Source: Candidatus Doudnabacteria bacterium
GTDB lineage: Bacteria > Patescibacteriota > Doudnabacteria > UBA920 > O2-02-FULL-48-8
NCBI GenBank assembly: GCA_037200925.1
Contig: JBBCGO010000001.1
Location: forward strand, 447,698 to 511,697
Reading direction: 5' to 3'
Length of the DNA stretch: 64,000 bases
In this document: positions 1-64,000 of the stretch, in pieces
Layout of the letters: each line of letters opens with the position of its first letter
Numbering within the stretch: position 1 is the first letter of the stretch
Notes under the pieces: model-generated
The model's input: only the letters and a program-made list of their open reading frames with translations
The model's database searches: none
Told to the model about the DNA's origin: nothing
Translations under genes and position numbers: made by a program

Positions 1-1118
1 ATAAAATCCAAGACCTGCTTATCAATCACGTCCGCTTTCACAATCGGTTGTTTGCAACTCTTATTCTCTTTCCTAAATTTACAACCATAGGCCAAATACT
101 CGCCGTTCTTCCACTTGTAATATTGGGCATACATCTTTGGCAGCATTCTGGCGTTAGGGTCATTCTCCTTGCCCTTAAGCTCTTTATAGCTGTAGTAGCA
201 ATATACCAACCCTTGCAGTAAATAAAATCTATGTTGAGCAACTGGCCGCCCAAAAGTATTCCTGCGGCCAGCTATGGCATCCTGCACCTTATCAAACAAC
301 TTTTGCGAAATTATAGCTGGGTGAATACCTTTTATCGTCGGGTAATTTTTCTTCCGAGAAAATACCATACCAAGGTAAACTTTATTGCTTAGGATGTCTT
401 TAATAGTGCTATAAGTATAGGGTCGGCCAGATTTAGTCCGTGCCTTTGCTTTATTCATTTCAACGGCTACATCCGCATACGAATACCGGCCGGTCGCATA
501 TAATAAATATATTTTCTTTACGTTCTTTGCTCCGAGAGGATCAATCCGCCATTCTGGATCATAAATCGGCCGTCCTTTTTCTTTATCAAAGCCGATTTTC
601 TTTTTCGTGTATCCCGCTGGCGGATTGCCAGTCTGTTTGCCTTGTGTGCGTTTCTCCATCAAAGAGTTCCTGACCCAAAAGCTGATCTGTCTTGAAGTGT
701 GCTCATCAAATAATTCGTTAATCCCCTCGTTTAGAAAAGAACTCGGATCATTCCAGTCATTACCAAAGTTCTGGGTTACTGATGTTACATCAATACCCAG
801 TTTCTTCCTAAGCAATTCTTTGTAATGCCTGGCTTCTTTGACATTGCGAGCAAACCGAGAGGTGTGATAAACCAAGATGACTTCAAACTTGTGTAGCATC
901 GCATCCGTAATCATCCTTTGGAAATCGTCTCGCTTCAAAGCATCCGTGCCTGACACCAAATCCTTATACCACTCCACGATTTGAATGTTGTGTTCACTGG
1001 CGAACTTCTCAATTGATCGCCTTTGGTTATCAGGCGAAAAACCCTTATCCTGCTCCTCAGTACTTTCGCGGATATAAGCAATGCCTGTTTTCAGTTTTAG
1101 AGAGGGTTTTTTAATCAT
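1..1118 (-). CDS. Large serine recombinase. The N-terminus is complete (ATG at 1118-1116); the C-terminus runs off the window start.
   Basis: Manual minus-strand translation from 1118 gives MIKKPSLKLKNGIAYIRESTEEQDKGFSPDNQRRSIEKFASEHNIQ..., i.e. the resolvase catalytic motif (IAYIRxSTEEQ with the Ser nucleophile). A downstream region is recombinase/zinc-ribbon-like (YLLQGLVYC...C). The ORF track lists no stop-bounded ORF for this frame, consistent with the ORF running off the edge. Confidence 0.8.
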   Translation of the reverse strand, partial: MIKKPSLKLKTGIAYIRESTEEQDKGFSPDNQRRSIEKFASEHNIQIVEWYKDLVSGTDALKRDDFQRMITDAMLHKFEVILVYHTSRFARNVKEARHYKELLRKKLGIDVTSVTQNFGNDWNDPSSFLNEGINELFDEHTSRQISFWVRNSLMEKRTQGKQTGNPPAGYTKKKIGFDKEKGRPIYDPEWRIDPLGAKNVKKIYLLYATGRYSYADVAVEMNKAKARTKSGRPYTYSTIKDILSNKVYLGMVFSRKKNYPTIKGIHPAIISQKLFDKVQDAIAGRRNTFGRPVAQHRFYLLQGLVYCYYSYKELKGKENDPNARMLPKMYAQYYKWKNGEYLAYGCKFRKENKSCKQPIVKADVIDKQVLDF

Positions 1119-1129
1119 AACTAATTAAC

Positions 1130-2182
1130 TTACAGTTTTCTGTATCGGGTAGCACTACCCATACCCAACCGTTCTATTTTCTTAAATTTCAATAACTTGT
1201 CCAATACTTGATTAACTGTCGGCCGAGCGACTTTAGCTTTTTTGCTAATCTCTTGGGGAGTGGCCTCGTCTACAGTTTGCAGATACTTCCAGACCAATAT
1301 CTGCTTGGGTGAGAGTAGTTTCTCTATGTCTTCTTTATTGAGCAAGCCAATGGCTATTTTTGACTGCTTAAGCAGTATGTCAAAGAAGAACTCCAACCAC
1401 GGGGTTATATCTTCTCTCTTGCTCTTAGCTGTCTGTTGGCTCTTTCTTAAGGCAATATAGTATTCTGATTTATTATCCTCGATCAATTTTTCGTGGGAGA
1501 CATAAGGCATATAGACAAACCCTTCTTTCAAAAGAAGTAAATTTGTAAGGACACGGGAAAGACGGCCGTTGCCATCTTGGAACGGATGAATGTTCAGAAA
1601 TTCTACAAGGAAGTTGCCGATCACAAGTAGCGGATTATATTTCTTAATTTTGAGCTGGGTTTCTGTCCAATCTACTAATTCTTGCATTTCTTTCGGTGTT
1701 AAGTATGCGGGAGTGGGATTAAATAAAGTTGCAACGAAATTACCTTGAGCATCCGTCATATCAACTCTATTCTCGCCTTTTTTATAATCGCCCTTATGAC
1801 CCTGATCTTTTTCGACATACTTAAGCAGCTCGTTATGCAAATGCTTAATTGAGCTTTCGGACAATTTTATTGTCTGCCAAGCATCAAAAACATTATTTAG
1901 CAGATCAAAGTATCCCTGCACTTCTTGTTTATCTCTCGACGCAAACTTCTTCATTCCCAAACCACGAATGAATTTCTCGACATCTTCATCAGTTAGTTTA
2001 GAGCCCTCAATACGGGTCGAGGCTCCTGTGGAGGTGATTAAAACCCATTTCTTAAGCCTGCCTAACAACTGTGGGCTCAATTGTGCCCCTGATGTCCAGC
2101 GACCCTTAAGATCGTCAATTTGGGCGATTTTAGCCCAAATAGCATCCGGTATGTTACTAAGGCGTTTATCGAAGTTTTTCAT
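1130..2182 (-). CDS. Fic/Doc family protein with a C-terminal winged-helix-like region
   Basis: Canonical Fic motif HPFQDGNGRLSR (HxFx[DE]GNGRxxR) in the 350-aa ORF. Confidence 0.85.
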   Translation of the reverse strand: MKNFDKRLSNIPDAIWAKIAQIDDLKGRWTSGAQLSPQLLGRLKKWVLITSTGASTRIEGSKLTDEDVEKFIRGLGMKKFASRDKQEVQGYFDLLNNVFDAWQTIKLSESSIKHLHNELLKYVEKDQGHKGDYKKGENRVDMTDAQGNFVATLFNPTPAYLTPKEMQELVDWTETQLKIKKYNPLLVIGNFLVEFLNIHPFQDGNGRLSRVLTNLLLLKEGFVYMPYVSHEKLIEDNKSEYYIALRKSQQTAKSKREDITPWLEFFFDILLKQSKIAIGLLNKEDIEKLLSPKQILVWKYLQTVDEATPQEISKKAKVARPTVNQVLDKLLKFKKIERLGMGSATRYRKL

Positions 2183-2414
2183 AGTTATTTAGCTAATATA
2201 ATGATATATATAAGATTATATACGATATATAAAATAAAGTCAAATTGTACTCCCGCTTGTAATGCTTGAGGAGTTCATCATTTTCGATTGTTAGATTTAT
2301 CATAATTTCAATTTTATTAATAGCTTGAATTTGAATTCTAAATAAAAACAGCCTTTCGGCCGCCATTTATTGCGAATCACGAAATTAAATATGTAATTCT
2401 AGCCTTTTCAGCAT

Positions 2415-3371
2415 TTAAGATAATTCGAACAATTGATTCGCTATCCCAAGTAGCTCGTCTTTCTTGGCTACATTATCAAACCATTTTTTAGGAATTCCGC
2501 CAATTCCGTAATATGCTCCGGCAAGTTGTCCGTATATTGCTCCCGTGGTATCAGCGTCATCCCCAAGATTGATTGCCTTGAGTACTCCGTCTTCAAAGAA
2601 TTCCGAGTTATAAAACGCCCACAAAGCCGCTTCCATAGATTTAACTACAAATCCACTCCCTTCTATAAAAGGCGGATCATGATGTTTGAAAGAACCACGG
2701 GCAATATTTTCTATTTCTGATGTGAGTTGATTATTTTTCCAGAAATCTGGAATCGGAGAATATAAATCAGACAATAATTCTTCTTTCGAAACCCCATTTA
2801 ATGCCCCGATAATAAGTCCGGTGTAATATTTGCAAGCATCAGAACATAACTGAGAGCCATGGGTAATTTTTGAGCTTAATCCAGCATTTTTTACTGCTTG
2901 CTCTGGATTACTTCTAAAATACAAAGGTATTGGAGCAAGTCGCATAAGACTTCCATTTCCGTCAGAATTTCGAGAAGAAATCGCCACATACGGATCGTCT
3001 CCATTTCGGTATGTCAGGAGCGCTCTAAGTATTGTTTGGCCGACACCAATAGCCTTTCCTGAGCTTGAACAGTATCCTGTTTCAAGCCATTTTTTATATT
3101 TTTCAATTTGATCAACAGGATCAAAAGATTTTTTCTCGATTAAACTGTTTGCAAGACATAATGCCATAGCAGTATCGTCAGACCAATGACCAGCGGGTAA
3201 ATCAAACCAATCAGAATCTCTAAAATCAGTTATAGGTTCAAATTCGCCAACTGCTTTAAATTCTGCGGGAACTCCGAGGGCATCGCCAATTGCTAAACCA
3301 AACAAGGAGCCATGATATTTTTCCAATAGCTCCTTTCGCACAAGAATTTTTTGTTTTGATTCGATTTCCAT
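2415..3371 (-). CDS. ADP-ribosylglycohydrolase family protein (DraG/ARH-like)
   Basis: Motifs GDALG, HWSDDT, GNGSLMR and DDADTTGAIYGQLAGAYYG are typical of the ADP-ribosylglycohydrolase fold. Confidence 0.85.
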   Translation of the reverse strand: MEIESKQKILVRKELLEKYHGSLFGLAIGDALGVPAEFKAVGEFEPITDFRDSDWFDLPAGHWSDDTAMALCLANSLIEKKSFDPVDQIEKYKKWLETGYCSSSGKAIGVGQTILRALLTYRNGDDPYVAISSRNSDGNGSLMRLAPIPLYFRSNPEQAVKNAGLSSKITHGSQLCSDACKYYTGLIIGALNGVSKEELLSDLYSPIPDFWKNNQLTSEIENIARGSFKHHDPPFIEGSGFVVKSMEAALWAFYNSEFFEDGVLKAINLGDDADTTGAIYGQLAGAYYGIGGIPKKWFDNVAKKDELLGIANQLFELS

Positions 3372-3372
3372 A

Positions 3373-4961
3373 TTATTTTAATTTAGAAAAAAACTTCCAA
3401 ATCGCAAACATACCATAAGTGTCTAGTTTACAATATTCCAACATCTGACTTTCCTTTTCTTTCGCCATCTCCCCAACTAATTCACCTTTAGTTATTTGTC
3501 GATAAGCCTCGATAGCATCGGTACCATTTTGTACACCAAGTGTTTCATAGGATAAATCTGAAGCCCCTGTTAGTTTGGCGACTATTGGCAAGACTTTTTT
3601 AATTGAGGCTCTGCCTTCAAATCCTGGATGTACGTAATGTTGATCCTCAACTATATCCATCAAATCGTATGTTCTTTCAACTACCTTAAGAAAAAAATCT
3701 TTATATTCTGGTAAAAAAATTGCAAGTTCGCGATTTCGTGTATTTTCGAATTTTTTAGACCACGAAATAACCGTTCCCTTATTACCGATATGTTCTCGTA
3801 AATTCTTCGCGATACGCTCAGAGGGCTCTCCATCTAAGATTAGACATTCGAAATGAGTAGGCTCTGAATTCTCGTCATTTAGAACATGTAACGAATATTG
3901 AAAAACAATTTGTTGGTAGGGACGATATCCGCTATACGGAGGGATGGCAGTTGGATATGTTTCATAGTCGAGAAAATAAAGAGGAAATACAAGCGAATCG
4001 AGTTCGGTCTTGATCGACTTAATATCAATCAATGGTTCTTGAGATTTATGAACCATGATTTGATTTAGTTTTCTTGGTTTACTAGGTTTTTCATTTTTTT
4101 TTGATTCTTTGGGCTTTAATCTATCGTCTATTGGCACATTGCCAATTTCCAGTATACCCTCATTAAGTAACTCCTCTAGATATCTCTTACTATTTCCAAT
4201 TCTATTTAAATCATGAACGCTGTATCTAGGTACGCTCGGGTTGATATAAGAAAACGCTGTGCAATGAGCACTGCGACCCCTATAGTAACAAGGGCATGGA
4301 ACCGAAGGCATTTTTTTACTTAATAAATAGTTTTGGGCCTGCTCCATTTCTTCTACGGCAATTGGTTTCAAGCGTTCTATCGCCTCGGTCTTATCCTCGA
4401 TGATGAAAAGTTGACCTGGTGTGAAATCTAGCTCGCCTTTTCTAATGTATGCTCGATTGAGACGGACAAGATATTTTTTATCCAATGGTACTCCACATGC
4501 TTCAAGAACATTCGCCTGGAAAGCAAGGTCATATTCGTATTGAAGTTCTCTTTTTTATTAACTCTCTTAGGTTTTCCCTCGTCTTCTTCATCATCCTCTT
4601 CGGTTGATGACATTTTTATTTCATATATTTCGTATTTCTGAATTGAATCGTTCCATTTCAGGACGTCGGCAGCAGCAACGTATCTATCAGTCGCAAAAAC
4701 AGCCTGATAAATTACAGGTGTTCGCTCCGTAATAAGTTTTTGAGTCAATTCTTGAGCACCTTCGCTCCGCCTCTCAACGAGATAACCCCCAGGAAACATT
4801 CCCCGTGCTAATTCTTCTACCTCATTGCCCATCACAGCTAACGATTTCTCGAAATCCGATACTTCAAACTTTGCATACTCTTTAGACTCATGTCTTTTTA
4901 CCCAAACGTTGTTTGGACACTCTCGGTAGAGAATAAAATCAGTTTTTGTAAGGAGTGCCAT
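3373..4961 (-). pseudogene. DUF2779/Cas4-like PD-(D/E)xK nuclease-like gene, split into two overlapping ORFs (4428..4961 and 3373..4485) by a +/-1 frameshift in an A6 run near 4549-4554
   Basis: The N-terminal ORF has a Cas4/RecB-like start (TDFILYRECPNNVW). The C-terminal ORF has FLDYETY (DUF2779-like). The frame upstream of the second ORF reads ...KRELQYEYDLAFQANVLEACGVPLDKKYLV, which is continuous with the first ORF after a 1-nt change in the aaaaaa tract. Confidence 0.55.
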
Positions 4962-4966
4962 AAATG

Positions 4967-7900
4967 TTAAGCGTTACGCGTGCCTTTGCAATAAGGAAAA
5001 CGAGAGCACCCATAAAACTTTCCTCTCCGGCTGTTTCTCAAGACCATACGTGAATTACAGCGAGGACATAACGAATCAGTTAGGACAGGCGCTGGTCTAG
5101 GTATGGATGTTGTTGTCAGGCGTGTACTGAGGTTTTTGCACGCATTGCAAAATCTCCCATAGCCAGTAATCAAATCAGCATCTTTGAAATCAATTAATGG
5201 CTTTACTTCTTTGCATCTTGGGCATTCCCTAATATCACCATTTTGGAGTCCTTCTATAGTGCCTTGTATATTTGCAAGAAGTGAGTTGGCATTCTCTGGA
5301 TTTTTAAGTAATCGCGCAATTCTATCATCAAGGCTCGCAATCGGGTTTTTCCCACTGTTGAACTTATTGATTCTTAAAAATTTATAGCCATAACTTTCTA
5401 ATACTTTCTGGCGGTATACGTCATCATTGGAGTAGTAGTGCTCATAGTTGAATTCGTTGACTTCATCTGCATCTTTGAAGTGTTCTAAGAAACCATCGTA
5501 CTCAATGATGATTTTGTGTTCCTTGTGTCGCTCATCGGTATAGATAAGATGAAAATCAACCTCGTATGCTGGATGAGTGTAGGTGGGGTCTAGTTGTTTT
5601 AGATATTTTCCTATTTCAAACTGTGGCATAAATTCAATTGAATCTTTGTGCTGTTTCCAAAATTTCGTTTGATAAAACCAATTTAGCACTTCTGGCTCTT
5701 TTTTAGAGTTTGGATCTGTCTCGGAAACGCCGTGCTCTTTTCGCGCTTCGTCCAACATATATTTATAGTGTCTTAACGCTTCTCCAGCAGAGCCGGTGAA
5801 GTCCTCCAGGGGCTTGCTCAATACGAAATGGACGCACTCTTTGGCACGACTAAAGCCCACATTCAAACGCTGCGCTTTTAGTTGCCCGTCCTCTTCAACA
5901 TCTACCTTGCTTAAATCCTTAATGAATACGCCCCAGAGCTTATCGCTGTGTGGAGAGGCTACCATTGAGTAGTAGATGATGTCGCGTTCTTCTCCCTGGC
6001 AGGTGTCGAACGTCATTATCTTGAGTTTCAGCTTGTCCTGGAAATAATCCCACTCTGGCATTTTGCCAATCATTTCTACCAGGAGCTTCTGCTGATTTGT
6101 GTGTGGTGTGATAATACCCACGCTCACGACTTTATCTTCATCCTTTAACCGTTTAAGTTCAGAGATGATAAACTCAACTTCTTTAACATTAGTGTTAGGA
6201 TAGCGTTCATCTGCTGTCGTGGTCTCAACATACGAAAATTTTATTACTTCGTCTATGGATTTCCCGCGAATCTTCATCACTTGCAAACTTTCCTGATAGA
6301 AATACTTGTTTGAATAGGAAATGATTTCTTTATAACCTCTAAAGTGTTTCAGCAATTGGATATTGTAGTTGCTGACGAACTCAAAGAACTCAAGAATAGA
6401 AGTCTTGATGTTGAATTTTTTGAGTCTTTCCAATTTTATTGGATCGGTGGAGACGTTAGCTCTAAAATTAGCATTCAATCCGTTCAGGTACTCACGGTTA
6501 GTATCTCCGCGCGCTTGTGCCGCTTTGATGTTACTAAATTGTTTTTTGTCTCCTAGAATCAGCACTTTCTTTGCCCGCAAGAGGGCAGGAAATGCTTGGG
6601 CAATGCTTACCTGTGAGGCTTCATCAATCACCACTAAATCAAATAATCCTGGCTCTAGTGGTATATACTCAGCGTAGTCCCTAATGCCTGCCAATATGCA
6701 CGGAAAAGCCTCTTTGAGCTTCTTAAACTCATCTCTCGGGAATTTCTGTTTATTCTTTATGATATTCTTTAATGTTTGGGCATCGTTGCGATTGTTTTCA
6801 CAAAAATCAATTAGCTGTCCATCGAGAAGGTATGTTACTTGAGTAGTAACCAAATCTTCAATTTGCCTCATACGAGCGGCGTAGTTCAACTCGAGAATGT
6901 TGGAAAAATCTTTGCTCACTTTTTGCTTTAGGTTCAAGTATCTAATCTGTTTATCAAATTCTAGTTCATCACCGTCCGTAATCGCGTTGCTTATCACTGT
7001 GGCGAACTGTTCGGTATTGATACCAATCTTTTTTGCTGTCTTCGGATATTTCTCAACAATCTCTTTGAGATACCCTACCTTCTCACTCAGAGCGACGATT
7101 TCTTGAACGCCCAGTATAATCGCCTCATCAGTAAGGAGCTTGTGAGCCATCGCGATGAAATCGTAGTCACCTACATTTTTTCCATTTATTTCGTCACCAA
7201 GTTTTTGAGCATAACTAAAAATCTCTTGTATGTCTTTAAGTTCCTGGAGTTGTTCGTGGGGATTGGAGATCATGCTGTGAATAAAGGTTTGCTTGAAACT
7301 AATATCCAATTCTTCTGCTCGTTTTTTACTAAACAGATATCCGACTGCCCAAAGTTTCAGCTTTGAATACTGCTCGATGAAATATTGGAGTTTCTCTAAA
7401 TCTTTTGAGTCAAACTGTGAGAACTTACTGATAGCGTCAATTTTATTATAAAATGTCGCCTTTACTTTCTGTATACTTTCAAGGGCCAGCATTAATAAAC
7501 GCAAGAAATTTTCGGAGTCATCTAGTGTTCGTATACTTTTAGGGGTTACCTCAAGAAGCTCAAAAAACTTCTGCGTGACATTAGAAGTGAAAACGTTTTT
7601 AATTTGCTGCAGTGAGCTTCGTAACTCTCCAAGTTCGATGGCCACTTCGTCTTGTGGAGCCAACTCTTCAAAATCGAAAAATAAAACTTTTTCACTAAAA
7701 TAAAGTTCCAAATCAAAAAATTCTTGGATTTCTTTGATGTTTATATTCTCATAAGCAACCATCTCCGCTTCCAAGTCTTCTTTTAGAGAATTTCCAGATT
7801 TGATAATGGTTTCTTCTATATTCTCATAGTCATTTTTTACTGCGCGATGATAAGTTTTTATTCTATCGATGGCACTTTGAGCGAGAATTGAATTATAAGT

Positions 7901-9526
7901 ATTGCCGGTTTTTCCAAGTCTTAAAATTGGGTTCTGAAAGTTTTCATCATTGCGAACCTTATTCATCGTCTGGGTAATTTTGTCTTCGACGACGTCCAGC
8001 GCTTCCTTTTTATCGGAAAGAACCAATACCGATTGGTTTTTCAAAATTGCATCGAAAATAATAGCGGTAATGGTATGACTTTTTCCCGTTCCTGGCGGCC
8101 CCGAAACTACTAAATAGTTGCAGCCTTCTTTATTAATTGCAGATAGGATTTGCCGCTGCTCGCTATTGAGTGGTATTGGACTTGGGTAGACAAGCTTATC
8201 TGCTGTTTCTGTACCGTCCCATTCACCCTCAACTTCCGGATTGAAAGGCTGAGGATTATTTCTAATAAAGTCGTCTATCAGTTTATTAAAAATTTCTGCA
8301 AGATTGCCACCTTCTAGGCTTAACATCTGGAGGATTTCTTCGTAGTCATTAACCAACGCTTCGTCCGACTTATCAAATAAACAGATGTAACTGCTGTTAG
8401 AAATACGCACAGACGCGCCACGGGCGATTGTAGATTCACCGCTTGAAAATTCCGACGTACCTTCAAGTCCAAAAAAATGAGACATTTCATTTAGAACATC
8501 GTTGATGATTTGAGGGAAATCATCTTTGTGTTGAGACAAATAGATAATGCGATCTGAAATAGTCTGTAAGCTGCCCGTGGTCCCTTTTTGGGTATTGTGC
8601 TCTTGAACTACGAACTCAAGAGCCTTTTTATTAATATATACCTGTGAATCGAAGTCGATACTTAAGGTGTCTCCTTCTCGTTTAGTTGAAAAAGGGATAT
8701 AGAAAATCGGGTACTTACTGTTATTGAAAGAAATATCTCCAAAGTAAAGATAAAATTCTTGCTTATCCAAAATGCTTTTGTTACGCTCCATCTCGAAAAG
8801 TTCCAAAAACAAATCAGCAACTTGGAGATTCTCAAAAAAGGAAGTGAGGTTGCCTTTTACGTCTTGTGGAATGAATACTGATTTGAGTTCTTTTGTGAGA
8901 TTAACCTTCTCTTGAGCAATAATAAGATTCAATACTTCTGAAATTTTGTTCTCCAACAACCGAAGTATGACTGCGGTCAACTCTTCTTCAATAAGATAAA
9001 TATTGTCTTCGTCGCCTAGGTTAAGATTTTGCAAGGGCTTCTCAACGCTTTCAACAAAAGGGTGCACCAGTGCACTACGAATAATCTTTGAGGCTTCTTC
9101 AAGAGAGTTAGTAAGAGCAACGTCGTACTCTTTTGCATATAAAGTGCCCGCCTTCTCTATTTCATCAGCGACTTTTTCAGTAATGCCAGCGATTTCTGTA
9201 TTACTGATTTTACCTATTTGGAGCTTGATTAAATCAAGTAAATTTTTAGGAAGGTTTGTTTTATAAACCCCCTTCTCAATTTTATTCAGAATGTCTTCAT
9301 CAAAACTTTTGCTAATAAGTTTTGATGTTAGCTTGCTGAAAGAAGGGTACTTTTGAAGATTCAAACCAATTAGTAAATTGTCATTGTTCCGAAACTCGAT
9401 AGCCCGACGAGGGAGCTTATGTTTATGGAAATCCGTCTCCAAGAAATCCATAAAATACTTAGCAACCTCTTTGATAAATAAGAGGCCATTTTGTTCGACT
9501 TTTTGAATTAATGTTGCTGGTTTCAT
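4967..9526 (-). CDS. Giant multidomain protein (1519 aa): N-terminal region of unknown function, SF1 (Upf1/DNA2-like) helicase core, DUF559/Vsr-like endonuclease domain, and two C-terminal topoisomerase-type C4 zinc ribbons
   Basis: Walker A VVSGPPGTGKSHT. Motif II VVIDEASQV. Motif VI-like VGFSRAKE. Vsr/DUF559-like IIIEYDGFLEH. CPRC...C..C twice, the second being CPRCNSRMVLRNSRRGKFYGCSRFPYC (zf-C4_Topoisom-like). Confidence 0.85.
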   Translation of the reverse strand: MKPATLIQKVEQNGLLFIKEVAKYFMDFLETDFHKHKLPRRAIEFRNNDNLLIGLNLQKYPSFSKLTSKLISKSFDEDILNKIEKGVYKTNLPKNLLDLIKLQIGKISNTEIAGITEKVADEIEKAGTLYAKEYDVALTNSLEEASKIIRSALVHPFVESVEKPLQNLNLGDEDNIYLIEEELTAVILRLLENKISEVLNLIIAQEKVNLTKELKSVFIPQDVKGNLTSFFENLQVADLFLELFEMERNKSILDKQEFYLYFGDISFNNSKYPIFYIPFSTKREGDTLSIDFDSQVYINKKALEFVVQEHNTQKGTTGSLQTISDRIIYLSQHKDDFPQIINDVLNEMSHFFGLEGTSEFSSGESTIARGASVRISNSSYICLFDKSDEALVNDYEEILQMLSLEGGNLAEIFNKLIDDFIRNNPQPFNPEVEGEWDGTETADKLVYPSPIPLNSEQRQILSAINKEGCNYLVVSGPPGTGKSHTITAIIFDAILKNQSVLVLSDKKEALDVVEDKITQTMNKVRNDENFQNPILRLGKTGNTYNSILAQSAIDRIKTYHRAVKNDYENIEETIIKSGNSLKEDLEAEMVAYENINIKEIQEFFDLELYFSEKVLFFDFEELAPQDEVAIELGELRSSLQQIKNVFTSNVTQKFFELLEVTPKSIRTLDDSENFLRLLMLALESIQKVKATFYNKIDAISKFSQFDSKDLEKLQYFIEQYSKLKLWAVGYLFSKKRAEELDISFKQTFIHSMISNPHEQLQELKDIQEIFSYAQKLGDEINGKNVGDYDFIAMAHKLLTDEAIILGVQEIVALSEKVGYLKEIVEKYPKTAKKIGINTEQFATVISNAITDGDELEFDKQIRYLNLKQKVSKDFSNILELNYAARMRQIEDLVTTQVTYLLDGQLIDFCENNRNDAQTLKNIIKNKQKFPRDEFKKLKEAFPCILAGIRDYAEYIPLEPGLFDLVVIDEASQVSIAQAFPALLRAKKVLILGDKKQFSNIKAAQARGDTNREYLNGLNANFRANVSTDPIKLERLKKFNIKTSILEFFEFVSNYNIQLLKHFRGYKEIISYSNKYFYQESLQVMKIRGKSIDEVIKFSYVETTTADERYPNTNVKEVEFIISELKRLKDEDKVVSVGIITPHTNQQKLLVEMIGKMPEWDYFQDKLKLKIMTFDTCQGEERDIIYYSMVASPHSDKLWGVFIKDLSKVDVEEDGQLKAQRLNVGFSRAKECVHFVLSKPLEDFTGSAGEALRHYKYMLDEARKEHGVSETDPNSKKEPEVLNWFYQTKFWKQHKDSIEFMPQFEIGKYLKQLDPTYTHPAYEVDFHLIYTDERHKEHKIIIEYDGFLEHFKDADEVNEFNYEHYYSNDDVYRQKVLESYGYKFLRINKFNSGKNPIASLDDRIARLLKNPENANSLLANIQGTIEGLQNGDIRECPRCKEVKPLIDFKDADLITGYGRFCNACKNLSTRLTTTSIPRPAPVLTDSLCPRCNSRMVLRNSRRGKFYGCSRFPYCKGTRNA

Positions 9527-9536
9527 TTTATTGGGA

Positions 9537-9716
9537 TTACTTGTTGCGAAGATTAGAGTTTCTTTTTAGGAACTCCTCAATCTCTATTTTATTAATACGC
9601 CAGTGCCCGACTTTCGTTGCCTCAAGCTTCTTACTCTGGATATAGCGAAAAACGGTCTTATAGCTAAGGCCCAGTTTCTTTGCCGTTTGTTCTATTGTTA
9701 GATAGTCTTTTGTCAT
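9537..9716 (-). CDS. Excisionase-type HTH DNA-binding protein (HTH_17 family), 59 aa, not in the ORF track because it is under 60 aa
   Basis: Manual translation gives MTKDYLTIEQTAKKLGLSYKTVFRYIQSKKLEATKVGHWRINKIEIEEFLKRNSNLRNK, matching the excisionase/MerR-like HTH_17 pattern (...KVGRxWRI...). The stop lies 10 nt upstream of the helicase start. Confidence 0.6.
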   Translation of the reverse strand: MTKDYLTIEQTAKKLGLSYKTVFRYIQSKKLEATKVGHWRINKIEIEEFLKRNSNLRNK

Positions 9717-9952
9717 AGTTAATTACTATACACCATCTGTCCAAAATTGTCAATAATTGTCCAATTTGTCCAGCAACCGGCCGTGATACTAATATTTGCT
9801 ATAAAAACCGTATTGAATTGAGACCGATATTTACTATGCCTTAGTGTCATTCCTGACAGCAGTATTTGCGTAATACTTAGGGCGGGTGGATTTGAGATGA
9901 ATTTATGATTTGGTTGCTTGTTACTGATAGAAGCGGATGATACTAATAATTG

Positions 9953-11098
9953 CTAAAATAAACTCTGTTGTTTCTGACTGGATTTTGGATTGATTCCAAA
10001 TTCTTGCAAGACAAAATTTAGGACTGCCCCGTCAGGAACATTCAGCTCTATCCCCCTAACCTCAATGTCCTTTATCTCTTTAAGGCGTCTGAAATAGGTG
10101 CTGCGAGAGCCAGTGGTTTGCTTAAGATGATTCTTTAGCCCTGCCCAACCTTCCAGCCTTAAAACTCCTACAGCTTGGTATAGCTGTGCCTTAAGTTTTC
10201 CGTCACTATAATTCTTTTCGATAAAATCCTTGACCTGTTGGTTAAGCTGCCTGTAATCATAATCCTTTGAAACAACCAAACCATTCAAGGGATGATTAAA
10301 TATCTGGTCAACTTCGTGCTTCAATAGATCATTGGCAATGTTATACTTGAAAACTTCTGCCAAGGTAAAATTCTTTTTTGACGGATAAAACTTAGATAGG
10401 AATTGTCTGACTGAAGTTACATTGTGCAGGGTCAATTCAAACCTAAGAATAGATTCCTTATTATCGGCCAGCTTTCTGTGAATTTCTTTTTCTTCTTTGG
10501 TAAAACCCTGATCCAGCAAACTCTGAATTTGGTCATAAACCACAAAATGCGACGACGTCCTATTGAAGTATTCAAGATGGGTTAACTGACCATTAGGATT
10601 AAATTTTGGTTCAAATGACGAACGAAATCGGTATTTAGAATGAGCTAAAATTGCCAAAGCTTCTTCGGTGGTGCCGAAGGCTTTCACGTTGAGGTTCTTA
10701 CAATAAGAGACCATCGTTACTACTCCGTCCCTAACACTATTTCGAGAAGCCGATACCTTGATTGAAGCTAAAAAACTTATGATTGAGTCAATCAGAACTT
10801 CAAGATCAGCTTCGGATATTTCATAATAATTCTGGCCGTATTTGAGTTTGGGCAAAGAAACCTCGAGGTATAAATAATTATTACCTCGATTAAAACTGCT
10901 TTGGTGTGTCCAGTATTTCATAATGTAAATGCCCTTGGCTTGCTGGGATTTACGAAATTGGTCGCTGGTATGAATTAACTTTTTAATTCTTTTCTTGCCG
11001 TTCTTATCGTTGTCAAAACTCCCCTTGGCATCCTGAAAATAAGGGTTGTTTTCAACCGAATGAAAATTTGAAATTCTGATTCTTACGCTATCAATCAT
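9953..11098 (-). CDS. Putative rolling-circle replication initiator (Rep_trans-like)
   Basis: HFVVYDQIQSLL...ILRFELTLHN resembles the Rep_trans core (catalytic YDK followed by RxExR). The N-terminus IDSVRIRISNF resembles IDxLRFTF. The call rests on these weak motifs plus context only. Confidence 0.45.
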   Translation of the reverse strand: MIDSVRIRISNFHSVENNPYFQDAKGSFDNDKNGKKRIKKLIHTSDQFRKSQQAKGIYIMKYWTHQSSFNRGNNYLYLEVSLPKLKYGQNYYEISEADLEVLIDSIISFLASIKVSASRNSVRDGVVTMVSYCKNLNVKAFGTTEEALAILAHSKYRFRSSFEPKFNPNGQLTHLEYFNRTSSHFVVYDQIQSLLDQGFTKEEKEIHRKLADNKESILRFELTLHNVTSVRQFLSKFYPSKKNFTLAEVFKYNIANDLLKHEVDQIFNHPLNGLVVSKDYDYRQLNQQVKDFIEKNYSDGKLKAQLYQAVGVLRLEGWAGLKNHLKQTTGSRSTYFRRLKEIKDIEVRGIELNVPDGAVLNFVLQEFGINPKSSQKQQSLF

Positions 11099-11121
11099 AG
11101 AGGGGGTTTTTTAAGAGATGG

Positions 11122-11304
11122 TTAAGTCGCCACCCTGGTCTTAGGAGAACCCCCTCTAAGAGTTGAACCTACAGCCAAGGTAGCAGCTTTACTATCCCTG
11201 TTCTTAATAACTTGTTTTTGCCAGTAATTAAAGAAGTATCTGGCTAAGGCGTCAGACACAGCTTCTTTGTTTTCTTTGGTTAGTTTTGTTCTATGATTTG
11301 TCAT
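11122..11304 (-). CDS. Hypothetical small protein
   Basis: 60-aa ORF, no recognisable motif. Confidence 0.3.
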   Translation of the reverse strand: MTNHRTKLTKENKEAVSDALARYFFNYWQKQVIKNRDSKAATLAVGSTLRGGSPKTRVAT

Positions 11305-11409
11305 TTTTTTGAAACAAAAACAGCCCCATCAGGGCTGTTCTCGTAAGAACAGATTCTAATGGGGCTTCGTAAAGCCTAAGCCACAAAGTCTCGTAAGGCC
11401 TTATGACAC

Positions 11410-12207
11410 TTATTTGTCGGGGATAATTTTCAAATCCTTTGGGATTTGGAGGGTCTCGCTACACTTGCTACATTTATGCGTTCCTCTCATAAAGTGAGAC
11501 ATATCTTCAATTTTGAAGATCAGGTTGCCGCATTTGCTACAAACACAATTCGCACTCTTAATTCTTGGTGAAATTATACCTTCTTTGATGTAGTTGTCAA
11601 CTTGTTTCTTAAATCTTTCCTCAACTTTAAGGGATATATCGTCGGCCAAATTATCAAATCTCTCTTTTAAAGCCATCACGGCCGACCTGACTTCAAATGC
11701 AGGCGATGGAGATGGGCTTGGTGAGTAAGATGGCGATGGTGAAAACGAAGGAGATAAACTGATCTGTTCGACGGTAAGACCAAAATCATATTTTTTATTC
11801 AGAGAAACAACACTACTAATAACTCGGTCACTGGCTTCGGTCAATCTTATTGTAGGTTCAGTTAAGGTGGCAAAATTAGTGGTCAACTGTTGTATTGATG
11901 ATACAACCTTTCCAGCCTGAATAAATACGGGAGAATGAGCTAAATCAGTCAACACTTTTGCGGAATTATTTAGGTCAATCAACATTCCATTATTAACTGT
12001 CATAACCGTGCCTAAATTTGCAAGATTCTGGGTTGCCAAGACTAGGCTAGGAGAATGGATCGTTTCTGCTAATGCCCTTGCCGACCTGGTTATATCAGTA
12101 ACAATTGCATCGTTGATCGAAGTTCCAATAATAGCAGAGACTGGTGCTGGTTTTTTCAAATCAACTTCGTCTTTTTTCTTGTTTTGAGGGGGTTTAGTGT
12201 CGGACAT
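11410..12207 (-). CDS. Hypothetical protein with an SP-repeat linker and a C-terminal Cys4 zinc ribbon
   Basis: SPSFSPSPSYSPSPSPSP repeat. CSKCGN...HKCSKCSETL at the C-terminus. A hairpin plus T-run terminator at 11305-11345 read on the minus strand. Confidence 0.5.
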   Translation of the reverse strand: MSDTKPPQNKKKDEVDLKKPAPVSAIIGTSINDAIVTDITRSARALAETIHSPSLVLATQNLANLGTVMTVNNGMLIDLNNSAKVLTDLAHSPVFIQAGKVVSSIQQLTTNFATLTEPTIRLTEASDRVISSVVSLNKKYDFGLTVEQISLSPSFSPSPSYSPSPSPSPAFEVRSAVMALKERFDNLADDISLKVEERFKKQVDNYIKEGIISPRIKSANCVCSKCGNLIFKIEDMSHFMRGTHKCSKCSETLQIPKDLKIIPDK

Positions 12208-12366
12208 TACTTAGAGGGGTTTATATGCATCAATATATTAACAAAAAACAGGCTTGCCGCCTATTTCAAATTTTGGAATCGCATAGTAAAGGATGTTAGA
12301 ACTCAAATATATACTACACAGAGTGCTTAAAACTACCCTAGAATATTTTAGGAGTTATAATTATTT

Positions 12367-12654
12367 TCAGTCCTCTAACCATTTATTTTTTTGAATGATC
12401 CCAATAAAATATGCGGTTGCGTGTGTTGCAAGTGTAAGTCCAGTCTTACTTAACCCGTCCCAATCGCCGATAGAAATAAAGTGATAAGCCATTATTATAG
12501 CCCAAAGCAATACTATCGCTGGTAAGACATAAATAACACAAATCAAAACATTATTTACTGCGTTTAATGCAGTTTGTTTCCGTCTATGACTTTGTGAAGC
12601 ATCATCAGCTTCCAAATCAGCCTCTGTTGCAACATTTTTGCCTTTCCTTTTCAT
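12367..12654 (-). CDS. Small membrane protein
   Basis: Two hydrophobic helices. Stop/start abuts the ImmA gene. Confidence 0.45.
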   Translation of the reverse strand: MKRKGKNVATEADLEADDASQSHRRKQTALNAVNNVLICVIYVLPAIVLLWAIIMAYHFISIGDWDGLSKTGLTLATHATAYFIGIIQKNKWLED

Positions 12655-12655
12655 A

Positions 12656-13168
12656 TTAGACTATGGTTTGCCCTAGTAAGAATCTTGCTCTCAATGTTGC
12701 CGCAGATTCTGAAACCTTAAATTGCTCTGCAACTTCCGGCAAACTAATAGCATTTTTCCAAACCCTTAAAAATAAGTCTTTAGGCATCAGTAAATCAGCC
12801 GCCATATTATTGGCTTCAATTTCGATCTTTTTTTCAGCGTCTGTTAACTCTCTGCCCTCTTCGCTATTAAGTGCCTTAACAGGTTGTTTAATATTATCAA
12901 TATGTTCATTATTTGTATCAAAAAGATGTTTATGTTGAATGAAATGAGCTATTTCGTGAGCAATTGTAAAACGCTTCCTTGTTAACGGGTGAGAAGTGTT
13001 AATGTAAATAACAAAGTTGTCGCCCTCTTTGCTCAAAGAACCAGCATAATTATCATCTAATTCGCTGGTTTCTACTACATATAGACCTAATTCTTTTGCC
13101 AAATCAACAATAGGCACAGGATTTTGCTGAGCATATTTTGCTAAGATTTGTTCGGTTTTTTGATCCAT
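12656..13168 (-). CDS. ImmA/IrrE family metallopeptidase (DUF955)
   Basis: HEIAHF (HExxH) at the expected position. Family typical of prophage/ICE regulation modules. Confidence 0.8.
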   Translation of the reverse strand: MDQKTEQILAKYAQQNPVPIVDLAKELGLYVVETSELDDNYAGSLSKEGDNFVIYINTSHPLTRKRFTIAHEIAHFIQHKHLFDTNNEHIDNIKQPVKALNSEEGRELTDAEKKIEIEANNMAADLLMPKDLFLRVWKNAISLPEVAEQFKVSESAATLRARFLLGQTIV

Positions 13169-13297
13169 ACTTTTTAGAAAATAATGCCTAATTCTATACT
13201 ACCACACCCTCTGGGTAAAGTCATTGGATAAAATGAGCCTTGCATTCTTCAATTGAAAACCTAAATTACCCAGCTTTAATTTATAGAAAATAAATTT

Positions 13298-13372
13298 TGG
13301 GGTGCCAGACGAGAATCGAACTCGCGTGACCGCTGCCACAGAGCGGCGTTCTACCATTGAACTACTGGCACC
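13298..13372 (-). tRNA. tRNA-His (anticodon GTG) with encoded G-1 and CCA
   Basis: Hand-folded cloverleaf: 8-bp acceptor including G-1:C73. Anticodon stem CCGCU/AGCGG with loop CUGUGGC. T-loop TTCGATT. 3' CCA encoded. Confidence 0.85.
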
Positions 13373-13450
13373 ATAACAATTTAATTACACTACTTGCTAC
13401 ACATCATAATGGCCACATCCTAACAGTTTAATTTGCTTCCACATTGGAAA

Positions 13451-13525
13451 GTCAGCGGCCGAGCGGAATCGGACCCACGTGACAGCTGCCACAGAGCTGC
13501 GTTCTACCATTGAACTACGGGCACC
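13451..13525 (-). pseudogene. Degenerate tRNA-His(GTG)-like copy. The 5' ~47 nt are near-identical to the intact tRNA-His. The 3' half is divergent with a poor T-arm and acceptor and no CCA.
   Basis: Alignment with 13298..13372: 3 substitutions in the 5' 47 nt versus about 9 in the 3' 25 nt. The T-stem pairs only 3/5. Confidence 0.5.
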
Positions 13526-13588
13526 TCGTCTCAGTTTGTAGACACTTCGCGATTTTGCTTCGCAAAATACGCTACGGTCTACACGCTG
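13526..13588 (-). promoter_or_regulatory. Conserved structured tRNA 5'-leader element, copy A (tRNA orientation is the minus strand)
   Basis: About 85-90% identical to copies at 19008..19081 and 38495..38567. Contains a TTTTGC-GAA-GCAAAA hairpin and an outer GYAGAC/GUCURC stem with compensatory changes. Confidence 0.6.
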
Positions 13589-13651
13589 CTCCTCTCAAAA
13601 AATTTGTTCTCGGCCTTCGGCCTGCGACTCAAATTTTTTGTGGTTTAAAAG

Positions 13652-13963
13652 CTACTTACTTGCGACCATGACCGCGAACACGACCACTGTCAGTGCAAAC
13701 ATCCAACCCACAGTATACCCAAAAAACTTCAGCGCTTCTTTTTTCTGTCCATCAAAATACATCAGCACCGGCCGGCCCAATACTAACGCGCTGGTGATCG
13801 CGGCGGATAGCACAAACAACATCAGGACTAAGATAGGAGTAAACGCAGTATCTTTCTGTCCGAACCAAACAGACCCATGGTTCATGATAGATGCGACGAG
13901 AGTGACATACAGCAGCACCAAAACCGCATGACCCAAACTGTGAGCAACTGGATTGTCTTTCAT
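13652..13963 (-). CDS. Small membrane protein (hypothetical)
   Basis: 103-aa ORF with three hydrophobic segments. Preferred over the antisense ORF 13638..13931, which has an implausible composition. Confidence 0.45.
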   Translation of the reverse strand: MKDNPVAHSLGHAVLVLLYVTLVASIMNHGSVWFGQKDTAFTPILVLMLFVLSAAITSALVLGRPVLMYFDGQKKEALKFFGYTVGWMFALTVVVFAVMVASK

Positions 13964-13977
13964 ATTTTATCCTTTCT

Positions 13978-14052
13978 TGGTGCCCCTGGCTGGAATCGAA
14001 CCAACATCAAGGCCTTAGAAGAGCCTTGCTTTATCCATTAAGCTACAGGGGC
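13978..14052 (-). tRNA. tRNA-Arg (anticodon TCT)
   Basis: Hand-folded: acceptor GCCCCUG/CAGGGGC. Anticodon stem AGGCU/GGCCU with loop CUUCUAA. T-loop TTCGATT. CCA encoded. Confidence 0.8.
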
Positions 14053-14277
14053 GCAATTTTAACAAAAAATCCCCACACAGATTGGAGATTCAGCATAAAC
14101 ATACCTGCTGTGTCAGGTAGGTTTGGATCGATTTTTTAAAGCCTCTTAATTATACTCCTGTTCAGCCTAAATGTCAAAAAATGTTAATTTTTGCTTAGGT
14201 TTCTGTTATAATAATATCAACAATTTTGGGCGGCTATCCTCAATAGAAACCCAAAAAAACAACTAAAAAGAGGGCTT

Positions 14278-15099
14278 ATGCTAAAGGCATTTTGGCTTTT
14301 CTCGCTCATCCCTACTTTCCTGTTGGTGTCAGCCACGACAGTCTACCTCCACCGGGCTTCTACCCACGTTTCAGTAAAGTTCATCTCCGGCGTCAGATGG
14401 TGCTGGAAATTCATTATCTGGTTCACGGGCGGTCCGGACGAGGCTCAGTGGGTTGCAGTTCATCGCTACCATCACGTCTACAGCGACAAACCAGGTGATC
14501 CGCACAGTCCGCACATAGATGGTTTCCCACAGATCCAAATGGGAAACGTAATCTTCTACGTGCGATGGATCAGAAATCATTCCGAGCTGGTCGAGCGGTA
14601 CTCGCGCGATGTGAGAAAGAGATACGGCTGGTGGGACCGCCATGTGTTCTGCCATCCCCGCTACGGCATCCTTGCCGGGACCGCGACCCTTTGCATGATG
14701 ATCGGTTTGTACTTTCACTCAGTTCGGATCGGATTGTACGGCGGCGTGATCGCCGCGTTCATGCATTTTCTGCAGTACGTTTTCCTGCTCACACCGTCCA
14801 TCAACGGCTTATGCCACTGGCCGCACAAATGGCTCGGCGGCTACCAGCACAGATTTCTGAAAGAGAACCAATGGATAGCCGTTGACCACGCGCTGCTTAC
14901 ATTCAACAATTGGGTCGTCGCGATGCTGACCGGCGGTGAAGGCTTCCACTACAACCACCACTGGGAACGCATGTCCGCGCGGTTCTCGAAGAATTGGATA
15001 GAACTGCCCGCAGACTGGGGCTACTGGCTCTGGATCTGGCCCATGGAAAAACTGGGCCTGGCTTACGACGTGAAAGTCGCAAAATGGACCTACATATAA
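14278..15099 (+). CDS. Membrane fatty acid desaturase
   Basis: Three histidine boxes: HRASTH, HRYHH, HYNHH. Multiple TM segments. Visibly GC-richer than the island to the left. Confidence 0.85.
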   Translation: MLKAFWLFSLIPTFLLVSATTVYLHRASTHVSVKFISGVRWCWKFIIWFTGGPDEAQWVAVHRYHHVYSDKPGDPHSPHIDGFPQIQMGNVIFYVRWIRNHSELVERYSRDVRKRYGWWDRHVFCHPRYGILAGTATLCMMIGLYFHSVRIGLYGGVIAAFMHFLQYVFLLTPSINGLCHWPHKWLGGYQHRFLKENQWIAVDHALLTFNNWVVAMLTGGEGFHYNHHWERMSARFSKNWIELPADWGYWLWIWPMEKLGLAYDVKVAKWTYI

Positions 15100-15198
15100 C
15101 CGCTTAACCTTTCGGGGTTAGGCGGCTTTTTTTGTCTGTTAATAAATGAAACAATTTACGCGATCAAACGTATAAATTATAGAAAGGAGAACAAATAT

Positions 15199-15357
15199 AT
15201 GGCATGGTATGGAGATTCAAAAGGGCACGCCGATGCTGGCAAAAAAGGGGGCAAGGCCCAGGGTAAACGCAACAATCCGGGAAATTTCGCTAATGATCGG
15301 GAAAAAGCCAAACGCGCAGGCCGCAAGGGCGGCTCAGCCTCAGGCGGCGCGGACTAA
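15199..15357 (+). CDS. KGG-repeat stress-induced protein (52 aa)
   Basis: Manual ORF: MAWYGDSKGHADAGKKGGKAQGKRNNPGNFANDREKAKRAGRKGGSASGGAD with KGG repeats. RBS aaaggaga about 8 nt upstream. Confidence 0.6.
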   Translation: MAWYGDSKGHADAGKKGGKAQGKRNNPGNFANDREKAKRAGRKGGSASGGAD

Positions 15358-15362
15358 ATTGG

Positions 15363-16415
15363 TCAGCCGGTAGCGGAAACCAGGAACAGATCAATATCAA
15401 GTTTGGTATTGGAATCCGAGCTTTTTATCCTATGGTCTATCAGAAGCAGCTGCTGGAGCAGCTGCTTTAATTTTGCAACTGAAATATTTTTGAGGTTTTT
15501 CGCAGTAATAAACACGCGCCCCGGGCTCCAGCCTAGTTTTTCCGCGATCTGCTCGTTGGTATGTCCGGCCGACTGCAAAAGGCTTGTGACCAAAAGGCTT
15601 CTTAACTGTTCGGAAAGCAAACCTATCACTTTTATAAAAGTGGTTTTTTCCTCGGTTGTGGCTCCTGCGATAAAATTCTCCAGAGCTTGGAAAGCGCCTT
15701 TTTGATTTTTGACGATCATCTCATCCGTCAAAGCAAAAACCGAATCCGGGATCTTGGGCTTTACCAGCGAATTAACGTCCTGCGGCTCGATGCGGGTGGT
15801 GTTGCTGGAAAGTTTCAATAATTCGGAATAAACTTGCCAGAGGTCAAAAGCTTCTTTGCGTTCTATAACCTTGCCCCCGGCTTTTTTTTCTTCGTACAGG
15901 TCCCGGCCCAAAAATTGGGCCAGGCGGTTTACTGCCCCGTCAGAGATCTCTGAGCCCAAAGTTTTGGCCATGGCTTTGATCCATTGGTCCAGAACCGGGC
16001 CATGCGGCAGGTTGAACTCCGTCACATTAATGCCTGATGCCAGGAATTTTTTGGTGAATCCCAGGCGGCGGTCAATTTTCAAGGTTTGCCAGAAAACCAA
16101 AAAATTATCAGCAGGCACGTTTTGGATGAATTGCAAAAGAAATTCGGCTAAAACGGCCTGATCCGCTTTTTTCGGCAGACTATCGCGGATGATGATCAGT
16201 TTCTTGCTTGAAAAAAGTGACGGCTCCAGCAAATGCTGCAGATTTTTGATGAGCTCGGTTTCGGACAGATTCTCGCCGTCAAACAGGCTGATGGAAGAAG
16301 CGGAATATTTTTTGGCGAACTCGGCTTTCCATCGGTCAAGTTTACGGCGCAGCGAAAAATCGTCCTCGCCGTAAAAAAGAAAAATGTTAGAAGAGGGAGA
16401 GGTTTTTTCCGTCAT
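15363..16415 (-). CDS. holA: DNA polymerase III subunit delta
   Basis: N-terminus IFLFYGEDDF and overall HolA-like length and pattern. Confidence 0.75.
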   Translation of the reverse strand: MTEKTSPSSNIFLFYGEDDFSLRRKLDRWKAEFAKKYSASSISLFDGENLSETELIKNLQHLLEPSLFSSKKLIIIRDSLPKKADQAVLAEFLLQFIQNVPADNFLVFWQTLKIDRRLGFTKKFLASGINVTEFNLPHGPVLDQWIKAMAKTLGSEISDGAVNRLAQFLGRDLYEEKKAGGKVIERKEAFDLWQVYSELLKLSSNTTRIEPQDVNSLVKPKIPDSVFALTDEMIVKNQKGAFQALENFIAGATTEEKTTFIKVIGLLSEQLRSLLVTSLLQSAGHTNEQIAEKLGWSPGRVFITAKNLKNISVAKLKQLLQQLLLIDHRIKSSDSNTKLDIDLFLVSATG

Positions 16416-16623
16416 GCTTTTTTGTCAATTTCTGATTGATGATCTTATTTATGTCCGACTGTCTGATCTTCCACTGTGAGCCGATCTTGAATGCCGGCAG
16501 CTTGCCGGATTTGCACCAGCGCCAGATGGTCTGGTTGGACACGCCGAAAAATTTGGATAACTGCTCGACGTTCATTATCTTATCGTCTTTGCCATTCATA
16601 TGCCTCAAGCTTATCATTCCCAA
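16387..16623 (-). CDS. HTH_17 (excisionase/MerR-like) DNA-binding protein. The true start is probably internal (MNGKDD or MNVEQL).
   Basis: NVEQLSKFFGVSNQTIWRWCKSGKLPAFKIGSQWKIRQSDINKI matches the HTH_17 pattern. Confidence 0.6.
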   Translation of the reverse strand: MGMISLRHMNGKDDKIMNVEQLSKFFGVSNQTIWRWCKSGKLPAFKIGSQWKIRQSDINKIINQKLTKKHDGKNLSLF

Positions 16624-16626
16624 ACG

Positions 16627-16655
16627 TTGATTTCAAGGCTCAAAAATGCTATATT
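16627..16655 (+). promoter_or_regulatory. Sigma70-like promoter for tRNA-Arg(TCG)
   Basis: TTGATT, 17-nt spacer, TATATT, about 21 nt upstream of the tRNA 5' end. Confidence 0.55.
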
Positions 16656-16676
16656 TTGGAAGCTATTCAGCAAAAC

Positions 16677-16751
16677 GCGTCCGTGGTGAAACGGATATCA
16701 CAACGGTCTTCGGAACCGTTATTGGGGGTTCGATTCCCTCCGGACGCACCA
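16677..16751 (+). tRNA. tRNA-Arg (anticodon TCG)
   Basis: Acceptor GCGTCCG/CGGACGC. D-stem GTGA/TCAC. Anticodon stem ACGGT/ACCGT with loop CTTCGGA. T-loop TTCGATT. CCA encoded. Confidence 0.9.
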
Positions 16752-16758
16752 AAATATT

Positions 16759-18165
16759 ATGAGAACAATTTTTGAACGAGAAATAATTCCTGTGCCTGAG
16801 TTTGATGAAAGCAGGATTTCGCCTGATAATCTCATTGAAAAAAAGAAAAGCCTTTTTGAAAAAGTCCGCCAAGGTGTATATAAGCGCTTGAATGCGATGG
16901 CCCTGGCGGGTTTTTTGACTGTAAGCCTTTCTTCGGAAAGCTACGCAGATCAGGTAAAATTTGCAAAGCCGGAAAATGCTCCTGCTCATTTTGTCATCGA
17001 AAAAGAGGTAGACGCGGATAAACTGGAGAATTTCAAGAATAAAGTAAAAGCGGAAGAGCCGGAGTTTGCACAATGGACCGAGGACTATGCCTCTTCAGTA
17101 AAAAAAGGAATGGATGAGATGTCCGCCCAGATAGATAATTTTAGCCCGGACAAAGACCGGAAGGAAGAAAAGGAATTTGAAGTTGAAAGCAGTGACAAAA
17201 AAATTTACGGCTTGAATCCAAAATATCTGGTAAAACGAAACCATAAGGTATTGGAAGAGCTCAGAACGAATAAGGATTTCCGCAAGGCCCAGCAGATGCT
17301 GAAAGACAACCTCGAGAACATTCTTTGGAGATTTATTCAGATGGATGATTCTGCGGCCGTCAGAAATACTATGCGCGAAAAAGTAGAAAAGCCAAATATA
17401 GATTTTAAATATCACCAGGGCTTTGAACTCGACCGCAGTCTCGCGGTTACCACCGTACACCCCCAACAAGATGGCGAAAAACTGCAGTCGAATCTTAAAT
17501 TTTCCCCGACAAGTTTTGTTGATGTAAACGGCAAGATCGACATAAATCTTTTTGTAAACACATTTGTCCATGAACTCTACCACGGCATGCATCCGGGAAG
17601 CCAAAAACAAGAACCCGGACTGATGACCGGCTTCCAGCTAAATATGATCGAAGGGATCGCGCAAAACGTCACCTTTGAGGTCATGCAGTCTATCGCCAGG
17701 AACAACGATATCAAAAGCTTAAGACCTGAAGTTGGCATGAACGGGTACGATGAGCTGGTGGTATTGGCTTCCATTACAGATGCGGTCATTCGGCCTTCCA
17801 AAAATCCGGACCTCCTGGCCCAGTGGAACGCCGGCATAATAAGCGAACAAAAATTTTTATCTGCTTTTAAAAAAATTCTCCCGGATATTGGCATTGATCC
17901 GGGCCTGGCCGACGACCTGGCAGAACTAAGTTCCAATCAACGGGATCCTGAAGTTTATTCTCCGGTGACCAAAGCATATGAAAGCATGCTGGCTCGGCTC
18001 AAAATAAGCGGCTATGAACTGTCTCCCAAGTTCGTCGAAGGTATACTCAAAAACGGAAGAAAAACCGATAGCACACAAGACCAGAACGTGGCAATAAACC
18101 TAAAACTGAGCAAATTAAATGAGAAGGTTTCCAGGCGAATGGAAAATATAAAAAACAAAGAATGA
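16759..18165 (+). CDS. Hypothetical secreted protein with an HExxH motif (possible metallopeptidase-like). The start is probably internal, at the signal-peptide-like MALAGFLTVSL.
   Basis: HELYHGMH motif. No confident family assignment. Confidence 0.5.
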   Translation: MRTIFEREIIPVPEFDESRISPDNLIEKKKSLFEKVRQGVYKRLNAMALAGFLTVSLSSESYADQVKFAKPENAPAHFVIEKEVDADKLENFKNKVKAEEPEFAQWTEDYASSVKKGMDEMSAQIDNFSPDKDRKEEKEFEVESSDKKIYGLNPKYLVKRNHKVLEELRTNKDFRKAQQMLKDNLENILWRFIQMDDSAAVRNTMREKVEKPNIDFKYHQGFELDRSLAVTTVHPQQDGEKLQSNLKFSPTSFVDVNGKIDINLFVNTFVHELYHGMHPGSQKQEPGLMTGFQLNMIEGIAQNVTFEVMQSIARNNDIKSLRPEVGMNGYDELVVLASITDAVIRPSKNPDLLAQWNAGIISEQKFLSAFKKILPDIGIDPGLADDLAELSSNQRDPEVYSPVTKAYESMLARLKISGYELSPKFVEGILKNGRKTDSTQDQNVAINLKLSKLNEKVSRRMENIKNKE

Positions 18166-18452
18166 AAGTGTTTCAGCGCAGAAAAGAAAATTTTGTCTGT
18201 GGGTATTGCGGCTACAAAATCACGGGAACAGGCTATACCAATCACTGCCCGAAATGCCTGTTCAGCAAGCACGTGGATATCAATCCCGGGGACCGGGCAG
18301 AGATCTGCCAAGGATTGATGGAACCGATCGGAATCGGGCAAGAACATAACGAATTTACAATTTTGCATAAATGCATTAAATGCGGAGCAATTCGAAAAAA
18401 CAAGACTGTCAAAGAAGACGATTTTGATTTAATAGTAAAACTGACTCAGTAG
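18162..18452 (+). CDS. RNHCP domain protein (zinc ribbon)
   Basis: CGYCGY...YTNHCPKC...CIKCG. Confidence 0.7.
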   Translation: MKVFQRRKENFVCGYCGYKITGTGYTNHCPKCLFSKHVDINPGDRAEICQGLMEPIGIGQEHNEFTILHKCIKCGAIRKNKTVKEDDFDLIVKLTQ

Positions 18453-18482
18453 CCCTAACAGGCTCTGTTTTTTTAATCTTTT

Positions 18483-18773
18483 TTGGCATATAATTTACAT
18501 AACAACAGCATTACGCAAGGAGGATGCATGACGGCTGAGCAAGCGCGGAGCTTGAAGCCTCATTCGATTATTTGGGTCGATGGCTACGGTACCAAAATCG
18601 TCCGCCGGTTCCCCGGCCGAGAGCGCGCAGAAGTCGTTGCAATCGACGACGAAGGGATCAACGTGAGGTTTATCGATCTTGATGCGGCTCCGCAGCTCAA
18701 TGTTCCTTTTGAGATGGCTCATAATGAACCCTCGCCGCATACCGCGCATGTCCACCTGGAGATCACGCCGTGA
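18483..18773 (+). CDS. Hypothetical protein (GC-rich). The start is probably at MTAEQ.
   Basis: ORF only. Confidence 0.35.
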   Translation: MAYNLHNNSITQGGCMTAEQARSLKPHSIIWVDGYGTKIVRRFPGRERAEVVAIDDEGINVRFIDLDAAPQLNVPFEMAHNEPSPHTAHVHLEITP

Positions 18774-19007
18774 ACAAGCCGAATGAGTCGAACCGGATCC
18801 AGCGGATACTGGAACTGAGCCGCATTAACACGCGGCCAACACCGAAACCAGCACCCAAACGCACCCCATCTTCTTCGCCGCCAAAGTGACTGGGGTCTTT
18901 TTTTACTCTTGAAAAAACCTCTTAATAAATGTAAACTGAATAAGCTTTAGGCATTAAAGCCCAACAAAAATTAAGTGCGGAGACCGTAGGTCGGGCACGA
19001 ATTTTTG

Positions 19008-19081
19008 TTGAGAGGAGCAGCATGCAGACCGTAGCACTTTTTGCGAAGCAAAAATGCGAAGTGTCTGCCAGTCTGCGACGA
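19008..19081 (+). promoter_or_regulatory. Conserved structured tRNA 5'-leader element, copy B
   Basis: ttgagaggagcagcatgcagaccgtagcactttttgcgaagcaaaaatgcgaagtgtctgc followed by ...ctgcgacga, directly abutting tRNA-Lys. Confidence 0.6.
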
Positions 19082-19157
19082 GGAGTGGTAGCTCAACTGG
19101 TAGAGCAGTTGCCTCTTAAGCAATTGGTTCTGGGTTCGAGTCCCAGCCACTCCACCA
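19082..19157 (+). tRNA. tRNA-Lys (anticodon CTT)
   Basis: Acceptor GGAGTGG/CCACTCC. Anticodon stem GTTGC/GCAAT with loop CTCTTAA. T-arm CTGGG-TTCGAGT-CCCAG. CCA encoded. Confidence 0.9.
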
Positions 19158-19160
19158 CAA

Positions 19161-19197
19161 AAAATCTCATTCATTTTGAATGAGATTTTTTGTTATC
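19161..19197 (+). terminator. Rho-independent terminator after tRNA-Lys
   Basis: 13-bp perfect stem aaaatctcattca/tgaatgagatttt with a 3-nt loop, followed by a T-run. Confidence 0.7.
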
Positions 19198-19218
19198 AAA
19201 ACATAATCAATAGAAATC

Positions 19219-19590
19219 TTATTGCCGAAAACGATAGTATAGCCAAGCTATGACCGCGATCAAACCCAATGTTCCCACGATCAGCAATATCCAATACAGC
19301 AGAACCGGTTCAGTGGATGGGGCAACCAAGTTCACTGCCGGCACGCCGACCGGAACCGGTTGAACCTCGGGCGTGGGGCTTGGTGATGGCGCCGATATTT
19401 GCTTTTGGTCAAGCGCCTGGGTTTGATTGTAAGTGCTGTCAGGGCTATTAACACTCTGGCTGTAGTTTGGCGCTGTGTTTTGCGGGATAGGCTGCAAAGG
19501 CGTGCCTATCGGGACCATGCGGGCGGCAATTGATGGCCTGGCGAAAAACAAAACTGCCAGCAAGATTGAAAAAAATATTTTTTGCTTCAT
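19219..19590 (-). CDS. Secreted Pro-rich protein with a signal peptide and a C-terminal TM anchor
   Basis: N-terminal signal-like KIFFSILLAVLFFA...A. C-terminal LLYWILLIVGTLGLIAVIAWLYY. Confidence 0.45.
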   Translation of the reverse strand: MKQKIFFSILLAVLFFARPSIAARMVPIGTPLQPIPQNTAPNYSQSVNSPDSTYNQTQALDQKQISAPSPSPTPEVQPVPVGVPAVNLVAPSTEPVLLYWILLIVGTLGLIAVIAWLYYRFRQ

Positions 19591-19593
19591 AAA

Positions 19594-20982
19594 TTAATCG
19601 GAGTCCCAGCTTATTTGCTGATAGCCGTTCACGGATAAAGGAAAACTCGGCGGCGGACCGTAGAGAAGATTGGAATCATATACTGTGTTGGTCGTCAAGT
19701 ATCCGGAGAGCAGACCTCCGGCCCCGTTGACCCAGCTCCAGGTCCAGGTGCCGTAGCTTGAGATAGATCCGTAGATCGTGATGGAATTCTTCATATCGCC
19801 CGCAAAATAATACCGCTGCGTGCTGCCGTTTTGCGCGATCATGGCCGCATCAACCTCAAGGTTCGTGGGGGCAAAAAAAGTCACCAGCACATCCTGCTGT
19901 GCGATCAGTCCCAATTCCGAACTGCCGTCTTTCGCGCTGTAAACAAGATTATTCGGGATGAGGATGCTGGGTGCGGTTGGCGCATTATAGGGCAAGCTCG
20001 CTGCTGCCACCATGGCGCGTCCCGCCACAGTCCCCTCAACCCAGGTCCTGTCCTCTACATATATAAGGCCGTTTGTCGGGATCGCCTGAGTGAATTGCAG
20101 GGTCCGGGCATTGTAATCAAGGTCCTCATTGTGCGCAGCGTTATTGACATCATACCCTGTTGCATGAGCTCTCAGGGAAGTTACCTTATAAACGCTTACC
20201 GTGCCAGTGGCATTGAACACAAGCGAGTAGCCCTGAGCGTTTGAAGGCGGCAGATAAATTCCGCCGGCTTGCGCGCCGCTTTTGATGGTCGCCAGATCAG
20301 AGGTAATGGTGGAAAAATCCACGCTCGGCAGAGGGAACTGAAAAAAATTCTTCGTAGCCACAGCAGCTGCTCCCCAAACTCCATTTTCGATTGCAGGACA
20401 AGGAGGAGAACCGGACCAGGCTTGGCAGGTATAGGTCTGCTTGGCGGAAGTGATCGGGGCATTGCCAATCCCGTCAAACCTTATTCCGCCGTTACTGTGC
20501 AGCGCGCCTGATACGCTCTCGGTGGGGCCTATCCAAACGTCGGAATTGGTCAAAAAAGCATATTTGGCCAAAGATGGTATGCCGTACTTCGTGGTAACCG
20601 TACGTTTAACAGAAGGATTTGTCAAAGTGTAAGCTGTGGATTGGATCGTAACTATGGTGGACCCTGCCGGAGGCGGCGTTATGGTCAGGCTGTATCTGCC
20701 GATGACCTGGTTGGTGTCCTTATCCAGATAATCGTGGACATACGGGCCGGGAGAATTAGTGCCGTCTTTGTAATCAACCGGAAAATGAACCAAATGCCAC
20801 TGGTAATAATTGTTCCCCGCCTCCGCGATCTGGAATGCCTGCTCGCGGTTGACCGTCGAACGTATGGCTTTCAGCTCATAAACCGAATAGCTTATCACTG
20901 AAACCATGAGTGTTGAAAAAATGAAAATGATCACGAGCTCGTAAATGATCACAACGCCGGATTGATTCGTCTTTTTGTTCAT
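19594..20982 (-). CDS. PilX-like type IV pilus minor pilin/assembly protein
   Basis: N-terminal TM followed by REQAFQIAEAG (PilX_N-like). Confidence 0.6.
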   Translation of the reverse strand: MNKKTNQSGVVIIYELVIIFIFSTLMVSVISYSVYELKAIRSTVNREQAFQIAEAGNNYYQWHLVHFPVDYKDGTNSPGPYVHDYLDKDTNQVIGRYSLTITPPPAGSTIVTIQSTAYTLTNPSVKRTVTTKYGIPSLAKYAFLTNSDVWIGPTESVSGALHSNGGIRFDGIGNAPITSAKQTYTCQAWSGSPPCPAIENGVWGAAAVATKNFFQFPLPSVDFSTITSDLATIKSGAQAGGIYLPPSNAQGYSLVFNATGTVSVYKVTSLRAHATGYDVNNAAHNEDLDYNARTLQFTQAIPTNGLIYVEDRTWVEGTVAGRAMVAAASLPYNAPTAPSILIPNNLVYSAKDGSSELGLIAQQDVLVTFFAPTNLEVDAAMIAQNGSTQRYYFAGDMKNSITIYGSISSYGTWTWSWVNGAGGLLSGYLTTNTVYDSNLLYGPPPSFPLSVNGYQQISWDSD

Positions 20983-21652
20983 CAGCTTCCTAAATTAGTT
21001 TTAAGATTGCGGATCGCCCCGCTGGCCGTTTCGGTATAGGTTCCGCTGGATCCTACCCCGGCCTTTTTAAATATGGTCAAATTGATCTTGACCAGTTTGA
21101 CGGCTGTGACATTCAGCGGCTGGACCAAAGGATTTTCAACCACTCCGGAATATGTGCCGTCATAATAATAGAAAATCGGATTTGCGCCGTTAGCCACATC
21201 TTTCTGTACCAAATTCACAGTTTCACCGCCAAGATTATAGAGCAAAGGATTTCCGGTAGGCTTGGTGACTCCTTTATACAAAGCACCGGCTTGGAGGAAA
21301 TACCGGATCCGGTTGACGCTGCCTGCCGCATTTGGAGGAAATACCGGATCCGGTTGACGCTGCCTGCCGCATTGGTATAAAAGATCAGCTGTTGAGCTGT
21401 CGCTGATTCCAGCGCGTATCCTCCGGTGTCTGAAGTTGTGGCATCGCGCAATTCCTGGATCAGCGTAAAAGCTACGCGGCGGGCGCTGTCATTATTGGCA
21501 AGCAAACTTCCTTGCAGCGAGCTGTTCACAAGCACAGAGGAAACCAAGGCTACTATCCCGTAAGCGATGATGGAAAAAATTGCAACGGAAATCATCACTT
21601 CTATCAGCGTGAATCCCTTTTCTTGTTCTCTGTTGGATGTTATCTGTTTCAT
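20982..21652 (-). pseudogene. Type IV minor pilin gene (prepilin N-terminus KGFTLIEVMISVAIF), split into ORFs 21215..21652 and 20982..21281 by a 41-bp tandem duplication
   Basis: Deleting one 41-nt unit puts the two ORFs into the same frame (21652-41=21611, same residue mod 3 as 21281). Confidence 0.6.
21291..21372. repeat. Perfect 41-bp tandem direct duplication (2 copies: 21291-21331 and 21332-21372)
   Basis: ttggaggaaataccggatccggttgacgctgcctgccgcat appears twice, head to tail. Confidence 0.95.
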
Positions 21653-21654
21653 GC

Positions 21655-24084
21655 TTACGGGCTCATCAATACCTGGATCGACTGATTACCAGAAATATTA
21701 AGACTGTTCACCGAGAATGGCTGATAACCTGGTAGTGTCACGTCCAAACTATAATTATTGTCAGCGGTTAACCCGCCAAAGCTTGTTTGTCCGGGGGTTG
21801 CGCAGCCGGAAACATAATTGATCGCAACACTTGTCAAAACCGGAGTTTGCAGGCTATCAGTCGTGGCCAGAAATGCTTTATACCGGATATAGCGGTCGTT
21901 ATTGTGAATGCTTGCAATGTTGGTTCCTGAAACGGTGTAGTAAGTTCCTGCCGTGCCGTCAGGCCCCATAAAATTCCAAGTGGCGTTATCGGAATTACTG
22001 GCGATCTGGAACTTGAGGCTGGTTGCCGGGTTTTGGGAAGTCGGGTTCCAGGTCAGAGTGGTAAAATTTGAAGCGCCGCCGGTATCGAACGTGGAAGAAA
22101 CCACTTGCCCGGAAGCTACATAATTCCCTGAAATATTTTTCAATCTGATCCCGGTCGGCAGAGAGCTGTTGTCAATATTTCCGTCATCGGCAAAGTAGCG
22201 GGTCGCAGCCGCAAAATCAGTCTGCCCCGGTCCGCCCGTCCAGTCGCTTTGCACCCAAACGCTGCCGCCCGTGGTCCCGTTAAAATCCTGAGGAGTCGCG
22301 CCGCCTCTGTGCAAATGCACACCCGCCCCTGCAAGCGCATTGCCCGTGCCTGAATCCTTTACGATCACCAAAAGGCTGTTCGCAGTCTGAGTTCCCAGGA
22401 TCATGGTGAACGTCTGGTTGGCTGCCGGCAGCACGCTGATCTGCTGGATGGGCGAAGTGCCGACTACCATCAGATTCTGGCCGGTAAGCAGGGTCGGGGT
22501 GTAGTTGTCCCATTCCAAATTATTCAGAGCGATCAATCCTGCCGAAGAAGTCAGGTTATTGTTGTATTTCAGAACATTCGGGGTAAGGCCGATCAATTTT
22601 GCCCCTGTCAGGTTTACTCCGACATTGCTTAGCGCGCTGCAGGTGGAAGGACCGCTGGCACCGAGGGTAATGGTATCGGTGTCCAATGTCACAGCGCCGT
22701 TGCGTGCGAGCATCCGGCCGCTAACATTGACGCCGGTCGTAACTGTAATGGATGTTAAGGCCAGGACATTTCCTGCGAAGTTGGAAAAAGTTCCAAACGT
22801 TGCTGAACTGCCGACCTGCCAGAAAACATTGCAAGCCTGAGCGCCGTTTATGAGACTGACGCTGCTCGCCCCTGCCGTGATAAGGGTTGATGCAGCTTTG
22901 AAAATAAACACCGCATTCGGATCGCCTTGGGCATTAAGCGTCAGAGTTCCGGTGATCCCAAAAGTTCCGGAAGCGGAATCATATACCCCTGCTGTCTCTG
23001 TAGTTCCGCCAAGTTCTGTGGGAATTGTAGAAGTAGTAGATTGTCCTGCAGCATTATTATAGGCTGCGACGAGGTCTGTTTTCGCTTGAGCAGCCGTTGA
23101 ATCAGCCACATGCTGTGCCCCATTGACCGTGCCGGGGGGAAAGCCGGTAACTGAAGTGCCGGGACTTAAGCCCAGATCCCCGTTGATGCCGCTGGAACCG
23201 GTATTGGTTATGGTCGAGCCGGCCAAAACCGCAAAACTGCCGGCAGTTCCCAGATTTACTTGCGCAGCGCCGCAGGTGGAACCGGTGGCGCCGAGGGTCT
23301 TGATGGTAAGTTTGCTGAACAGATCAATAGAAAAACTGACTAACGTCACCTGGCTGTTGACTATAGTCGGGTCAGGTTTGGTCGGGTTGGGATTCGCTAC
23401 CGTTATCGGGTAAGTCTGGTCGGTAGAGTATCCTGCTTTCGTTACTACAATATGATAGATGTTCACTCCGGGGGGCAAGCCAACTTCCACCCAGTTGCCG
23501 GATGAATCAGTAGTGCGGTCGAGGATTATTGTTCCGGCAATGTTCTGGATATGGACGGATGCTCCGGCAATTGGTTGTCCTGTTGCGTCAAAAGCTTTGA
23601 TCCAAAGCGCGCCGGCATTGACAGTGCCTTCGAGACCAAAAGGGGTGATGTTGCTTGAAAAAGATCTGACCACACCGGTAGTCATATTTTGTATGTTCAG
23701 CTTCACCTGTTTATAATCATCCGGAGCGGCATCAGTGCCCAAAAGAACCGTGCCATCTGCCGGATCATCCACAAAAGTCACTTCATAATAGACCTGATAA
23801 TTAATACCTTCGATGACGATTGTCGCGGGCGTTACGTCATCGGGCAAAACACCAATCGGATTGCCGTGCGCTGTTCCGACCTGGCTATAAGCCAGGTTTC
23901 TGACCACTTCCAGATAATTGGTTGCAAGGCTCGCTATCGTAGTTTGTTCCCGGGAGGCCCGAACGCTCCTTGTCATAACCGAAACAAGACCGATCACTCC
24001 GACCAGCAGAACCGCAAATATGGCTATCGCCACCACCATCTCAATTATCGTAAATCCGTAGCTATTTTTTTTAAATTTAAGCAT
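21655..24084 (-). CDS. Large type IV pilin-like protein (809 aa) with an ice-binding-like DUF3494 domain
   Basis: Prepilin N-terminus YGFTIIEMVVAIAIF. Central SFAVLAGSTITNTGSSGINGDLGLSPGTSVTGFPPGTVNGAQHVADSTAAQAKTDLVAAYNNAAG matches the DUF3494 signature. Confidence 0.75.
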   Translation of the reverse strand: MLKFKKNSYGFTIIEMVVAIAIFAVLLVGVIGLVSVMTRSVRASREQTTIASLATNYLEVVRNLAYSQVGTAHGNPIGVLPDDVTPATIVIEGINYQVYYEVTFVDDPADGTVLLGTDAAPDDYKQVKLNIQNMTTGVVRSFSSNITPFGLEGTVNAGALWIKAFDATGQPIAGASVHIQNIAGTIILDRTTDSSGNWVEVGLPPGVNIYHIVVTKAGYSTDQTYPITVANPNPTKPDPTIVNSQVTLVSFSIDLFSKLTIKTLGATGSTCGAAQVNLGTAGSFAVLAGSTITNTGSSGINGDLGLSPGTSVTGFPPGTVNGAQHVADSTAAQAKTDLVAAYNNAAGQSTTSTIPTELGGTTETAGVYDSASGTFGITGTLTLNAQGDPNAVFIFKAASTLITAGASSVSLINGAQACNVFWQVGSSATFGTFSNFAGNVLALTSITVTTGVNVSGRMLARNGAVTLDTDTITLGASGPSTCSALSNVGVNLTGAKLIGLTPNVLKYNNNLTSSAGLIALNNLEWDNYTPTLLTGQNLMVVGTSPIQQISVLPAANQTFTMILGTQTANSLLVIVKDSGTGNALAGAGVHLHRGGATPQDFNGTTGGSVWVQSDWTGGPGQTDFAAATRYFADDGNIDNSSLPTGIRLKNISGNYVASGQVVSSTFDTGGASNFTTLTWNPTSQNPATSLKFQIASNSDNATWNFMGPDGTAGTYYTVSGTNIASIHNNDRYIRYKAFLATTDSLQTPVLTSVAINYVSGCATPGQTSFGGLTADNNYSLDVTLPGYQPFSVNSLNISGNQSIQVLMSP

Positions 24085-24089
24085 TATGT

Positions 24090-24434
24090 TTAAGGCGAAT
24101 ATTTGAAGGGGTCGGGGTTGGTCAGCGTCAGGCCTGCGGGCTGGAAGCTGTCCAATGCATCAAGGAACTTGGAGACGTCGCTTAGTGAAGTGCGGTTGAT
24201 TCTGACAATGCTGTTATTTTCCGAGACCTGCGGCTGAGGCGATAATTTGGTGTACAGCAAAAAGTAAGCCAGGTAGGCCTCGATCAGGATCACCACGACC
24301 AGGATCAGGGTGGTAACCATGCGGATGCTGATTTTTTTGGGTAAAGCAAGTTTCATATCAGGGCTTGGGTCTCTGTACAAAAAATACGGCATTAATAGCG
24401 CCTGTAAGATCCCCCGAGTGGACGACCTCTCCAC
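24090..24434 (-). CDS. Small membrane protein in the pilus operon. Probable start at MKLALPKK, near 24357.
   Basis: TM segment TTLILVVVILIEAYLAYFLLY. Overlaps the upstream pilO-like ORF. Confidence 0.4.
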   Translation of the reverse strand: MERSSTRGILQALLMPYFLYRDPSPDMKLALPKKISIRMVTTLILVVVILIEAYLAYFLLYTKLSPQPQVSENNSIVRINRTSLSDVSKFLDALDSFQPAGLTLTNPDPFKYSP

Positions 24435-24969
24435 TGCCTGCGGTAGCGGTATCAGAGGTAGCGGCGCTGACGGTAAGTTTGCTGACCTCGGAAAAATTCG
24501 GCAGGTGCTCTATATATTGAAGGAAAGTGACCAGAGAGGTGAATGTGGATGAAATACTGACCGTGTAAGGGATCTCTTCTATGTCCGGGTTCCCCGTTAT
24601 GATCTGCTTGGCCGTGGTATCCAAGGTCTGGTCCGTCGAATTCAGGGGTTCCTGGATCGTCATCCCTTCCTCGGTATTGGATGCCAGCGCCGCGGCCTCG
24701 ACCTCCTGTATCGCCGTCTGCAGATTGTCGCGCGGCAAAATGCTGTTTTGGATCTTGTCGGTATTGGAAACCGCGCTCAGATCCGATTGGGAATTCTTAT
24801 AGGCTATGATCTGGTCCGAAAGATTATTCAGCTGCGTCTGTTTTGCTATGCCGGCATTATACAGATCGCCGACCTGATTCAAATTCGGGCGGATGAGAAA
24901 AGCAAAGATAATGACGCTGACAATAAAGCCGCCGACTGAAATTAAAATCAATTTGGTGAAAATTCTCAT
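24358..24969 (-). CDS. pilO: PilO-like pilus assembly protein
   Basis: N-terminal TM plus coiled-coil architecture. Position between pilN and the pilins. Confidence 0.55.
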   Translation of the reverse strand: MRIFTKLILISVGGFIVSVIIFAFLIRPNLNQVGDLYNAGIAKQTQLNNLSDQIIAYKNSQSDLSAVSNTDKIQNSILPRDNLQTAIQEVEAAALASNTEEGMTIQEPLNSTDQTLDTTAKQIITGNPDIEEIPYTVSISSTFTSLVTFLQYIEHLPNFSEVSKLTVSAATSDTATAGSGEVVHSGDLTGAINAVFFVQRPKP

Positions 24970-25523
24970 GGGCTGTTGATCTTGTCGTTGTTTACAAAAA
25001 AAGTAAAAGTAAAATTGGCGGTTGTGGCCCGCTCAAGGTTTGAAAGCGGAAAATTTATGCCGTGAAAAAAACCTGATTTTATTATGCTGGTCCAAAGCGC
25101 AATCACATCTTCGCGCGTTTTGGCTTGGCCCGCGATATCAACCCTCCCCGTTTCCCGGTCAAGGATTATCTGGTTCAGCTGAACAGTCGTGGGAGTCAGG
25201 TTCGCCAGAGCGATCAGGGCGTTTGACCAGTAGTAATGATGGGATTTAAGATTATTGATCTCTTTGACGCTGTTGTTCAAAGCCAAAACCTTGTCCTGCA
25301 GGCCCTTATAGTCAGCGGAATTAAGAATAGCCATGTTTTGAGCGATCTGATCGTCCGTCTGAGAATTGCTTCTCATAAGATAGATCCTGGTTCCCACCGC
25401 CAGCCCCAAAAAAACCAGCAGGCTTAGCGTAAGCCATGTCCAAAACATGAACAGCCTGCCGAACAGGAACTCAAATGTGACTTCTTTTTGCGCGTCTTGG
25501 GGCAGGAGGTTGATTATTTTCAT
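24966..25523 (-). CDS. pilN: PilN fimbrial assembly protein
   Basis: N-terminal INLLP motif plus TM. Confidence 0.7.
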   Translation of the reverse strand: MKIINLLPQDAQKEVTFEFLFGRLFMFWTWLTLSLLVFLGLAVGTRIYLMRSNSQTDDQIAQNMAILNSADYKGLQDKVLALNNSVKEINNLKSHHYYWSNALIALANLTPTTVQLNQIILDRETGRVDIAGQAKTREDVIALWTSIIKSGFFHGINFPLSNLERATTANFTFTFFVNNDKINSP

Positions 25524-26608
25524 ATGCTGTATTCGTTAAAGTTGACTCCGCGCAAAGCCAGGCCGATGACCGTGGTGTAGCCTAAGGCGGAAAGCCGGTC
25601 AAGCGGTACTGGGATCTTCGGGTCAACTGCAACATTCGCCCACGGATCGGCCAGAATGACTTTGGCCGCAGAGCGGACCGACCCGAGGTTCAGCCGGTCG
25701 GAAATATATTCGGCAATTCCGGTCAATTTAGCCGAGCCTCCGCAGAGCAGGATCGTATCAATGCTTTTGTGGGTTGTTTCGTGTTCTTCAAAGAACCTGA
25801 TGACATTTTTTATCTCATCCACGAGGTTGTCCAGGATCGGCAGGATCGCTTTGCGCACTTCCAGCCCTTTGTCGCCGGTCAAACCCAGCTCCTGTTTCAT
25901 TTTTTCGGCTTGCGGCGCCGTGACTCCGAGATTTCTGGAAATGCTTTCCGTAAACGCGTTGCCGGCGATCGGAATGCTGGAAGTGTACTGGATGATCCCG
26001 TTGTCCACGATGATAAAACTGGTCAGCTTGGTTGCCGGGTCCACGATCAAAACGCTTTTGGTCGCAAGGTCTCGGCTGATCAGAGCTCTGGCCGTCGCCT
26101 GCGACTCCAGCTCCATGGCCACCGGCACGAGTTTGGCTTTTCTAAGCGAAGAAACAAGCGCGTCTATATAATCTTTGGGAGTGGCGTGCGCCAAAACCTC
26201 AAGTTTGTCTCCCCCATCCTTGATGATCTGCCAGTCAAGGTAAACCTGGTCCACAGGCACCGGAATATCCTGTTCAAGTTCGAACGGGAGCGCGGTCCCG
26301 ATCTCGCTTTCCGCCATTTTGGGAATTGTCAGGGTGCGCACAAATGATTTGGCTTCCGGAACGGAACAGACCACGAACTTGGTGTCTATCTTGCGCGCCG
26401 CCGCAATCGCGCGGAGGATATTGTCCGCCAGCCGGTCTTCGCTGATGATCATGTGATTATTGACCACCTGTTCGGACAGCGGGGAATCGGTAAAAGGTAT
26501 TGACGCCAAACGGCCGTGCGCATAGACCAGCTGCATGACTTTGATGGAAGAATCGGAAATATCCAGGCCGAATGCTTTGATTTTTTTACTGCTCAAAAAT
26601 GAGAACAT
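25520..26608 (-). CDS. pilM: PilM actin-like pilus assembly protein
   Basis: Actin/FtsA-like fold motifs. Operon position. Confidence 0.8.
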   Translation of the reverse strand: MFSFLSSKKIKAFGLDISDSSIKVMQLVYAHGRLASIPFTDSPLSEQVVNNHMIISEDRLADNILRAIAAARKIDTKFVVCSVPEAKSFVRTLTIPKMAESEIGTALPFELEQDIPVPVDQVYLDWQIIKDGGDKLEVLAHATPKDYIDALVSSLRKAKLVPVAMELESQATARALISRDLATKSVLIVDPATKLTSFIIVDNGIIQYTSSIPIAGNAFTESISRNLGVTAPQAEKMKQELGLTGDKGLEVRKAILPILDNLVDEIKNVIRFFEEHETTHKSIDTILLCGGSAKLTGIAEYISDRLNLGSVRSAAKVILADPWANVAVDPKIPVPLDRLSALGYTTVIGLALRGVNFNEYSI

Positions 26609-26656
26609 TTTATTTCAGGATCAAACGATGACTTGTAGAAATTATAGCACTTAATA

Positions 26657-27868
26657 TTAACTTATGCTTGAACTAATATTGTAGATCGGCATGATCAAAG
26701 CCACGGCCAAAAATCCGACCGCTACCCCCATGACCATCATGATCAGCGGCTCCAGAATTGACGACAGGTTTTTCATGGTCTGGTCCACTTCCTGCTCGTA
26801 AAAATTCGCCACTTCCTCAAGCACCACGTCCGTGGTGCCCGATTCCTCCCCGACTTCCATCATCTGGATCACCAGGTTGGAAAATAATTTCGGCTCTTTT
26901 TTGAATGCCGTTGTCAAAGGAGAGCCGATCTTCACTTTTGACGCCGCATCAAGAATGGTCCGTTGGTAATAAATATTGCCGACGACGTTCGAAGAAACTT
27001 CCAGCGCCTCGACGATGGTCATGCCGCTTTTGATCAGCGATGCGAACACGCGGACAAACCTCGCCAGATTGATCTTGATCACAATGCCGGAAATCACCGG
27101 GGTATAAAGCACTAATTTGTGAAGAACTTTTTTGCCGCCCATGGTCGAGCGCCAGTAAAAAAACCCGGCCACGGCCAGAACGGTGCCCAATAAAATAAAT
27201 ATGCCGTAGTGGGCAAAAACATCGACGAGCCCGATGACGATCCTCGTCGGGAGCGGCAATACGACGTTCAGGTCCGTAAATGTCGAGGTCAGTTTCGGCA
27301 GGACAAAGGTCAGCATCAGATAGCCGACAATGGCCAAAGCGATCAGGACCATGATCGGATAGGTCAGGGCTCCCCGGGCTTTGGAAACCAGGTCATAATC
27401 CCTCTGCATCTGCTCGGCCAGATATGTCAGATTTTGTTCGAGGTTGCCCGACATTTCCCCGGCCCGCACCATGCTCACGAAAATTCCGGAAAATACATTG
27501 GGGTATTTCGCCATGGCATCGGCCAGTGAAGTGCCGCTCTCAACCTGCGCAGCAACCTCGTTCACGATCTTGGCAAACCTCGGATTGGGCGTCTGTGCGG
27601 CCAGGACCTTCAGCGACCTGGTGGCCGGAAGACCCGCCTTGATCATGACCCCGAGATTTTTGATGAACGTGATGCGGTCAATGAGTTTGATGGGGCGGAA
27701 GATCTGGAACAAATGGCCGATATCAAAAGCCTGGTGAACCGCCTTGATCGATGTCGGCAGCAGGCCCTGGGCGCGCAAAGCGTCAACCACAGCCCGTTCG
27801 TTCATGGCCTGCATTATGTCTTTTTGGATGACGCCCGCTTTATTCCGGGCGGTGTATTGGAAATCCAT
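26657..27868 (-). CDS. pilC: Type IV pilus platform protein PilC (GspF family)
   Basis: Two GspF repeats. Three TM segments. Confidence 0.85.
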   Translation of the reverse strand: MDFQYTARNKAGVIQKDIMQAMNERAVVDALRAQGLLPTSIKAVHQAFDIGHLFQIFRPIKLIDRITFIKNLGVMIKAGLPATRSLKVLAAQTPNPRFAKIVNEVAAQVESGTSLADAMAKYPNVFSGIFVSMVRAGEMSGNLEQNLTYLAEQMQRDYDLVSKARGALTYPIMVLIALAIVGYLMLTFVLPKLTSTFTDLNVVLPLPTRIVIGLVDVFAHYGIFILLGTVLAVAGFFYWRSTMGGKKVLHKLVLYTPVISGIVIKINLARFVRVFASLIKSGMTIVEALEVSSNVVGNIYYQRTILDAASKVKIGSPLTTAFKKEPKLFSNLVIQMMEVGEESGTTDVVLEEVANFYEQEVDQTMKNLSSILEPLIMMVMGVAVGFLAVALIMPIYNISSSIS

Positions 27869-27875
27869 ATCAGGA

Positions 27876-27909
27876 AATTTCTAAATTACTAAAATTCCAA
27901 GTTCTAAAT
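27876..27909 (-). promoter_or_regulatory. Conserved 34-nt element, 7 nt upstream of the pilC ATG
   Basis: aatttctaaattactaaaattccaagttctaaat (plus-strand reading). About 30/34 identical to 29732..29764 upstream of pilB. Confidence 0.5.
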
Positions 27910-27973
27910 TTTTGTTGATTAGGCATTAGTAATTTTTTAGAAATTATAATTTCAGAACTTCAGTCATTTTTTT

Positions 27974-29722
27974 TTACTCCCTGCTCACTCTCACTATCTC
28001 CTCTATCGTCGTCTTGCCTTGCAGGCATTTGATGAATCCGTCCTGCCACATCAGGATCATCCCTTCCTCCACGGCCTTTGCCTCCAGCTGGCTGGTCGGC
28101 GAGCGCTTCATGATCAGGTCCTGGACCATAGTGGAGATCTCCATCACTTCATAGATGCCCTTGCGGCCGCGGTAACCCGAATGCCCGCACTTATCGCATC
28201 CTTTTCCGTGAAAAAAAGTCAGTTCCATCAGGCCGGTTATTTTCTCGTCAATGAATTTCTCGCGCTTGAGGATGGCCAGCAGGGCCGGGACGTCATAATC
28301 TTTTTTCAGAGTTTCTTCAAGCTCCGCGTCAATTTTGATCTCTTCCTTGCAGTCGGGGCAGATCTGGCGGGTCAGGCGCTGGCCGACCACGACGTTGACC
28401 GTGGACGCGATCAGGTACGGCTCCACGCCGATATCCAAAAGCCTCGGCAAAGCTCCTGCCGCATTGTTCGTGTGCAGGGTGGATAGCACGATGTGCCCGG
28501 TCAATGCCGCGTGCACGGATTCCTCGGCGGTCTCAGCATCTCTGATTTCCCCGATCATGATGATGTTCGGGTCCTGCCGTAAGAGCGCCCGCAAACCCAT
28601 GGCAAAGGTCAGGCCGATCTTGGGACTGACCTGCGTCTGGTTGATGCCTTCTATGCGGTACTCTATCGGGTCCTCGATGGTGGCAATGTTCACACTCTTA
28701 GTATTCAGAAGCGACAGGATAGAATACAAGGTCGTGGATTTTCCGCTGCCCGTGGGCCCGGTGACCAGCAGAGCGCCATGCGGCTTCTTCACGTTCCTCA
28801 TAATGACCTCGTAATTGCGCGCGATAAATCCGAGTTCCTCCAATGTCATGGCTTTCGTGGACTCGTCGAGCAAGCGCATCACGACCTTCTCGCCGTCAAA
28901 CACGGGGATGGTGGATACGCGCAAAGAGATATTGTAATTCTCCTTCGCAACCTTGAACCGGCCGTCCTGCGGCAAACGGTGCTCGTCTATCTTGAGGTTG
29001 GCAATGACCTTGATGCGGGCGATCAGCGCCGGCTGGATGATCTTCGGCAAGGTCATGACATCATGCAGCACGCCGTCAATCCGATACCTGACCATGACCT
29101 CTTTTTCCTGCGGCTCTATATGAATGTCCGATGCTTTTTCAAATATCGCGTATTCCAGCAGAGTATCCACCACGCGGACCACGGGAATTTCCTCCGCCAT
29201 TTCTTTGAGCTTTTCCGTGACATTCTCCGTGCCGGCCGCGCCTTCTTTTTCCTGCTTGGTGATGATCTTGGCAAACTCCGCCTCAAGACTCGTGTGGTAC
29301 TGCTTCAGCCCGTAGTCCAAAGACGCTTTGCTGATGAGAAAAGGCACGATCTGCAGGTCGGTCGTCTTTTTTATGGAATCCCGGGTCTCCAGATCATCCG
29401 GGTCCGTCATGCCCACGTTCAGCTTGCCTTTCTCGCTGCCGAAAGCGATAACCTTATGCCTGCGAGCTATCGGCTCCGGCACCAAAAGCAGAACTTCTTT
29501 GGGTATCTGGCCCATGTCCGTCAGGTTCTTGTATTCCACATCGAAAAATCCGGCGATGATCATGGCCAGTTTTTCTTCGTCAATGATCTTTTTCTCAACC
29601 AGAAGGTCGTTCAGCTCGCGCCTGCCTGCCACAGCTTCTTTTTCTAAAGTTGTAAAAGCCTCAGCAGTGGTGAGTTTTTGGGCCACCAGGCTCCGCTTCA
29701 ATTGTTCTGTGTCAAAAGCCAT
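27974..29722 (-). CDS. pilB: Type IV pilus assembly ATPase PilB (GspE family)
   Basis: Walker A GPTGSGKSTT. MIGEIRD. C-terminal tetracysteine. Confidence 0.9.
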   Translation of the reverse strand: MAFDTEQLKRSLVAQKLTTAEAFTTLEKEAVAGRRELNDLLVEKKIIDEEKLAMIIAGFFDVEYKNLTDMGQIPKEVLLLVPEPIARRHKVIAFGSEKGKLNVGMTDPDDLETRDSIKKTTDLQIVPFLISKASLDYGLKQYHTSLEAEFAKIITKQEKEGAAGTENVTEKLKEMAEEIPVVRVVDTLLEYAIFEKASDIHIEPQEKEVMVRYRIDGVLHDVMTLPKIIQPALIARIKVIANLKIDEHRLPQDGRFKVAKENYNISLRVSTIPVFDGEKVVMRLLDESTKAMTLEELGFIARNYEVIMRNVKKPHGALLVTGPTGSGKSTTLYSILSLLNTKSVNIATIEDPIEYRIEGINQTQVSPKIGLTFAMGLRALLRQDPNIIMIGEIRDAETAEESVHAALTGHIVLSTLHTNNAAGALPRLLDIGVEPYLIASTVNVVVGQRLTRQICPDCKEEIKIDAELEETLKKDYDVPALLAILKREKFIDEKITGLMELTFFHGKGCDKCGHSGYRGRKGIYEVMEISTMVQDLIMKRSPTSQLEAKAVEEGMILMWQDGFIKCLQGKTTIEEIVRVSRE

Positions 29723-29731
29723 AAGATAAAA

Positions 29732-29764
29732 AATTCTAAATTACTAAAGTCCTAAGTTCTAAAT
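29732..29764 (-). promoter_or_regulatory. Conserved 34-nt element, 9 nt upstream of the pilB ATG
   Basis: aattctaaattactaaagtcctaagttctaaat. See 27876..27909. Confidence 0.5.
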
Positions 29765-29807
29765 AATCTCGCAACCCTGAACTTGGTATCGAAACCCTGA
29801 ACTTGTT

Positions 29808-30110
29808 TCAGGGTCTCTTAATAAAATCGTCATATACATCTTTCCATTCCGGATTATCTTTTTCTATAAGATTTATCTTCCATTGCCGATGCCAATTTTT
29901 GATCTGCCGCTCTCTTTCAAAGGCCTGTTCGATTGTCTCACATGGTTCATAGTAGACCAGTTTGTCAAGATTATATTTTTTCGTGAATCCCTCCACTAGT
30001 TTTTCTTTATGCTGCCAAATTCTTTCCAATCCTATGCCGGTGGCTCCTGTATAAAGAACTGTATTCATCTTGTTGGTTAATATATAAACTCCCGGTTCTT
30101 TTTCTTGCAT
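29808..30110 (-). CDS. GIY-YIG nuclease family protein (YhbQ/UPF0213-like)
   Basis: VYILTN...LYTGATG...R...H; about 100 aa. Confidence 0.8.
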   Translation of the reverse strand: MQEKEPGVYILTNKMNTVLYTGATGIGLERIWQHKEKLVEGFTKKYNLDKLVYYEPCETIEQAFERERQIKNWHRQWKINLIEKDNPEWKDVYDDFIKRP

Positions 30111-30330
30111 GTATCCAAAGATGCTGAAACGAGTTCAGCATTGCGGTATGGGTAATTTCCTATTTGAACCTTGAACCTTGAAGTTTATTTCTGTTGGACT
30201 TTGGACATTGGTCATTTGGTTTTCTTTTAGCCCCTTTTATTGGTATTTTTTATTTCTAAAACTAAAAAATGTGCCATCATTATAGCACATTCAGTCAAAA
30301 AATCAAAAAAATAATTAACCTCTTTAGTAA

Positions 30331-30390
30331 CTCCCCCTTCCTCCGCCCTCTTAACTAGAAGAGGGCGGGGCAGGGTGAGGGGAGTTAAAA
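30331..30390. repeat. Solo nested-palindrome element of the DUF559-flanking repeat family
   Basis: taactcccc...ccgccctctt-aactag-aagagggcgg...gggtgaggggagtta. Confidence 0.6.
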
Positions 30391-30419
30391 TTAAGCGGCG
30401 GAGGAGTTACGGGATACGG

Positions 30420-32003
30420 CTACTGCGCTATTCCGCCGTCATCATAGGAAGCAAGATCAGAACTGCTCAACCGAATTATCTTATTCAGCGACAGCTTCAT
30501 GTTCCGGAATACCGCCATAGACGGTATTCCGAGTTTGGCATCACCCGAAACTATATAAATAGTGGACCCGCTGTCGCGGATGAGAGTGTTGTCAGGATAA
30601 CCCATGGCCCGTCCCAGGTTATCAGCAGTCATCACATCAGAACCGATGATCTGAACGTCGGAAAATTTCAGCCCGCGCGACAGGAACACTGATCCTGAGG
30701 TGAACGGCCGGAATTTTCCGTCGGATGCCATGAACACGGTTTTGATATCATCAGCTTTGACCAACATACCGTCAGCAGATGTTATCGCGCCCAAAACCTG
30801 GCCTGGGGCTGGAACTATGACAGGAGTCGCAGCCGAAGCTGGAGATGGAGTCGAAGCTGCCACGGGAGGCAAAATACCGTTCCCGCTGCCGCCCCCTCCT
30901 CCTCCGCCACCGCCGCCGCCGGAAATAATATTTGCGGCAAAGCTTGCGGCGATCGTGTGATCTAACTTAACGCTACTGAATGTGTAGCTTGCGACTGCGC
31001 CGACAGAAACGCCGTCAGCCAGAACATCGGCCACATGAAAACCGGAACTGGGACTGATAGTGAAAGTTTGATCCATGCTATCATTGACCGAGACCGGACC
31101 GACAGGAGAAATAGAGCCATTCGTGTCAGCTGCAGCTGTGATAGTATGCGCTAATTGCGAAGAAGAAAGAGTGAGATTATCGAACAGGAAACCTTTGCCC
31201 AGATCTGCCGCAGTTGCAGCGCCGCTTTCGCGGAATTCAACTGTCTTGATGATGCGCGGAGTGGGTTCAGTCGCAGATTCGCTGTCAAACACATAATAAT
31301 TCTCCCAGCTGGTGCCTGTGTGGACAAGTGCTCCGTCAATATATACTTTCACAATATCATTGGACGGGCCGTCCAGCATATCCATCGTAAGTTTTATCGT
31401 ATGCGGCGACGTCCTTGTCAGGTCCGTTGCAATTTGAGTCTCCACAAAATTAGCCGGGTTTGTAGCGCCCTGCACATCGTCAAAGAAAACATTGATGCCA
31501 GCTGTGCCGTCTTCAAACCGCAGATAGCTCATGCGCGAGCCGTCCCCGCGGTCAGGCGATAATGAAACATGCAAACCGGGCTGCATAGCAGCTTGCGTTG
31601 AAGCCATATCAAACTGCATTTCAAAATGATTTTGTTTGGTTCCCACAGGAAATGCTCCGTTAGTAGAAGCAGTCTCCCCTACAGAGTCAGCCAAAGGCTT
31701 GGCAAATGTCTGGTCGCCGAATCCGCCTGAGGTCACAGCGTCCGAGATGCGGAAGGTTTGAGTGCCGAAAGATGCATAGCCGTACGTGTTCGCAACCACT
31801 GACTGATCATATGCTCCGATAGCTTTCCAGCCGTCCTGTGCGTTGATGGTTCCGGGTGCATAAGTTTCAAAATTAATGGCATTGCTGTCTGCATGCGATC
31901 TGTTCGCCGCAAAAAAACCGCCTAGGACCAATGCGGCGATGCTGAAGACGCTGATGCTAATTCTCAAAGACCGGGTTTGGGTTGTCATTTTGTTTGCTTT
32001 CAA
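30420..32003 (-). CDS. Secreted protein with a signal peptide, a poly-Gly linker and a C-terminal domain of unknown function
   Basis: Signal-like N-terminus. GGGGGGGGGGGSG run. Confidence 0.55.
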   Translation of the reverse strand: MKANKMTTQTRSLRISISVFSIAALVLGGFFAANRSHADSNAINFETYAPGTINAQDGWKAIGAYDQSVVANTYGYASFGTQTFRISDAVTSGGFGDQTFAKPLADSVGETASTNGAFPVGTKQNHFEMQFDMASTQAAMQPGLHVSLSPDRGDGSRMSYLRFEDGTAGINVFFDDVQGATNPANFVETQIATDLTRTSPHTIKLTMDMLDGPSNDIVKVYIDGALVHTGTSWENYYVFDSESATEPTPRIIKTVEFRESGAATAADLGKGFLFDNLTLSSSQLAHTITAAADTNGSISPVGPVSVNDSMDQTFTISPSSGFHVADVLADGVSVGAVASYTFSSVKLDHTIAASFAANIISGGGGGGGGGGGSGNGILPPVAASTPSPASAATPVIVPAPGQVLGAITSADGMLVKADDIKTVFMASDGKFRPFTSGSVFLSRGLKFSDVQIIGSDVMTADNLGRAMGYPDNTLIRDSGSTIYIVSGDAKLGIPSMAVFRNMKLSLNKIIRLSSSDLASYDDGGIAQ

Positions 32004-32178
32004 TTACGTTTTTTCTACCTCTTTATCGTATGCGTTGCGCAAACAATATGATACGAACGGATCGAACATAAAACCGCCGACTTCCGGCGGTATTTATGGA
32101 TAGTATGGCTTTCCCTACTTCGGGCGGATGTCTTCCCTTCTCCCTCTGGGAGAAGGTGGCCGAAGGCCGGATGAGGGA

Positions 32179-32526
32179 TTATGTCTTAAGCATATCCAAA
32201 ATCCTCTCTGCGACTCCTTCAAGATTATTGTTTATTTCGTTGTTCCAGATCCGTAACACCTTGTAACCAAGTTTATTGAGGTACTTACCTCTTTCAATAT
32301 CTTTGTTAGCATTCTCAGGTTGATTGTGTTGCCCTCCGTCTATTTCTATGACCAGTTTATATTTATAGCAGCAAAAATCAGCAATGTATTTGCCGATCAC
32401 GAATTGCCGGCGGAATTTATAATCATAAAATCTTCGGCTGCGAAGCAAATACCAAAGTTGATTCTCTTCCGGAGTTGAAGTTTTTCTCAGCTTCCTCGCC
32501 AGTTTTGTAATATTTTCTTCTTGCAT
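32179..32526 (-). CDS. DUF559 (Vsr-like) endonuclease domain protein. The ATG at 32526 is preferred over the upstream GTG.
   Basis: IEIDGGQH and the overall DUF559 pattern. Flanked by inverted repeats. Confidence 0.8.
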   Translation of the reverse strand: MQEENITKLARKLRKTSTPEENQLWYLLRSRRFYDYKFRRQFVIGKYIADFCCYKYKLVIEIDGGQHNQPENANKDIERGKYLNKLGYKVLRIWNNEINNNLEGVAERILDMLKT

Positions 32527-32758
32527 CAAACCCCTCACCCGCCCCTTCGGGGCACCCTCTCCCGTTGGGAGAGGGTAAATTAGATTTAATTAATTATATC
32601 AAACGAAAACATTTTTGCTCATGAGCAGAGTCATGAGCAAATAAAAACCCGCCTCTGGATTGAGGCGGGTTTTTGCTCGATTCACCCTCCCACCAAAATT
32701 TGGTGGGAGGGTTTATAGTTTCGAGAAACTAACTGCTTATCTCTTAACTAACTATGGG

Positions 32759-35700
32759 TTAGTTGTGCAATGACCAAGTCTGAGTTGGGTAATTGAAGAG
32801 GTAAGTGTGATTTGGACCCACGCCGCCAGTAAACGCTGTTGGGTTGCTGCCCGCGGTATCAAACCACGAGAAGTTGTCTGCAACGGTAAGCGTGGTCGTG
32901 ATGCTGGAAGTTCCAGCTGCGCCCAAGGTACCGGTTGTAGTTCCGAACAACGTGAAGGTTGTCGCGGAGGTAACCTGGTAGTTAGCCGGGAAGACGCAGG
33001 TATCTACTGCAGGAGCAGTACCAACAACGGTACAAGTAACGCCTGCAATGGTAGTGCTGCCAAGAGCAAGTCTTGTAGATGTGGTAGTAGCTGCAGGGGC
33101 CACGATAGTGCCCGAAGGAGATATCGAGAACTCGAGCTTGCCGACTGCAATAGGACCTTTGGCGTTCGGTGTGATGGTCACATCAAAGAGATGGTTTTCA
33201 CCAACCAACAATCCGGCATTGCTCGTGGTTGTCACGGAAAGGATCGGAACTGAGCCAACCATGTTCATGGTATTGGCTGCAAGCGGGGTCAACCCTCTGG
33301 TGAGAGTGCTGCCGCCTGAGGTGAACCTCACATAGCTCAACAGCAGTGTTGAGAGTGAGCCGGAAGCAACACCATTCGTGCCAACCGATGCATAGGTCGG
33401 CAGGGCGTTCACAAAGATACCGCCGCCGCCGTTTGGAACAGCAATGGACAAACCGGTCAGATAAGCTGTGCCGGCAATCGTTGCAGCTTCTGTTCCGGTA
33501 TGAGTTCCGGCAGGAAGAGTGCGCAACACGCTGGCGTGAGTGGCATCAATCACAGAAAGTACTGTGAAGTCTTCCGGAGCAACTGAGGCAACCGTAATCA
33601 CAGAACCAACGCCCAAGTTCGCGGTTGAACCGAGAACTAATGCGTTAGTAATATTGCTTACTACTTCGCCCGTAAGATGCGCAATAGCAACTGTGCCATT
33701 GAATCCGCGGACAACAGTAAGAACAGCACCAGCTACGTTTGTAACCAGCATTTGTTCAGCGGCACCACCAGCTGTAGTAACAGTGATGTTTGCGCCAGAA
33801 ACAATACCGGCGCCTGAAGTCACGGTTACAGTGGTCGTTACGCCATCAATACCGCCATTAAGCGTGGTATTGGCTGGGTTTGCAGCAACAGCTGTGGTCA
33901 GCGTTGTAGCAGCCGGAGTTGAGACAACTGCGGAAGAACCGCCAACTTTGACTGAAGCTACGGTGTTAGGAACAGCTCCTTTGACCGCGAATTTCAGTTC
34001 GGAAAGATTGGCTGCGCCGCCGGTTGAAACGAAGTTGAAGGAATTAGTGCTACCGTCAACAGAACCGCCGGAGGCAGCAATGTATTGCTGAGGTGTTGAG
34101 CCGGAGGAGGTGAAGGTCGGTGTGCCCAAAGCACCTGAAGTCAGAGTGATAAGCTGGCCAACTGTGGCTGCAGCCGGGGTCAAACTGACATTGGAGCTTG
34201 CGCCCAGAGCAGTCGGCAACAAGGTGGCCCTGAATTGAGAGCCGGTGCTGTCAGTGCTGGTGTCGGCAAGAATGCCAATGGTGGTTGAACCGCCCGGAGG
34301 CAGAGTGAAGTTAACCGAGAAGTTGTTGGCAGCTGTCGGGTTGATAGGTGTAGAACCTGAGCCCGAAGTTTCCGTAGTTCTCAAGTTAGAGAAGTTGGTC
34401 AGAGCAGGGAAAACACCTGATGACGCAGTGTTCGTCAGCACAGTAGTACCGTCAGCTCGGGTCAAACCAACTGAGAGGTTGGTGACGCGGACTCCTTCTG
34501 AGGAGCTGTTGTTCTGCATCGTGAACTCAGCAATCTTCACACCAGAGGTGTTCGGATTGGCGTTCTGGTCTGCATAAGAGCTCTTGGATACTGAGAGAGT
34601 GCCGGTCTGAATGGTCAAACCGGAAGTGGTCAGGGTGCTGGCTGGCAGGACATTGGTCGTGTTCAGCGAGCTTAGGCCCTGGGCTGAGGAAGAACCGAAC
34701 AAGATAGCGGATGTAACAGTGCCTGCAGTGTAATTGGCAAAGGCATTGTTCTGCATGTCTGCGCGGATTTCCAACCAGCTGTCAGTGCCGGCAGGAGCGA
34801 TCATGGAAGAACCAAGAGTGTAGGACAGGGTACCTGAACACCAGTTTTGGCTGGAACCGACCTGGCCAAGAGTGGTCAAGCTGGAACCAAAGTACAAAGC
34901 TACGTTGTTCAAGCCATTGGCAGTGTTGCCAGGACAGCCGCCAGCCTGAGCCGGTATTGTACCGCTCAAGCCTGGTTGGATCACCAAAGTCATAACTTTG
35001 ATGTCTTCACCATAAGCATGCAGTCTGAACCGGCCGATGACCGCATTGGTCGCTCCGCCGGTGACATTGGTCAAGGACTGGAAAGTAGGATCGATAACAG
35101 CGCTCAATGTGCCCTGGCTGATCAAAACGCTGGCTGCCGTCAGAGGCGAGAAAGCAGCGTTATTGACAGTTGGGGAAACGTTCACATTCAACTGGGAATC
35201 GGTAACCGTGAAGTCTGCTGAGTTCTGCAAAGCGAACTGAACCGTGCGGTTCGAGCCTTTTTGCACATCAGCGCGGACTTCAAGCGTGGTAGTGCCGGGT
35301 TGGCAGAAGAGGTGGCGCGGCATTGAGGTCAAAGAACACAAAACCGTTGACCACAGCAACAGGACTGCCTATCGGTGCGCCATTAACGTACAACTGGATA
35401 TTGGATAGCGCATCAAAAGGAGCGGAACCAATAAGCTGAAGCTGTAAGCTCTTGAAGTACACGGAATGGGTATTGACCTGGACCGGGATCTGCCAGAACG
35501 AGTAACCGGTTGAACCGGCATTTACGGTCGGGGTGCCTGTCGGGGTCAGAGAAGCGCTGGTGAAGTTAACGCCAGCCAAGAGACCGGTACCTGAGGCAAT
35601 GGTGAACAGGTTGCCCTGGACATTGGCATTGGTCATAACTGAATCGCCACTAAGCATAAACCCAACCAGGGTCATGCCAGAGTCTGGCCTGCAGTTGCAG

Positions 35701-36692
35701 TGGAGGCAATATCAGCCTTGACCGCAAGCGTCTGCGGGCCGCTGATGGCGAGGTTCAGGTTATTGAATGTAACTAAGCCATTGGTGTTAATGGAAGCGGC
35801 ATCAGTGATGCGCTGGGTGCCGCGATACAGGTAAACATTGTTTACAGCTGTATTGGTGGACACGCCCGGTGCGCTGCAGAGTGATCTGCGAAACTGTGCC
35901 GGTGCCATTGAACAAGGGGTGCAGCAAGTCGGCGCTGGCCTGGCCTGCGACGATACTGCCGGCAGCCGGGTTGTCAGAAGCGAGGCTTACTGAAACCGAA
36001 CCTGACGGTGGAGGAGGAGGATTGAAGCCTCCGCATCCGGAGAGCAGGACTACGACACCGGTTTGAGGCAAAGCCAAGTCAGCCGCGTTGGCTGCTACGA
36101 CTTTGGCCAGTGTCATGCCGTGGGATGCGAACACATCCATTGACGGGTAACCCATGCGGCCGGTGGATGACATAAGCCAAACAGTTCCATTGCTGAGAAC
36201 TGTGACGCCGGCTGGATGAGCGGAAACTGTGTCGTTCATGTTTGCGCCTGTTGGCAGGTCAGCAAAGGTGTTGAACGGAGCAGATTGGACGTTGGAGAAG
36301 CTGTAGCCGCCGCCGCTGAAAACAGCGCCGGAAGTAAAGCCTCTTTTTTGTCCGCTTGTAACGAGATAAACGAGTGGGTCGCCTGGGCCTTTAACTAAAG
36401 TGCCATCGGCGTAGACCATAATAGGACCTACTGGCAAAGCTAGATCTTCCGCACTTGCCTGGCTAAGCTGACCAAAATTGTAGCCATAGGATTGGAAGAC
36501 TTCAGCTGACGGGAATCCGCGTCGTGTGCCGCCGGTAATGAACCAGGCGGTGCCATTTGAGATCACTATACAGCCATCTGTATGAACCGCTGCGGAAGCG
36601 ATAAGAGGAGCAGAAAGCATGGCGCTCCACAGTAAAGTGGAAACGGTCAGGCCGACTGCAACAGCTTTCCGAGCGTTTGAAGATAATTGCAT
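32759..36692 (-). pseudogene. Large repetitive secreted surface protein (~1300 aa), fragmented into four ORFs (35802..36692, 35672..35908, 35280..35675, 32759..35359) by three frameshifts
   Basis: The N-terminal ORF has a signal peptide and three ~55-aa repeats (G.RRGFPS.EVF.SYGY). The fragments continue the same Thr/Ser-rich repeat character. The overlaps are 107, 4 and 80 nt. Confidence 0.5.
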
Positions 36693-37550
36693 TGTATTCT
36701 CCTGTTTATAGGTAAGCTTTCGGGATCAGGATTAATTATTCATATGAGACAATCAATCCCTAACCTATAAAACGAACCTGTAAACATGTTTTGATTAATT
36801 TTTTATCCCGATATACGGGAATATTTTGTCCCGATATACGGGAACATGGAACTAAACGCCTGTCCGTCTAACGGGACATTTAAAGAAAACAAAGACCGAC
36901 CATCCAGCACCAGTTTTCGGTTATAATTACTTGGTTTAGACTGCTTCGCTTCGCTCGCAGATTCGAATTTGCGAGGAAGCCGCAAGGCTGACGAAGCAAT
37001 CTATAATTATGTTAATTATTTAAGCCAAAAACTGGGGCTGGAACAGTGCCTTATTTAGGCAATTTTAATTCCATTTGTTAAGACGCACGTTTGCATAGTC
37101 AGTTACAGATAAAGTGTTGATAACACCATATTGCAAATGACTTTGCAAACATCGATGAATTTCGCTGGGGTTAGCCAATATTCGCAAAATAAAACAACCG
37201 CGATCTATTGAACCGTGGCAGTTATAATGCTTATTATTCGGCTGACTTGTAAGAGATTTTCATCGAGTACAAGCATTATGGATTAAAAAAACATTTTTGT
37301 CAAGCAAAAATAATGCTAACTTATCGCATCTGCAAGCAACCGTAGGTTGCGCGGCAGTCTAAATCAATTGTCATTCCGGACCCGATCCGGAATCCAGAAA
37401 TAAAGCTTTATGCTGGATCCTGAAACAAGTTCAGGATGACATATTCGGGATGACATAAAATTGATTGCTTTGTCGTGGACAATTGGCTGACTTCTCGCAA
37501 ATTCAAACGTTTTCTGTTAAAATTGCATTTGAACTAAGCGGGATTTTTTT

Positions 37551-37624
37551 GCGGGTGTTGTATAACGGTATTACCTCAGATTTCCAATCTGATGACAGGG
37601 GTTCGACTCCCCTCACCCGCTCCA
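37551..37624 (+). tRNA. tRNA-Gly (anticodon TCC)
   Basis: Acceptor GCGGGTG/CACCCGC. Anticodon stem TCAGA/TCTGA with loop TTTCCAA. T-arm AGGGG-TTCGACT-CCCCT. CCA encoded. Confidence 0.9.
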
Positions 37625-37837
37625 AGGAATGGTTCGTCAGGTCATTCGACCTGACGCCCGGTCGGATGACCGGGCGATTCCCGCATCCCGCTCCAAAATA
37701 AGGGAATTTTAATTTATCCCCAACCAACCTGATAGGTGTTGATAGTTCTAAACTTATTATCCACAATTTTTCAAAACAATCTAAATCGTCCCACTTTCTG
37801 CTCGTACGAGCAAAAATCGGTATCGAATTACTGGCAT

Positions 37838-38326
37838 TTAAAATTGTTCGATCTTGCCGGCAACAATTGAAATGTTAGAATCTATTTTTAATTCTTCGGC
37901 AAATTCCTTAAGTTCATCGAAAATCTGAAAAGGACTGATAAAAACGCTTTTTTGGATCTGGGTGTAGCCGTGCCTGATAAGATAACGCCGGAAGTTATCC
38001 CTGGCCCTATGCTTTTCCTCGGGAATATCAAACATGATGATCGTAGACTGCCCATCTGTTCTGTTCATTTTTACTAGCGGCTTTTGACGCAATTTTTTCG
38101 CTTTGTCGGTCAGGATATATGCAGAGCCGTCGTGTTTTCGCACCTTTGTAACCAAGCCGTTCTTTTCAAATCTTTCAAGTCTCCGGTAATAGGTCGTTCT
38201 GGGAATTCGGTGAATTTTTAATTTCCCATAAGGCGTAAAAACGATATCCTCTATTAAGAGGCCCAAGTCCTCTGCCATGGCAAACATTTCTACTGCAATT
38301 TCATAGGCAAGCTCTTTATTGTTCAT
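37838..38326 (-). CDS. PaaX-like regulator: N-terminal winged HTH plus a C-terminal Cas2-like-fold domain
   Basis: C-terminal TIIMFDIPEEKHRARDNFRRYLIRHGYTQIQKSVFISPF resembles the Cas2/PaaX_C fold pattern. Confidence 0.5.
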   Translation of the reverse strand: MNNKELAYEIAVEMFAMAEDLGLLIEDIVFTPYGKLKIHRIPRTTYYRRLERFEKNGLVTKVRKHDGSAYILTDKAKKLRQKPLVKMNRTDGQSTIIMFDIPEEKHRARDNFRRYLIRHGYTQIQKSVFISPFQIFDELKEFAEELKIDSNISIVAGKIEQF

Positions 38327-38420
38327 GAACCTATCGTACCACTTTCTGCTCGGTCGAGCAAAAAATGGTACTCGAGATATCTAAAATATATCTAAATATG
38401 TGTTATAGATTTATTCTTCC

Positions 38421-38494
38421 TGGTCGGGGTGCTGGGAATTGAACCCAGTCTACCTGCTCCCAAAGCAGGCGTACTACCGGTATACGACACCCCG
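38421..38494 (-). tRNA. tRNA-Pro (anticodon TGG)
   Basis: Acceptor CGGGGTG/CACCCCG. Anticodon stem CCTGC/GCAGG with loop TTTGGGA. T-arm CTGGG-TTCAATT-CCCAG. CCA encoded. Confidence 0.85.
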
Positions 38495-38567
38495 TCGTCT
38501 CAGCCGGCAGACGCTTCGCGATTTTGCTTTGCAAAATGCGCTACGGTCTGCATGCTGCTCCTCTCAA
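38495..38567 (-). promoter_or_regulatory. Conserved structured tRNA 5'-leader element, copy C
   Basis: The minus-strand reading ttgagaggagcagcatgcagaccgtagcgcattttgcaaagcaaaatcgcgaagcgtctgccggctgagacga abuts the tRNA-Pro 5' end. Confidence 0.6.
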
Positions 38568-38708
38568 TTTCAAATGCCATAAACTACCCTTGTCAGCATT
38601 TGAAATTGTAAAAAAACAACTTAACTGCTCTATTATACAAAAATTCGGTTGTAATTAAAACCCCCGAATCCGCCAGACGGCGAACGGGGGTTTTTGCATA
38701 TAATAATT

Positions 38709-38999
38709 TTAACTCGGCATGGAAGTCCGGACGGCTTCTTTCAGATTTTTGCCGGCGCGGAACTTCGGGACCCTGGTGGCCGCGATCTGGATCTTCTGCT
38801 CCGGGTGCTGCGGATTCACGCCCATGCGGGCCGAGCGGCTGGAAACCATGAAAGCGCCGAAGCCCGAAATATTAACTTCCTGCCCGTTCTTCAGAGCATC
38901 GGTTATGACTTCCACGAATCCATGCAGGATCTTTTCCGCTTCGCTTTTGCCCACAGCCAGTTTGGCCGCCAAAGTATCTATCAATTCTTGTTTGTTCAT
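38709..38999 (-). CDS. hup: HU/IHF family DNA-binding protein
   Basis: MNKQELIDTLA...GFGAF...R.ARMGVNP....I.I.A...P.F.AGK matches the HU signature. Confidence 0.9.
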   Translation of the reverse strand: MNKQELIDTLAAKLAVGKSEAEKILHGFVEVITDALKNGQEVNISGFGAFMVSSRSARMGVNPQHPEQKIQIAATRVPKFRAGKNLKEAVRTSMPS

Positions 39000-41266
39000 A
39001 AACTTTTATTCCGCAGCATTAACTTGACTAGAATATAGCAGAAAGCCAAATTTAAGGCAAAACTGCCGGCCAAAAACCACAACCACTGCCTGCTTGTATT
39101 TACAGGCGTTGGATAGGATAAAACAGGCCCAGCGGCAACTGCGGCAATTTCGTTCGAGCCGCTGACTATGCCGGTGGAATCTGCTTGTGACTGCGAATCA
39201 ACACTTGCGACTGCAAGCCGATCTTGGCGGATCGGTTCGGAGATCGTTGAAGACGTATTAACTTTCTTAACCGGAACAGCGGCTGCAGCCAAAGCTATTT
39301 GATTGGCGGCTCCAGGGGTCAATTTGACGCTCCAGGCGTAAGTGCCGTCCGCAGTTAAATTGTAAGATTGCTCGGGAGGCGCATCCTCGTATTCCACTGC
39401 CGCCACCGAAACTTGCTTGGGATCTGTCAGGCTGACTGTTTCCTTGCCGGTATTGTTGAGCGAAATATTGCTTTCAGATTTAGGGATGACCAAATAGCCG
39501 CTTGCGGGAATTGTAACTGACAACTTATAACTTGTAGCACTGTCAGCTATCTTAAATCCTGTCAGATCCACATCTTCCGCACCCGGGTTAAATAATTCTA
39601 TGAATTCCTCCTGCTGGCTCTTTCTTAATGGTTCAGGAAAAAGTTCGTTAATGAGAATTGAGATCTGCTGCGGTTCTGGTACCGATTCGGACCGGATATT
39701 CGCGGCATTGGGCGTTGGGTCGCCCCAAACCCATTTGCCGTTCACAAAAGCGCAGCTTAGATCTTCTGCGGCATTTTCATACGCCACCGAATCGATCAAA
39801 ACATTATTTTCATTGAACAGACGTACCGTATCGGAAGTGTTATTCAGGCTGAACTTGCCTGCCGGAATGACCAGCACGGCAAAGCCTCCGGGAGAAACTA
39901 TCGGGCTTTGGATCTTGTAGCTTGATGAACCAATATCACTGCCGACCAACCCGTCATCCAGAGTCCAATTATGCAAATATACCGGCTCAGTTCCATTATT
40001 TGTAACCTCCACCCACTCCGCACCGGAATCAGGACCTGCAGGGTTGGGAAAAATTTCATTGATCTTTATCAAAGTTTGCGCAGCCGCAGTAATTCCGGTC
40101 TCGGAACTTTCTATGAATTGATTGGGCTCGCCTTTGGTCGGGAATTGTGTCCAGGCATAGATCCCGTCCGTTTTCAGAGCATAGGCAATGTCAATTTTCG
40201 CACTGTCATTGTAACTGACCTGCTTGAATAAAGTTTTACTCGGCCAAAATATTCTTAAATTATCACCTCCGGTATTATCCAGCACAAAAGCCGAGTCTGG
40301 CAGATCGATGGCCAAATAACTCTTGGCCAAAACGGAAACTCCGGCAGGAATAGTATAGGCGGAAGAGCCGATAGAGCCGTCGGCCGATTCATCATCAATG
40401 ATCCAGCCGCCCAGATCCACATCAGCGGGCGAGTTATTGTAAAGTTCCACCCACTCCGCTCCCGCATCAGGACCGTCCGGATTCGGCAGGAATTCTGAGA
40501 TCAAAATATCGGATGAATAAACCGGCATTGCCTGACCTCCGCCGCCTGACTGCTGCTGATCATCAGCCGGCGGGCTGGGCGGTGGTGGCGGTGGCGGAGG
40601 TTCAGCAGGAGGCGGTTCCGCGGGTGGCGGCTCGGCAGGCGGGGGCTCTACGGTAATTGCCGGCACAGCCGGGCTTTGTGAATTCCTCGGATGAGCGGTG
40701 GCTTGCAGAAAAAAATCAGCGGCATTGTTATTGGTATCAGCGCCATTGCCAAGGTCAGCTCCCGGCATTCGTTCCAGACTCTGATTCGCCGCAGGATTGG
40801 AAGCGAACGCCGATGCTTCCACAAATGCATTTGCCGCCAATCCCCATGCAACGCTATCAATGATGGTGCCCGTATCCTCTGCGCCACTGCGTAGCGCCAC
40901 GCCATTGTCATCCGCAATACTGCCCGTGGTCGCAACATCAGGCGTTGCCGCGATATCCGTAAAAGAAGAATTGGCCCACAAATAAAATCCATGCGGATGC
41001 ACGATCGTAGAGTCAGTCCAGGATTTCAGAGAGGTGTCAGTCGTGCCGGTCTTGGTTCTTTTTACCAGGCGCATGCCGGACAGGTCAATATCGGCTGATG
41101 TGGGATTATATATTTCCACAAAATCATTAGTGGTTTTCCCGGGCCCGCCGGTTGTCTGCACCTGGCTGATGACCAGGTGGTCCGCATCAGCAAGCGCCAG
41201 CAATGGAAAAAATAAAATACAAACGGGAGCAATCATGAAAAAAATATATCGAATTCGCTTTATCAT
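38996..41266 (-). CDS. Secreted lamin-tail-domain (LTD) protein with four LTD repeats, Pro-rich linkers and a C-terminal TM anchor
   Basis: Recurrent I[SN]E[FIL][LF]PNP...GAEWVE[LV][YT]N motifs. (EPPPA)n repeats. C-terminal hydrophobic helix. Confidence 0.8.
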   Translation of the reverse strand: MIKRIRYIFFMIAPVCILFFPLLALADADHLVISQVQTTGGPGKTTNDFVEIYNPTSADIDLSGMRLVKRTKTGTTDTSLKSWTDSTIVHPHGFYLWANSSFTDIAATPDVATTGSIADDNGVALRSGAEDTGTIIDSVAWGLAANAFVEASAFASNPAANQSLERMPGADLGNGADTNNNAADFFLQATAHPRNSQSPAVPAITVEPPPAEPPPAEPPPAEPPPPPPPPSPPADDQQQSGGGGQAMPVYSSDILISEFLPNPDGPDAGAEWVELYNNSPADVDLGGWIIDDESADGSIGSSAYTIPAGVSVLAKSYLAIDLPDSAFVLDNTGGDNLRIFWPSKTLFKQVSYNDSAKIDIAYALKTDGIYAWTQFPTKGEPNQFIESSETGITAAAQTLIKINEIFPNPAGPDSGAEWVEVTNNGTEPVYLHNWTLDDGLVGSDIGSSSYKIQSPIVSPGGFAVLVIPAGKFSLNNTSDTVRLFNENNVLIDSVAYENAAEDLSCAFVNGKWVWGDPTPNAANIRSESVPEPQQISILINELFPEPLRKSQQEEFIELFNPGAEDVDLTGFKIADSATSYKLSVTIPASGYLVIPKSESNISLNNTGKETVSLTDPKQVSVAAVEYEDAPPEQSYNLTADGTYAWSVKLTPGAANQIALAAAAVPVKKVNTSSTISEPIRQDRLAVASVDSQSQADSTGIVSGSNEIAAVAAGPVLSYPTPVNTSRQWLWFLAGSFALNLAFCYILVKLMLRNKSL

Positions 41267-41465
41267 AAAATTATTGTAGTCAGCCGATTTATCGGCTATT
41301 AATTAATTATAAAAATGCTATAAACAATTCGCGAGTCCCAAAACCGCATCTGCGAGCGACCGCAATTCCTAAGCCTAGTTTAGGCGGTTGCGTGGCAGTC
41401 TAATCTAAGGATTAGATTGCTTCGTCGCTGCGCTCCTTGCAAATGCGTCATATTCACGTGGAATT

Positions 41466-41762
41466 CTAATCCAAGTCTTCATAAAGATCTTTCCAGTCTT
41501 TGTTAAGACTTTCTATTAATTTTACTTTGTCATTTCGAGACCCTGCTTTGATTTGTTTTTCTCGATTAAGTGCTGACTCTAAATCACTATAAACTTCATA
41601 ATAAATTAATTTGTTGATATTATATCGCTTTGTAAAACCTTCGACCAGTTTTTGTTTATGCTCCCATATCCGTTCTTTCAAACTCTTACCGGTAGAACCG
41701 GTATATAAAACAGTATTTGTATAATTTGTCATTATGTAAACAAACGATAACTTGTCTTGCAT
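41466..41762 (-). CDS. GIY-YIG nuclease family protein (YhbQ-like)
   Basis: VYIMTN...LYTGSTG...R...H. Confidence 0.8.
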   Translation of the reverse strand: MQDKLSFVYIMTNYTNTVLYTGSTGKSLKERIWEHKQKLVEGFTKRYNINKLIYYEVYSDLESALNREKQIKAGSRNDKVKLIESLNKDWKDLYEDLD

Positions 41763-41873
41763 AGATTAGATTGCTTCGGAGCAATGCTCCTCGCAAATTC
41801 ACCTAAATAATTCTGACAGGGATAAGATTTTTCGAACATAAAAGCGCCTTATGCTTTAGGCGCTTCTTTTTCT

Positions 41874-42335
41874 TTATCTTCTTTTGTTTCTTTCTCCCGG
41901 GCTTCCCCTGCCAGCTTCTCTTCTTCCGGCAGCTGCTTGTAGAGGGTTCCCATCACTCCGTTGATGAACTTGCCGCTGCTCTCCCCCCCCGAAAGCCTTG
42001 CCCAGCTCCACCGCCTCATTGATCACCACTTTCGGCGGCACCTCTTTGCTGAACATCAGCTCGTAGATCCCCAGTCTCAGGATGTTCCGGTCAATGACCG
42101 TGATCTGCTCCAGCGGCCACTCCGGGGCCGTTTTGACGATTATCTTGTCAATGTCCTCCAAGTGCTTTTCCACTCCGTTTATCAGCTCAAAAATAAAAGC
42201 GGGATCATCGAGCCCGGGCGCAAACTGTTTGACGTTGAATTCCGTGATCGCCAAAAGCGGCCTTACGCGCTCGTTGAAGTCCCACTCATATAAAGATTGC
42301 ATTGCCACCGTGCGGGATAAATGCCTGTTGGCCAT
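41874..42335 (-). CDS. nusB: Transcription antitermination factor NusB. The 3' end is probably frameshifted at a C8/G8 homopolymer (41983-41990).
   Basis: RHLSRTVAMQSLYEWDF. The alternative frame after the G-run gives the canonical NusB tail GGESSGKFINGVMGTLYKQL. Confidence 0.8.
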   Translation of the reverse strand: MANRHLSRTVAMQSLYEWDFNERVRPLLAITEFNVKQFAPGLDDPAFIFELINGVEKHLEDIDKIIVKTAPEWPLEQITVIDRNILRLGIYELMFSKEVPPKVVINEAVELGKAFGGGEQRQVHQRSDGNPLQAAAGRREAGRGSPGERNKRR

Positions 42336-42336
42336 A

Positions 42337-42531
42337 CTACTTCTTTGCTTTCTTGACTTTGACCTTGATCACTTGGCGGCCTTTGTAGTAACCGCAGTTC
42401 TTGCAAACTTCATGGGGCAAAGTTGGAAAATTGCAATTCTTGCAAACCGACAATGCGGATGCTTTCAGATGATCGTGCGAGCGTCTCTGATTCCGGCCCG
42501 ACCGGGTTTTATGCTTCTTTGGAACTGCCAT
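42337..42531 (-). CDS. rpmF: 50S ribosomal protein L32
   Basis: MAVPKKHKTRSGRNQRRSH plus C..C....C..C. Confidence 0.85.
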   Translation of the reverse strand: MAVPKKHKTRSGRNQRRSHDHLKASALSVCKNCNFPTLPHEVCKNCGYYKGRQVIKVKVKKAKK

Positions 42532-42596
42532 ATTTTTTCGTTGAATTATTTAAAATTACTATAGATGTATAACATAAAAGACCATTAGGGTCAAAT

Positions 42597-42630
42597 AAAA
42601 CCCCACACCAAAAATTTTGGTGTGGGGTTA
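42597..42630. terminator. Strong palindromic hairpin (terminator-like, functional on either strand)
   Basis: aaccccacaccaaaaattttggtgtggggtt followed by A/T runs. Confidence 0.5.
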
Positions 42631-43291
42631 AAAAAATTCTCAAATATCTGTCGGTGAACAGGAGTTTCTGACATTTTGTAAACAAAATTTCAGAATTCAC
42701 CGACAGATAACTGAGAACTTTGGGAAACGGGCGGGGAATGACAGTCGATGTTGACTGACTTACTCATTCCCCTTCTTGCGCGTAACTTTTGGCTTAACCC
42801 ACCAATCCAGCACAAGGCTGGCTATCAAAGCGGGGATGCCGAAGGCCAAAATAACATTGGCTAACTCCTTCATATTGGTGCCTCCAAGTAGTTTTTGAAG
42901 CGGGGCTGGGATCCCGCTTCTTTTGGTGTTTGCAACTACTTCTGATCCTCCGGTAAAAAATCTTCAAACCAGAGATAGATGCGGTCGAGCCAAATGGTCA
43001 TTCGGCGGTAGATGCGCGAAGACGTGAATCTGGGCAGACGAACGACGACGATTGTGATCATGCTCCACTCCGTCAGAAACTAAGTTTCCGGGTTTCCGAA
43101 CGCCGAGTGTACGAGCGCCGCCGGTTCGGGAGTATTCTAACCCTTTTCTCTCTTGCGTTCAAGCAGGAGGAACAGGGTAAAATTACTTTCCGATCCTCTG
43201 GATCCAAATTGATTTGGGTCCAGGGGAAGGGAGCAGGCTGGAAAACGGGTTCAAGCCTGCTGTCTTGGGGTTTGTTTTGGCGGGTTGCATG

Positions 43292-43495
43292 TCACATCTC
43301 CAGCTGGTCGAGCCAGTCCTGAAGGTTCCGCTCAGCCCGCGCCTTTATCTGGCATAGCCGGCATTCCGCGATGTGGTCAAACATGAGACGCTTGACCTCG
43401 CCAAATGCCGAGCGGACGGGCTTGCCGGTCCTTACTGATTCGACATAGTCGGTCACCTCGTCGTCCGTCATGCACCGCTCGCCATGGTATTCCAT
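43292..43495 (-). CDS. Hypothetical small protein
   Basis: ORF only. GC-rich. Confidence 0.35.
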   Translation of the reverse strand: MEYHGERCMTDDEVTDYVESVRTGKPVRSAFGEVKRLMFDHIAECRLCQIKARAERNLQDWLDQLEM

Positions 43496-43506
43496 CTCTC
43501 ACCTCA

Positions 43507-43683
43507 AGGTCTGCTCAGGCAGACATTGGCCAACTGCACGGGAAGTTTGTTGCATAATTCTTCCTTGTGCGCGGCCAGATACCCCAGGCCGACGGCGGCG
43601 ATACCTACGGCAATAAAAATGATCATGATGACCAGTAATTGCCTATCGGTGAGAGGCTTCGGGTCTTCTTCATCATTCGTCAT
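43507..43683 (-). CDS. Hypothetical small membrane protein (58 aa, manual)
   Basis: MTNDEEDPKPLTDRQLLVIMIIFIAVGIAAVGLGYLAAHKEELCNKLPVQLANVCLSRP. Confidence 0.3.
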
Positions 43684-43686
43684 GAT

Positions 43687-43971
43687 TCACCTCTTCACGG
43701 GTTGCGAATCGAGCTCGTTTTGAACCTTGCGGCGGCGGATATTGCAACCGGCGCACGGTTTCGCCCTGTCATCCCCATTCAAGTGCACTAATATCCGGGC
43801 GTTGTCTTGCATCGAGAAACCAGTAGCGTCGTCGAAGGTCCTCACACCACAAAATACCTCAATCTCCGCCAATGTGAGACACTTGCCGCCATAGACCATC
43901 TTCATAAATCCTCCTAAAACTTTCCGTTTTTTCCGTACAACTCCTCTGGATCCAAATCGCTTTGGGTCCAA
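43687..43971 (-). CDS. Hypothetical protein (probable start at MKMVYGG)
   Basis: ORF only. Confidence 0.35.
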   Translation of the reverse strand: MDPKRFGSRGVVRKKRKVLGGFMKMVYGGKCLTLAEIEVFCGVRTFDDATGFSMQDNARILVHLNGDDRAKPCAGCNIRRRKVQNELDSQPVKR

Positions 43972-44059
43972 GGGAATGGGGATGTCTTTCTTGGGAAGAC
44001 ATCCGGTTAAAATTCATGGCTCAAGACCATGCGCAAGCGCTATGCCTGCGGTTTCCTCC

Positions 44060-44428
44060 TTAATCCTTGTTGGCCACTCGAGTCCAATTGTTCGAGCCGC
44101 AGTTTGTGCAGGTCAGCCAGCCCTTTTTCCAAATGAAAGGTTTTTTGGACTTACATTTGGGGTTGAAGCACTTCCGCAAATCTTCGGAAAGGGGCTCCAG
44201 GGATTTGATCTCCAATGCGCGAATGAGCTGAGGCTCTGAGACTACCTCATGCGCTTCGTCAGAGGAAAAAAAGACGTAATATAGCTCTATCCCCGCGAAG
44301 GAAGTAATCGCCTTGTTCGCCCGGGCCATTACAATAACATCGCCTGCTTCCTCGGTGCCATCGAGCAAGACACAATTGTATTGTGCCTGCTCGTCCCATT
44401 TAATTTCCACATGTGCCTCACGCGCCAT
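44060..44428 (-). CDS. Hypothetical protein with a C-terminal Cys cluster (zinc ribbon-like)
   Basis: CFNPKCKSKK...CTNCGSNNW. Confidence 0.4.
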   Translation of the reverse strand: MAREAHVEIKWDEQAQYNCVLLDGTEEAGDVIVMARANKAITSFAGIELYYVFFSSDEAHEVVSEPQLIRALEIKSLEPLSEDLRKCFNPKCKSKKPFIWKKGWLTCTNCGSNNWTRVANKD

Positions 44429-44465
44429 ATGCGCTAACTGAGCTGTTTACAAAAAATTGCTGACC

Positions 44466-44666
44466 TTAGAATTTGATTTTCGCCAGGATAATGCCCCACA
44501 ACATGAGGATCAAAGCTAAGATCATCATGATACCGAGCATCTCCGGGTAAAGCGGCAAGCCCGTGATCATCAGGAACAATCCGCCTGCACTCTTGTAGAA
44601 CACGAGCATCAACACGACGTAGACAGGCAATGTGACAAGAACGTAGCCGATCGTTTTACGAACCAT
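44466..44666 (-). CDS. Small membrane protein
   Basis: Two TM helices. Confidence 0.4.
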   Translation of the reverse strand: MVRKTIGYVLVTLPVYVVLMLVFYKSAGGLFLMITGLPLYPEMLGIMMILALILMLWGIILAKIKF

Positions 44667-45535
44667 GTGGACCCTCGTGCTTGGGAAACTCTTTTGCGGG
44701 AGCTTGATTGCTTGCCCACAACTCTGAATGCTTAGTGAACTTTACGGGGCAAATAGATATCCGTGTTACAACTTTTAAGTATTCAGAATAGTGGGAGCAA
44801 TTCCTTTGTTTTCACAATTGAATGTACTTAACTGTTATAGGTTCGAGACTGATATTCAGTGATTCTCTCTTAACTTTAGTTAACTACACTCGCATTCTAG
44901 AAACAAATTTATTCAATTTTTTCTTTCGTTTTGTTCTTACATTAAGAAACAGGATTCCGATCCTCTGAACTCCATTCTCCGCGAAATTAATGGCGGATGA
45001 AGTACAAGGGAAGAGAGAACTGTTGGCGGGCAGTTCTTTTGGTGCTCTATTGAGCAACCTAATGTTTATTAATCCGGCCGCCAAGCCGTTTTTTTTTGTG
45101 AACTCCTTTTATTGTTGCGGGCTGCGGATGAGCATCGCGATGGCACAAATGGCCAAGGCCAGCACGATTCCGGTGAGCGCTATGACGTGCGTGCCGTTCT
45201 GTTCCAAGAACAGCCATTGAAACATTCTATCGTTCATTCTGTACTTCTTTCTTGCTGTGACAAGGGACCCATATTACCTTACAAAGATAATGATCACTAC
45301 GTCTGCAAACAATACGATGGCAAATATCACCATGGCACAATTGAGCGAAAGGTTGACGTACCCATCAATTTTAGTCCGATTCAGCTTCATGTCACCTTCT
45401 TGACTTAAACTAGGAAAGAACTCGGGAATTATTTCCCTTCCAAAATCTTCTAGCTTTAGAAAACTTAGGAAGAGGCGAGACGGTTATTGACTGTCTCGCA
45501 AACTTCGCACACACGAACTTCCTCCTGTAAATTAT

Positions 45536-46078
45536 CTATCCGCGCATCGCATGAGTCGACCAGTACTCGATTGCTATTGCGAATTGCTCGGCGGTATACC
45601 AGTCAGAATATGTCCCACCGGGTAGGCCCAGCATGTCGCGAGCCATGGCCACCGGATGCATGGGTACCCGTTCTTCGGCTGGACATGCGTCGAATGAAAT
45701 GATCTCCCACTCGTGATCGCCGACGGGCCCGTGATCTTTATCTAGAGAATCGCGGTGACGGATAACGATATCCACCACACCCTTAGCCGGCATCTTCACG
45801 CCGCCGAGTGCGGTAACTACGAGAAGTTTACTCTCACCATCTCGGCGCGCTTCGAAAGTTGCCTTTAAAGGCGTTTCGTCCGTTACTTCGACGACACTTG
45901 TGAAAAACCCTTTTGACGAAACCGGGACATCCTTCTCTCCTTCGCGATACCCGTTAGAAGCGGATTTGAAGCGTTCTTCGACCATAGCGATGAGAGTCTC
46001 CCAACCGCCTTCAAAATGCGAGAACCGCGATTCCGGAGTCTGTCTTTTCACGAATTCTCCGATGCCGATCAATTTCAT
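45536..46078 (-). CDS. Hypothetical protein
   Basis: 180-aa ORF flanked by 60-nt direct repeats. Confidence 0.4.
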   Translation of the reverse strand: MKLIGIGEFVKRQTPESRFSHFEGGWETLIAMVEERFKSASNGYREGEKDVPVSSKGFFTSVVEVTDETPLKATFEARRDGESKLLVVTALGGVKMPAKGVVDIVIRHRDSLDKDHGPVGDHEWEIISFDACPAEERVPMHPVAMARDMLGLPGGTYSDWYTAEQFAIAIEYWSTHAMRG

Positions 46079-46233
46079 ATCACCCTCACTATTTAGCTAG
46101 GAGCCAAAGAACTCGGGAATTATTTCCCTTCCAAAATCTTCTAGCTTTAGAAAACTTAGGAAGAGGCAGGCTTGAAAACGGGTTCAAGCCTGCTGTCTTT
46201 GTTTTGGCGGGATTCCCGATCGATGCACGGGAG

Positions 46234-46521
46234 CTAACGGTTTTGAGTCTGATCGAGAAAGAGATAGGTGCGAAAGTCATCCGACAAGCGCACGTATGGT
46301 GACAGCTTGCGCGCCAACTCTTCAACGTTATCGATTCGCGGCGGCGTGGCACCGATCCAGAAGATCGTGCCGTCCTTCTCTTCGCCGTTCTCCTCGTAGA
46401 TGTCGATGCGCTCGCCGTCTTCATCGATCATGTAGATCTGGCCGAAATACGACTGCAGCGGCGGATCCCATCCGACCAGCGCCTCGGTCTTGCTGTCTAT
46501 CTTCAAGATATACTGGGACAT
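46234..46521 (-). CDS. Hypothetical acidic protein
   Basis: ORF only. Confidence 0.35.
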   Translation of the reverse strand: MSQYILKIDSKTEALVGWDPPLQSYFGQIYMIDEDGERIDIYEENGEEKDGTIFWIGATPPRIDNVEELARKLSPYVRLSDDFRTYLFLDQTQNR

Positions 46522-46982
46522 TCTAACTCCTCCTATTTACCGCAGATTGACTTCATCGCGGCGTAGACCGATTGCTCCTGCTTCGTATCGAGCGAACGAA
46601 GCGGAAGCAACGTCGGCTTCTGGCGGTAGAACTTCACCGCCTGACAGATCACAAGCCACCCGAGAGCGAAGACGATAAATGCTGTCATGCTGACCTCTTT
46701 TTGAATTGAGTATTTTGTTTCGGCGATACTGGGTGCTATCAGGCAAGTAACGGGCTAAAGTTTATTTGACCCCCTTAAACCTGATAACAGCCCAACATTC
46801 GCGGAAACAAATGAGAAAATTACTAATTTCTAATATCTAATTTTTAATGTTCTCTTCTTTGAATCCAAATTGTTTTTAGATTCAAGGGAGAGAGAACTGT
46901 TGGCGCAGTTCGTTGTGGTTGCTACTGATGAGCAACCGGTGTGTAGAACTTGCGGCCGCCAAGCCGTTTGTGACTTCCTCCG

Positions 46983-47429
46983 TTAACCTCGAGTAGCTTG
47001 TCTCTGTCGCTGCATATACCGCTCTTTTCGGTACCGCCGACTTGTCCAAGCAAGCTGAAATTCAACTCGGTTGCTCACTCGAACGACATGGTATACGGCT
47101 TTGAGTTCCAATGCATCATCCTTTCGTCTCAATGCGTGGTTCTCAAAAACCCCGAACTCTTGGTGACCGTTAACCGCGGCCCAGAGGCAGTGTGACGTCT
47201 CGGCTGTCGTGTACGTAAATCCATCATGGTGTTCCGCGAGATACTCGCCGAATGCTTCGGTGGTTTTGAACACGACGCGATCCTTAATGATCTTAACGTC
47301 ATCGCCGTGGATTTCCCGAACGGCCTTGATCTGGCCGAGCGACATCTTCTGACGAGAAACCCAATAAATCTTCTCCATCTGAACCTCCCCACCTTTTAGG
47401 TGAGAGAAACGAACTGTCATTACTTCCAC
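46983..47429 (-). CDS. Hypothetical protein (probable start at MEKIYWV)
   Basis: ORF only. Confidence 0.35.
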   Translation of the reverse strand: MEVMTVRFSHLKGGEVQMEKIYWVSRQKMSLGQIKAVREIHGDDVKIIKDRVVFKTTEAFGEYLAEHHDGFTYTTAETSHCLWAAVNGHQEFGVFENHALRRKDDALELKAVYHVVRVSNRVEFQLAWTSRRYRKERYMQRQRQATRG

Positions 47430-47740
47430 GATTCTGGGTGCTTAAGCATGATTGCTTGAGGACAAATGTTGATTTTTCCTGCTAAATCAAGATAAGCCCC
47501 CAGAATGGTGGAAACAAAAAATGGTCCCGCAGGACCATTAAATTGCTCATACTTACTCGGTCCTGAACGAATAAGTACTATTATTCATATTGGTAAGGTA
47601 ATAGTCAATTGTACACTTAAATGCCGGTTTTGTCAAGCCTTATACCCAGCTTTATGTCAATAAAGGCTAATATTAGCCAAAAAAGAAATTATTAAAGGCT
47701 TAGATTGGCCAAAAAGGTTATGCTGGTATGGTTTGATTAT

Positions 47741-47835
47741 AATAATCGAGGATCGAATTTGCGAGGAGCGTTAGCGACGAAGCAATCTAATCATTGGAAT
47801 AGATTGCCGCGTCGGCCTACGGCCTCCTCGCAAAT
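47741..47835. repeat. About 95-nt nested palindromic element downstream of groEL, member of the gattagattgcttcg/cctcgcaaat repeat family
   Basis: Outer IR cgaatttgcgaggagcg/cgctcctcgcaaat-like. Inner IR gcgacgaagcaatcta/tagattgccgcgtcg. Confidence 0.6.
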
Positions 47836-47894
47836 ACGAAAAAGACTAGGCCTAAACCTAATCTTTTCTATTTTCTACTTACTATTTTCTTCTC

Positions 47895-49830
<1,936 letters not shown>

Positions 49831-49963
49831 ATATTTCCTTTCTTGAATAAAAAATGCCCCGAGGCATTTTTTATTTTTTTCGCTGGTTTATTATATAACT
49901 TTACGGCAAGCTTTGCAAGAGCCTAAAAATTCAATTACAATATGCTTACTAAGGGGGGCTAGC

Positions 49964-50188
49964 ATGGAAAAAATCTTTTTCGGATGGACCCATCGGAACA
50001 GTACCGGCAAAACCATCTGCTTCACAATAATGCTTGACGAGGCCGATATAACACGCGTCGCCGAAATGGTTGCGCAAAAACCAGAAAGCGGCTTCGTCAA
50101 TCTCCGTGCACAAATCCAGATCGAACCGGTCGAGAAACAAACTGGTAAAAATGCTGAGATGGACGAGATGTTGGTAGGCGGATCTTAG
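49964..50188 (+). CDS. Hypothetical protein (start at MEKIFFGW)
   Basis: RBS aagggggg about 8 nt upstream of the ATG at 49964. Confidence 0.4.
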   Translation: MEKIFFGWTHRNSTGKTICFTIMLDEADITRVAEMVAQKPESGFVNLRAQIQIEPVEKQTGKNAEMDEMLVGGS

Positions 50189-51141
50189 GTTCGCCTTTTT
50201 TTTATCTTTTCCAGTTCTTCAATGTATCTGTAAGCGATCTCTGCGCGCACGTCATAGCCGTGGAGTTTCAGCATGTCGGCATTGGCCACAGTGGTGGAAG
50301 CTGCAACCCTGTTCTCGGGAAGTCGGAAAGTATGGCTGATATGGATGCGGGCCAGGAGCGGTTCAATCAAAGCTGCGGGGATCGAGAGCAAAAATTCCAA
50401 AATAAACCTAATGACCTTGATTGCGGTATGCGGTTCTTTAATCGTATTCAGCCGCAAAGCCGGCTCGAAATTCGGAAAATAAGTTTTGATCCAGGAATTT
50501 TCTTTCATAAAATATTCATATTCCGTTTGGTTCAGGATCGGCCGCATACTAGCCAGCCAAAAAACCAAATAAGGATCTTCCGGTTTGATCAGCAGCGGTT
50601 GCAAATTTTGACGGTTTTGAGAAACGAAAAAACCGAAGCAGAACCGGTCTTTGATCCGCTGCCGGGTTTTGTACACACCGAGCAGGCGGAATAGAACGAT
50701 GATCACGGAACGGACAAAATACAGCCGGTTGGGTCTGCTGACCACAAAAAAATCAATATCAGAATCACTGTCAGCCGTGCCTAAGGCCAAACTGTTGATC
50801 ACCGAGATCTGGCGGACAAACGGCAAAACAGCCAGCCAATGAAAGTATTTGTCGATCTTCCGCCATTTTTTGGTTAATTCCAGCTGATTGGCGTTGTGTC
50901 GGCCCAGATCCCATTTTTTCAGCGCGAACAAATTGCCTTCCTGGATGATCTGATCGTTAGCTGCCAAAAATGAAAGCATTTTATCAACGTCTCTTTGGGT
51001 CGATCTTACTCCCAGAAGTAATTCATAAACCCTCTTCCCGGAAAGCGGCAGATTATACAAACTGAAAAATGCCAGAGTTGAAATTACGGCTTCGGCTAAG
51101 TTTTGTTTTTCTTTTGTCTCAACTGCTAAATCCTGCGGCAT
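50185..51141 (-). CDS. Nucleotidyltransferase-domain protein (probable start at MPQDLAV; the track ORF extends to 51282)
   Basis: GTADSDSDIDFFVV matches the Pol-beta-type NTase G[ST]...D.D motif. Confidence 0.5.
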   Translation of the reverse strand: MPQDLAVETKEKQNLAEAVISTLAFFSLYNLPLSGKRVYELLLGVRSTQRDVDKMLSFLAANDQIIQEGNLFALKKWDLGRHNANQLELTKKWRKIDKYFHWLAVLPFVRQISVINSLALGTADSDSDIDFFVVSRPNRLYFVRSVIIVLFRLLGVYKTRQRIKDRFCFGFFVSQNRQNLQPLLIKPEDPYLVFWLASMRPILNQTEYEYFMKENSWIKTYFPNFEPALRLNTIKEPHTAIKVIRFILEFLLSIPAALIEPLLARIHISHTFRLPENRVAASTTVANADMLKLHGYDVRAEIAYRYIEELEKIKKRRT

Positions 51142-51466
51142 CGATCTCCTTCCACTCGTCGTTATAATCGTCCCATTTGTACGCTTTGATCTTGTGTGAA
51201 AATTCAGTTTCTGAAAAAGTGTATTCAGTTCGAGCCGACTTTCCCTGCTGGTGCGAATAAATTTCCCGCTTAGATAAAACAACCGGCTTGGATTCCCGGG
51301 TTAATTTAACTTTGCCCATGGGCGTAGGAAAAATTAAAACTTCGATTTTTCCCTGCTTCACCGGGCCGTCTGCTGAATCCATGGTCAAATCCTCAAAGTG
51401 CTCGTCTTCCACTTTGAATTTACGGTGCAATTCTTCTTTCAGCGCTTCCCATTTTTCGTCCTGCAT
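51119..51466 (-). CDS. Hypothetical protein
   Basis: 115-aa ORF, charged. Confidence 0.4.
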   Translation of the reverse strand: MQDEKWEALKEELHRKFKVEDEHFEDLTMDSADGPVKQGKIEVLIFPTPMGKVKLTRESKPVVLSKREIYSHQQGKSARTEYTFSETEFSHKIKAYKWDDYNDEWKEIDAAGFSS

Positions 51467-51470
51467 GGTA

Positions 51471-51866
51471 TTATTTCCTCTTTTCTTCTCCCCTTGCGGG
51501 AGAAGATGCCCGGAGGGCAGATGAGGGGTGAATAAGATTCAAAAGAATCTTTTCAAGGACTTTTTTAGGATTCCGGTCTAAATCGCTATTCCAAAATCTA
51601 AGCATTTTAAATCCTTGCTTTCTCAAATATGTTTCTCTTTCTCTATCCATAATTATATTAACAGATTTATTATGCGGACTGCCATCTAATTCAATAATTA
51701 AGCGTTTTCGGAAACAACAAAAATCGGCAATATAGTTGTCAATTCTAACCTGCCTGCGGAATTTAAATCCAAATAGTCTTCGATCTTGTAGCCAAAACCA
51801 GAGTTTTTTCTCTTGAGTGGTTTGTCTCTTTCTTAAATTCCTGGCTATATTTACACGCTCTTTCAT
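51471..51866 (-). CDS. DUF559 (Vsr-like) endonuclease domain protein. The C-terminal tail reads through the flanking repeat.
   Basis: IIELDGSPH. Paralog of 32179..32526. Flanked by inverted repeats. Confidence 0.8.
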   Translation of the reverse strand: MKERVNIARNLRKRQTTQEKKLWFWLQDRRLFGFKFRRQVRIDNYIADFCCFRKRLIIELDGSPHNKSVNIIMDRERETYLRKQGFKMLRFWNSDLDRNPKKVLEKILLNLIHPSSALRASSPARGEEKRK

Positions 51867-51931
51867 TCACCCTCACCTGTCGCGTTCCGCGACATCCTCT
51901 CCCGTCAAGGGAGAGGAAAAATTGAAATTGC

Positions 51932-52849
51932 TCACTTCTGTTCTTTGGGACAATAACTTCCTGTCCGCCCGTTAAACTTTATGCTCTTTATAATACTACC
52001 ACAAACTTTGCATTTCTCGCCCGCCCGGCCGTAAACTTTGTGCAAAAGCCCGTAAGTTCCCCAGTCCCCGCTTGGCCTGACAAAATCCCCGACCGATGAG
52101 CCGTAATGATCCACCGCATCCTGCAAGATCTTTTTAATGCCTTTGAACAATAAGTGTTTTTCCGCATCTGACAGGCTTTTTACTCTTCTTGTCGGCCGGA
52201 CCTTGGCGTAATACAAGATCTCGTCAGAATAAATATTCCCGATGCCGGCAATGATGCCTGGGTCCATCAGCCAAGGTTTGACTAAAGCGTTGGATCTTTT
52301 CAGCAAAAGCTTTTCAAACTCTAGGTAAATGAATTTTTTATCCAGGGGTTCCGGCCCATATCCCAGCAATTCCGGAACCCGGGATAATTCTTTGTCCGTA
52401 ACCAGTTTCAGGTAGCCGAACTGGCGGGAATCATTGTAAAAAAGCCTGGAACCGTCAGTGAAATCAAAGATCACATGCGTGGATTTGGCGGGAAGGCGGA
52501 CCGGCGTGTAATTTTCAATGTTCAAAAGCTTAATTTGTCTGTCCTTATGTTTCTTGTCCAGAAAGATCAGCTGGCCGGTCATTTTTAGATGGACCAAGAT
52601 CGCGAACTTCCCGGCCAAGTCAATAATGATCATCTTTGCGCGCCTAGAAACATCAGTGATCTTTTGTCCTTTCAAAGTACGGGCGAATTCGGAGCTTACA
52701 TTTTCACCGGGTTTCCGTAAATTAGATAAAGTCTTAGGTCCCATGGCCACCATTTTCGGCAGCAGGACCCGGACCTCTTTGATCTTCTTATTTTTGAGTT
52801 TCGACCGCAATTCATTGACCACGGTCTCAACCTCTGGCAGTTCAGGCAT
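51932..52849 (-). CDS. mutM: Formamidopyrimidine-DNA glycosylase (Fpg/Nei family)
   Basis: MPELPEVETV. C-terminal zinc finger CKVCGSII....C. Confidence 0.85.
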   Translation of the reverse strand: MPELPEVETVVNELRSKLKNKKIKEVRVLLPKMVAMGPKTLSNLRKPGENVSSEFARTLKGQKITDVSRRAKMIIIDLAGKFAILVHLKMTGQLIFLDKKHKDRQIKLLNIENYTPVRLPAKSTHVIFDFTDGSRLFYNDSRQFGYLKLVTDKELSRVPELLGYGPEPLDKKFIYLEFEKLLLKRSNALVKPWLMDPGIIAGIGNIYSDEILYYAKVRPTRRVKSLSDAEKHLLFKGIKKILQDAVDHYGSSVGDFVRPSGDWGTYGLLHKVYGRAGEKCKVCGSIIKSIKFNGRTGSYCPKEQK

Positions 52850-52917
52850 TACTTTCTGTAAATTACTACTCAGACATTATAGCAAAATCTGCAAAAAGAA
52901 AAGCCCTTTGCTTCCGC

Positions 52918-53232
52918 TTAGGACTTGACCGATATCTTAAGCCGATTCCTGTCGTAAGTTATAGTGACGAATTTGTGGATCTCGCCGTTTTTTTCCAGCC
53001 AGAAAGATTTATGATACAGTTTCACGTTCAGCCCCTGCGCCTCGTAAAAATCGGAAATAGCCTTTCGCAGATCCTCGGCGTCAAACGGTTCGCGAACCGT
53101 AAACCCCATATCTTCATCATCTTCCCTAATGCGGGAAGAGTTCCGCGAGTCTCTGCAACCGTATTGATCCGGGATGAGTTTGTCCGGAAATTTCTGGAGC
53201 AAAAATCTGCAAAGAGTTTCGGGCTCGTTCAT
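52918..53232 (-). CDS. Hypothetical protein
   Basis: ORF only. Confidence 0.35.
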   Translation of the reverse strand: MNEPETLCRFLLQKFPDKLIPDQYGCRDSRNSSRIREDDEDMGFTVREPFDAEDLRKAISDFYEAQGLNVKLYHKSFWLEKNGEIHKFVTITYDRNRLKISVKS

Positions 53233-53421
53233 GCTTCCCCCTGTTTATAAAATATTATAACAAATTCGGCAAAAAGAAAACTGCCTATTGCTGGCAATAG
53301 GCAGAAAATTGGACGCCGGCGAACGGATCATTCTTGCAATCCTAGATTTTCAGCCGCTGCTGTCAATAAAAAACAGCCAATTCCGGCTGTTTTGTTTAGA
53401 GTCTGCAGATAGGAATGTATT

Positions 53422-54006
53422 TTATTCGTCCATCCGCTTATAGCTGCGGATCTTTTTCTTCATGTCCCAATGTTCAATTTCATGAGCCGCTTCTTCCGGG
53501 GTTTCAGAAGCGTGGATCAAATTATAGATCGCGCGCTTGTCTTTATTGGCGGAAGCGGCGGAATCAACTGAAAAATCCCCCCGGATCGTGCCCATTTCAG
53601 CCAGCGCCGGCTGGGTGTTGCCCGAAAGCTTTCTGACCATGTCCACGGCGTGAATGCCTTGCACCACAATTTTTACCACCGGGCCCGAGCTCATATAATC
53701 CACCAGCCAGCGGCGGACGTGCGGTCCGATCTCTTCCGCTTTGGCGGTGCCCATTTCTTCCATGGCGTCATAGCCGTATTTTTCGTAAGTGGTCAAAGTT
53801 TTGGTCCCAAGCCTGGTGATCCAAGCTTCATCTTTCGGATAGTGGCTGTCCATCTCTTCTTTCGTGGGCTGATGCATTTCCAAAGCCACGATCTTGAGAC
53901 CGACCTGCTCGATCCTGCGGATGATCTCGCCGGTCAAGCCGCGCCTGACGCCGTCAGGCTTGACCATGACAAATGTTATTTCTTCTTTCGGATGCGCCTT
54001 GGGCAT
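53422..54006 (-). CDS. ndk: Nucleoside diphosphate kinase (long form)
   Basis: TFVMVKPDGVRRGL.GEII.RIE..GLKIVA. Confidence 0.8.
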   Translation of the reverse strand: MPKAHPKEEITFVMVKPDGVRRGLTGEIIRRIEQVGLKIVALEMHQPTKEEMDSHYPKDEAWITRLGTKTLTTYEKYGYDAMEEMGTAKAEEIGPHVRRWLVDYMSSGPVVKIVVQGIHAVDMVRKLSGNTQPALAEMGTIRGDFSVDSAASANKDKRAIYNLIHASETPEEAAHEIEHWDMKKKIRSYKRMDE

Positions 54007-54111
54007 TTTACCCCCACACCAAATGCTTAGAAAACAAAATTGTTTCTAGCAAATTAATTTTTTCTGGTTTCAACATAATTCTATTTTATCCGCCACAATT
54101 GGTGTGGGGGT

Positions 54112-54807
54112 TTATTTAATCGTTATCTTATTAATTATAACCGGCGTATTGGGAAGAGACGGTTCGCCTTGCAGATTTGGCTGGACCGGCACTGCCGCGA
54201 TTTTGGTCACTACATCCATGCCGCTTGTGACATAGCCAAAAAATGTGTAGTTTCCGTCGAGGGACGCGTGAGTGTTTGGACTCTCGGTTGTCACTATAAA
54301 AAACTGACTGCCCGATGAAGGTCCTTTGGCTGCGGTTGATGCCATACCAATCGCGCCAATGTTCGCCTTCAGCCCGATCTCGGCAGGAACAGTATAACCG
54401 GGACCACCCGTGCCCCAGGTCGAGACATCACCTTTGATCGAATTCGGATCGCAACCTTGTATCACGAAGTCTTTCAGAATGCGGTGGAACTTCGTGTTGT
54501 TGCAGTAATTCTCATTGGCGAGTTTGATAAAATTCGCTACTGTCAGCGGCGCTGATTTTGCGTCCAGCGTCACTTGAAAACTTCCCATATTGGTATCGAT
54601 CGTTGCCACAGAACCGGCCGACGCCGCAGGGCTGGCCGGCGGAGTGGCTGCCGGGGAAGGAGTGGGAGGAGCCGGCGTGGGGTTTGGAGTGGTTTGAGCT
54701 TGATCGTTGGTGGGCGCCTGCGCTTTGTTCGTACGGAAATAAAAATATCCGCCTATCAAAATAATGACCACGACAATTGCGATTAAAACTTTACCTAAAG
54801 TATTCAT
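54112..54807 (-). CDS. Cyclophilin-type peptidyl-prolyl isomerase with an N-terminal TM and a Pro-rich linker
   Basis: FHRILKDFVIQG...QFFIVT. Confidence 0.8.
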   Translation of the reverse strand: MNTLGKVLIAIVVVIILIGGYFYFRTNKAQAPTNDQAQTTPNPTPAPPTPSPAATPPASPAASAGSVATIDTNMGSFQVTLDAKSAPLTVANFIKLANENYCNNTKFHRILKDFVIQGCDPNSIKGDVSTWGTGGPGYTVPAEIGLKANIGAIGMASTAAKGPSSGSQFFIVTTESPNTHASLDGNYTFFGYVTSGMDVVTKIAAVPVQPNLQGEPSLPNTPVIINKITIK

Positions 54808-56285
54808 ATTTTTAATAATTTAATTTCCTTAAGTTTAGCAATAAATCCGATTTTTGTAAACCCTCGGCCGAAGAACAAAGCGCAGATGATCGCGTAATAG
54901 ACGCACACAGCCCAAAAACTAATGTGCATTGAAACTGCGGCAAACGGCAATGACGCGAACAATCCGATGACCTTGATGATATAGGTCAAAAGCAAATACG
55001 TCACCCAGGCCAAAGGCAGAGCCAGCTTCAGCCAGATCAATCCTGCAAGGCCTGTCAAAAATCCGAACAGCATCGTGACCGGCACAATGGGCAACACCAA
55101 AATATTCGGCAAAAGCGCCACGAGCGACAATTGCCCGAAGTTGAACACCAAGATCGGCAGGGTAAAGATCTGCGCCGAGAGAGTGGCCAAAAAATATTGG
55201 CGCAGAACTTGCGGCAGCCATGAAAAGTGAGGCTCAAGCACGGGCGAAATATAAATAATCCCTAGAAGTGCGGCAAATGACAACTGGAATCCCACATCAA
55301 AAACCAGGATCTGCGGATTGATCGCAAGCATAACCACCGCGGTAAATGCCAGGGAGTTGGCAGCCACGCTCAAGCGACCAACGTTGAGGGCCAGCAGCAG
55401 CAAAATGCCCATGATCCCGGCTCTGATCGCGGAAGCCGAAGCGCCGGTCATCACGACAAATATGACAATTGCCAAAACCGAAAATAAAAAAGAAAATCTC
55501 CGGCGTACTCCCAGCCACTGCAGGATCCAGGTCATGGCAGCTGCAATAATCGTAATATTGAACCCGGAAATAGCCACAATATGCGAAGTGCCGGTGCGGT
55601 TGAACTGATCGGTCAGGGTTTGGGGGATCGTGCGTTTGGCGCCCAGAAGCAATCCTGCCAAAAATGAATTCTGCGGCTCCGGCAAAATATCGCTTAAACG
55701 GTCCGTAAATTTTTTCTTAAGGAGCAGAATCTCCCGCATGACAGGATTGCCGAAATTGCCCGCAGCCACGCTCAGTTTGGGCATGTAGGCGACGGCATCA
55801 ATGCCGAATCGTGATAAATAATTTTTATAGGAAAAATCCGGATATTCTTTCGGCTCGGAGATCTTGGTTTCAAAACTCAGCTTCTGGCCGTATTCATATT
55901 CAGGGAACCGGTTCACAGTCAGCAGTAATTTTGAATGAATAGATTTTTCATTCACTTTTAAATTTCCCAAAGTTAAATAAATTTTGTCAGACCTGATATC
56001 CGGCTCGCTTGAGATGATTCCGGTAACCTGCGCTTTTTGGCCATAAAATTGAGCAATATCGTTTTGGGCAAAATCCTGCTTGAACCTTAAACTGCCGAGG
56101 ATCATGACAAGTCCGGCCAAGCCGATAACTACGGCTAATTTATTATTCCAGCCGACTGTCGCGACAATTATAAAAACCATGGCCAGTATAGCCATGGTTT
56201 CGTAGTTGATGTAGCGCCCCAAAAATACTCCGAATATCAAGCCCAAGCAAAGGATCAAAAAAATTTTGGACTTATTGAGGGTCAT
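54804..56285 (-). CDS. comEC: ComEC/Rec2 family competence membrane protein
   Basis: GTSHIVAISGFNI hallmark. Polytopic membrane protein. Confidence 0.8.
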   Translation of the reverse strand: MTLNKSKIFLILCLGLIFGVFLGRYINYETMAILAMVFIIVATVGWNNKLAVVIGLAGLVMILGSLRFKQDFAQNDIAQFYGQKAQVTGIISSEPDIRSDKIYLTLGNLKVNEKSIHSKLLLTVNRFPEYEYGQKLSFETKISEPKEYPDFSYKNYLSRFGIDAVAYMPKLSVAAGNFGNPVMREILLLKKKFTDRLSDILPEPQNSFLAGLLLGAKRTIPQTLTDQFNRTGTSHIVAISGFNITIIAAAMTWILQWLGVRRRFSFLFSVLAIVIFVVMTGASASAIRAGIMGILLLLALNVGRLSVAANSLAFTAVVMLAINPQILVFDVGFQLSFAALLGIIYISPVLEPHFSWLPQVLRQYFLATLSAQIFTLPILVFNFGQLSLVALLPNILVLPIVPVTMLFGFLTGLAGLIWLKLALPLAWVTYLLLTYIIKVIGLFASLPFAAVSMHISFWAVCVYYAIICALFFGRGFTKIGFIAKLKEIKLLKI

Positions 56286-56301
56286 GCCAAAGGAGGAGAA
56301 G

Positions 56302-57537
56302 TTACCACAACATTGATTTCACTTCCGTGACCAGATCATCCAGGTCTACGGTCTTTTGTTCTTTTTCCCGCAAATTTTTAATATTCACTTTCCTCTTTTT
56401 AGCCTCATTCGCGCCGTAAATTACCGCCACCTGCATGTTTTTACTTTCCGCATATTTAAACTGTTTATCAAGTTTTGCGGTTTCAAAATAAAATTCCGTA
56501 TCAATGCCGGCATTGCGCAATGTGGTCGCAATTTTAAGATAATCGGGAATCAAATCCTTATCCATATTAAACACGATCACTTCCGCGGCAGTTTGAGGCG
56601 CGATCTTGCCTGAATCGGAAAGCGCAGCAAACAGCCGGTCCAAGCCGATCGAGCCGCCCACAGCGGGCATTTCCTTGCCGGAGATCTTGCCGATCAAATT
56701 ATCATATCGCCCGCCGCCGGCAATTGAGCCGAACTCCGGTTTGGCTTTCAGCACGAATTCAAAGATCATACCGGTGTAATAATCCAATCCCCGCGCCAAT
56801 GTCGGGTCAAACTGAAAATTGTCCATACCGAAACTGCCCAGCAAACTTTCAAACTCAGCAATGAATTTTTTGCCTTTTTTCTGCATTTCGGAGCGGTATT
56901 CGCTCAGTTTGAAATTAAATCCGGCCTGCTTGATCCGCTCAGCCACTGTTTTCTCTCCTAATTTATCGAGTTTGTCGATCAGGCGCAAAAAATTGGCAAT
57001 ATCGCTCGTGACAAATTTTCTTTCGCCCAAAACCTCGTCAATGATCTGCCGGTTGTTGTACTTGACCACGACCTCGCCGACTTCCAAAGATCTGAAAGCT
57101 TCGTTCAATGTCGCGATCACTTCCGCATCGGCGATCAGGGAATCTGAGCCCACAATATCCGCGTCGCACTGCATCAATTCCCGGAACCGGCCCTTCTGCG
57201 GTTTTTCCGCGCGCCAGACATTGGCGATCTGGTAACGCTTGAAGGGTTTCGGCAAATTCGAATTATTGGTCACCACGCGCACCAATGGCAGAGTCAGATC
57301 GTAGCGCAGGGCCACTTCACGTTCGCCCTGGTCCATGAAGCGATAGATCAATTTTTCGTCCTCGCCGATCTTGCCGGCCAAAAGTTCATATGGTTCCAGA
57401 GACGGCGTATCAATAGGAGCAAAGCCGAAGCGTTCGAAAACTTCGGAAATTTTTGCGATCATTTTCTTCCGCGCTATCTGCTCCTGAGGCAAGTAATCGC
57501 GAAAGCCTTTGAGGACTTGGGGGATATCTTTTGACAT
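56302..57537 (-). CDS. hisS: Histidyl-tRNA synthetase
   Basis: Class II motifs, including RYDLTLPL. Confidence 0.85.
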   Translation of the reverse strand: MSKDIPQVLKGFRDYLPQEQIARKKMIAKISEVFERFGFAPIDTPSLEPYELLAGKIGEDEKLIYRFMDQGEREVALRYDLTLPLVRVVTNNSNLPKPFKRYQIANVWRAEKPQKGRFRELMQCDADIVGSDSLIADAEVIATLNEAFRSLEVGEVVVKYNNRQIIDEVLGERKFVTSDIANFLRLIDKLDKLGEKTVAERIKQAGFNFKLSEYRSEMQKKGKKFIAEFESLLGSFGMDNFQFDPTLARGLDYYTGMIFEFVLKAKPEFGSIAGGGRYDNLIGKISGKEMPAVGGSIGLDRLFAALSDSGKIAPQTAAEVIVFNMDKDLIPDYLKIATTLRNAGIDTEFYFETAKLDKQFKYAESKNMQVAVIYGANEAKKRKVNIKNLREKEQKTVDLDDLVTEVKSMLW

Positions 57538-57684
57538 AAGCTAATTTTAACATAAAAATAAGCAAAAAAAAATCCTGTCCCAGTCTGCAACATATGTGCA
57601 TAACAAGGAACAGGAGCTAACCCTATCATGGCTGTAACCTAAGATAGGATTAAAAGTTTGGAATGGCGTTGGGTTGCGGCGGCG

Positions 57685-59406
57685 TTAACCCACCGACTCT
57701 TGTGGCGCTGGATGCTTACGGGAATTTTCCACGCTAAGCAGAGCCATGGCTTTTTCCGGACCCCAGAGCTGGGCGATCGATTTGAGGAAACGGATCATCC
57801 GCTTTTGCTGATCGTTGCTCACATCATCCTTGACCAGCTCGAGCTGCTGCGCGCCGATGCTGTGAAGCTGAAATCTCCGGCTGTATCCTTCGAGCCTCAC
57901 TTCGAAGAACGAATCGGCCCTCAGTTTGACGGAATTCTCCATGCAGAATCCGTAGATCCAGTCCTGATTGGCCTTCGAGACCAGTCCATTACTGATCAAG
58001 TTTCGGAACTGGAGTATGGATGTCCACTCCACGACTTCAGGCAAGTTGGGCTTGACCAAGTCGCTGAGCACTCCCGCTTCTCCGGCGGCGCTGATACAAA
58101 CCGGGTCGTCGGAGTTCATTCCTGAAATCCATCTCTGGAAGCTGATCGGACCGACGGTAACACGCACAGGTGTCGTTGGTTGCGGTGGAACCGCCCTAAG
58201 GTGAACGGGTTCTCGATGAAACTCTTCTTCTGACGGCGCCTCAATAGGCTTAACGGTGATTCCGACCCGAGTCTCTGTGGGCTCCTCTTCTTCGTCCTCG
58301 TATCCTTCGGTATACTCATCGGGCATGACCAGGGTTGGAGTCTTCCACAAGACTTCCTGAGGTTTGAACACTTGGCCATCCTTAGGGGCGGCACAGAACA
58401 TGCCGGCGATCTCGGCCGGCGGGTTTGTAAATTCCGTACCGGTAAAGATCGGTTTGTAGTCCAGCATGTTCTTTTCGCCGCGGGCGATCACCGCGATCTG
58501 CTTTCGAAAACCTTTCGTGGTATCCTGATTCATTGGTCCAAGGTTCGTGATGATCGCCCGACCAATGTGGCCCTCAAAATCATAGTACGGATTCTCGATC
58601 ACTTCTCGAGCTCCCTTAATGATCAGGCTCTCCCGATCAGGAGATTTTTCCATCTCGGGAGTCCAGATGGTGCGACCCACCTTGAAGTTGCCGCCGCCGC
58701 TCATGACGCGAAGCGTGTCCTTGCCGTCAGCTTCTCGGCCCTGGATGAAGGTGTAGAACATAGTAATCAGGCCCCTGACAGCGGCCCGATTCAGCTCTTT
58801 CCACGCCTTTTTTTTGGGCATCTTGAGTGCGTAGGCCGTGGCATTGTTGATCACGAGACAACGAACGTTCTTCTCTGCCAATCTCGTTAGGGTGTCGATC
58901 GCGAAATTGTACTGCTCTTTCGACACCTCTTCGATATCGGGAAAGACCACGATCGCGACGGTGAACATCTTGAGGCTAAGAGCCAAATCGCAACATGGTT
59001 CCAACCCGCCCGCCGCCGTGCCTTTGTTCAGCGAACCGGTGATCAACGCGGTGTCGTAGGGCCGCAGAATTGCCGAGACCTTGTCTTTCGCTTTCTCGAA
59101 AGCTTCCCGCCCGGCTTTCGGATCGTGTCCACTCCCCTCGCCATCGCCGATCACGAGTGAACGGCCTTCGGGTGCGAACGCAACCTCAGCCTTGAGCGTG
59201 TCAATGAAGAAGATGTCAAGAAACGACCTGACGAGTGTCGAGTACCAGATTTTGTCAGCAGGAAATTCCTTGCCTTCCGCTTTTTTCCTAGCTCGAATCA
59301 GATCTTCGACTCTCTCGGTCTCAGCAGCGTTGGCGGAGATTGTTTTCCCGAAATCCTTGCCAATACTTACCCCGCAACCTCCAAGGCTCAGCATCACTGG
59401 CTTCAC
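57685..59406 (-). CDS. Divergent FtsZ/tubulin-family GTPase with a degenerate signature motif and a ~250-aa C-terminal extension
   Basis: LSLGGCGVSIG (G-box). LVIGDGEGSGHDPKAGREAFE (T3-like). LITGSLNKGTAAGGLEPCCDLA in place of GGGTGTG. Confidence 0.65.
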   Translation of the reverse strand: MKPVMLSLGGCGVSIGKDFGKTISANAAETERVEDLIRARKKAEGKEFPADKIWYSTLVRSFLDIFFIDTLKAEVAFAPEGRSLVIGDGEGSGHDPKAGREAFEKAKDKVSAILRPYDTALITGSLNKGTAAGGLEPCCDLALSLKMFTVAIVVFPDIEEVSKEQYNFAIDTLTRLAEKNVRCLVINNATAYALKMPKKKAWKELNRAAVRGLITMFYTFIQGREADGKDTLRVMSGGGNFKVGRTIWTPEMEKSPDRESLIIKGAREVIENPYYDFEGHIGRAIITNLGPMNQDTTKGFRKQIAVIARGEKNMLDYKPIFTGTEFTNPPAEIAGMFCAAPKDGQVFKPQEVLWKTPTLVMPDEYTEGYEDEEEEPTETRVGITVKPIEAPSEEEFHREPVHLRAVPPQPTTPVRVTVGPISFQRWISGMNSDDPVCISAAGEAGVLSDLVKPNLPEVVEWTSILQFRNLISNGLVSKANQDWIYGFCMENSVKLRADSFFEVRLEGYSRRFQLHSIGAQQLELVKDDVSNDQQKRMIRFLKSIAQLWGPEKAMALLSVENSRKHPAPQESVG

Positions 59407-60662
59407 AGATCACCTCCGGCGTGCACAAAGGGCACACAAACACCCGGTTTATCGTCAACGAAAGGCTCCTTGAACGTAAACGGCTCATTAGGGAACGTTT
59501 CGTTGAATTTAGCTAAATCACAGTCAAGATCAACCTTGTGGTTGGTGAGATTCGGATAGTTGCCTTTCTGGGGCACGATCCGAATTACTCCCTTTCCGTT
59601 CCAAGGCAAGTATTCAGGCAAAATCTCAACCGAGTTGGCGTTTGCGTTCAGGTAGTGCTTAAAGAACATCTCGAACCTCGAGACAAATTCTTGTACGCGC
59701 CCCTTCAACTCCCGAAGCTCTTCCAGCCGTATATCTGCTAAGCCCGCTTGAAGCGCATTGTCTGCTCTTGCTTTCTTGATGTACAAGTGCCAGGCAATAC
59801 CCAGGACGATAACCCCGACTATTGCTGCTGCGGCTATTATGTAGATGAGTGCTGTTGGCGGAGAAGAATTCGATGATGATGAAGCCGCCTGATCTGCTGC
59901 GACTGCTGCTGGCTGATCTGCTGCGACTGCTGCTGGCTGATCTGCTGCGGCTGTGGCTGCTGATGGAGGTTTATCTGGAGGCTTATCTGCTGCTGACGCT
60001 GGTGTTACACGCGGAGCAGCGACTGCTGGTGGCGGAACCGGCACCTCCGCAGGTGCGGGTGCAGCAGGAGCCTTGGTCGGTTGCGGCGTTTCAACTTTCG
60101 CCACGACTGGCACCTGAACTGGAACCTGGGCAGAAACCGTAGAAGCAGCCAACATTCCCGGCAACGCGTAAACGTCGTCGGTCAAAGTCTTGGACAAGCG
60201 CGACGCGATGTCACGCTTGGACATCTTTGACGTGATGTTGCCGTTGAGCAAAGCCAACTTTTGCGCGCAGCGAAGATCCGAAGATCCTTTGCACACTTGC
60301 GCGAAAGTCTTGCCTGCGGAACCTTTTACCGGTTCCGTCTTTGCCAAGTCGGTCTTGATGCGCACTTCCCAACCGGGATATACCACACCAAGCTCTTCCT
60401 TCGGCCTAACCCTGCCCGTGTCCTTTCCGTTCACAATAATAGCAACAACAATTCCGTCTTTCAGGTAATTGTTGCTGCCGGTGAGCTTCAGCACGATCTT
60501 GCTGACATTCTCACCCTTTTTGATCACGTGCGTGACGTAATCAGCGGCCGAGCACAAGCTCGGGAACAACAGACAAACTACCGCGAAAAACAAACGAAAC
60601 TTAGTCACCATTCCAACATCCTCCGTAGATCTGAGAAGAACTGCGATTTTATAATATACCAA
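59403..60662 (-). CDS. LysM-domain membrane protein with an Ala/Pro-rich tandem repeat
   Basis: LysM-like DYVTHVIKKGENVSKIV...VYPGWEVRI. TM segment. 4-nt overlap with the upstream FtsZ-like gene. Confidence 0.6.
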   Translation of the reverse strand: MVYYKIAVLLRSTEDVGMVTKFRLFFAVVCLLFPSLCSAADYVTHVIKKGENVSKIVLKLTGSNNYLKDGIVVAIIVNGKDTGRVRPKEELGVVYPGWEVRIKTDLAKTEPVKGSAGKTFAQVCKGSSDLRCAQKLALLNGNITSKMSKRDIASRLSKTLTDDVYALPGMLAASTVSAQVPVQVPVVAKVETPQPTKAPAAPAPAEVPVPPPAVAAPRVTPASAADKPPDKPPSAATAAADQPAAVAADQPAAVAADQAASSSSNSSPPTALIYIIAAAAIVGVIVLGIAWHLYIKKARADNALQAGLADIRLEELRELKGRVQEFVSRFEMFFKHYLNANANSVEILPEYLPWNGKGVIRIVPQKGNYPNLTNHKVDLDCDLAKFNETFPNEPFTFKEPFVDDKPGVCVPFVHAGGDL

Positions 60663-60711
60663 TATTTGCTGACTAAGTCAATAGTAAAAACCGACCACTG
60701 CCCTGGCCGAG

Positions 60712-60933
60712 TTATAATTCGATTTCAATCAGTTTATGAGCGCTTTTATATCCTGAACGGATGCGGATTTTAGATGGCGAAGTATTAAAGTGATCAGCCA
60801 AAAGATCGATCACGGCATTATTGGCCTGGTTATCAGCGGGCGGAACCGTGACCCAAACTTTATATTCTTCCAAGCCTAATTGTTCGATCCGCTCGCTTGA
60901 GGCTCTCGTTTGTACTTTAACGCGAATGACCAT
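60712..60933 (-). CDS. DUF167 (YggU/UPF0235) protein (start at MVIRVKV)
   Basis: VKVQTRASSERIEQL...VWVTVPPADNQANNAVIDLLA....IRSG. Confidence 0.6.
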   Translation of the reverse strand: MVIRVKVQTRASSERIEQLGLEEYKVWVTVPPADNQANNAVIDLLADHFNTSPSKIRIRSGYKSAHKLIEIEL

Positions 60934-61397
60934 ATCAATTCGTATGCTCCGAATAATACTCCGACATAAAACAGATCTCCTAACAATGTATTTCCAAAAA
61001 ACGGAATGGCATTCGTATAAGATGCGATCTGTCCGGCCCAGGTATGCGGATACATTTTCGTGGAATAGAACAGCACGCAATTGGTGATCAGATAAAATAA
61101 TGTTGAACCCAGCAAAGATCCGCCGACTACAGTAAAAACATTTTTGTGGTTGCGAATATATAGGCCGATCAAACCAATGAGGAGGAAACTGCCGTAAATC
61201 ACCAGCCGCGACTGCAGAGAATCAAATCCGATAAAAATATCAGAAATAAACATAGCCGCCAGCGGCAGGAGCAAAGCGTATCTTTTTTTCAGATAAACCC
61301 CGCCGAACAAAGCAGTCGCGCCGATCGGCGCAAAGTTGGCAGGGTGAGGAATCACGCGCAACAGTGCGCCGAAAAAGATAAAGAAATATGGTAGCAT
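60876..61397 (-). CDS. Polytopic membrane protein (possibly an ECF-type substrate-binding component)
   Basis: Five predicted TM segments. Adjacent to a DUF4430 gene. Confidence 0.45.
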   Translation of the reverse strand: MLPYFFIFFGALLRVIPHPANFAPIGATALFGGVYLKKRYALLLPLAAMFISDIFIGFDSLQSRLVIYGSFLLIGLIGLYIRNHKNVFTVVGGSLLGSTLFYLITNCVLFYSTKMYPHTWAGQIASYTNAIPFFGNTLLGDLFYVGVLFGAYELIWSFALKYKREPQASGSNN

Positions 61398-61874
61398 TTA
61401 TTTTGTGGTATCTACGACCGCGTCAATTTCCCATTTAATATTATCTGTAGATTTTGTGATGTAAGCGGATGCTCCCAGTTGCGAAAAACTCCCGTTCACG
61501 TACATGGCCCAGAAATGCTGTGCATCCGGCGTGATCCCGTCAATGCCCGTCACCAGATCCCCAAACGAATAATGCTTGGCGTCCACTTTATGATCGGCTT
61601 CCAAAAGCTCTAAGGCATTTTTTCCGTCTTGTCCCTGATATTCAACAACGCTGCTGGGTACTTGAACTTGTTGTTGTGTTTGACCGCCGGCCGCAGGATT
61701 AACCGAAGCTTGGCCCGTGGATGGAATATTGAGATCCTGGTTGGTCAGAGCAACATTGGGGTTATTTGTGGTTGGGGCCAAAACCGGCTGTTGCTTAAAA
61801 GCATAAATAATACCGATGAAGGCAATAACTGTGACAATAACGAATATTTCAAGTTTTCTTCCCAGATTATTCAT
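61398..61874 (-). CDS. DUF4430-like secreted protein
   Basis: N-terminal TM. C-terminal FGDLVTGIDGI......FWAMYVNG...LGASAY pattern. Confidence 0.5.
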   Translation of the reverse strand: MNNLGRKLEIFVIVTVIAFIGIIYAFKQQPVLAPTTNNPNVALTNQDLNIPSTGQASVNPAAGGQTQQQVQVPSSVVEYQGQDGKNALELLEADHKVDAKHYSFGDLVTGIDGITPDAQHFWAMYVNGSFSQLGASAYITKSTDNIKWEIDAVVDTTK

Positions 61875-61971
61875 TGTATAGGATTAATTTTGCATAACAA
61901 TTTTAGCAGATGACGCTCATTTTTGTAAATCATATATAGATTGTCATTCCCGCGAAAGCGGGAATCCAGTT

Positions 61972-62259
61972 CTAAAGCAAATTTTGATACAAATCTTGCC
62001 ATTTAGGGTTAAACTTTTCAATCAGTTCTAATTTCCACTTTCGGTTCCATTTCTTCAGTTGTTTTTCTCTTTTGATTGCACTTTCAACATCAGGAGTTTC
62101 TTCATAATAAACTAAAGTATTCACATCGTATTTTTTTGTAAAGCCTTTTACGGATTTTTGTTTATGTTGATAAACTCGTTTAATCAAATCTCTCGTAATT
62201 CCAATGTACAGAGTTCCGTTTCGCTTACTGTCTAAAATATAAACAAAATATGATTTCAT
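61972..62259 (-). CDS. GIY-YIG nuclease family protein (YhbQ-like)
   Basis: YFVYILDSKRNGTLYIGITRDL..R..QH. Confidence 0.8.
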   Translation of the reverse strand: MKSYFVYILDSKRNGTLYIGITRDLIKRVYQHKQKSVKGFTKKYDVNTLVYYEETPDVESAIKREKQLKKWNRKWKLELIEKFNPKWQDLYQNLL

Positions 62260-62301
62260 AGTTCTGGATCCCCGATTAGGTCGGGGATGACAGCTTCGCT
62301 G

Positions 62302-62829
62302 TCAGTAGTCAATGCCCCGCAGTGCGAGGATGCCTTGATAATATGGATGCTTTATCATCTTCATCTCAGTCACCAGATCAGCCATATCGATCAATTTTTT
62401 GAACTGTTTATGCCCGGTCAGGCAGAGGTGAGTTTCTGCAGGTTTGGATCTGATGATCTTGGCAACATCATCAACTGTCAGAAGTTTGGATTCAATTGCT
62501 GAGATGGCCTCATCCAAGATCACCAAGTCATATTTTTTTGATTTGAGGGCTTTAATCGATTCTTTCATGGCGTCTTTGGCCGCTTTAATATGTTCCTGGA
62601 TGGGCTTGCGATCTCCCAGGATGCCGACAAAGCCCCGGCCCATCAATTTCACGTCCACATTCTTAAGCTTGCTCAGAACTTCGCGCTCGCCCGAAGGCCA
62701 GTCGCCTTTCACGAACTGCAAATACAAAACCTTAAAGCCGGTGCCGGCTGCTCGGACCGCAAGTCCGGCAGCAGCAGAAGTTTTTCCTTTGCCGTTGCCG
62801 ATATAAATTATTGTAAGGCCTTTGGTCAT
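62302..62829 (-). CDS. cobO: Cob(I)alamin adenosyltransferase (CobO/BtuR type)
   Basis: IYIGNGKGKTSAAAGLAVRAAGTGFKVLYLQFVKG. Confidence 0.85.
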   Translation of the reverse strand: MTKGLTIIYIGNGKGKTSAAAGLAVRAAGTGFKVLYLQFVKGDWPSGEREVLSKLKNVDVKLMGRGFVGILGDRKPIQEHIKAAKDAMKESIKALKSKKYDLVILDEAISAIESKLLTVDDVAKIIRSKPAETHLCLTGHKQFKKLIDMADLVTEMKMIKHPYYQGILALRGIDY

Positions 62830-62872
62830 TGTTTCAAAAGACGGCGGATGTCCGCCGCCTTTTTTATAATCT

Positions 62873-63094
62873 TTATTCTTGTACCTTAGGTTCGTTTGAA
62901 GCTTCCAGTTTCTCTTTCAGCTTCGCGATGCTTCTATCGAGCGCAGCTATGTCGGCAGGGCTCATCCCGGGCTCTGTCTTGGCTTTTTCAAGCCCTGCGA
63001 TCCTATGCGGAAGATTGTCCCCAAATCCATTTTTGGGAACACCCTCTTCTCTCTTATAGCCTCTGGGAGCTTGTTTATGATTGTGTGAGTCCAT
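62873..63094 (-). CDS. Hypothetical small protein
   Basis: ORF only. Confidence 0.3.
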   Translation of the reverse strand: MDSHNHKQAPRGYKREEGVPKNGFGDNLPHRIAGLEKAKTEPGMSPADIAALDRSIAKLKEKLEASNEPKVQE

Positions 63095-63097
63095 AAA

Positions 63098-64000
63098 TTA
63101 GCATTTGCTGAATCCGCACATTTCGCATTTGGAACATCCTTCAGCCAAAACCATCATGTTCCCGCATTCAGGACATGCCGGAGCCAAGCCGCTGTTCGCA
63201 ATTGAAGTTTTTTGCGTCACAAATGTGCTGCCAACCTCATGCACTTGGCGCGTCACAGCCTGGAACACAGGTTCCCGGTCAACTTTCGGGATCTCAAGTT
63301 GCTTAAAATCCAGCTGCAGTTCTTTTTGTCCGCGCTTCAGATGATTTTCCAAAACATTCGCGATCGCATCAGGCAAAGAAAGTATCCGTTCGCCGTTATG
63401 GAACATGGGATCAGGGCCGCGAATGCCTTTCAATTGTTCTACCACGTTTTGCAAACTGATGCCGGAACGCAGGGCCAAAGAGATCATGCGGCAGATGGCC
63501 TCGGTCTGGGCGCCGAAGAAGCCTCCGGCCTTGCCAAGCTGGGAAAAAACCTCGAAAGGTCCGTATTCGTCTTCATTGACCGTGACATACAAATTACCGT
63601 ACGCGGTCGGGACTTTGTAGGTCGACCCTTCCATGACATCCGGCCTTTTTCGCGGAGAAATATTTCCCATTTGTGGTGAAGTCGGCATTTGTGGATGAGG
63701 TTCAGTTGCTGGCATGGGAGCAGGCATAGGTTCCGGCATTGGCTGCGGCGCGGGAGCCGGTTCAGGCTCATTCTGCATTTTTATACGCAGGTCCTCTATA
63801 GCTTTTTCGTTTTGCTGCGCAACCACCTGATCGCTGGCGTCTTTGCCAAGCTTGGTATGGTCAGTGGCCAATATCTGCTCGTCGCGTGAGCCGTCGCGGT
63901 AGATCGTGCCGCCTTTGCAGCCAAGGTCATACATCAGTTCATAAAGTTTTTTCGTCTGCTCTATCGTATATTCTTCCGGCGCGTTCACGGTTTTGGAGAT
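63098..64000 (-). CDS. nrdJ: C-terminal part of an adenosylcobalamin-dependent (class II) ribonucleotide reductase. The ORF is open to the window end.
   Basis: DLGCKGGTIYRDGSRDEQIL. C-terminal zinc ribbon CPECGNMMVLAEGCSKCEMCGFSKC. Confidence 0.65.
   Translation of the reverse strand: MSKTVNAPEEYTIEQTKKLYELMYDLGCKGGTIYRDGSRDEQILATDHTKLGKDASDQVVAQQNEKAIEDLRIKMQNEPEPAPAPQPMPEPMPAPMPATEPHPQMPTSPQMGNISPRKRPDVMEGSTYKVPTAYGNLYVTVNEDEYGPFEVFSQLGKAGGFFGAQTEAICRMISLALRSGISLQNVVEQLKGIRGPDPMFHNGERILSLPDAIANVLENHLKRGQKELQLDFKQLEIPKVDREPVFQAVTRQVHEVGSTFVTQKTSIANSGLAPACPECGNMMVLAEGCSKCEMCGFSKC

Follow-up and report, generated by a model that had tools for sequence, protein, structure and literature searches.

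Organization of the island

The region described here belongs to the genome of a Candidatus Doudnabacteria bacterium (CPR), an identification that rests in part on MAG GCA_037975565.1, and was flagged within a 64,000-nt stretch of DNA, hereafter the window. It is a lineage-specific variable island of 5.4 kb with conserved ends, located between groESL and rpmF-nusB, such that its neighbors encode GroES/EL, L32, and NusB. All of its genes lie on the minus strand and just 57% of the DNA is coding (Table 1). As originally predicted, the ORFs are short (13 in total, 37–180 aa) and several encode membrane mini-proteins: six of them (37–66 aa) are hydrophobic, as defined by a 19-residue window with a Kyte-Doolittle hydropathy of at least 1.9. 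A purine-rich Shine-Dalgarno-like sequence precedes most of the ORFs, with g6 and g8 as the exceptions, and the g8 product is an orphan among 5.8 billion proteins. The composition was also said to fluctuate; this is true locally (GC of 0.40 to 0.58 per 400-nt window), whereas overall GC (0.475, vs. 0.464 for the whole window), third-position GC, and codon composition resemble those of the host.

The island opens with a palindrome, GGCTAATATTAGCC, then a sigma-70 promoter and S, a leader or small RNA that carries a terminator; a long hairpin together with a terminator closes it. The palindrome and TTGACAA are conserved in the related loci L015, L017, L018, and L034, and in five genomes the promoter form of the lineage, TTGACA-17-TAnnnT, is kept at this start. 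S is conserved in L015 and L034, with compensatory changes in four of 20 pairs; the loop of its first hairpin is UUCAGGACC, in which CAGGACC is complementary to the 5′ arm (GGUCCUG) of the S terminator. The island end is conserved in L014, L015, L017, and L018. Because both S and the island end bear U-tract terminators, the lineage evidently uses canonical ones.

Table 1. Coordinates of genes, repeats, and structured elements in the window
Feature	Position	Strand	Description
Variable island	42532-47894	-	Between groEL and rpmF/nusB
groEL	47895-49553		Flank of island
rpmF	42337-42531		Flank of island, with nusB beside
Island-start promoter	47636-47608	-	TTGACA-17-TACAAT; within promoter/palindrome stretch 47608-47678
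S	47503-47607	-	Leader or small RNA; hairpin 1, then canonical intrinsic terminator
S intrinsic terminator	47539-47520 plus U-tract	-	After hairpin 1
H1	47414-47520	-	~40 nt before g1; 85.8 bits (E=2e-20) with model R1
g1	46983-47381	-	132 aa, soluble
U2	46883-46969	-	HP1 position, right after g1 stop; "130-nt unit" copy 2
D1c	46847-46897	.	Abuts U2; third, degenerate ctctggatcc copy; ambiguous in orientation, 35.4 bits (+), 33.5 bits (-)
H2	46709-46813	-	~25-30 nt upstream of g2; model R1 77 bits
g2	46533-46688	-	51 aa, hydrophobic
g3	46234-46521	-	95 aa; widespread uncharacterized family of ~90 aa
HP1, type D4	46166-46199	-	After g3; "hairpin unit" copy 2
D2 cassette copy 2	46106-46167	-	Upstream of g4; 43.9 bits
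g4	45536-46078	-	180 aa, DUF3228
HP1, unique sequence	45476-45498	-	After g4
D2 cassette copy 1	45415-45476	-	Upstream of g5; 100% identical to copy 2
g5	45274-45390	-	38 aa, hydrophobic mini-protein
g6	45109-45237	-	42 aa, hydrophobic mini-protein
U1	45005-45091	-	HP1 position after g6; "130-nt unit" copy 1
Weak D-type hairpin, tentative	44953-45016	-	After U1; 17.9 bits, E=0.19
H3	44702-44806	-	~45 nt upstream of g7; divergent H hairpin
g7	44466-44666	-	66 aa, hydrophobic
g8	44060-44428	-	122 aa, CxxC...CxxC at C-terminus
HP1, unique sequence	43980-44004	-	After g8, then D1b
D1b	43938-43980	-	Between g8 and g9; 36.7 bits
g9	43687-43908	-	73 aa
g10	43504-43683	-	59 aa, hydrophobic
g11	43292-43495	-	67 aa, HxxxCxxC motif
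HP1, type D4	43233-43266	-	After g11, then D1a
D1a	43186-43232	-	After D4; 40.5 bits
Sigma-70-like promoter	43134-43162	-	TTGAAC-17-TAGAAT; downstream of D1a, upstream of g12
g12	42936-43061	-	41 aa; questionable gene
g13	42760-42873	-	37 aa, hydrophobic, basic tail
Island end	42599-42721	-	~90-nt hairpin 42633-42721 and canonical terminator 42599-42629, upstream of rpmF
Repeat pair 1	45415-45476 / 46106-46167		62 nt, 100% identity
Pair 1, extended	45376-45476 / 46065-46167		105 nt, 86%, E=1e-22
Repeat pair 2	43225-43284 / 46159-46211		85% over 60 nt, E=3e-9; hairpin core 34 nt at 97%
Repeat pair 3	43194-43231 / 43942-43979		89% over 38 nt
Repeat pair 4	45005-45091 / 46883-46969		80% over ~90 nt, E=1e-10

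Repeats and their modular arrangement

The four direct repeat pairs of the original prediction were recovered by repeat search and blastn self-comparison, with small shifts in coordinates, and all are intergenic. The ctctggatcc pair lies about 6–8 nt from where it had been placed, and the unit described as 130 nt long is a genuine repeat of only about 90 nt. Repeats are confined to 42.5–47.9 kb of the window, and blastn and covariance-model searches found no further copy of the four pairs in the remaining 58 kb; none of the repeats matches an Rfam family. The extended match of pair 1 takes in the ribosome-binding site and first five codons of two genes. The ctctggatcc motif has a third, degenerate copy (46855–46892, 63%) in which both arms have changed and the stem is kept.

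These repeats fall into classes of structured element. HP1 is a GC-rich hairpin found after genes, variable in sequence and followed by CCUCUUCC or UCCCUUCC in place of a U-tract. D is a hairpin abutting HP1, with the conserved base CCCTTCC...GGAAGGGA or ...CCAGAGGA. Two of the four repeats, the 60-nt unit and the ctctggatcc motif, are D subtypes (D2 and D1, respectively); another is an HP1 of type D4, and the last, U, is a long and complex hairpin that occupies the HP1 position. D2 copy 2 comprises a D hairpin (46122–46167), a small GGGAA/UUCCC hairpin, and GUUCUUUG, while the weak D-type hairpin after U1 ends in CAGAGGATCGGAA, as D1a does. A further element, H, is a long leader hairpin of 95–105 nt with a 23-bp stem; its three copies in the window went unnoticed in the original prediction.

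On the gene-sense strand, the elements follow a common grammar: gene, HP1, D, AT-rich spacer, H, ribosome-binding site, and next gene, with the spacer and H present in some cases only. H lies 30–58 nt upstream of the start codon in eight of ten cases. Individual modules are reassorted within this order: D4 is joined to D2 at 46159–46167 and to D1 at 43225–43233, and of the two D2 copies, one is partnered by D4 and one by another HP1. The repeats had been interpreted as reused promoter cassettes. A promoter scan detected no sigma-70-like promoter inside any repeated unit, though the lineage uses TTGACA-17-TAnnnT, and the units are instead stem-loops that show covariation when read on the gene-sense strand. 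The reading as promoter cassettes is therefore not supported, and the HP1 elements differ from canonical terminators.

Comparison with related genomes

The groEL-rpmF gap measures 4.6–7 kb in each of four related genomes (7.06 kb in L015, 4.6 kb in L017, and 4.8 kb in L018) and holds different genes each time. A tblastn search of the 13 island proteins against the L015, L017, and L018 gaps returned nothing at E ≤ 1e-3, and an all-ORF blastp search gave one weak link to the window (g2 with an L014 ORF) and five equally weak links among the islands of the relatives. This pattern probably reflects gene replacement between species (NusB identity 78–91%), with extreme divergence of tiny proteins as a possible alternative. 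Only noncoding stretches of 60–170 nt can be aligned between islands, and the noncoding elements common to the window and its relatives are the start promoter with S, HP1, D, and H. The idea of a hypervariable region with reused cassettes is therefore supported, in that genes differ among the relatives' gaps, the same repeat families recur at gene boundaries, and no conserved, repeat-free version was found in the relatives.

Thirteen D hairpins in five genomes share one layout, and the abutting HP1 was written out for nine of them. The L034 fragment, which contains a relative of D4, reads promoter-S-H-gene-D-gene-D4-D-H. Two homologs of g1 occur elsewhere: one adjoins tig/clpP, and the other, in L044, is followed by HP1, D, and a conserved D2 tail. 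H3 is 88% identical to its L014 and L015 copies although both flanks are unrelated; for comparison, identity is 75% for groEL and, for rpmF-nusB, 74–78% in L015 and 79–84% in L014. L034, L044, and these islands account for all model hits in 414 kb of sampled DNA, apart from marginal matches (E 0.01–0.6) in L016 and L027; these aside, the remaining 58 kb of the window, the phage contigs, and the more distant CPR loci gave no match to the element models. Restriction of the elements to the island thus applies to the sampled DNA, which includes 64 kb of the 964-kb contig.

Evidence for folding of the gene-sense strand

In the alignment of 13 D sequences, 87.4% of cells are paired (36–69% in slid controls) and eight of 14 pairs show compensatory changes; the covariation score of 0.569, vs. 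0.281 for shuffles, was reached by none of 500. For H (six sequences), the corresponding values are 86.4% (38–53% in slid controls) and 11 of 33 pairs, with at most one of 500 shuffles reaching the observed value on four of five measures; on the fifth, the number of further pair types, 13 of 500 did so. Because the comparison is limited to five genomes and two fragments, all of them related, part of this covariation signal could be inherited.

G·U pairs place the D and H folds on the gene-sense strand, with 30 against 5 on the antisense strand for D and 22 against 5 for H. Paired cells drop to 73.6% (D) and 77.8% (H) on the antisense strand, and the folding energies of the modules add up to −402.6 kcal/mol in sense vs. 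−347.5 kcal/mol in antisense. The three D1-type copies of the window fold better on the plus strand (D1a and D1b by 6–9 kcal/mol), and U1 and U2 have more G·U pairs there; the strand call is accordingly clear for each family as a whole, whereas some individual copies in the window leave it ambiguous.

Proposed function and alternative explanations

We favor, with confidence about evenly divided, the reading that the repeats are conserved RNA stem-loop modules that serve in intercistronic processing, stability, or termination and double as recombination joints. A few polycistronic RNAs would cover the island and would be punctuated between cistrons by HP1-D-H, with HP1 capping the upstream message at its 3′ end and D and H making up the 5′ leader of the message that follows. 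Such sites would serve for endonucleolytic processing, for partial termination, or for the control of stability, and for H, with its stem of 23 bp, RNase III would be the obvious candidate nuclease. Since unrelated genes are bordered by the same modules, short patches of homology are available, and recombination there would exchange, duplicate, or remove gene modules. Both the turnover of genes and the scattered direct repeats would be explained in this way, the modules presumably being preserved in a fast-changing island as one set of intervening genes gives way to another.

It is possible, albeit unlikely, that the hairpin clusters are instead unconventional terminators or insulators with no processing role, the gene groups being promoted from AT-rich spacers. 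The hairpins start right after stop codons, H2 and H3 are preceded by AT-rich spacers of 40–140 nt, a promoter-like site lies downstream of D1a, and hairpin clusters have been put forward as intrinsic terminators (PMC8355165). The hairpins nevertheless have no U-tract in an island that also contains canonical U-tract terminators. D2 is separated from the next start codon by only about 55 nt, in which no promoter-like site occurs, and HP1, D, H, and the ribosome-binding site are contiguous in L015, L017, and L034, leaving no room for a promoter.

We regard as rather improbable that the hairpins are DNA-level recombination sites, folding as single-stranded DNA for cassette exchange, with RNA structure incidental. 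Conserved structure despite variable sequence, placement at gene boundaries, small ORFs in one orientation behind one conserved promoter, elements that persist while gene content turns over, and module reassortment exactly at the HP1|D junction would all suit such sites, and folded DNA tolerates G·T pairs too. Neither a tyrosine nor a serine recombinase was found, however, either in the gene calls for the 20.5-kb L001 stretch or in a Pfam search of the larger ORFs out to about 15 kb on either side. As read from the sequence, the hairpin ends lack the RYYYAAC...GTTRRRY boxes of integron attC sites. In integrons, attC recombines as the bottom strand, whereas the gene-sense strand folds here, and H keeps a fixed distance from start codons, as befits a 5′ UTR element.

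Selfish hairpin repeats (REP/BIME-, BOX-, or Correia-like MITEs) in tolerant intergenic DNA, with no role in the island, are very unlikely: a modular mosaic of hairpins found only between genes, with D2 copies whose full identity suggests recent copying, has that appearance, but the elements occupy one locus in one orientation relative to genes in the 414 kb sampled, show no terminal inverted repeats or target duplications, keep a fixed order and start-codon distance, and in H3 are conserved beyond groEL. More improbable still is that the repeats are plus-strand antisense RNAs, the antitoxins of type I toxin-antitoxin pairs with the six hydrophobic mini-proteins as toxins. On the plus strand, D4 is trailed by a T-rich stretch and is scored as a terminator, folding is slightly better for U and the D1 copies, and a terminator-like site (42897–42920) lies beyond g13; the promoter scan yielded no convincing plus-strand promoters, however, the T-rich stretch is not kept in the L034 copy of D4 or at other HP1 sites, the family-wide G·U counts favor the gene-sense strand, and the units lie between genes without overlapping them. 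The originally predicted degraded prophage or plasmid segment with repeated early-gene promoter cassettes is the least probable and already largely refuted: the DUF3228 gene g4 has its closest relatives (46–56% identity) on phage contigs, within long one-directional arrays of small orphan genes (one such contig, L006, has a head protein and a connector), and a 41.7% relative in Microcystis phage MaAM05, but it is the sole island gene with phage relatives, no island protein matches PHROG at E < 0.01 (two marginal matches, E 0.02–0.04, are to function-unknown families) or, g4 aside, the DUF3228-bearing phage contigs, integrase, structural genes, and an att-like boundary are absent from the island, 50,697 phage and 72,556 plasmid records contain no DNA match, phage contigs have no H or D elements, the repeats contain no promoters, third-position GC is host-like, and conservation of the island's start and end extends over five genomes.

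Considered as RNA stem-loop modules, the reading that we prefer, and although they are devoid of the promoter, the repeated elements of the island are alike to the PeSLs of phages.

Gene Content of the groEL–rpmF Island

The island (42532–47894) is carried on the 964-kb contig of a Candidatus Doudnabacteria MAG, where it lies between groES-groEL on one side and rpmF-nusB on the other, in a neighbourhood that includes genes for HisRS, FtsZ, a type IV pilus ATPase, HU, and a GIY-YIG protein. Its 13 ORFs (g1–g13; 37–180 aa) are all encoded on the minus strand and make up 57% of the island; most are preceded by a purine-rich, Shine-Dalgarno-like sequence (g6 and g8 being the exceptions), and both GC and third-position GC are similar to those of groEL and nusB. 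The products of g2, g5, g6, g7, g10, and g13 are hydrophobic, with a 19-residue hydropathy window of 1.9–3.1. A second assembly carrying the island, GCA_015689235.1, has an identical gene order, and a further locus (L003) matches the window exactly; because it is identical and ends inside a D2 repeat (one of the hairpins described below), L003 is uninformative on variation. A plus-strand ORF of 76 aa, called as a gene in GCA_015689235.1, overlaps g6 and U1 (a copy of the structured element U) and is probably spurious because it crosses that element.

In the flanking DNA, the nusB product has an Arg/Gly-rich tail after approximately residue 117. Relatives align to residues 1–117 only, the continuation in one of them (L014) matches in another frame, and GCA_015689235.1 calls a 161-aa NusB; a frameshift or an assembly error may affect the 3' end of this gene. 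Elsewhere in the window, two tRNA-His(GTG) genes stand in tandem approximately 80 nt apart, and the second, which scores 38.5 vs. 63.9 bits, may be a decaying duplicate.

The original prediction had considered a degraded prophage, a reading to which one gene lends itself. The g4 product is a DUF3228 protein, the sole Pfam match in the island, and its nearest relatives (46–56% identity) sit among small unknown genes that form long arrays in one direction; one contig with such a relative also encodes a phage head protein and a connector, and Microcystis phage MaAM05 holds another (41.7% identity). When all island proteins were searched by tblastn against the phage-like DUF3228 contigs, g4 alone matched, and a DUF3228 protein scan of IMG/VR returned no match. 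Ten island proteins gave no PHROG match at E < 0.01 (two were marginal, at E 0.02–0.04, to families of unknown function), and at the DNA level the island resembled nothing in the phage or plasmid collections. Recombinase domains were absent from the called genes of a 20.5-kb stretch reaching 8.2 kb past one island edge and 7 kb past the other, and from the larger ORFs tested against Pfam to approximately 15 kb on either side. With no integrase, structural, or lysis genes, no att-like boundaries, no set of phage-family matches, and a host-like GC3, the island is not a prophage remnant, and phage ancestry extends to one gene at most. As for the other products, g8 is an orphan among 5.8 billion proteins; for g1, two homologues exist, one of them beside tig-clpP in a cellular setting; and g3 falls in a widespread but unnamed family of proteins of approximately 90 aa, for which profile searches of Pfam (30 members) and PDB gave neither name nor structure. 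NCBIfam returned no match for the island proteins, and PADLOC returned one weak match under its 0.01 limit, that of g11 to PDC-M10A (E = 0.005, 14.6 bits).

A NusB-anchored scan, limited to one genome per species, identified four close relatives, in which the groEL–rpmF gap measures 7.06 kb (L015), 4.6 kb (L017), and 4.8 kb (L018); the L014 contig ends 1.5 kb into the gap. A tblastn search of the relatives' gaps with the 13 island proteins gave no match, and in an all-ORF blastp comparison a window ORF was linked weakly just once (g2, to an ORF of L014), alongside five equally weak links among the relatives' islands. Small membrane proteins and HxxxCxxC mini-proteins are also encoded in these gaps, and the islands have in common noncoding stretches of 60–170 nt. 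The proposal of a hypervariable region with reused cassettes thus holds, in that the gap proteins differ in relatives and the noncoding elements are common. The H-x3-C-x2-C mini-proteins, recognized by eye and without Pfam support, occur in every island version with no detectable sequence homology, and their motif resembles the zinc finger of anti-sigma factors.

Noncoding Element Families

Four pairs of direct repeats had been claimed for the region, and all are borne out by sequence reading, a repeat finder, and low-stringency blastn of 42.5–47.9 kb against the whole window; the unit put at approximately 130 nt is indeed paired, at a length of approximately 90 nt rather than 130 nt. Every repeat is intergenic, and blastn found no further copies in the remaining 58 kb of the window.

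Positions of noncoding elements and other features (window coordinates unless a locus is named; elements are given gene-sense, i.e., on the window minus strand)
Feature	Position	Strand	Description
Island start	47503–47678	(-)	Strong promoter TTGACA-17-TACAAT, upstream palindrome, ~100-nt two-hairpin RNA, U-tract terminator
H copies (model R1)	47414–47520; 46709–46813; 44702–44806 (weaker)	(-)	Long leader hairpin
Repeat pair, D2	45415–45476 / 46106–46167	(-)	62 nt, 100% identity; extended match 105 nt at 86%, E = 1e-22
Repeat pair, D4	43225–43284 / 46159–46211	(-)	60-nt pair, 85% identity
Repeat pair, D1	43194–43231 / 43942–43979	(-)	38-nt pair, 89% identity; degenerate third copy at 46855–46892
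Repeat pair	45005–45091 / 46883–46969	(-)	~90 nt, 80% identity
D4–D2 junction	46159–46167	(-)	
D4–D1 junction	43225–43233	(-)	
Island end	42633–42721; 42599–42629	(-)	~90-nt hairpin; canonical intrinsic terminator; just upstream of rpmF
H-x3-C-x2-C mini-proteins	g11, 43292–43495; L014, 429–587; L017, 7095–7253 and 7451–7879; L018, 9151–9564	g11 (-)	By eye
76-aa ORF	44990–45220	(+)	Overlaps U1 and g6
nusB	41874–42335	(-)	
GIY-YIG nuclease gene	41466–41762	(-)	98 aa
GIY-YIG-flanking repeats	41391–41447; 41757–41800		~45–55 nt, bracketing the gene
Further copies of this repeat	47754–47811; 36962–37004		First at groEL-side island border
Tandem tRNA-His(GTG)	13298–13371; 13453–13525	(-)	

At the island start, the palindrome GGCTwAnnnTwAGCC followed by TTGACAA-17-TAnnnT is present in all five of the genomes compared. 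In three of them the promoter is followed by the start leader S, whose window copy is conserved in L015 and in L034, a soil metagenome contig. S consists of a hairpin with the loop UUCAGGACC and then a canonical U-tract terminator, and the loop sequence CAGGACC is complementary to the terminator 5' arm GGUCCUG; judged from its sequence, this two-hairpin RNA has the appearance of an attenuator or of a small RNA gene.

The long leader hairpin H (95–105 nt) has a covarying 23-bp basal stem, a conserved apex, and a conserved TTGGGCAC/GTACCCA segment holding a C·A mismatch, and in 8 of 10 cases it lies 30–58 nt upstream of a start codon. Its covariance model, R1, matched two to four times in each relative's island and three times in L034; across approximately 400 kb, no other matches were found except marginal ones in two distant CPR loci (L027 and L016; E 0.01–0.6), and the contig encoding P0015 had none. 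An exact-pattern scan of IMG/VR for H gave 0 matches, and a metagenome pattern scan gave nine loci, with L034 alone genuine.

HP1 is a GC hairpin of variable sequence that directly follows genes and abuts D, a hairpin whose base reads CCCTTCC...GGAAGGGA or ...CCAGAGGA; nine of the thirteen D hairpins assembled have an abutting HP1. The predicted 60-nt unit and ctctggatcc motif are the D subtypes D2 and D1, respectively, and the predicted hairpin unit is D4, an HP1 type that was found in L034 too. After g1 and g6, the HP1 position is taken by the ~90-nt element U, and D-type hairpins come next. The model of D, R2, recovers every known copy as well as additional ones. When three further loci (L042, L044, and L045) were searched with R2, D was found in L044 alone, immediately 3' of a g1 homologue and with the D2 tail GGGAA..TTCCC..GTTCTTTG kept. 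Exact-pattern scans of IMG/VR gave 0 matches for the D1 palindrome and four chance 16-mer matches for the U core.

The hairpin and terminator at the island end are kept in all four relatives, with stem sequence varying on both arms, and could mark the end of the island, act as a leader of rpmF, or be a small RNA. In Rfam, tRNAs alone reach threshold in the window; the best island E-values (0.2–5) all fall far under gathering scores. The soil contig (1533 nt, reverse strand) comes from another organism and displays the full element grammar within 1.5 kb: promoter, S, H, a 53-aa membrane protein, D, a 69-aa membrane protein, D4, D, H, and H. No ORF is evident behind the two H copies that lie near the end of this contig.

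RNA Structure, Strand, and Conservation

Both D and H are kept as structures. For D, 87.4% of cells are paired (36–69% in slid controls) and 8 of 14 pairs are compensatory; for H, the corresponding values are 86.4% (38–53%) and 11 of 33. For each family, 0 of 500 shuffles reach the covariation score. Counts of G·U pairs favour the gene-sense over the opposite strand (30 vs. 5 for D, 22 vs. 5 for H), as does the summed folding energy (-402.6 vs. -347.5 kcal/mol). The window D1 copies and U are exceptions that fold slightly better on the plus strand, so the strand is secure for the families and not for each copy. A reading of D1, D4, and U as plus-strand small RNAs was initially favoured by the G·U pairs of the window copies and by the T-rich tail of D4; it was dropped because the relatives show a gene-sense orientation and their T-tails are not conserved. 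Type I toxin-antitoxin modules were likewise rejected: the island does encode small hydrophobic ORFs that are candidate toxins by sequence, but no antisense RNA gene accompanies them, the units have no plus-strand promoters and lie between ORFs, and the gene-sense fold is favoured.

H3 (the copy at 44702–44806) is 88% identical to the L014 and L015 copies, with unrelated sequence on either side; by comparison, identity between the window and L015 is 75% in groEL and 74–78% in rpmF-nusB, and that between the window and L014 is 79–84% in rpmF-nusB. The noncoding hairpins match or exceed groEL in conservation, and the protein-coding genes between them have apparently all been replaced. The elements also reassort: within the window, D4 joins D2 at one HP1–D junction and D1 at another, and D2 is preceded by D4 in one copy and by a different HP1 in the other. 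The two D2 cores are 100% identical, with the duplication extending into the first five codons, and elements shared by the window and L015 occur in different order. The repeats are very probably structured elements of the sense strand, conserved and under selection, that belong to a variable island specific to this lineage.

A separate repeat family brackets the GIY-YIG nuclease gene. In L014 and L015 the GIY-YIG match lies between rpmF and nusB, and the window gene is instead downstream of nusB; this difference in position points to a mobile, selfish gene accompanied by a repeat family of its own.

Proposed Mode of Action and Significance

The sense-strand stem-loops of the island follow a conserved grammar. 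That the repeats are promoter cassettes, as originally proposed, is contradicted by the absence of a promoter from them, though the lineage uses TTGACA-17-TAnnnT elsewhere: a promoter scan found none within D1, D2, D4, or U, and inspection by eye found none in D2 or the H apex. Between the end of D2 and the start codon, a distance of approximately 55 nt, there is no -35/-10 match, and in several relatives HP1, D, H, and the RBS are contiguous, leaving no space for promoters. HP1 is not followed by a U-tract, which the S and island-end terminators do have.

We favour a reading in which the island would be transcribed as a few polycistronic RNAs, possibly attenuated at the S leader. HP1 would protect the 3' ends of upstream messages and D/H would serve as 5' leaders of downstream messages, with cleavage or partial termination between them (RNase III being a candidate for H), and the shared modules would double as homology patches for module exchange. 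We put the chances of this combined reading at about even.

A bolder alternative would make the groEL–rpmF gap a chromosomal site dedicated to expressing exchangeable small-gene modules, an integron-integrase-free cassette system with D/H as the exchange joints. D/H would then work through homology-driven or single-strand-hairpin-directed recombination and also provide ready-made RNA signals, such that captured genes (phage-type DUF3228, or membrane mini-proteins in host/phage interactions) could be plugged in and expressed immediately. We consider this improbable.

CPR bacteria have tiny genomes whose regulation is mostly unknown, and to our knowledge hardly any cis-acting RNA elements are on record for the group. 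The island adds new structured-RNA families, four or five in number (S, H, D, D4-type HP1, and the end hairpin), whose definition is good enough for modelling and searching. Should the modules be processing or stability signals, they would show how operons of acquired mini-genes are expressed in CPR organisms; as recombination joints, they would represent a new route of gene capture.

Comparison With Known Systems

Early genes of phage T7 are separated by RNase III processing hairpins, and polycistronic operons contain intercistronic stem-loops; in such cases a 3' hairpin shields the upstream message and a structured leader opens the downstream one. The island likewise has repeated, related hairpins between small genes of what is probably one transcription unit, and the predicted H stem (~23 bp, with one conserved mismatch) resembles an RNase III substrate that may be cleaved. 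The sequences are unrelated, however, and the island elements are kept across genomes while the genes change.

Integrons are defined by an adjacent IntI tyrosine recombinase, attI, and Pc, and by attC sites with R'' (RYYYAAC) and R' (GTTRRRY) boxes, of which the bottom strand recombines. As in integron arrays, co-oriented small ORFs lie behind one conserved promoter, content varies among close relatives, and, as with attC, units are bounded by an imperfect hairpin whose structure is kept better than its sequence. In contrast, no integrase was found in the examined parts of the 64-kb window, and there are no R''/R' core sites: H ends TTTGTTTCC...GGAAGCAAA and D ends CCCTTCC...GGAAGGGA, neither of which matches the attC boxes, and H as an attC site was rejected on its end sequences. 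Unlike attC, moreover, the elements fold on the gene-sense strand, more than one hairpin occurs per junction, and H behaves as a 5' UTR element.

Correia repeat enclosed elements of Neisseria are intergenic, hairpin-forming, and co-transcribed with genes, and RNase III can cleave or protect them and thereby alter adjacent gene expression (PMC2649163). The island repeats resemble these and the REP/BIME elements of enterobacteria as intergenic hairpin repeats that are probably co-transcribed with genes, and share with BIMEs a mosaic modular build. Correia, REP, and BIME elements are nevertheless dispersed genome-wide in hundreds of copies and both orientations (MITE-like repeats such as BOX likewise being multicopy and dispersed), whereas in the sampled DNA the island elements occupy one locus in one orientation; all R1 and R2 matches in the 64-kb window and the relatives' 15–20-kb loci fall within the groEL–rpmF gap, gene-sense.

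The closest parallel is the PeSL (promoter-early stem-loop) known from hyperplastic regions of T4-type phages, a strong sigma-70-like promoter coupled to an effective terminator stem-loop (PMC2839356, PMC4122927). In both systems, small conserved stem-loop cassettes flank small, mostly orphan, non-essential genes at boundary positions of a plastic region, a given cassette adjoins unrelated genes across related genomes, and the cassettes are plausible recombination substrates for modular shuffling. The island units differ in having no promoter-like site and two or three consecutive hairpins, which are stable but without the U-tract seen on the island's canonical terminators, and in residing on a cellular CPR chromosome rather than in phage genomes. 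Lacking the defining promoter and lying on a cellular replicon, the island is not a PeSL; by analogy, it appears to work like one in evolution, and the locus can be seen as the cellular equivalent of an idea from phages, in which the shuffling of gene modules is driven by regulatory modules held in common.

Follow-up and report, generated by a model that had tools for sequence, protein, structure and literature searches.

Judging from its sequence, a bacterium of the candidate phyla radiation appears to encode a hitherto undescribed offshoot of FtsZ, the protein of cell division. We analysed a 64-kb stretch of DNA (the window) from a Candidatus Doudnabacteria MAG, in which a gene for an FtsZ-like protein of 573 residues, annotated so far as hypothetical, directly follows a gene for a single-pass membrane protein (Table 1). 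We propose that the two genes form an operon-like unit and that their products make up an accessory, membrane-tethered filament system of the FtsZ family, rather than the housekeeping division FtsZ; we would give this reading about an even chance (roughly 0.5). With a limit of E≤1e-30, a profile search returned 93 clusters, made at 50% identity, and the uncurated family of about this size has the following marks: the Lys in the T4 loop is invariant, the T7 aspartates are kept, the linker is disordered and the helical domain at the C-terminus is conserved.

Table 1. Features of the gene pair; nucleotide positions are those of the window, residue numbers those of the respective protein.
Feature	Position	Strand	Details
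FtsZ-like gene	57685..59406	-	573 aa, GTG start; MEJ0021521.1, annotated 'hypothetical protein'
Complete FtsZ core	58372..59406	-	aa 1-345: GTPase domain, helix H7, C-terminal activation subdomain
T1 loop, LGGCGVS	59365..59385	-	aa 8-14; relatives GGGGGN; G9 and G12 family-invariant
T4 tubulin-signature region, SLNKGTAAGG	59005..59034	-	aa 125-134; K128 and T130 family-invariant
T7 (synergy) loop, READGKD	58717..58737	-	aa 224-230; D227, D230
Glu/Pro-rich linker	58153..58371	-	aa 346-418; modelled disordered, pLDDT <50 over aa 363-418
Helical C-terminal domain, family-specific	57739..58152	-	aa 419-556; pLDDT ~82-93
GTGA junction	59403..59406	-	partner TGA overlaps FtsZ-like GTG; GGAGG 6 nt upstream
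Partner gene, type-I bitopic membrane protein	59403..60611	-	402 aa, ATG start
Partner signal peptide			aa 1-23
Partner ectodomain 1			aa 24-90; half-LysM-like
Partner ectodomain 2			aa 91-155; beta-alpha-alpha-alpha-beta, two conserved Cys
Partner linker, Ala/Pro-rich			aa 156-250
24-nt tandem repeat, 3.2 copies	59889..59964	-	AADQPAAV / AADQPAAV / AADQAASS, extracytoplasmic linker
Partner TM helix			aa 254-277, then KKAR on the inside
Partner cytoplasmic domain			aa 286-402; beta-beta-alpha-beta-beta, YPNLxxH motif
Promoter candidate, sigma-70-like	60653..60681	-	TTGACT, 17-nt spacer, TATATT, extended -10 TG; 10/12 matches
Terminator-like hairpin and T-run	60691..60710	-	7-pair stem, then TTTTT; consensus match only

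An FtsZ core with an altered signature and a helical tail

A preliminary description, made from the DNA alone, had taken the 573-residue protein for an FtsZ-like GTPase, and its assignment as a divergent member of the FtsZ superfamily, extended at the C-terminus and degenerate in its signature, is supported. Pfam Tubulin (PF00091) matched residues 4-192 with 48.9 bits (cut-off 33), and the best sequence match to solved FtsZ structures had an E of 2e-10; the FtsZ equivalog model TIGR00065 gave 42.8 bits, below its cut-off of 295.2. The AF2 model (pLDDT 80.8; core mostly 80-97) aligned through both subdomains with FtsZ chains of the PDB in Foldseek (E 1e-17, target-normalised TM ~0.8, ~350 aligned columns). 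Comparison of the family with E. coli FtsZ by hhalign gave a probability of 98.8% over 298 columns, covering FtsZ residues 9-316. As in canonical FtsZ, the core has two subdomains, with loops T1-T7 at equivalent positions and the T7 aspartates, and is followed by a disordered linker.

A hallmark residue is kept in every nucleotide-contacting loop (G9/G12, D69-T70, G91-S92, T130, E160 and N188). Columns invariant across the family include G9, G12, T70, G91, K128, T130, E160, N188, D227 and D230, and the window protein retains all of the invariant residues. D227 and D230, present in 16 of 16 family members, align to the two T7 aspartates by which, in FtsZ polymers, hydrolysis of GTP is activated across the longitudinal interface. 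The tubulin signature had been placed at SLNKGTAAGG, and indeed these residues align to GLGGGTGTGS of M. jannaschii FtsZ, K128 facing the second Gly of E. coli GGGTGTG. With NKGTAAG in place of GGGTGTG, the window protein does not match the tubulin signature. This degeneracy is real, but part of it is a trait of the family, whose T4 consensus is G-K-[GSAN]-T-G-x-[GAN], with the Lys invariant. N127 and the Ala pair 131-132 are peculiar to the window protein and P0002, a single Ala at either site occurring in other members, and the T1 changes too are specific to the window sub-clade. Since T1 (GGCGVS) and T4 (NKGTAAG) are degraded relative to other members, GTP binding by the window protein could be weak or lost.

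The long C-terminal extension noted earlier comprises a disordered stretch (residues 363-418) and a confidently modelled helical domain (420-556); the AF2 model shows no coiled coil. The linker varies in length across the family, and the helical domain is conserved (profile coverage to about position 530, and alignments). The domain had no significant match in Pfam or among PDB sequences, a winged-helix-like resemblance to eS10 (E 0.7) being weak and non-significant. Canonical FtsZ ends in a short C-terminal peptide, whereas the tail of this family is a globular helical domain of ~135 residues. In the window protein the 135-aa helical domain is followed by ...SRKHPAPQESVG, and no short FtsZ-type C-terminal peptide was found after the linker. 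Some other members end in FRH or in AFRG plus a basic tail, which resemble the FtsZ peptide by eye only.

A membrane partner encoded directly upstream

The preliminary description rightly had the FtsZ-like gene overlap a membrane-protein gene by 4 nt, with the order reversed: on the minus strand the membrane-protein gene lies upstream, and its stop codon TGA (59405-59403) overlaps the GTG (59406-59404) with which the FtsZ-like gene starts. The GTGA overlap and the preceding GGAGG suggest translational coupling. The longest open reading frame of the partner (59403..60662, minus strand, 419 aa) begins at a TTG that falls between both hexamers of a promoter-like site. The start is most likely the ATG at 60611, giving 402 aa, rather than TTG 60662, because the ATG has a GGAGG 9 nt upstream (60625-60621) and the NCBI call is also 402 aa. 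The promoter is a candidate only, since promoter-like sites were not enriched over shuffled sequences (5 found, 3.3 expected). A terminator-like hairpin directly after the TAA stop of the upstream PF1765-like gene is a candidate for the 5' boundary of the pair's transcription unit.

Where the sequence upstream could be read, at ~35 loci in all from Doudnabacteria-like genomes, further genomes and Vicinamibacterales, a tightly coupled bitopic partner was found there almost every time, in two phyla. It lies directly upstream, at a spacing of -4 to +1 nt, in the window, L004/L005, L034/L035, L037, the P0040 contig, L036 and L038/L039, and also in most of the 27 Vicinamibacterales loci. The same 4-nt overlap recurs in 18 of 25 Vicinamibacterales GTDB loci and in L003, L004, L036 and L038 (ATGA), the spacing being -1 to +1 nt in L034, L037 and the P0040 contig. 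No third gene was conserved in position across the loci compared.

The AF2 model of the partner (pLDDT 61.7 overall, 80-86 in ectodomain 2 and 67-80 in the cytoplasmic domain) agrees with the predicted topology, and both its ectodomain and its cytoplasmic domain are homologous to those of the Vicinamibacterales partners (HMM E 2e-9; the next decoy had 0.2). The transmembrane segment and extracytoplasmic domain of what had been called a LysM membrane protein thus held up, as did its (AADQPAAV)n repeats (24-nt period, two perfect and one degenerate peptide copies), but of the LysM motif, profile-profile comparison recovered the first half only. When ectodomain 1 was compared by hhalign with six LysM sequences, the probability was 93.7%, over the first 24 columns only, and ectodomain 2 gave 2.3%. 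The partner had no Pfam LysM match at E≤1 and no such Foldseek match (best E 0.07, unrelated); its modelled secondary structure is compatible with the beta-alpha-alpha-beta of LysM. Given this weak assignment, cell-wall binding by the ectodomain is a guess.

Divergent alleles at a fixed locus

The pair is found at one and the same site, between a PF1765-like gene and hisS, in five Doudnabacteria-like genomes, and is therefore old in the clade. Its divergence, however, disagrees with that of its flanks in both directions. Between the window and L034 the flanks are 83-93% identical (dS ~1), as against 28% for the FtsZ-like protein and 39% for the partner (dS saturated), whereas between the window and L004 the flanks are 66-77% identical (dS 1.6-2.4) and the FtsZ-like protein 81% (dS 0.67). 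Doudnabacteria lineages have therefore exchanged divergent alleles of the cassette while its locus stayed fixed. The core of the L034 allele, though syntenic, is too diverged for Pfam detection. The low-dS tract shared by the window and L004 extends from ectodomain 2 over the cytoplasmic domain (dS 0.44) to include the whole FtsZ-like gene (dS 0.67), the 5' end of the partner gene (dS 1.4-2.7) being older, like the flanks (dS 1.6-2.4); the tract reflects co-inheritance of the parts that we propose to interact.

Both genes are under purifying selection. Between the window and L004, dN/dS was 0.17 for the FtsZ-like gene (core 0.16, C-terminal domain 0.18) and 0.25 for the cytoplasmic domain of the partner. 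The ectodomain and linker had a higher dN/dS (0.31-0.59) than the flanks (0.06-0.16), and the ratio was well below 1 everywhere.

The GC profile of the window bore out the earlier remark that the pair is GC-richer than its flanks (GC 0.533, where the window averages 0.465 with an sd of 0.045; 98th percentile of equal-sized segments). Its GC3 is 0.65-0.72 across genomes, with flank GC3 ranging from 0.34 to 0.58. Horizontal acquisition, as had been suggested from GC content, is too simple an account, as the pair sits at one locus in five genomes and SAICAR synthase, NDK and GroEL of the window genome share its GC3 (0.66-0.68); what stands is movement in the form of allele exchange.

Exchange of deeply divergent alleles at a fixed locus and a host-independent GC3 are unusual for a housekeeping cytoskeleton, and conflict-type selection fits them better. 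It is possible that the pair is a conflict or sensor-effector module, in which the variable ectodomain of the transmembrane partner would sense a cue (phage attack, contact with a host or competitor, or wall damage) and the FtsZ-like protein would be the cytoplasmic effector, which on being triggered would polymerise, or would co-assemble with the resident FtsZ and poison it, and so cause division arrest or invader exclusion; frequency-dependent selection and horizontal exchange would maintain diversity. Besides the discordance with the flanks in both comparisons and a GC3 constant whatever that of the flanks, this reading is favoured by the higher dN/dS of the ectodomain and linker and by a patchy, phylum-crossing distribution, with variable flanks in Vicinamibacterales and, in L036, insertion of the pair inside the str/S10 operon (fusA/tuf context). 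Proteins of the tubulin superfamily have, moreover, been proposed as components of conflict systems (PMC7159879). However, a defence hotspot would be expected to alternate systems, and the same type of module is found at the locus in five of five Doudnabacteria-like genomes. PADLOC-DB 2.0 gave no match to either protein or to relatives, and the pair has no nuclease, protease or other classic effector domain. No relatives were found by tblastn among 50,697 phage or 72,556 plasmid records, nor in IMG/VR, and a dN/dS well under 1 throughout also speaks against conflict. We regard such a role as rather unlikely.

Proposed role and relation to known systems

In an accessory filament system, which is the reading we prefer, the partner would be made in step with the FtsZ-like protein, and its cytoplasmic domain would bind the latter's C-terminal domain, thereby tethering GTP-dependent filaments to the membrane; in the window sub-clade, with its weakened T1 and T4 loops, these might instead be slowly hydrolysing filaments. 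The ectodomain would contact the cell wall or another glycan. The arrangement would parallel ftsA-ftsZ or ZipA/FtsZ, with an anchor that reaches through the membrane, and might serve envelope organisation, cell shape, or a specialised division or attachment step. As in ftsA-ftsZ, the gene of a membrane-associated protein lies directly upstream. The partner resembles ZipA in being bitopic with a Pro/Ala-rich linker, but has the opposite topology (N-terminus out, C-terminus in) and folded extracytoplasmic domains. In L039 the pair follows mreB on the same strand at a distance of 137 nt, a neighbourhood seen in a single lineage, which may provide a cytoskeletal context for filaments.

The preliminary description had left open whether this is the organism's division FtsZ or an accessory, FtsZ-like envelope module, and the latter fits better. 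A highly derived replacement FtsZ, with its own transmembrane anchor instead of FtsA, would agree with the complete core and its T7 aspartates, with the anchor-like gene upstream, as ftsA is for ftsZ, and with a locus conserved in the clade and purifying selection on both genes. No canonical ftsZ was found within the window (a six-frame search found no canonical tubulin signature), although this says little, as the window is only ~7% of a 964-kb contig. Against it, the protein scores 42.8 bits where the equivalog cut-off is 295, and its context is not that of dcw: the neighbours are, to one side, PF1765-like, DUF6580, DUF4430 and CobO genes and, to the other, hisS, comEC, PPIase and ndk (B12-related genes and hisS), with fusA/tuf or mreB elsewhere, and no dcw genes were seen among the other large open reading frames scanned across the 64 kb. 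An essential division protein is unlikely to be swapped for alleles of 27% identity between genomes that are 90% identical in HisRS. The same family is also present in Vicinamibacterales, and a normal ftsZ in dcw is to be expected of free-living Acidobacteriota. Across the candidate phyla radiation (CPR), canonical ftsZ lies in the dcw cluster, and some members carry divergent copies as extras (PMC9871819). A role as the working division FtsZ is thus very unlikely. The family departs from canonical FtsZ also in having Lys for the second Gly of GGGTGTG, in falling short of the equivalog model, and in its non-dcw context and horizontally exchanged alleles. The divergent second FtsZ copies of CPR, likewise detected by PF00091, highly divergent and outside the canonical group, may be the same proteins, though their report describes no motif, domain, partner or locus to match to the family (PMC9871819).

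Two groups of FtsZ-like proteins were compared and rejected as identities. Like this family, FtsZl2 (type PFL_1302) belongs to the FtsZ superfamily, keeps every T-loop, with an insert separating T1 from T4, and has a C-terminal region, a few hundred residues long, for which no homologues are known (PMC2875224). A Cys-Gly in T1 (GLGRCGSN) is also common to both, but FtsZl2 has a canonical SAGGGTGSG and ~700-735 residues, is confined to Proteobacteria and has no conserved neighbour, whereas an upstream partner accompanies nearly every locus of this family; hhalign of the family against PFL_1302 gave 10% over 25 columns, compared with 98.8% over 298 columns for E. coli FtsZ. FtsZl1 lacks a recognisable T6-H7-T7 or FtsZ C-terminal subdomain and has a long coiled coil (PMC2875224). 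FtsZl1 / Tubulin_2 is similarly a divergent prokaryotic tubulin-superfamily group with membrane-associated operon partners, for which a role in membrane remodelling or conflict systems has been proposed, but our family has a full core and no coiled coil. Of the two HMMs suggested in the preliminary description, Tubulin matched, as described above, and Tubulin_2 (PF13809) gave no match at E≤1; no vWA, GTPase or kinase genes, the operon partners of FtsZl1 systems, and no OmpA genes lie beside the pair.

A DNA-segregation tubulin of the TubZ/PhuZ type, left by a plasmid or prophage, is highly improbable. A divergent tubulin-superfamily protein beside a small partner gene, the evidence of horizontal movement and the non-significant winged-helix-like hint in the C-terminal domain would fit it, but instead of a TubR-like DNA-binding adaptor the partner gene encodes a membrane protein, secreted or bitopic, the phage, plasmid and IMG/VR searches were negative, and no integrase or replication genes lie beside the pair. 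In structure, the model also matches cellular FtsZ (E 1e-17, TM 0.8) more closely than it does the phage tubulins (E≥6e-13, TM 0.5-0.6).

There is similarly little chance that the pair is a decaying, GC-rich foreign patch with a dead GTPase, as its degenerate T1 and T4 motifs, its GC content relative to the immediate flanks and the loss of Pfam detectability in L034 might suggest, given intact reading frames in all genomes seen, dN/dS of 0.17-0.37, retention of all family-invariant residues, and a locus and coupled arrangement conserved across two phyla.

The partner also recalls YneA and ChiZ, which cross the membrane once, carry a LysM-type domain outside the cytoplasm and are functionally linked to FtsZ-dependent division. 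Proteins of this type are small inhibitors, induced by SOS, whose LysM domain is a true one, and they are not known to be encoded with an FtsZ paralogue. The partner described here differs from them in that its resemblance to LysM is limited to half of the motif, and in having a conserved cytoplasmic domain.

Identity and placement of the FtsZ-like protein

We analysed the FtsZ-like protein (573 aa) and its family by sequence profile and by predicted structure. Its gene lies in a Candidatus Doudnabacteria MAG (GCA_037975565.1), on contig JBBCBH010000057.1 of 964,444 bp. The protein is a divergent member of the FtsZ superfamily, as the preliminary description had proposed, since it scored 48.9 bits against Pfam Tubulin (cut-off 33) but only 42.8 bits against the FtsZ equivalog TIGR00065 (cut-off 295). 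Its closest solved structures by sequence are FtsZs (E 2e-10), and in the alignment to a solved FtsZ relative ITGSLNKGTAAGG of the protein lies opposite ITCGLGGGTGTGS. An AF2 model built from 16 family sequences (pLDDT 80.8) matched many FtsZ structures in Foldseek over ~350 columns (E 1e-17, target-normalised TM ~0.8), indicating that both FtsZ subdomains are present; phage FtsZ/PhuZ-type tubulins gave a poorer match (E 6e-13 or weaker, TM 0.5–0.6). For the C-terminal domain, no match was found in Pfam and no sequence match in the PDB.

A word-index search with the protein returned 5 clusters only; when all 1.84 billion representatives were scanned with an HMM, the family grew to 93 clusters at E<=1e-30, of which many are fragments. 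Full-length members have 545–649 aa, with the profile match running through the C-terminal domain. Across 16 aligned members the FtsZ loops are invariant at G9 and G12 (T1), T70 (T2), G91 (T3), K128 and T130 (T4, the tubulin signature), E160 (T5), N188 (T6), and D227 and D230 (T7, the synergy loop), all of which the window protein keeps. The family T4 signature is G-K-[GSAN]-T-G-x-[GAN]; the second Gly of GGGTGTG is replaced by Lys in every member aligned. The degenerate GGGTGTG first noticed in the window protein is real (NKGTAAG in T4), but is not wholly its own, the Lys being family-wide. Specific to its sub-clade are losses in T1 (GGCGVS versus GGGGGN in relatives) and in T4 (NKGTAAG versus GGKGTGAG), and these weakened loops suggest altered nucleotide handling.

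Profile-profile comparison of the family with canonical E. coli FtsZ gave 98.8% probability (E 5e-17) over 298 columns, as opposed to 10% over 25 columns with FtsZl2 PFL_1302 (rebuilt from the supplement of its paper), so that membership of FtsZl2 was rejected. FtsZl1 was likewise rejected, as a Pfam search of the protein found no match to Tubulin_2. The family stands apart from the FtsZ outgroups in a tree built by neighbour joining on 328 core columns, where the window protein clusters with family members P0002 and P0022 (100% bootstrap). Several of the members P0003–P0005, P0009, P0040, P0056 and P0073 carry short motifs past the helical domain (LLQTFRH, FLQPFRN, AFRGLGKGGRRK) that by eye resemble the FtsZ C-terminal peptide and basic tail; the window protein has no such ending.

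Features of the pair, of the window and of related loci (L0xx); window positions unless a locus is named
Feature	Position	Description
FtsZ-like gene	57685..59406 (-)	573 aa; MEJ0021521.1, annotated 'hypothetical protein'
FtsZ-like core	residues 1-345	well modelled (AF2)
FtsZ-like linker	residues 363-418	disordered in AF2 model; Glu/Pro-rich
FtsZ-like C-terminal domain	residues 420-556	mainly helical, confident in AF2 model
Partner, longest ORF	59403..60662 (-)
Promoter-like site	contains TTG 60662	TTGACT-17-TATATT, consensus match
Terminator-like hairpin		closes upstream gene, precedes promoter-like site
Low-GC block	1-13200	GC 0.36-0.42 vs 0.45-0.55 further along
Fic/DOC protein	1130-2182	in low-GC block
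ADP-ribosylglycohydrolase	2415-3371	in low-GC block
DUF2779 protein	3373-4485	in low-GC block
SF1-type helicase	4967-9526	in low-GC block; 1519 aa, Top1 zinc ribbon
Type IV pilus cluster	21655-29722	PilB (T2SSE), PilC (T2SSF), PilM, PilN-like; 809-aa pilin-like protein, N-terminal methylation motif fused to Ice_binding-like domain
Lamin-tail protein	38996-41266	756 aa, four Lamin Tail Domain repeats
Upstream neighbours	60712-63988; also L002, L034, L037	NrdR/ATP-cone, ribonucleotide reductase with TSCPD domain, CobO (corrinoid adenosyltransferase), DUF4430, DUF6580
GIY-YIG ORF	61972-62259	95 aa; GC 0.295, GC3 0.27, unlike neighbours
Small ORFs before hisS	L034 11954-12760	147, 69 and 29 aa
Small ORFs before hisS	L037 9182-10312	130 and 216 aa; weak domain hints only
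Module in ribosomal operon	L036 3909-9707	with 571-aa protein (no Pfam match) and RRM_1 protein; GC-rich block between fusA and tuf (str/S10), in a small-genome-like bacterium
Module near mreB	L039 889-4135	137 nt downstream of mreB (Pfam MreB E 8.5e-120), same strand; metagenomic lineage
Module	L038 107-2472	junction ATGA, GGAGG 6 nt upstream

The transmembrane partner and the two-gene module

Both open reading frames are present, in the order opposite to that first described: the gene of the membrane protein, here called the partner, is the upstream one. The 4-nt overlap claimed for the two genes is found at the junction CTGTGA, where the TGA stop of the partner overlaps the GTG start of the FtsZ-like gene, with GGAGG 6 nt earlier. 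For the partner, the most likely start codon is ATG 60611, with GGAGG ahead of it, giving a protein of 402 aa. This begins with a signal peptide and a pair of small extracytoplasmic domains, continues through an Ala/Pro-rich linker to a single transmembrane helix followed by KKAR, and ends in a cytoplasmic beta-beta-alpha-beta-beta domain of ~115 aa with a YPNLxxH motif. The reported AADQPAAV repeat was recovered with a 24-nt period and 3.2 copies. Of the reported LysM, only the first half of the motif survived: neither Pfam nor Foldseek gave a match, and hhalign aligned ectodomain 1 with LysM sequences at 93.7% probability over 24 columns, within that half only, and found no LysM match for ectodomain 2. 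The AF2 model of the partner, built with database homologues, is of only moderate confidence, and its Foldseek search returned nothing significant; whether the cytoplasmic domain resembles S24e or a ZipA-like split beta-alpha-beta fold was considered, and such a likeness had no statistical support.

A scan of GTDB representatives, among which the window genome is not included, found 25 species-level loci, all in Acidobacteriota and mostly labelled Vicinamibacterales. At most of them an ORF of ~260–290 aa ends 4 nt within the start of the FtsZ-like gene. An HMM of 23 of these partners matched the window partner at E 2e-9 (next decoy 0.2), spanning its ectodomain and cytoplasmic domain. A spacing of -4 to +1 nt was also seen at the related loci L004/L005, L034/L035, L037, L036 and L038/L039 and on the P0040 contig, and the overlapping arrangement suggests translational coupling. 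In metagenomes, the window-clade alignment found no loci and the P0056 clade only two. A third gene of the module was also sought, and none is positionally conserved among the loci compared. A phage, plasmid or defence origin was rejected, as phage, plasmid and IMG/VR collections held no relatives of the FtsZ-like protein and PADLOC no match for the module proteins.

At the level of sequence, these comparisons establish a separate family, derived from FtsZ and marked by an invariant T4 Lys, a new C-terminal domain and a bitopic partner at nearly every locus. Pfam, NCBIfam and PADLOC hold no entry of its own for it, and we found no paper describing it in the searchable literature; we class it as a family new to the FtsZ/tubulin superfamily, and its partner as being of a new type. 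FtsZ paralogues with new roles (CetZ, TubZ, PhuZ, FtsZl1/2) have each opened an area of prokaryotic cell biology. The present module is tractable by experiment: it has only two genes, its FtsZ core is complete and carries an invariant Lys where a signature Gly would stand, its globular tail domain is new, and its dedicated partner spans the membrane and has extracytoplasmic domains. Its hosts are CPR bacteria, whose division and host attachment are almost unknown, and a common soil acidobacterial order. One sentence in an earlier paper, noting that some CPR genomes have a divergent second copy of FtsZ (PMC9871819), is possibly the sole earlier mention of the family.

Allele exchange at a fixed locus

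The pair lies at the same site in five Doudnabacteria-like genomes, in the shared order CobO, DUF4430, DUF6580, PF1765-like gene, partner, FtsZ-like gene, 0–3 small ORFs, hisS and comEC, and thus is old in this clade rather than a recent one-off insertion. The GC excess noted previously is present (0.533, 98th percentile within the window), but the horizontal acquisition drawn from it does not follow: a recent one-off transfer, argued from GC alone, was rejected because the locus is conserved in five genomes and because the same GC3 occurs in genes native to the window genome. In all five of L002, L004, L034, L036 and L037 the FtsZ-like GC3 is 0.65–0.72, while flank GC3 is 0.34–0.41 in L037, 0.46–0.53 in L036 and 0.44–0.58 in the window. 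The constancy might come from a common gene pool, from biased gene conversion or from codon selection.

Divergence of the pair is out of step with that of its flanks, in both directions. Between the window and L034 the flanks are close (identity of CobO 89%, DUF6580 83%, HisRS 90%, RNR 93%; dS 0.92–1.19), whereas the FtsZ-like proteins share 28% identity (dS 2.0) and the partners 39% (dS 3.2); within this FtsZ-like comparison the C-terminal domain is 41% identical and the core only 21%. Between the window and L004, in contrast, the flanks are the more distant (DUF4430 66%, DUF6580 77%; dS 1.6–2.4) and the pair the closer part (FtsZ-like protein 81%, dS 0.67; partner 61%). Along the window/L004 partner dS falls from 2.65 (signal peptide) through 1.42 (ectodomain 1) and 0.65 (ectodomain 2) to 0.44 (cytoplasmic domain), values that are noisy because the segments are short. 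The fall is consistent with a recombination breakpoint lying within the partner gene's 5' part, and the cytoplasmic domain and the FtsZ-like protein, the putative interacting parts, are co-inherited. With dN/dS of 0.17 in the FtsZ-like gene and 0.25–0.59 along the partner, both genes are functional and, as estimated from these ratios, under purifying selection. The comparisons show that divergent alleles of the cassette have been exchanged at one fixed locus. Variation extends to the cassette's 3' side, since the small ORFs before hisS differ between L034 and L037 and the window has none. Deep alleles swapped at a fixed locus, together with a base composition of their own, are unexpected for a cytoskeletal gene, and raise the question of which selective force maintains diversity in a filament-plus-anchor pair.

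Possible roles of the pair and neighbouring features

We favour, at a probability of about 0.5, an accessory cytoskeleton linked to the envelope, in which the partner tethers FtsZ-like filaments to the membrane. On the model of ftsA-ftsZ and ZipA, the cytoplasmic domain of the partner and the FtsZ-like protein's C-terminal domain would join filaments to the membrane, and the ectodomain would make contact with the wall or with some other glycan, resulting in an envelope-linked accessory cytoskeleton. A role of the cassette in conflict or recognition seems unlikely to us, although it is the better fit to the pattern of allele exchange and to the constant FtsZ-like composition. It is also doubtful that the pair is an 'outside-in' system, traded horizontally and diversifying, that leads from a variable extracellular sensor through the transmembrane helix to an FtsZ-derived polymer, with the Vicinamibacterales copy acquired by inter-phylum transfer; here a surface cue (phage, contact with a host cell or neighbour, wall damage) would direct filament assembly or disassembly. 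If true, episymbiotic CPR bacteria would have a tubulin-superfamily effector that serves in conflict or in recognising partners. That the protein is the sole division FtsZ is very improbable: its low TIGR00065 score, its genomic context and the replacement of alleles all speak against this, as does the literature (PMC9871819).

The table gives the surroundings of the pair, and also lists a type IV pilus cluster and a lamin-tail protein. The low-GC block at the start of the window resembles a conflict or mobile island. The upstream neighbours of the pair, from their domain names alone, look like a cluster for B12-dependent RNR and for cobalamin salvage and uptake. The small GIY-YIG ORF may be a mobile endonuclease near an exchange-prone locus; on the P0040 contig a GIY-YIG ORF adjoins hisS.
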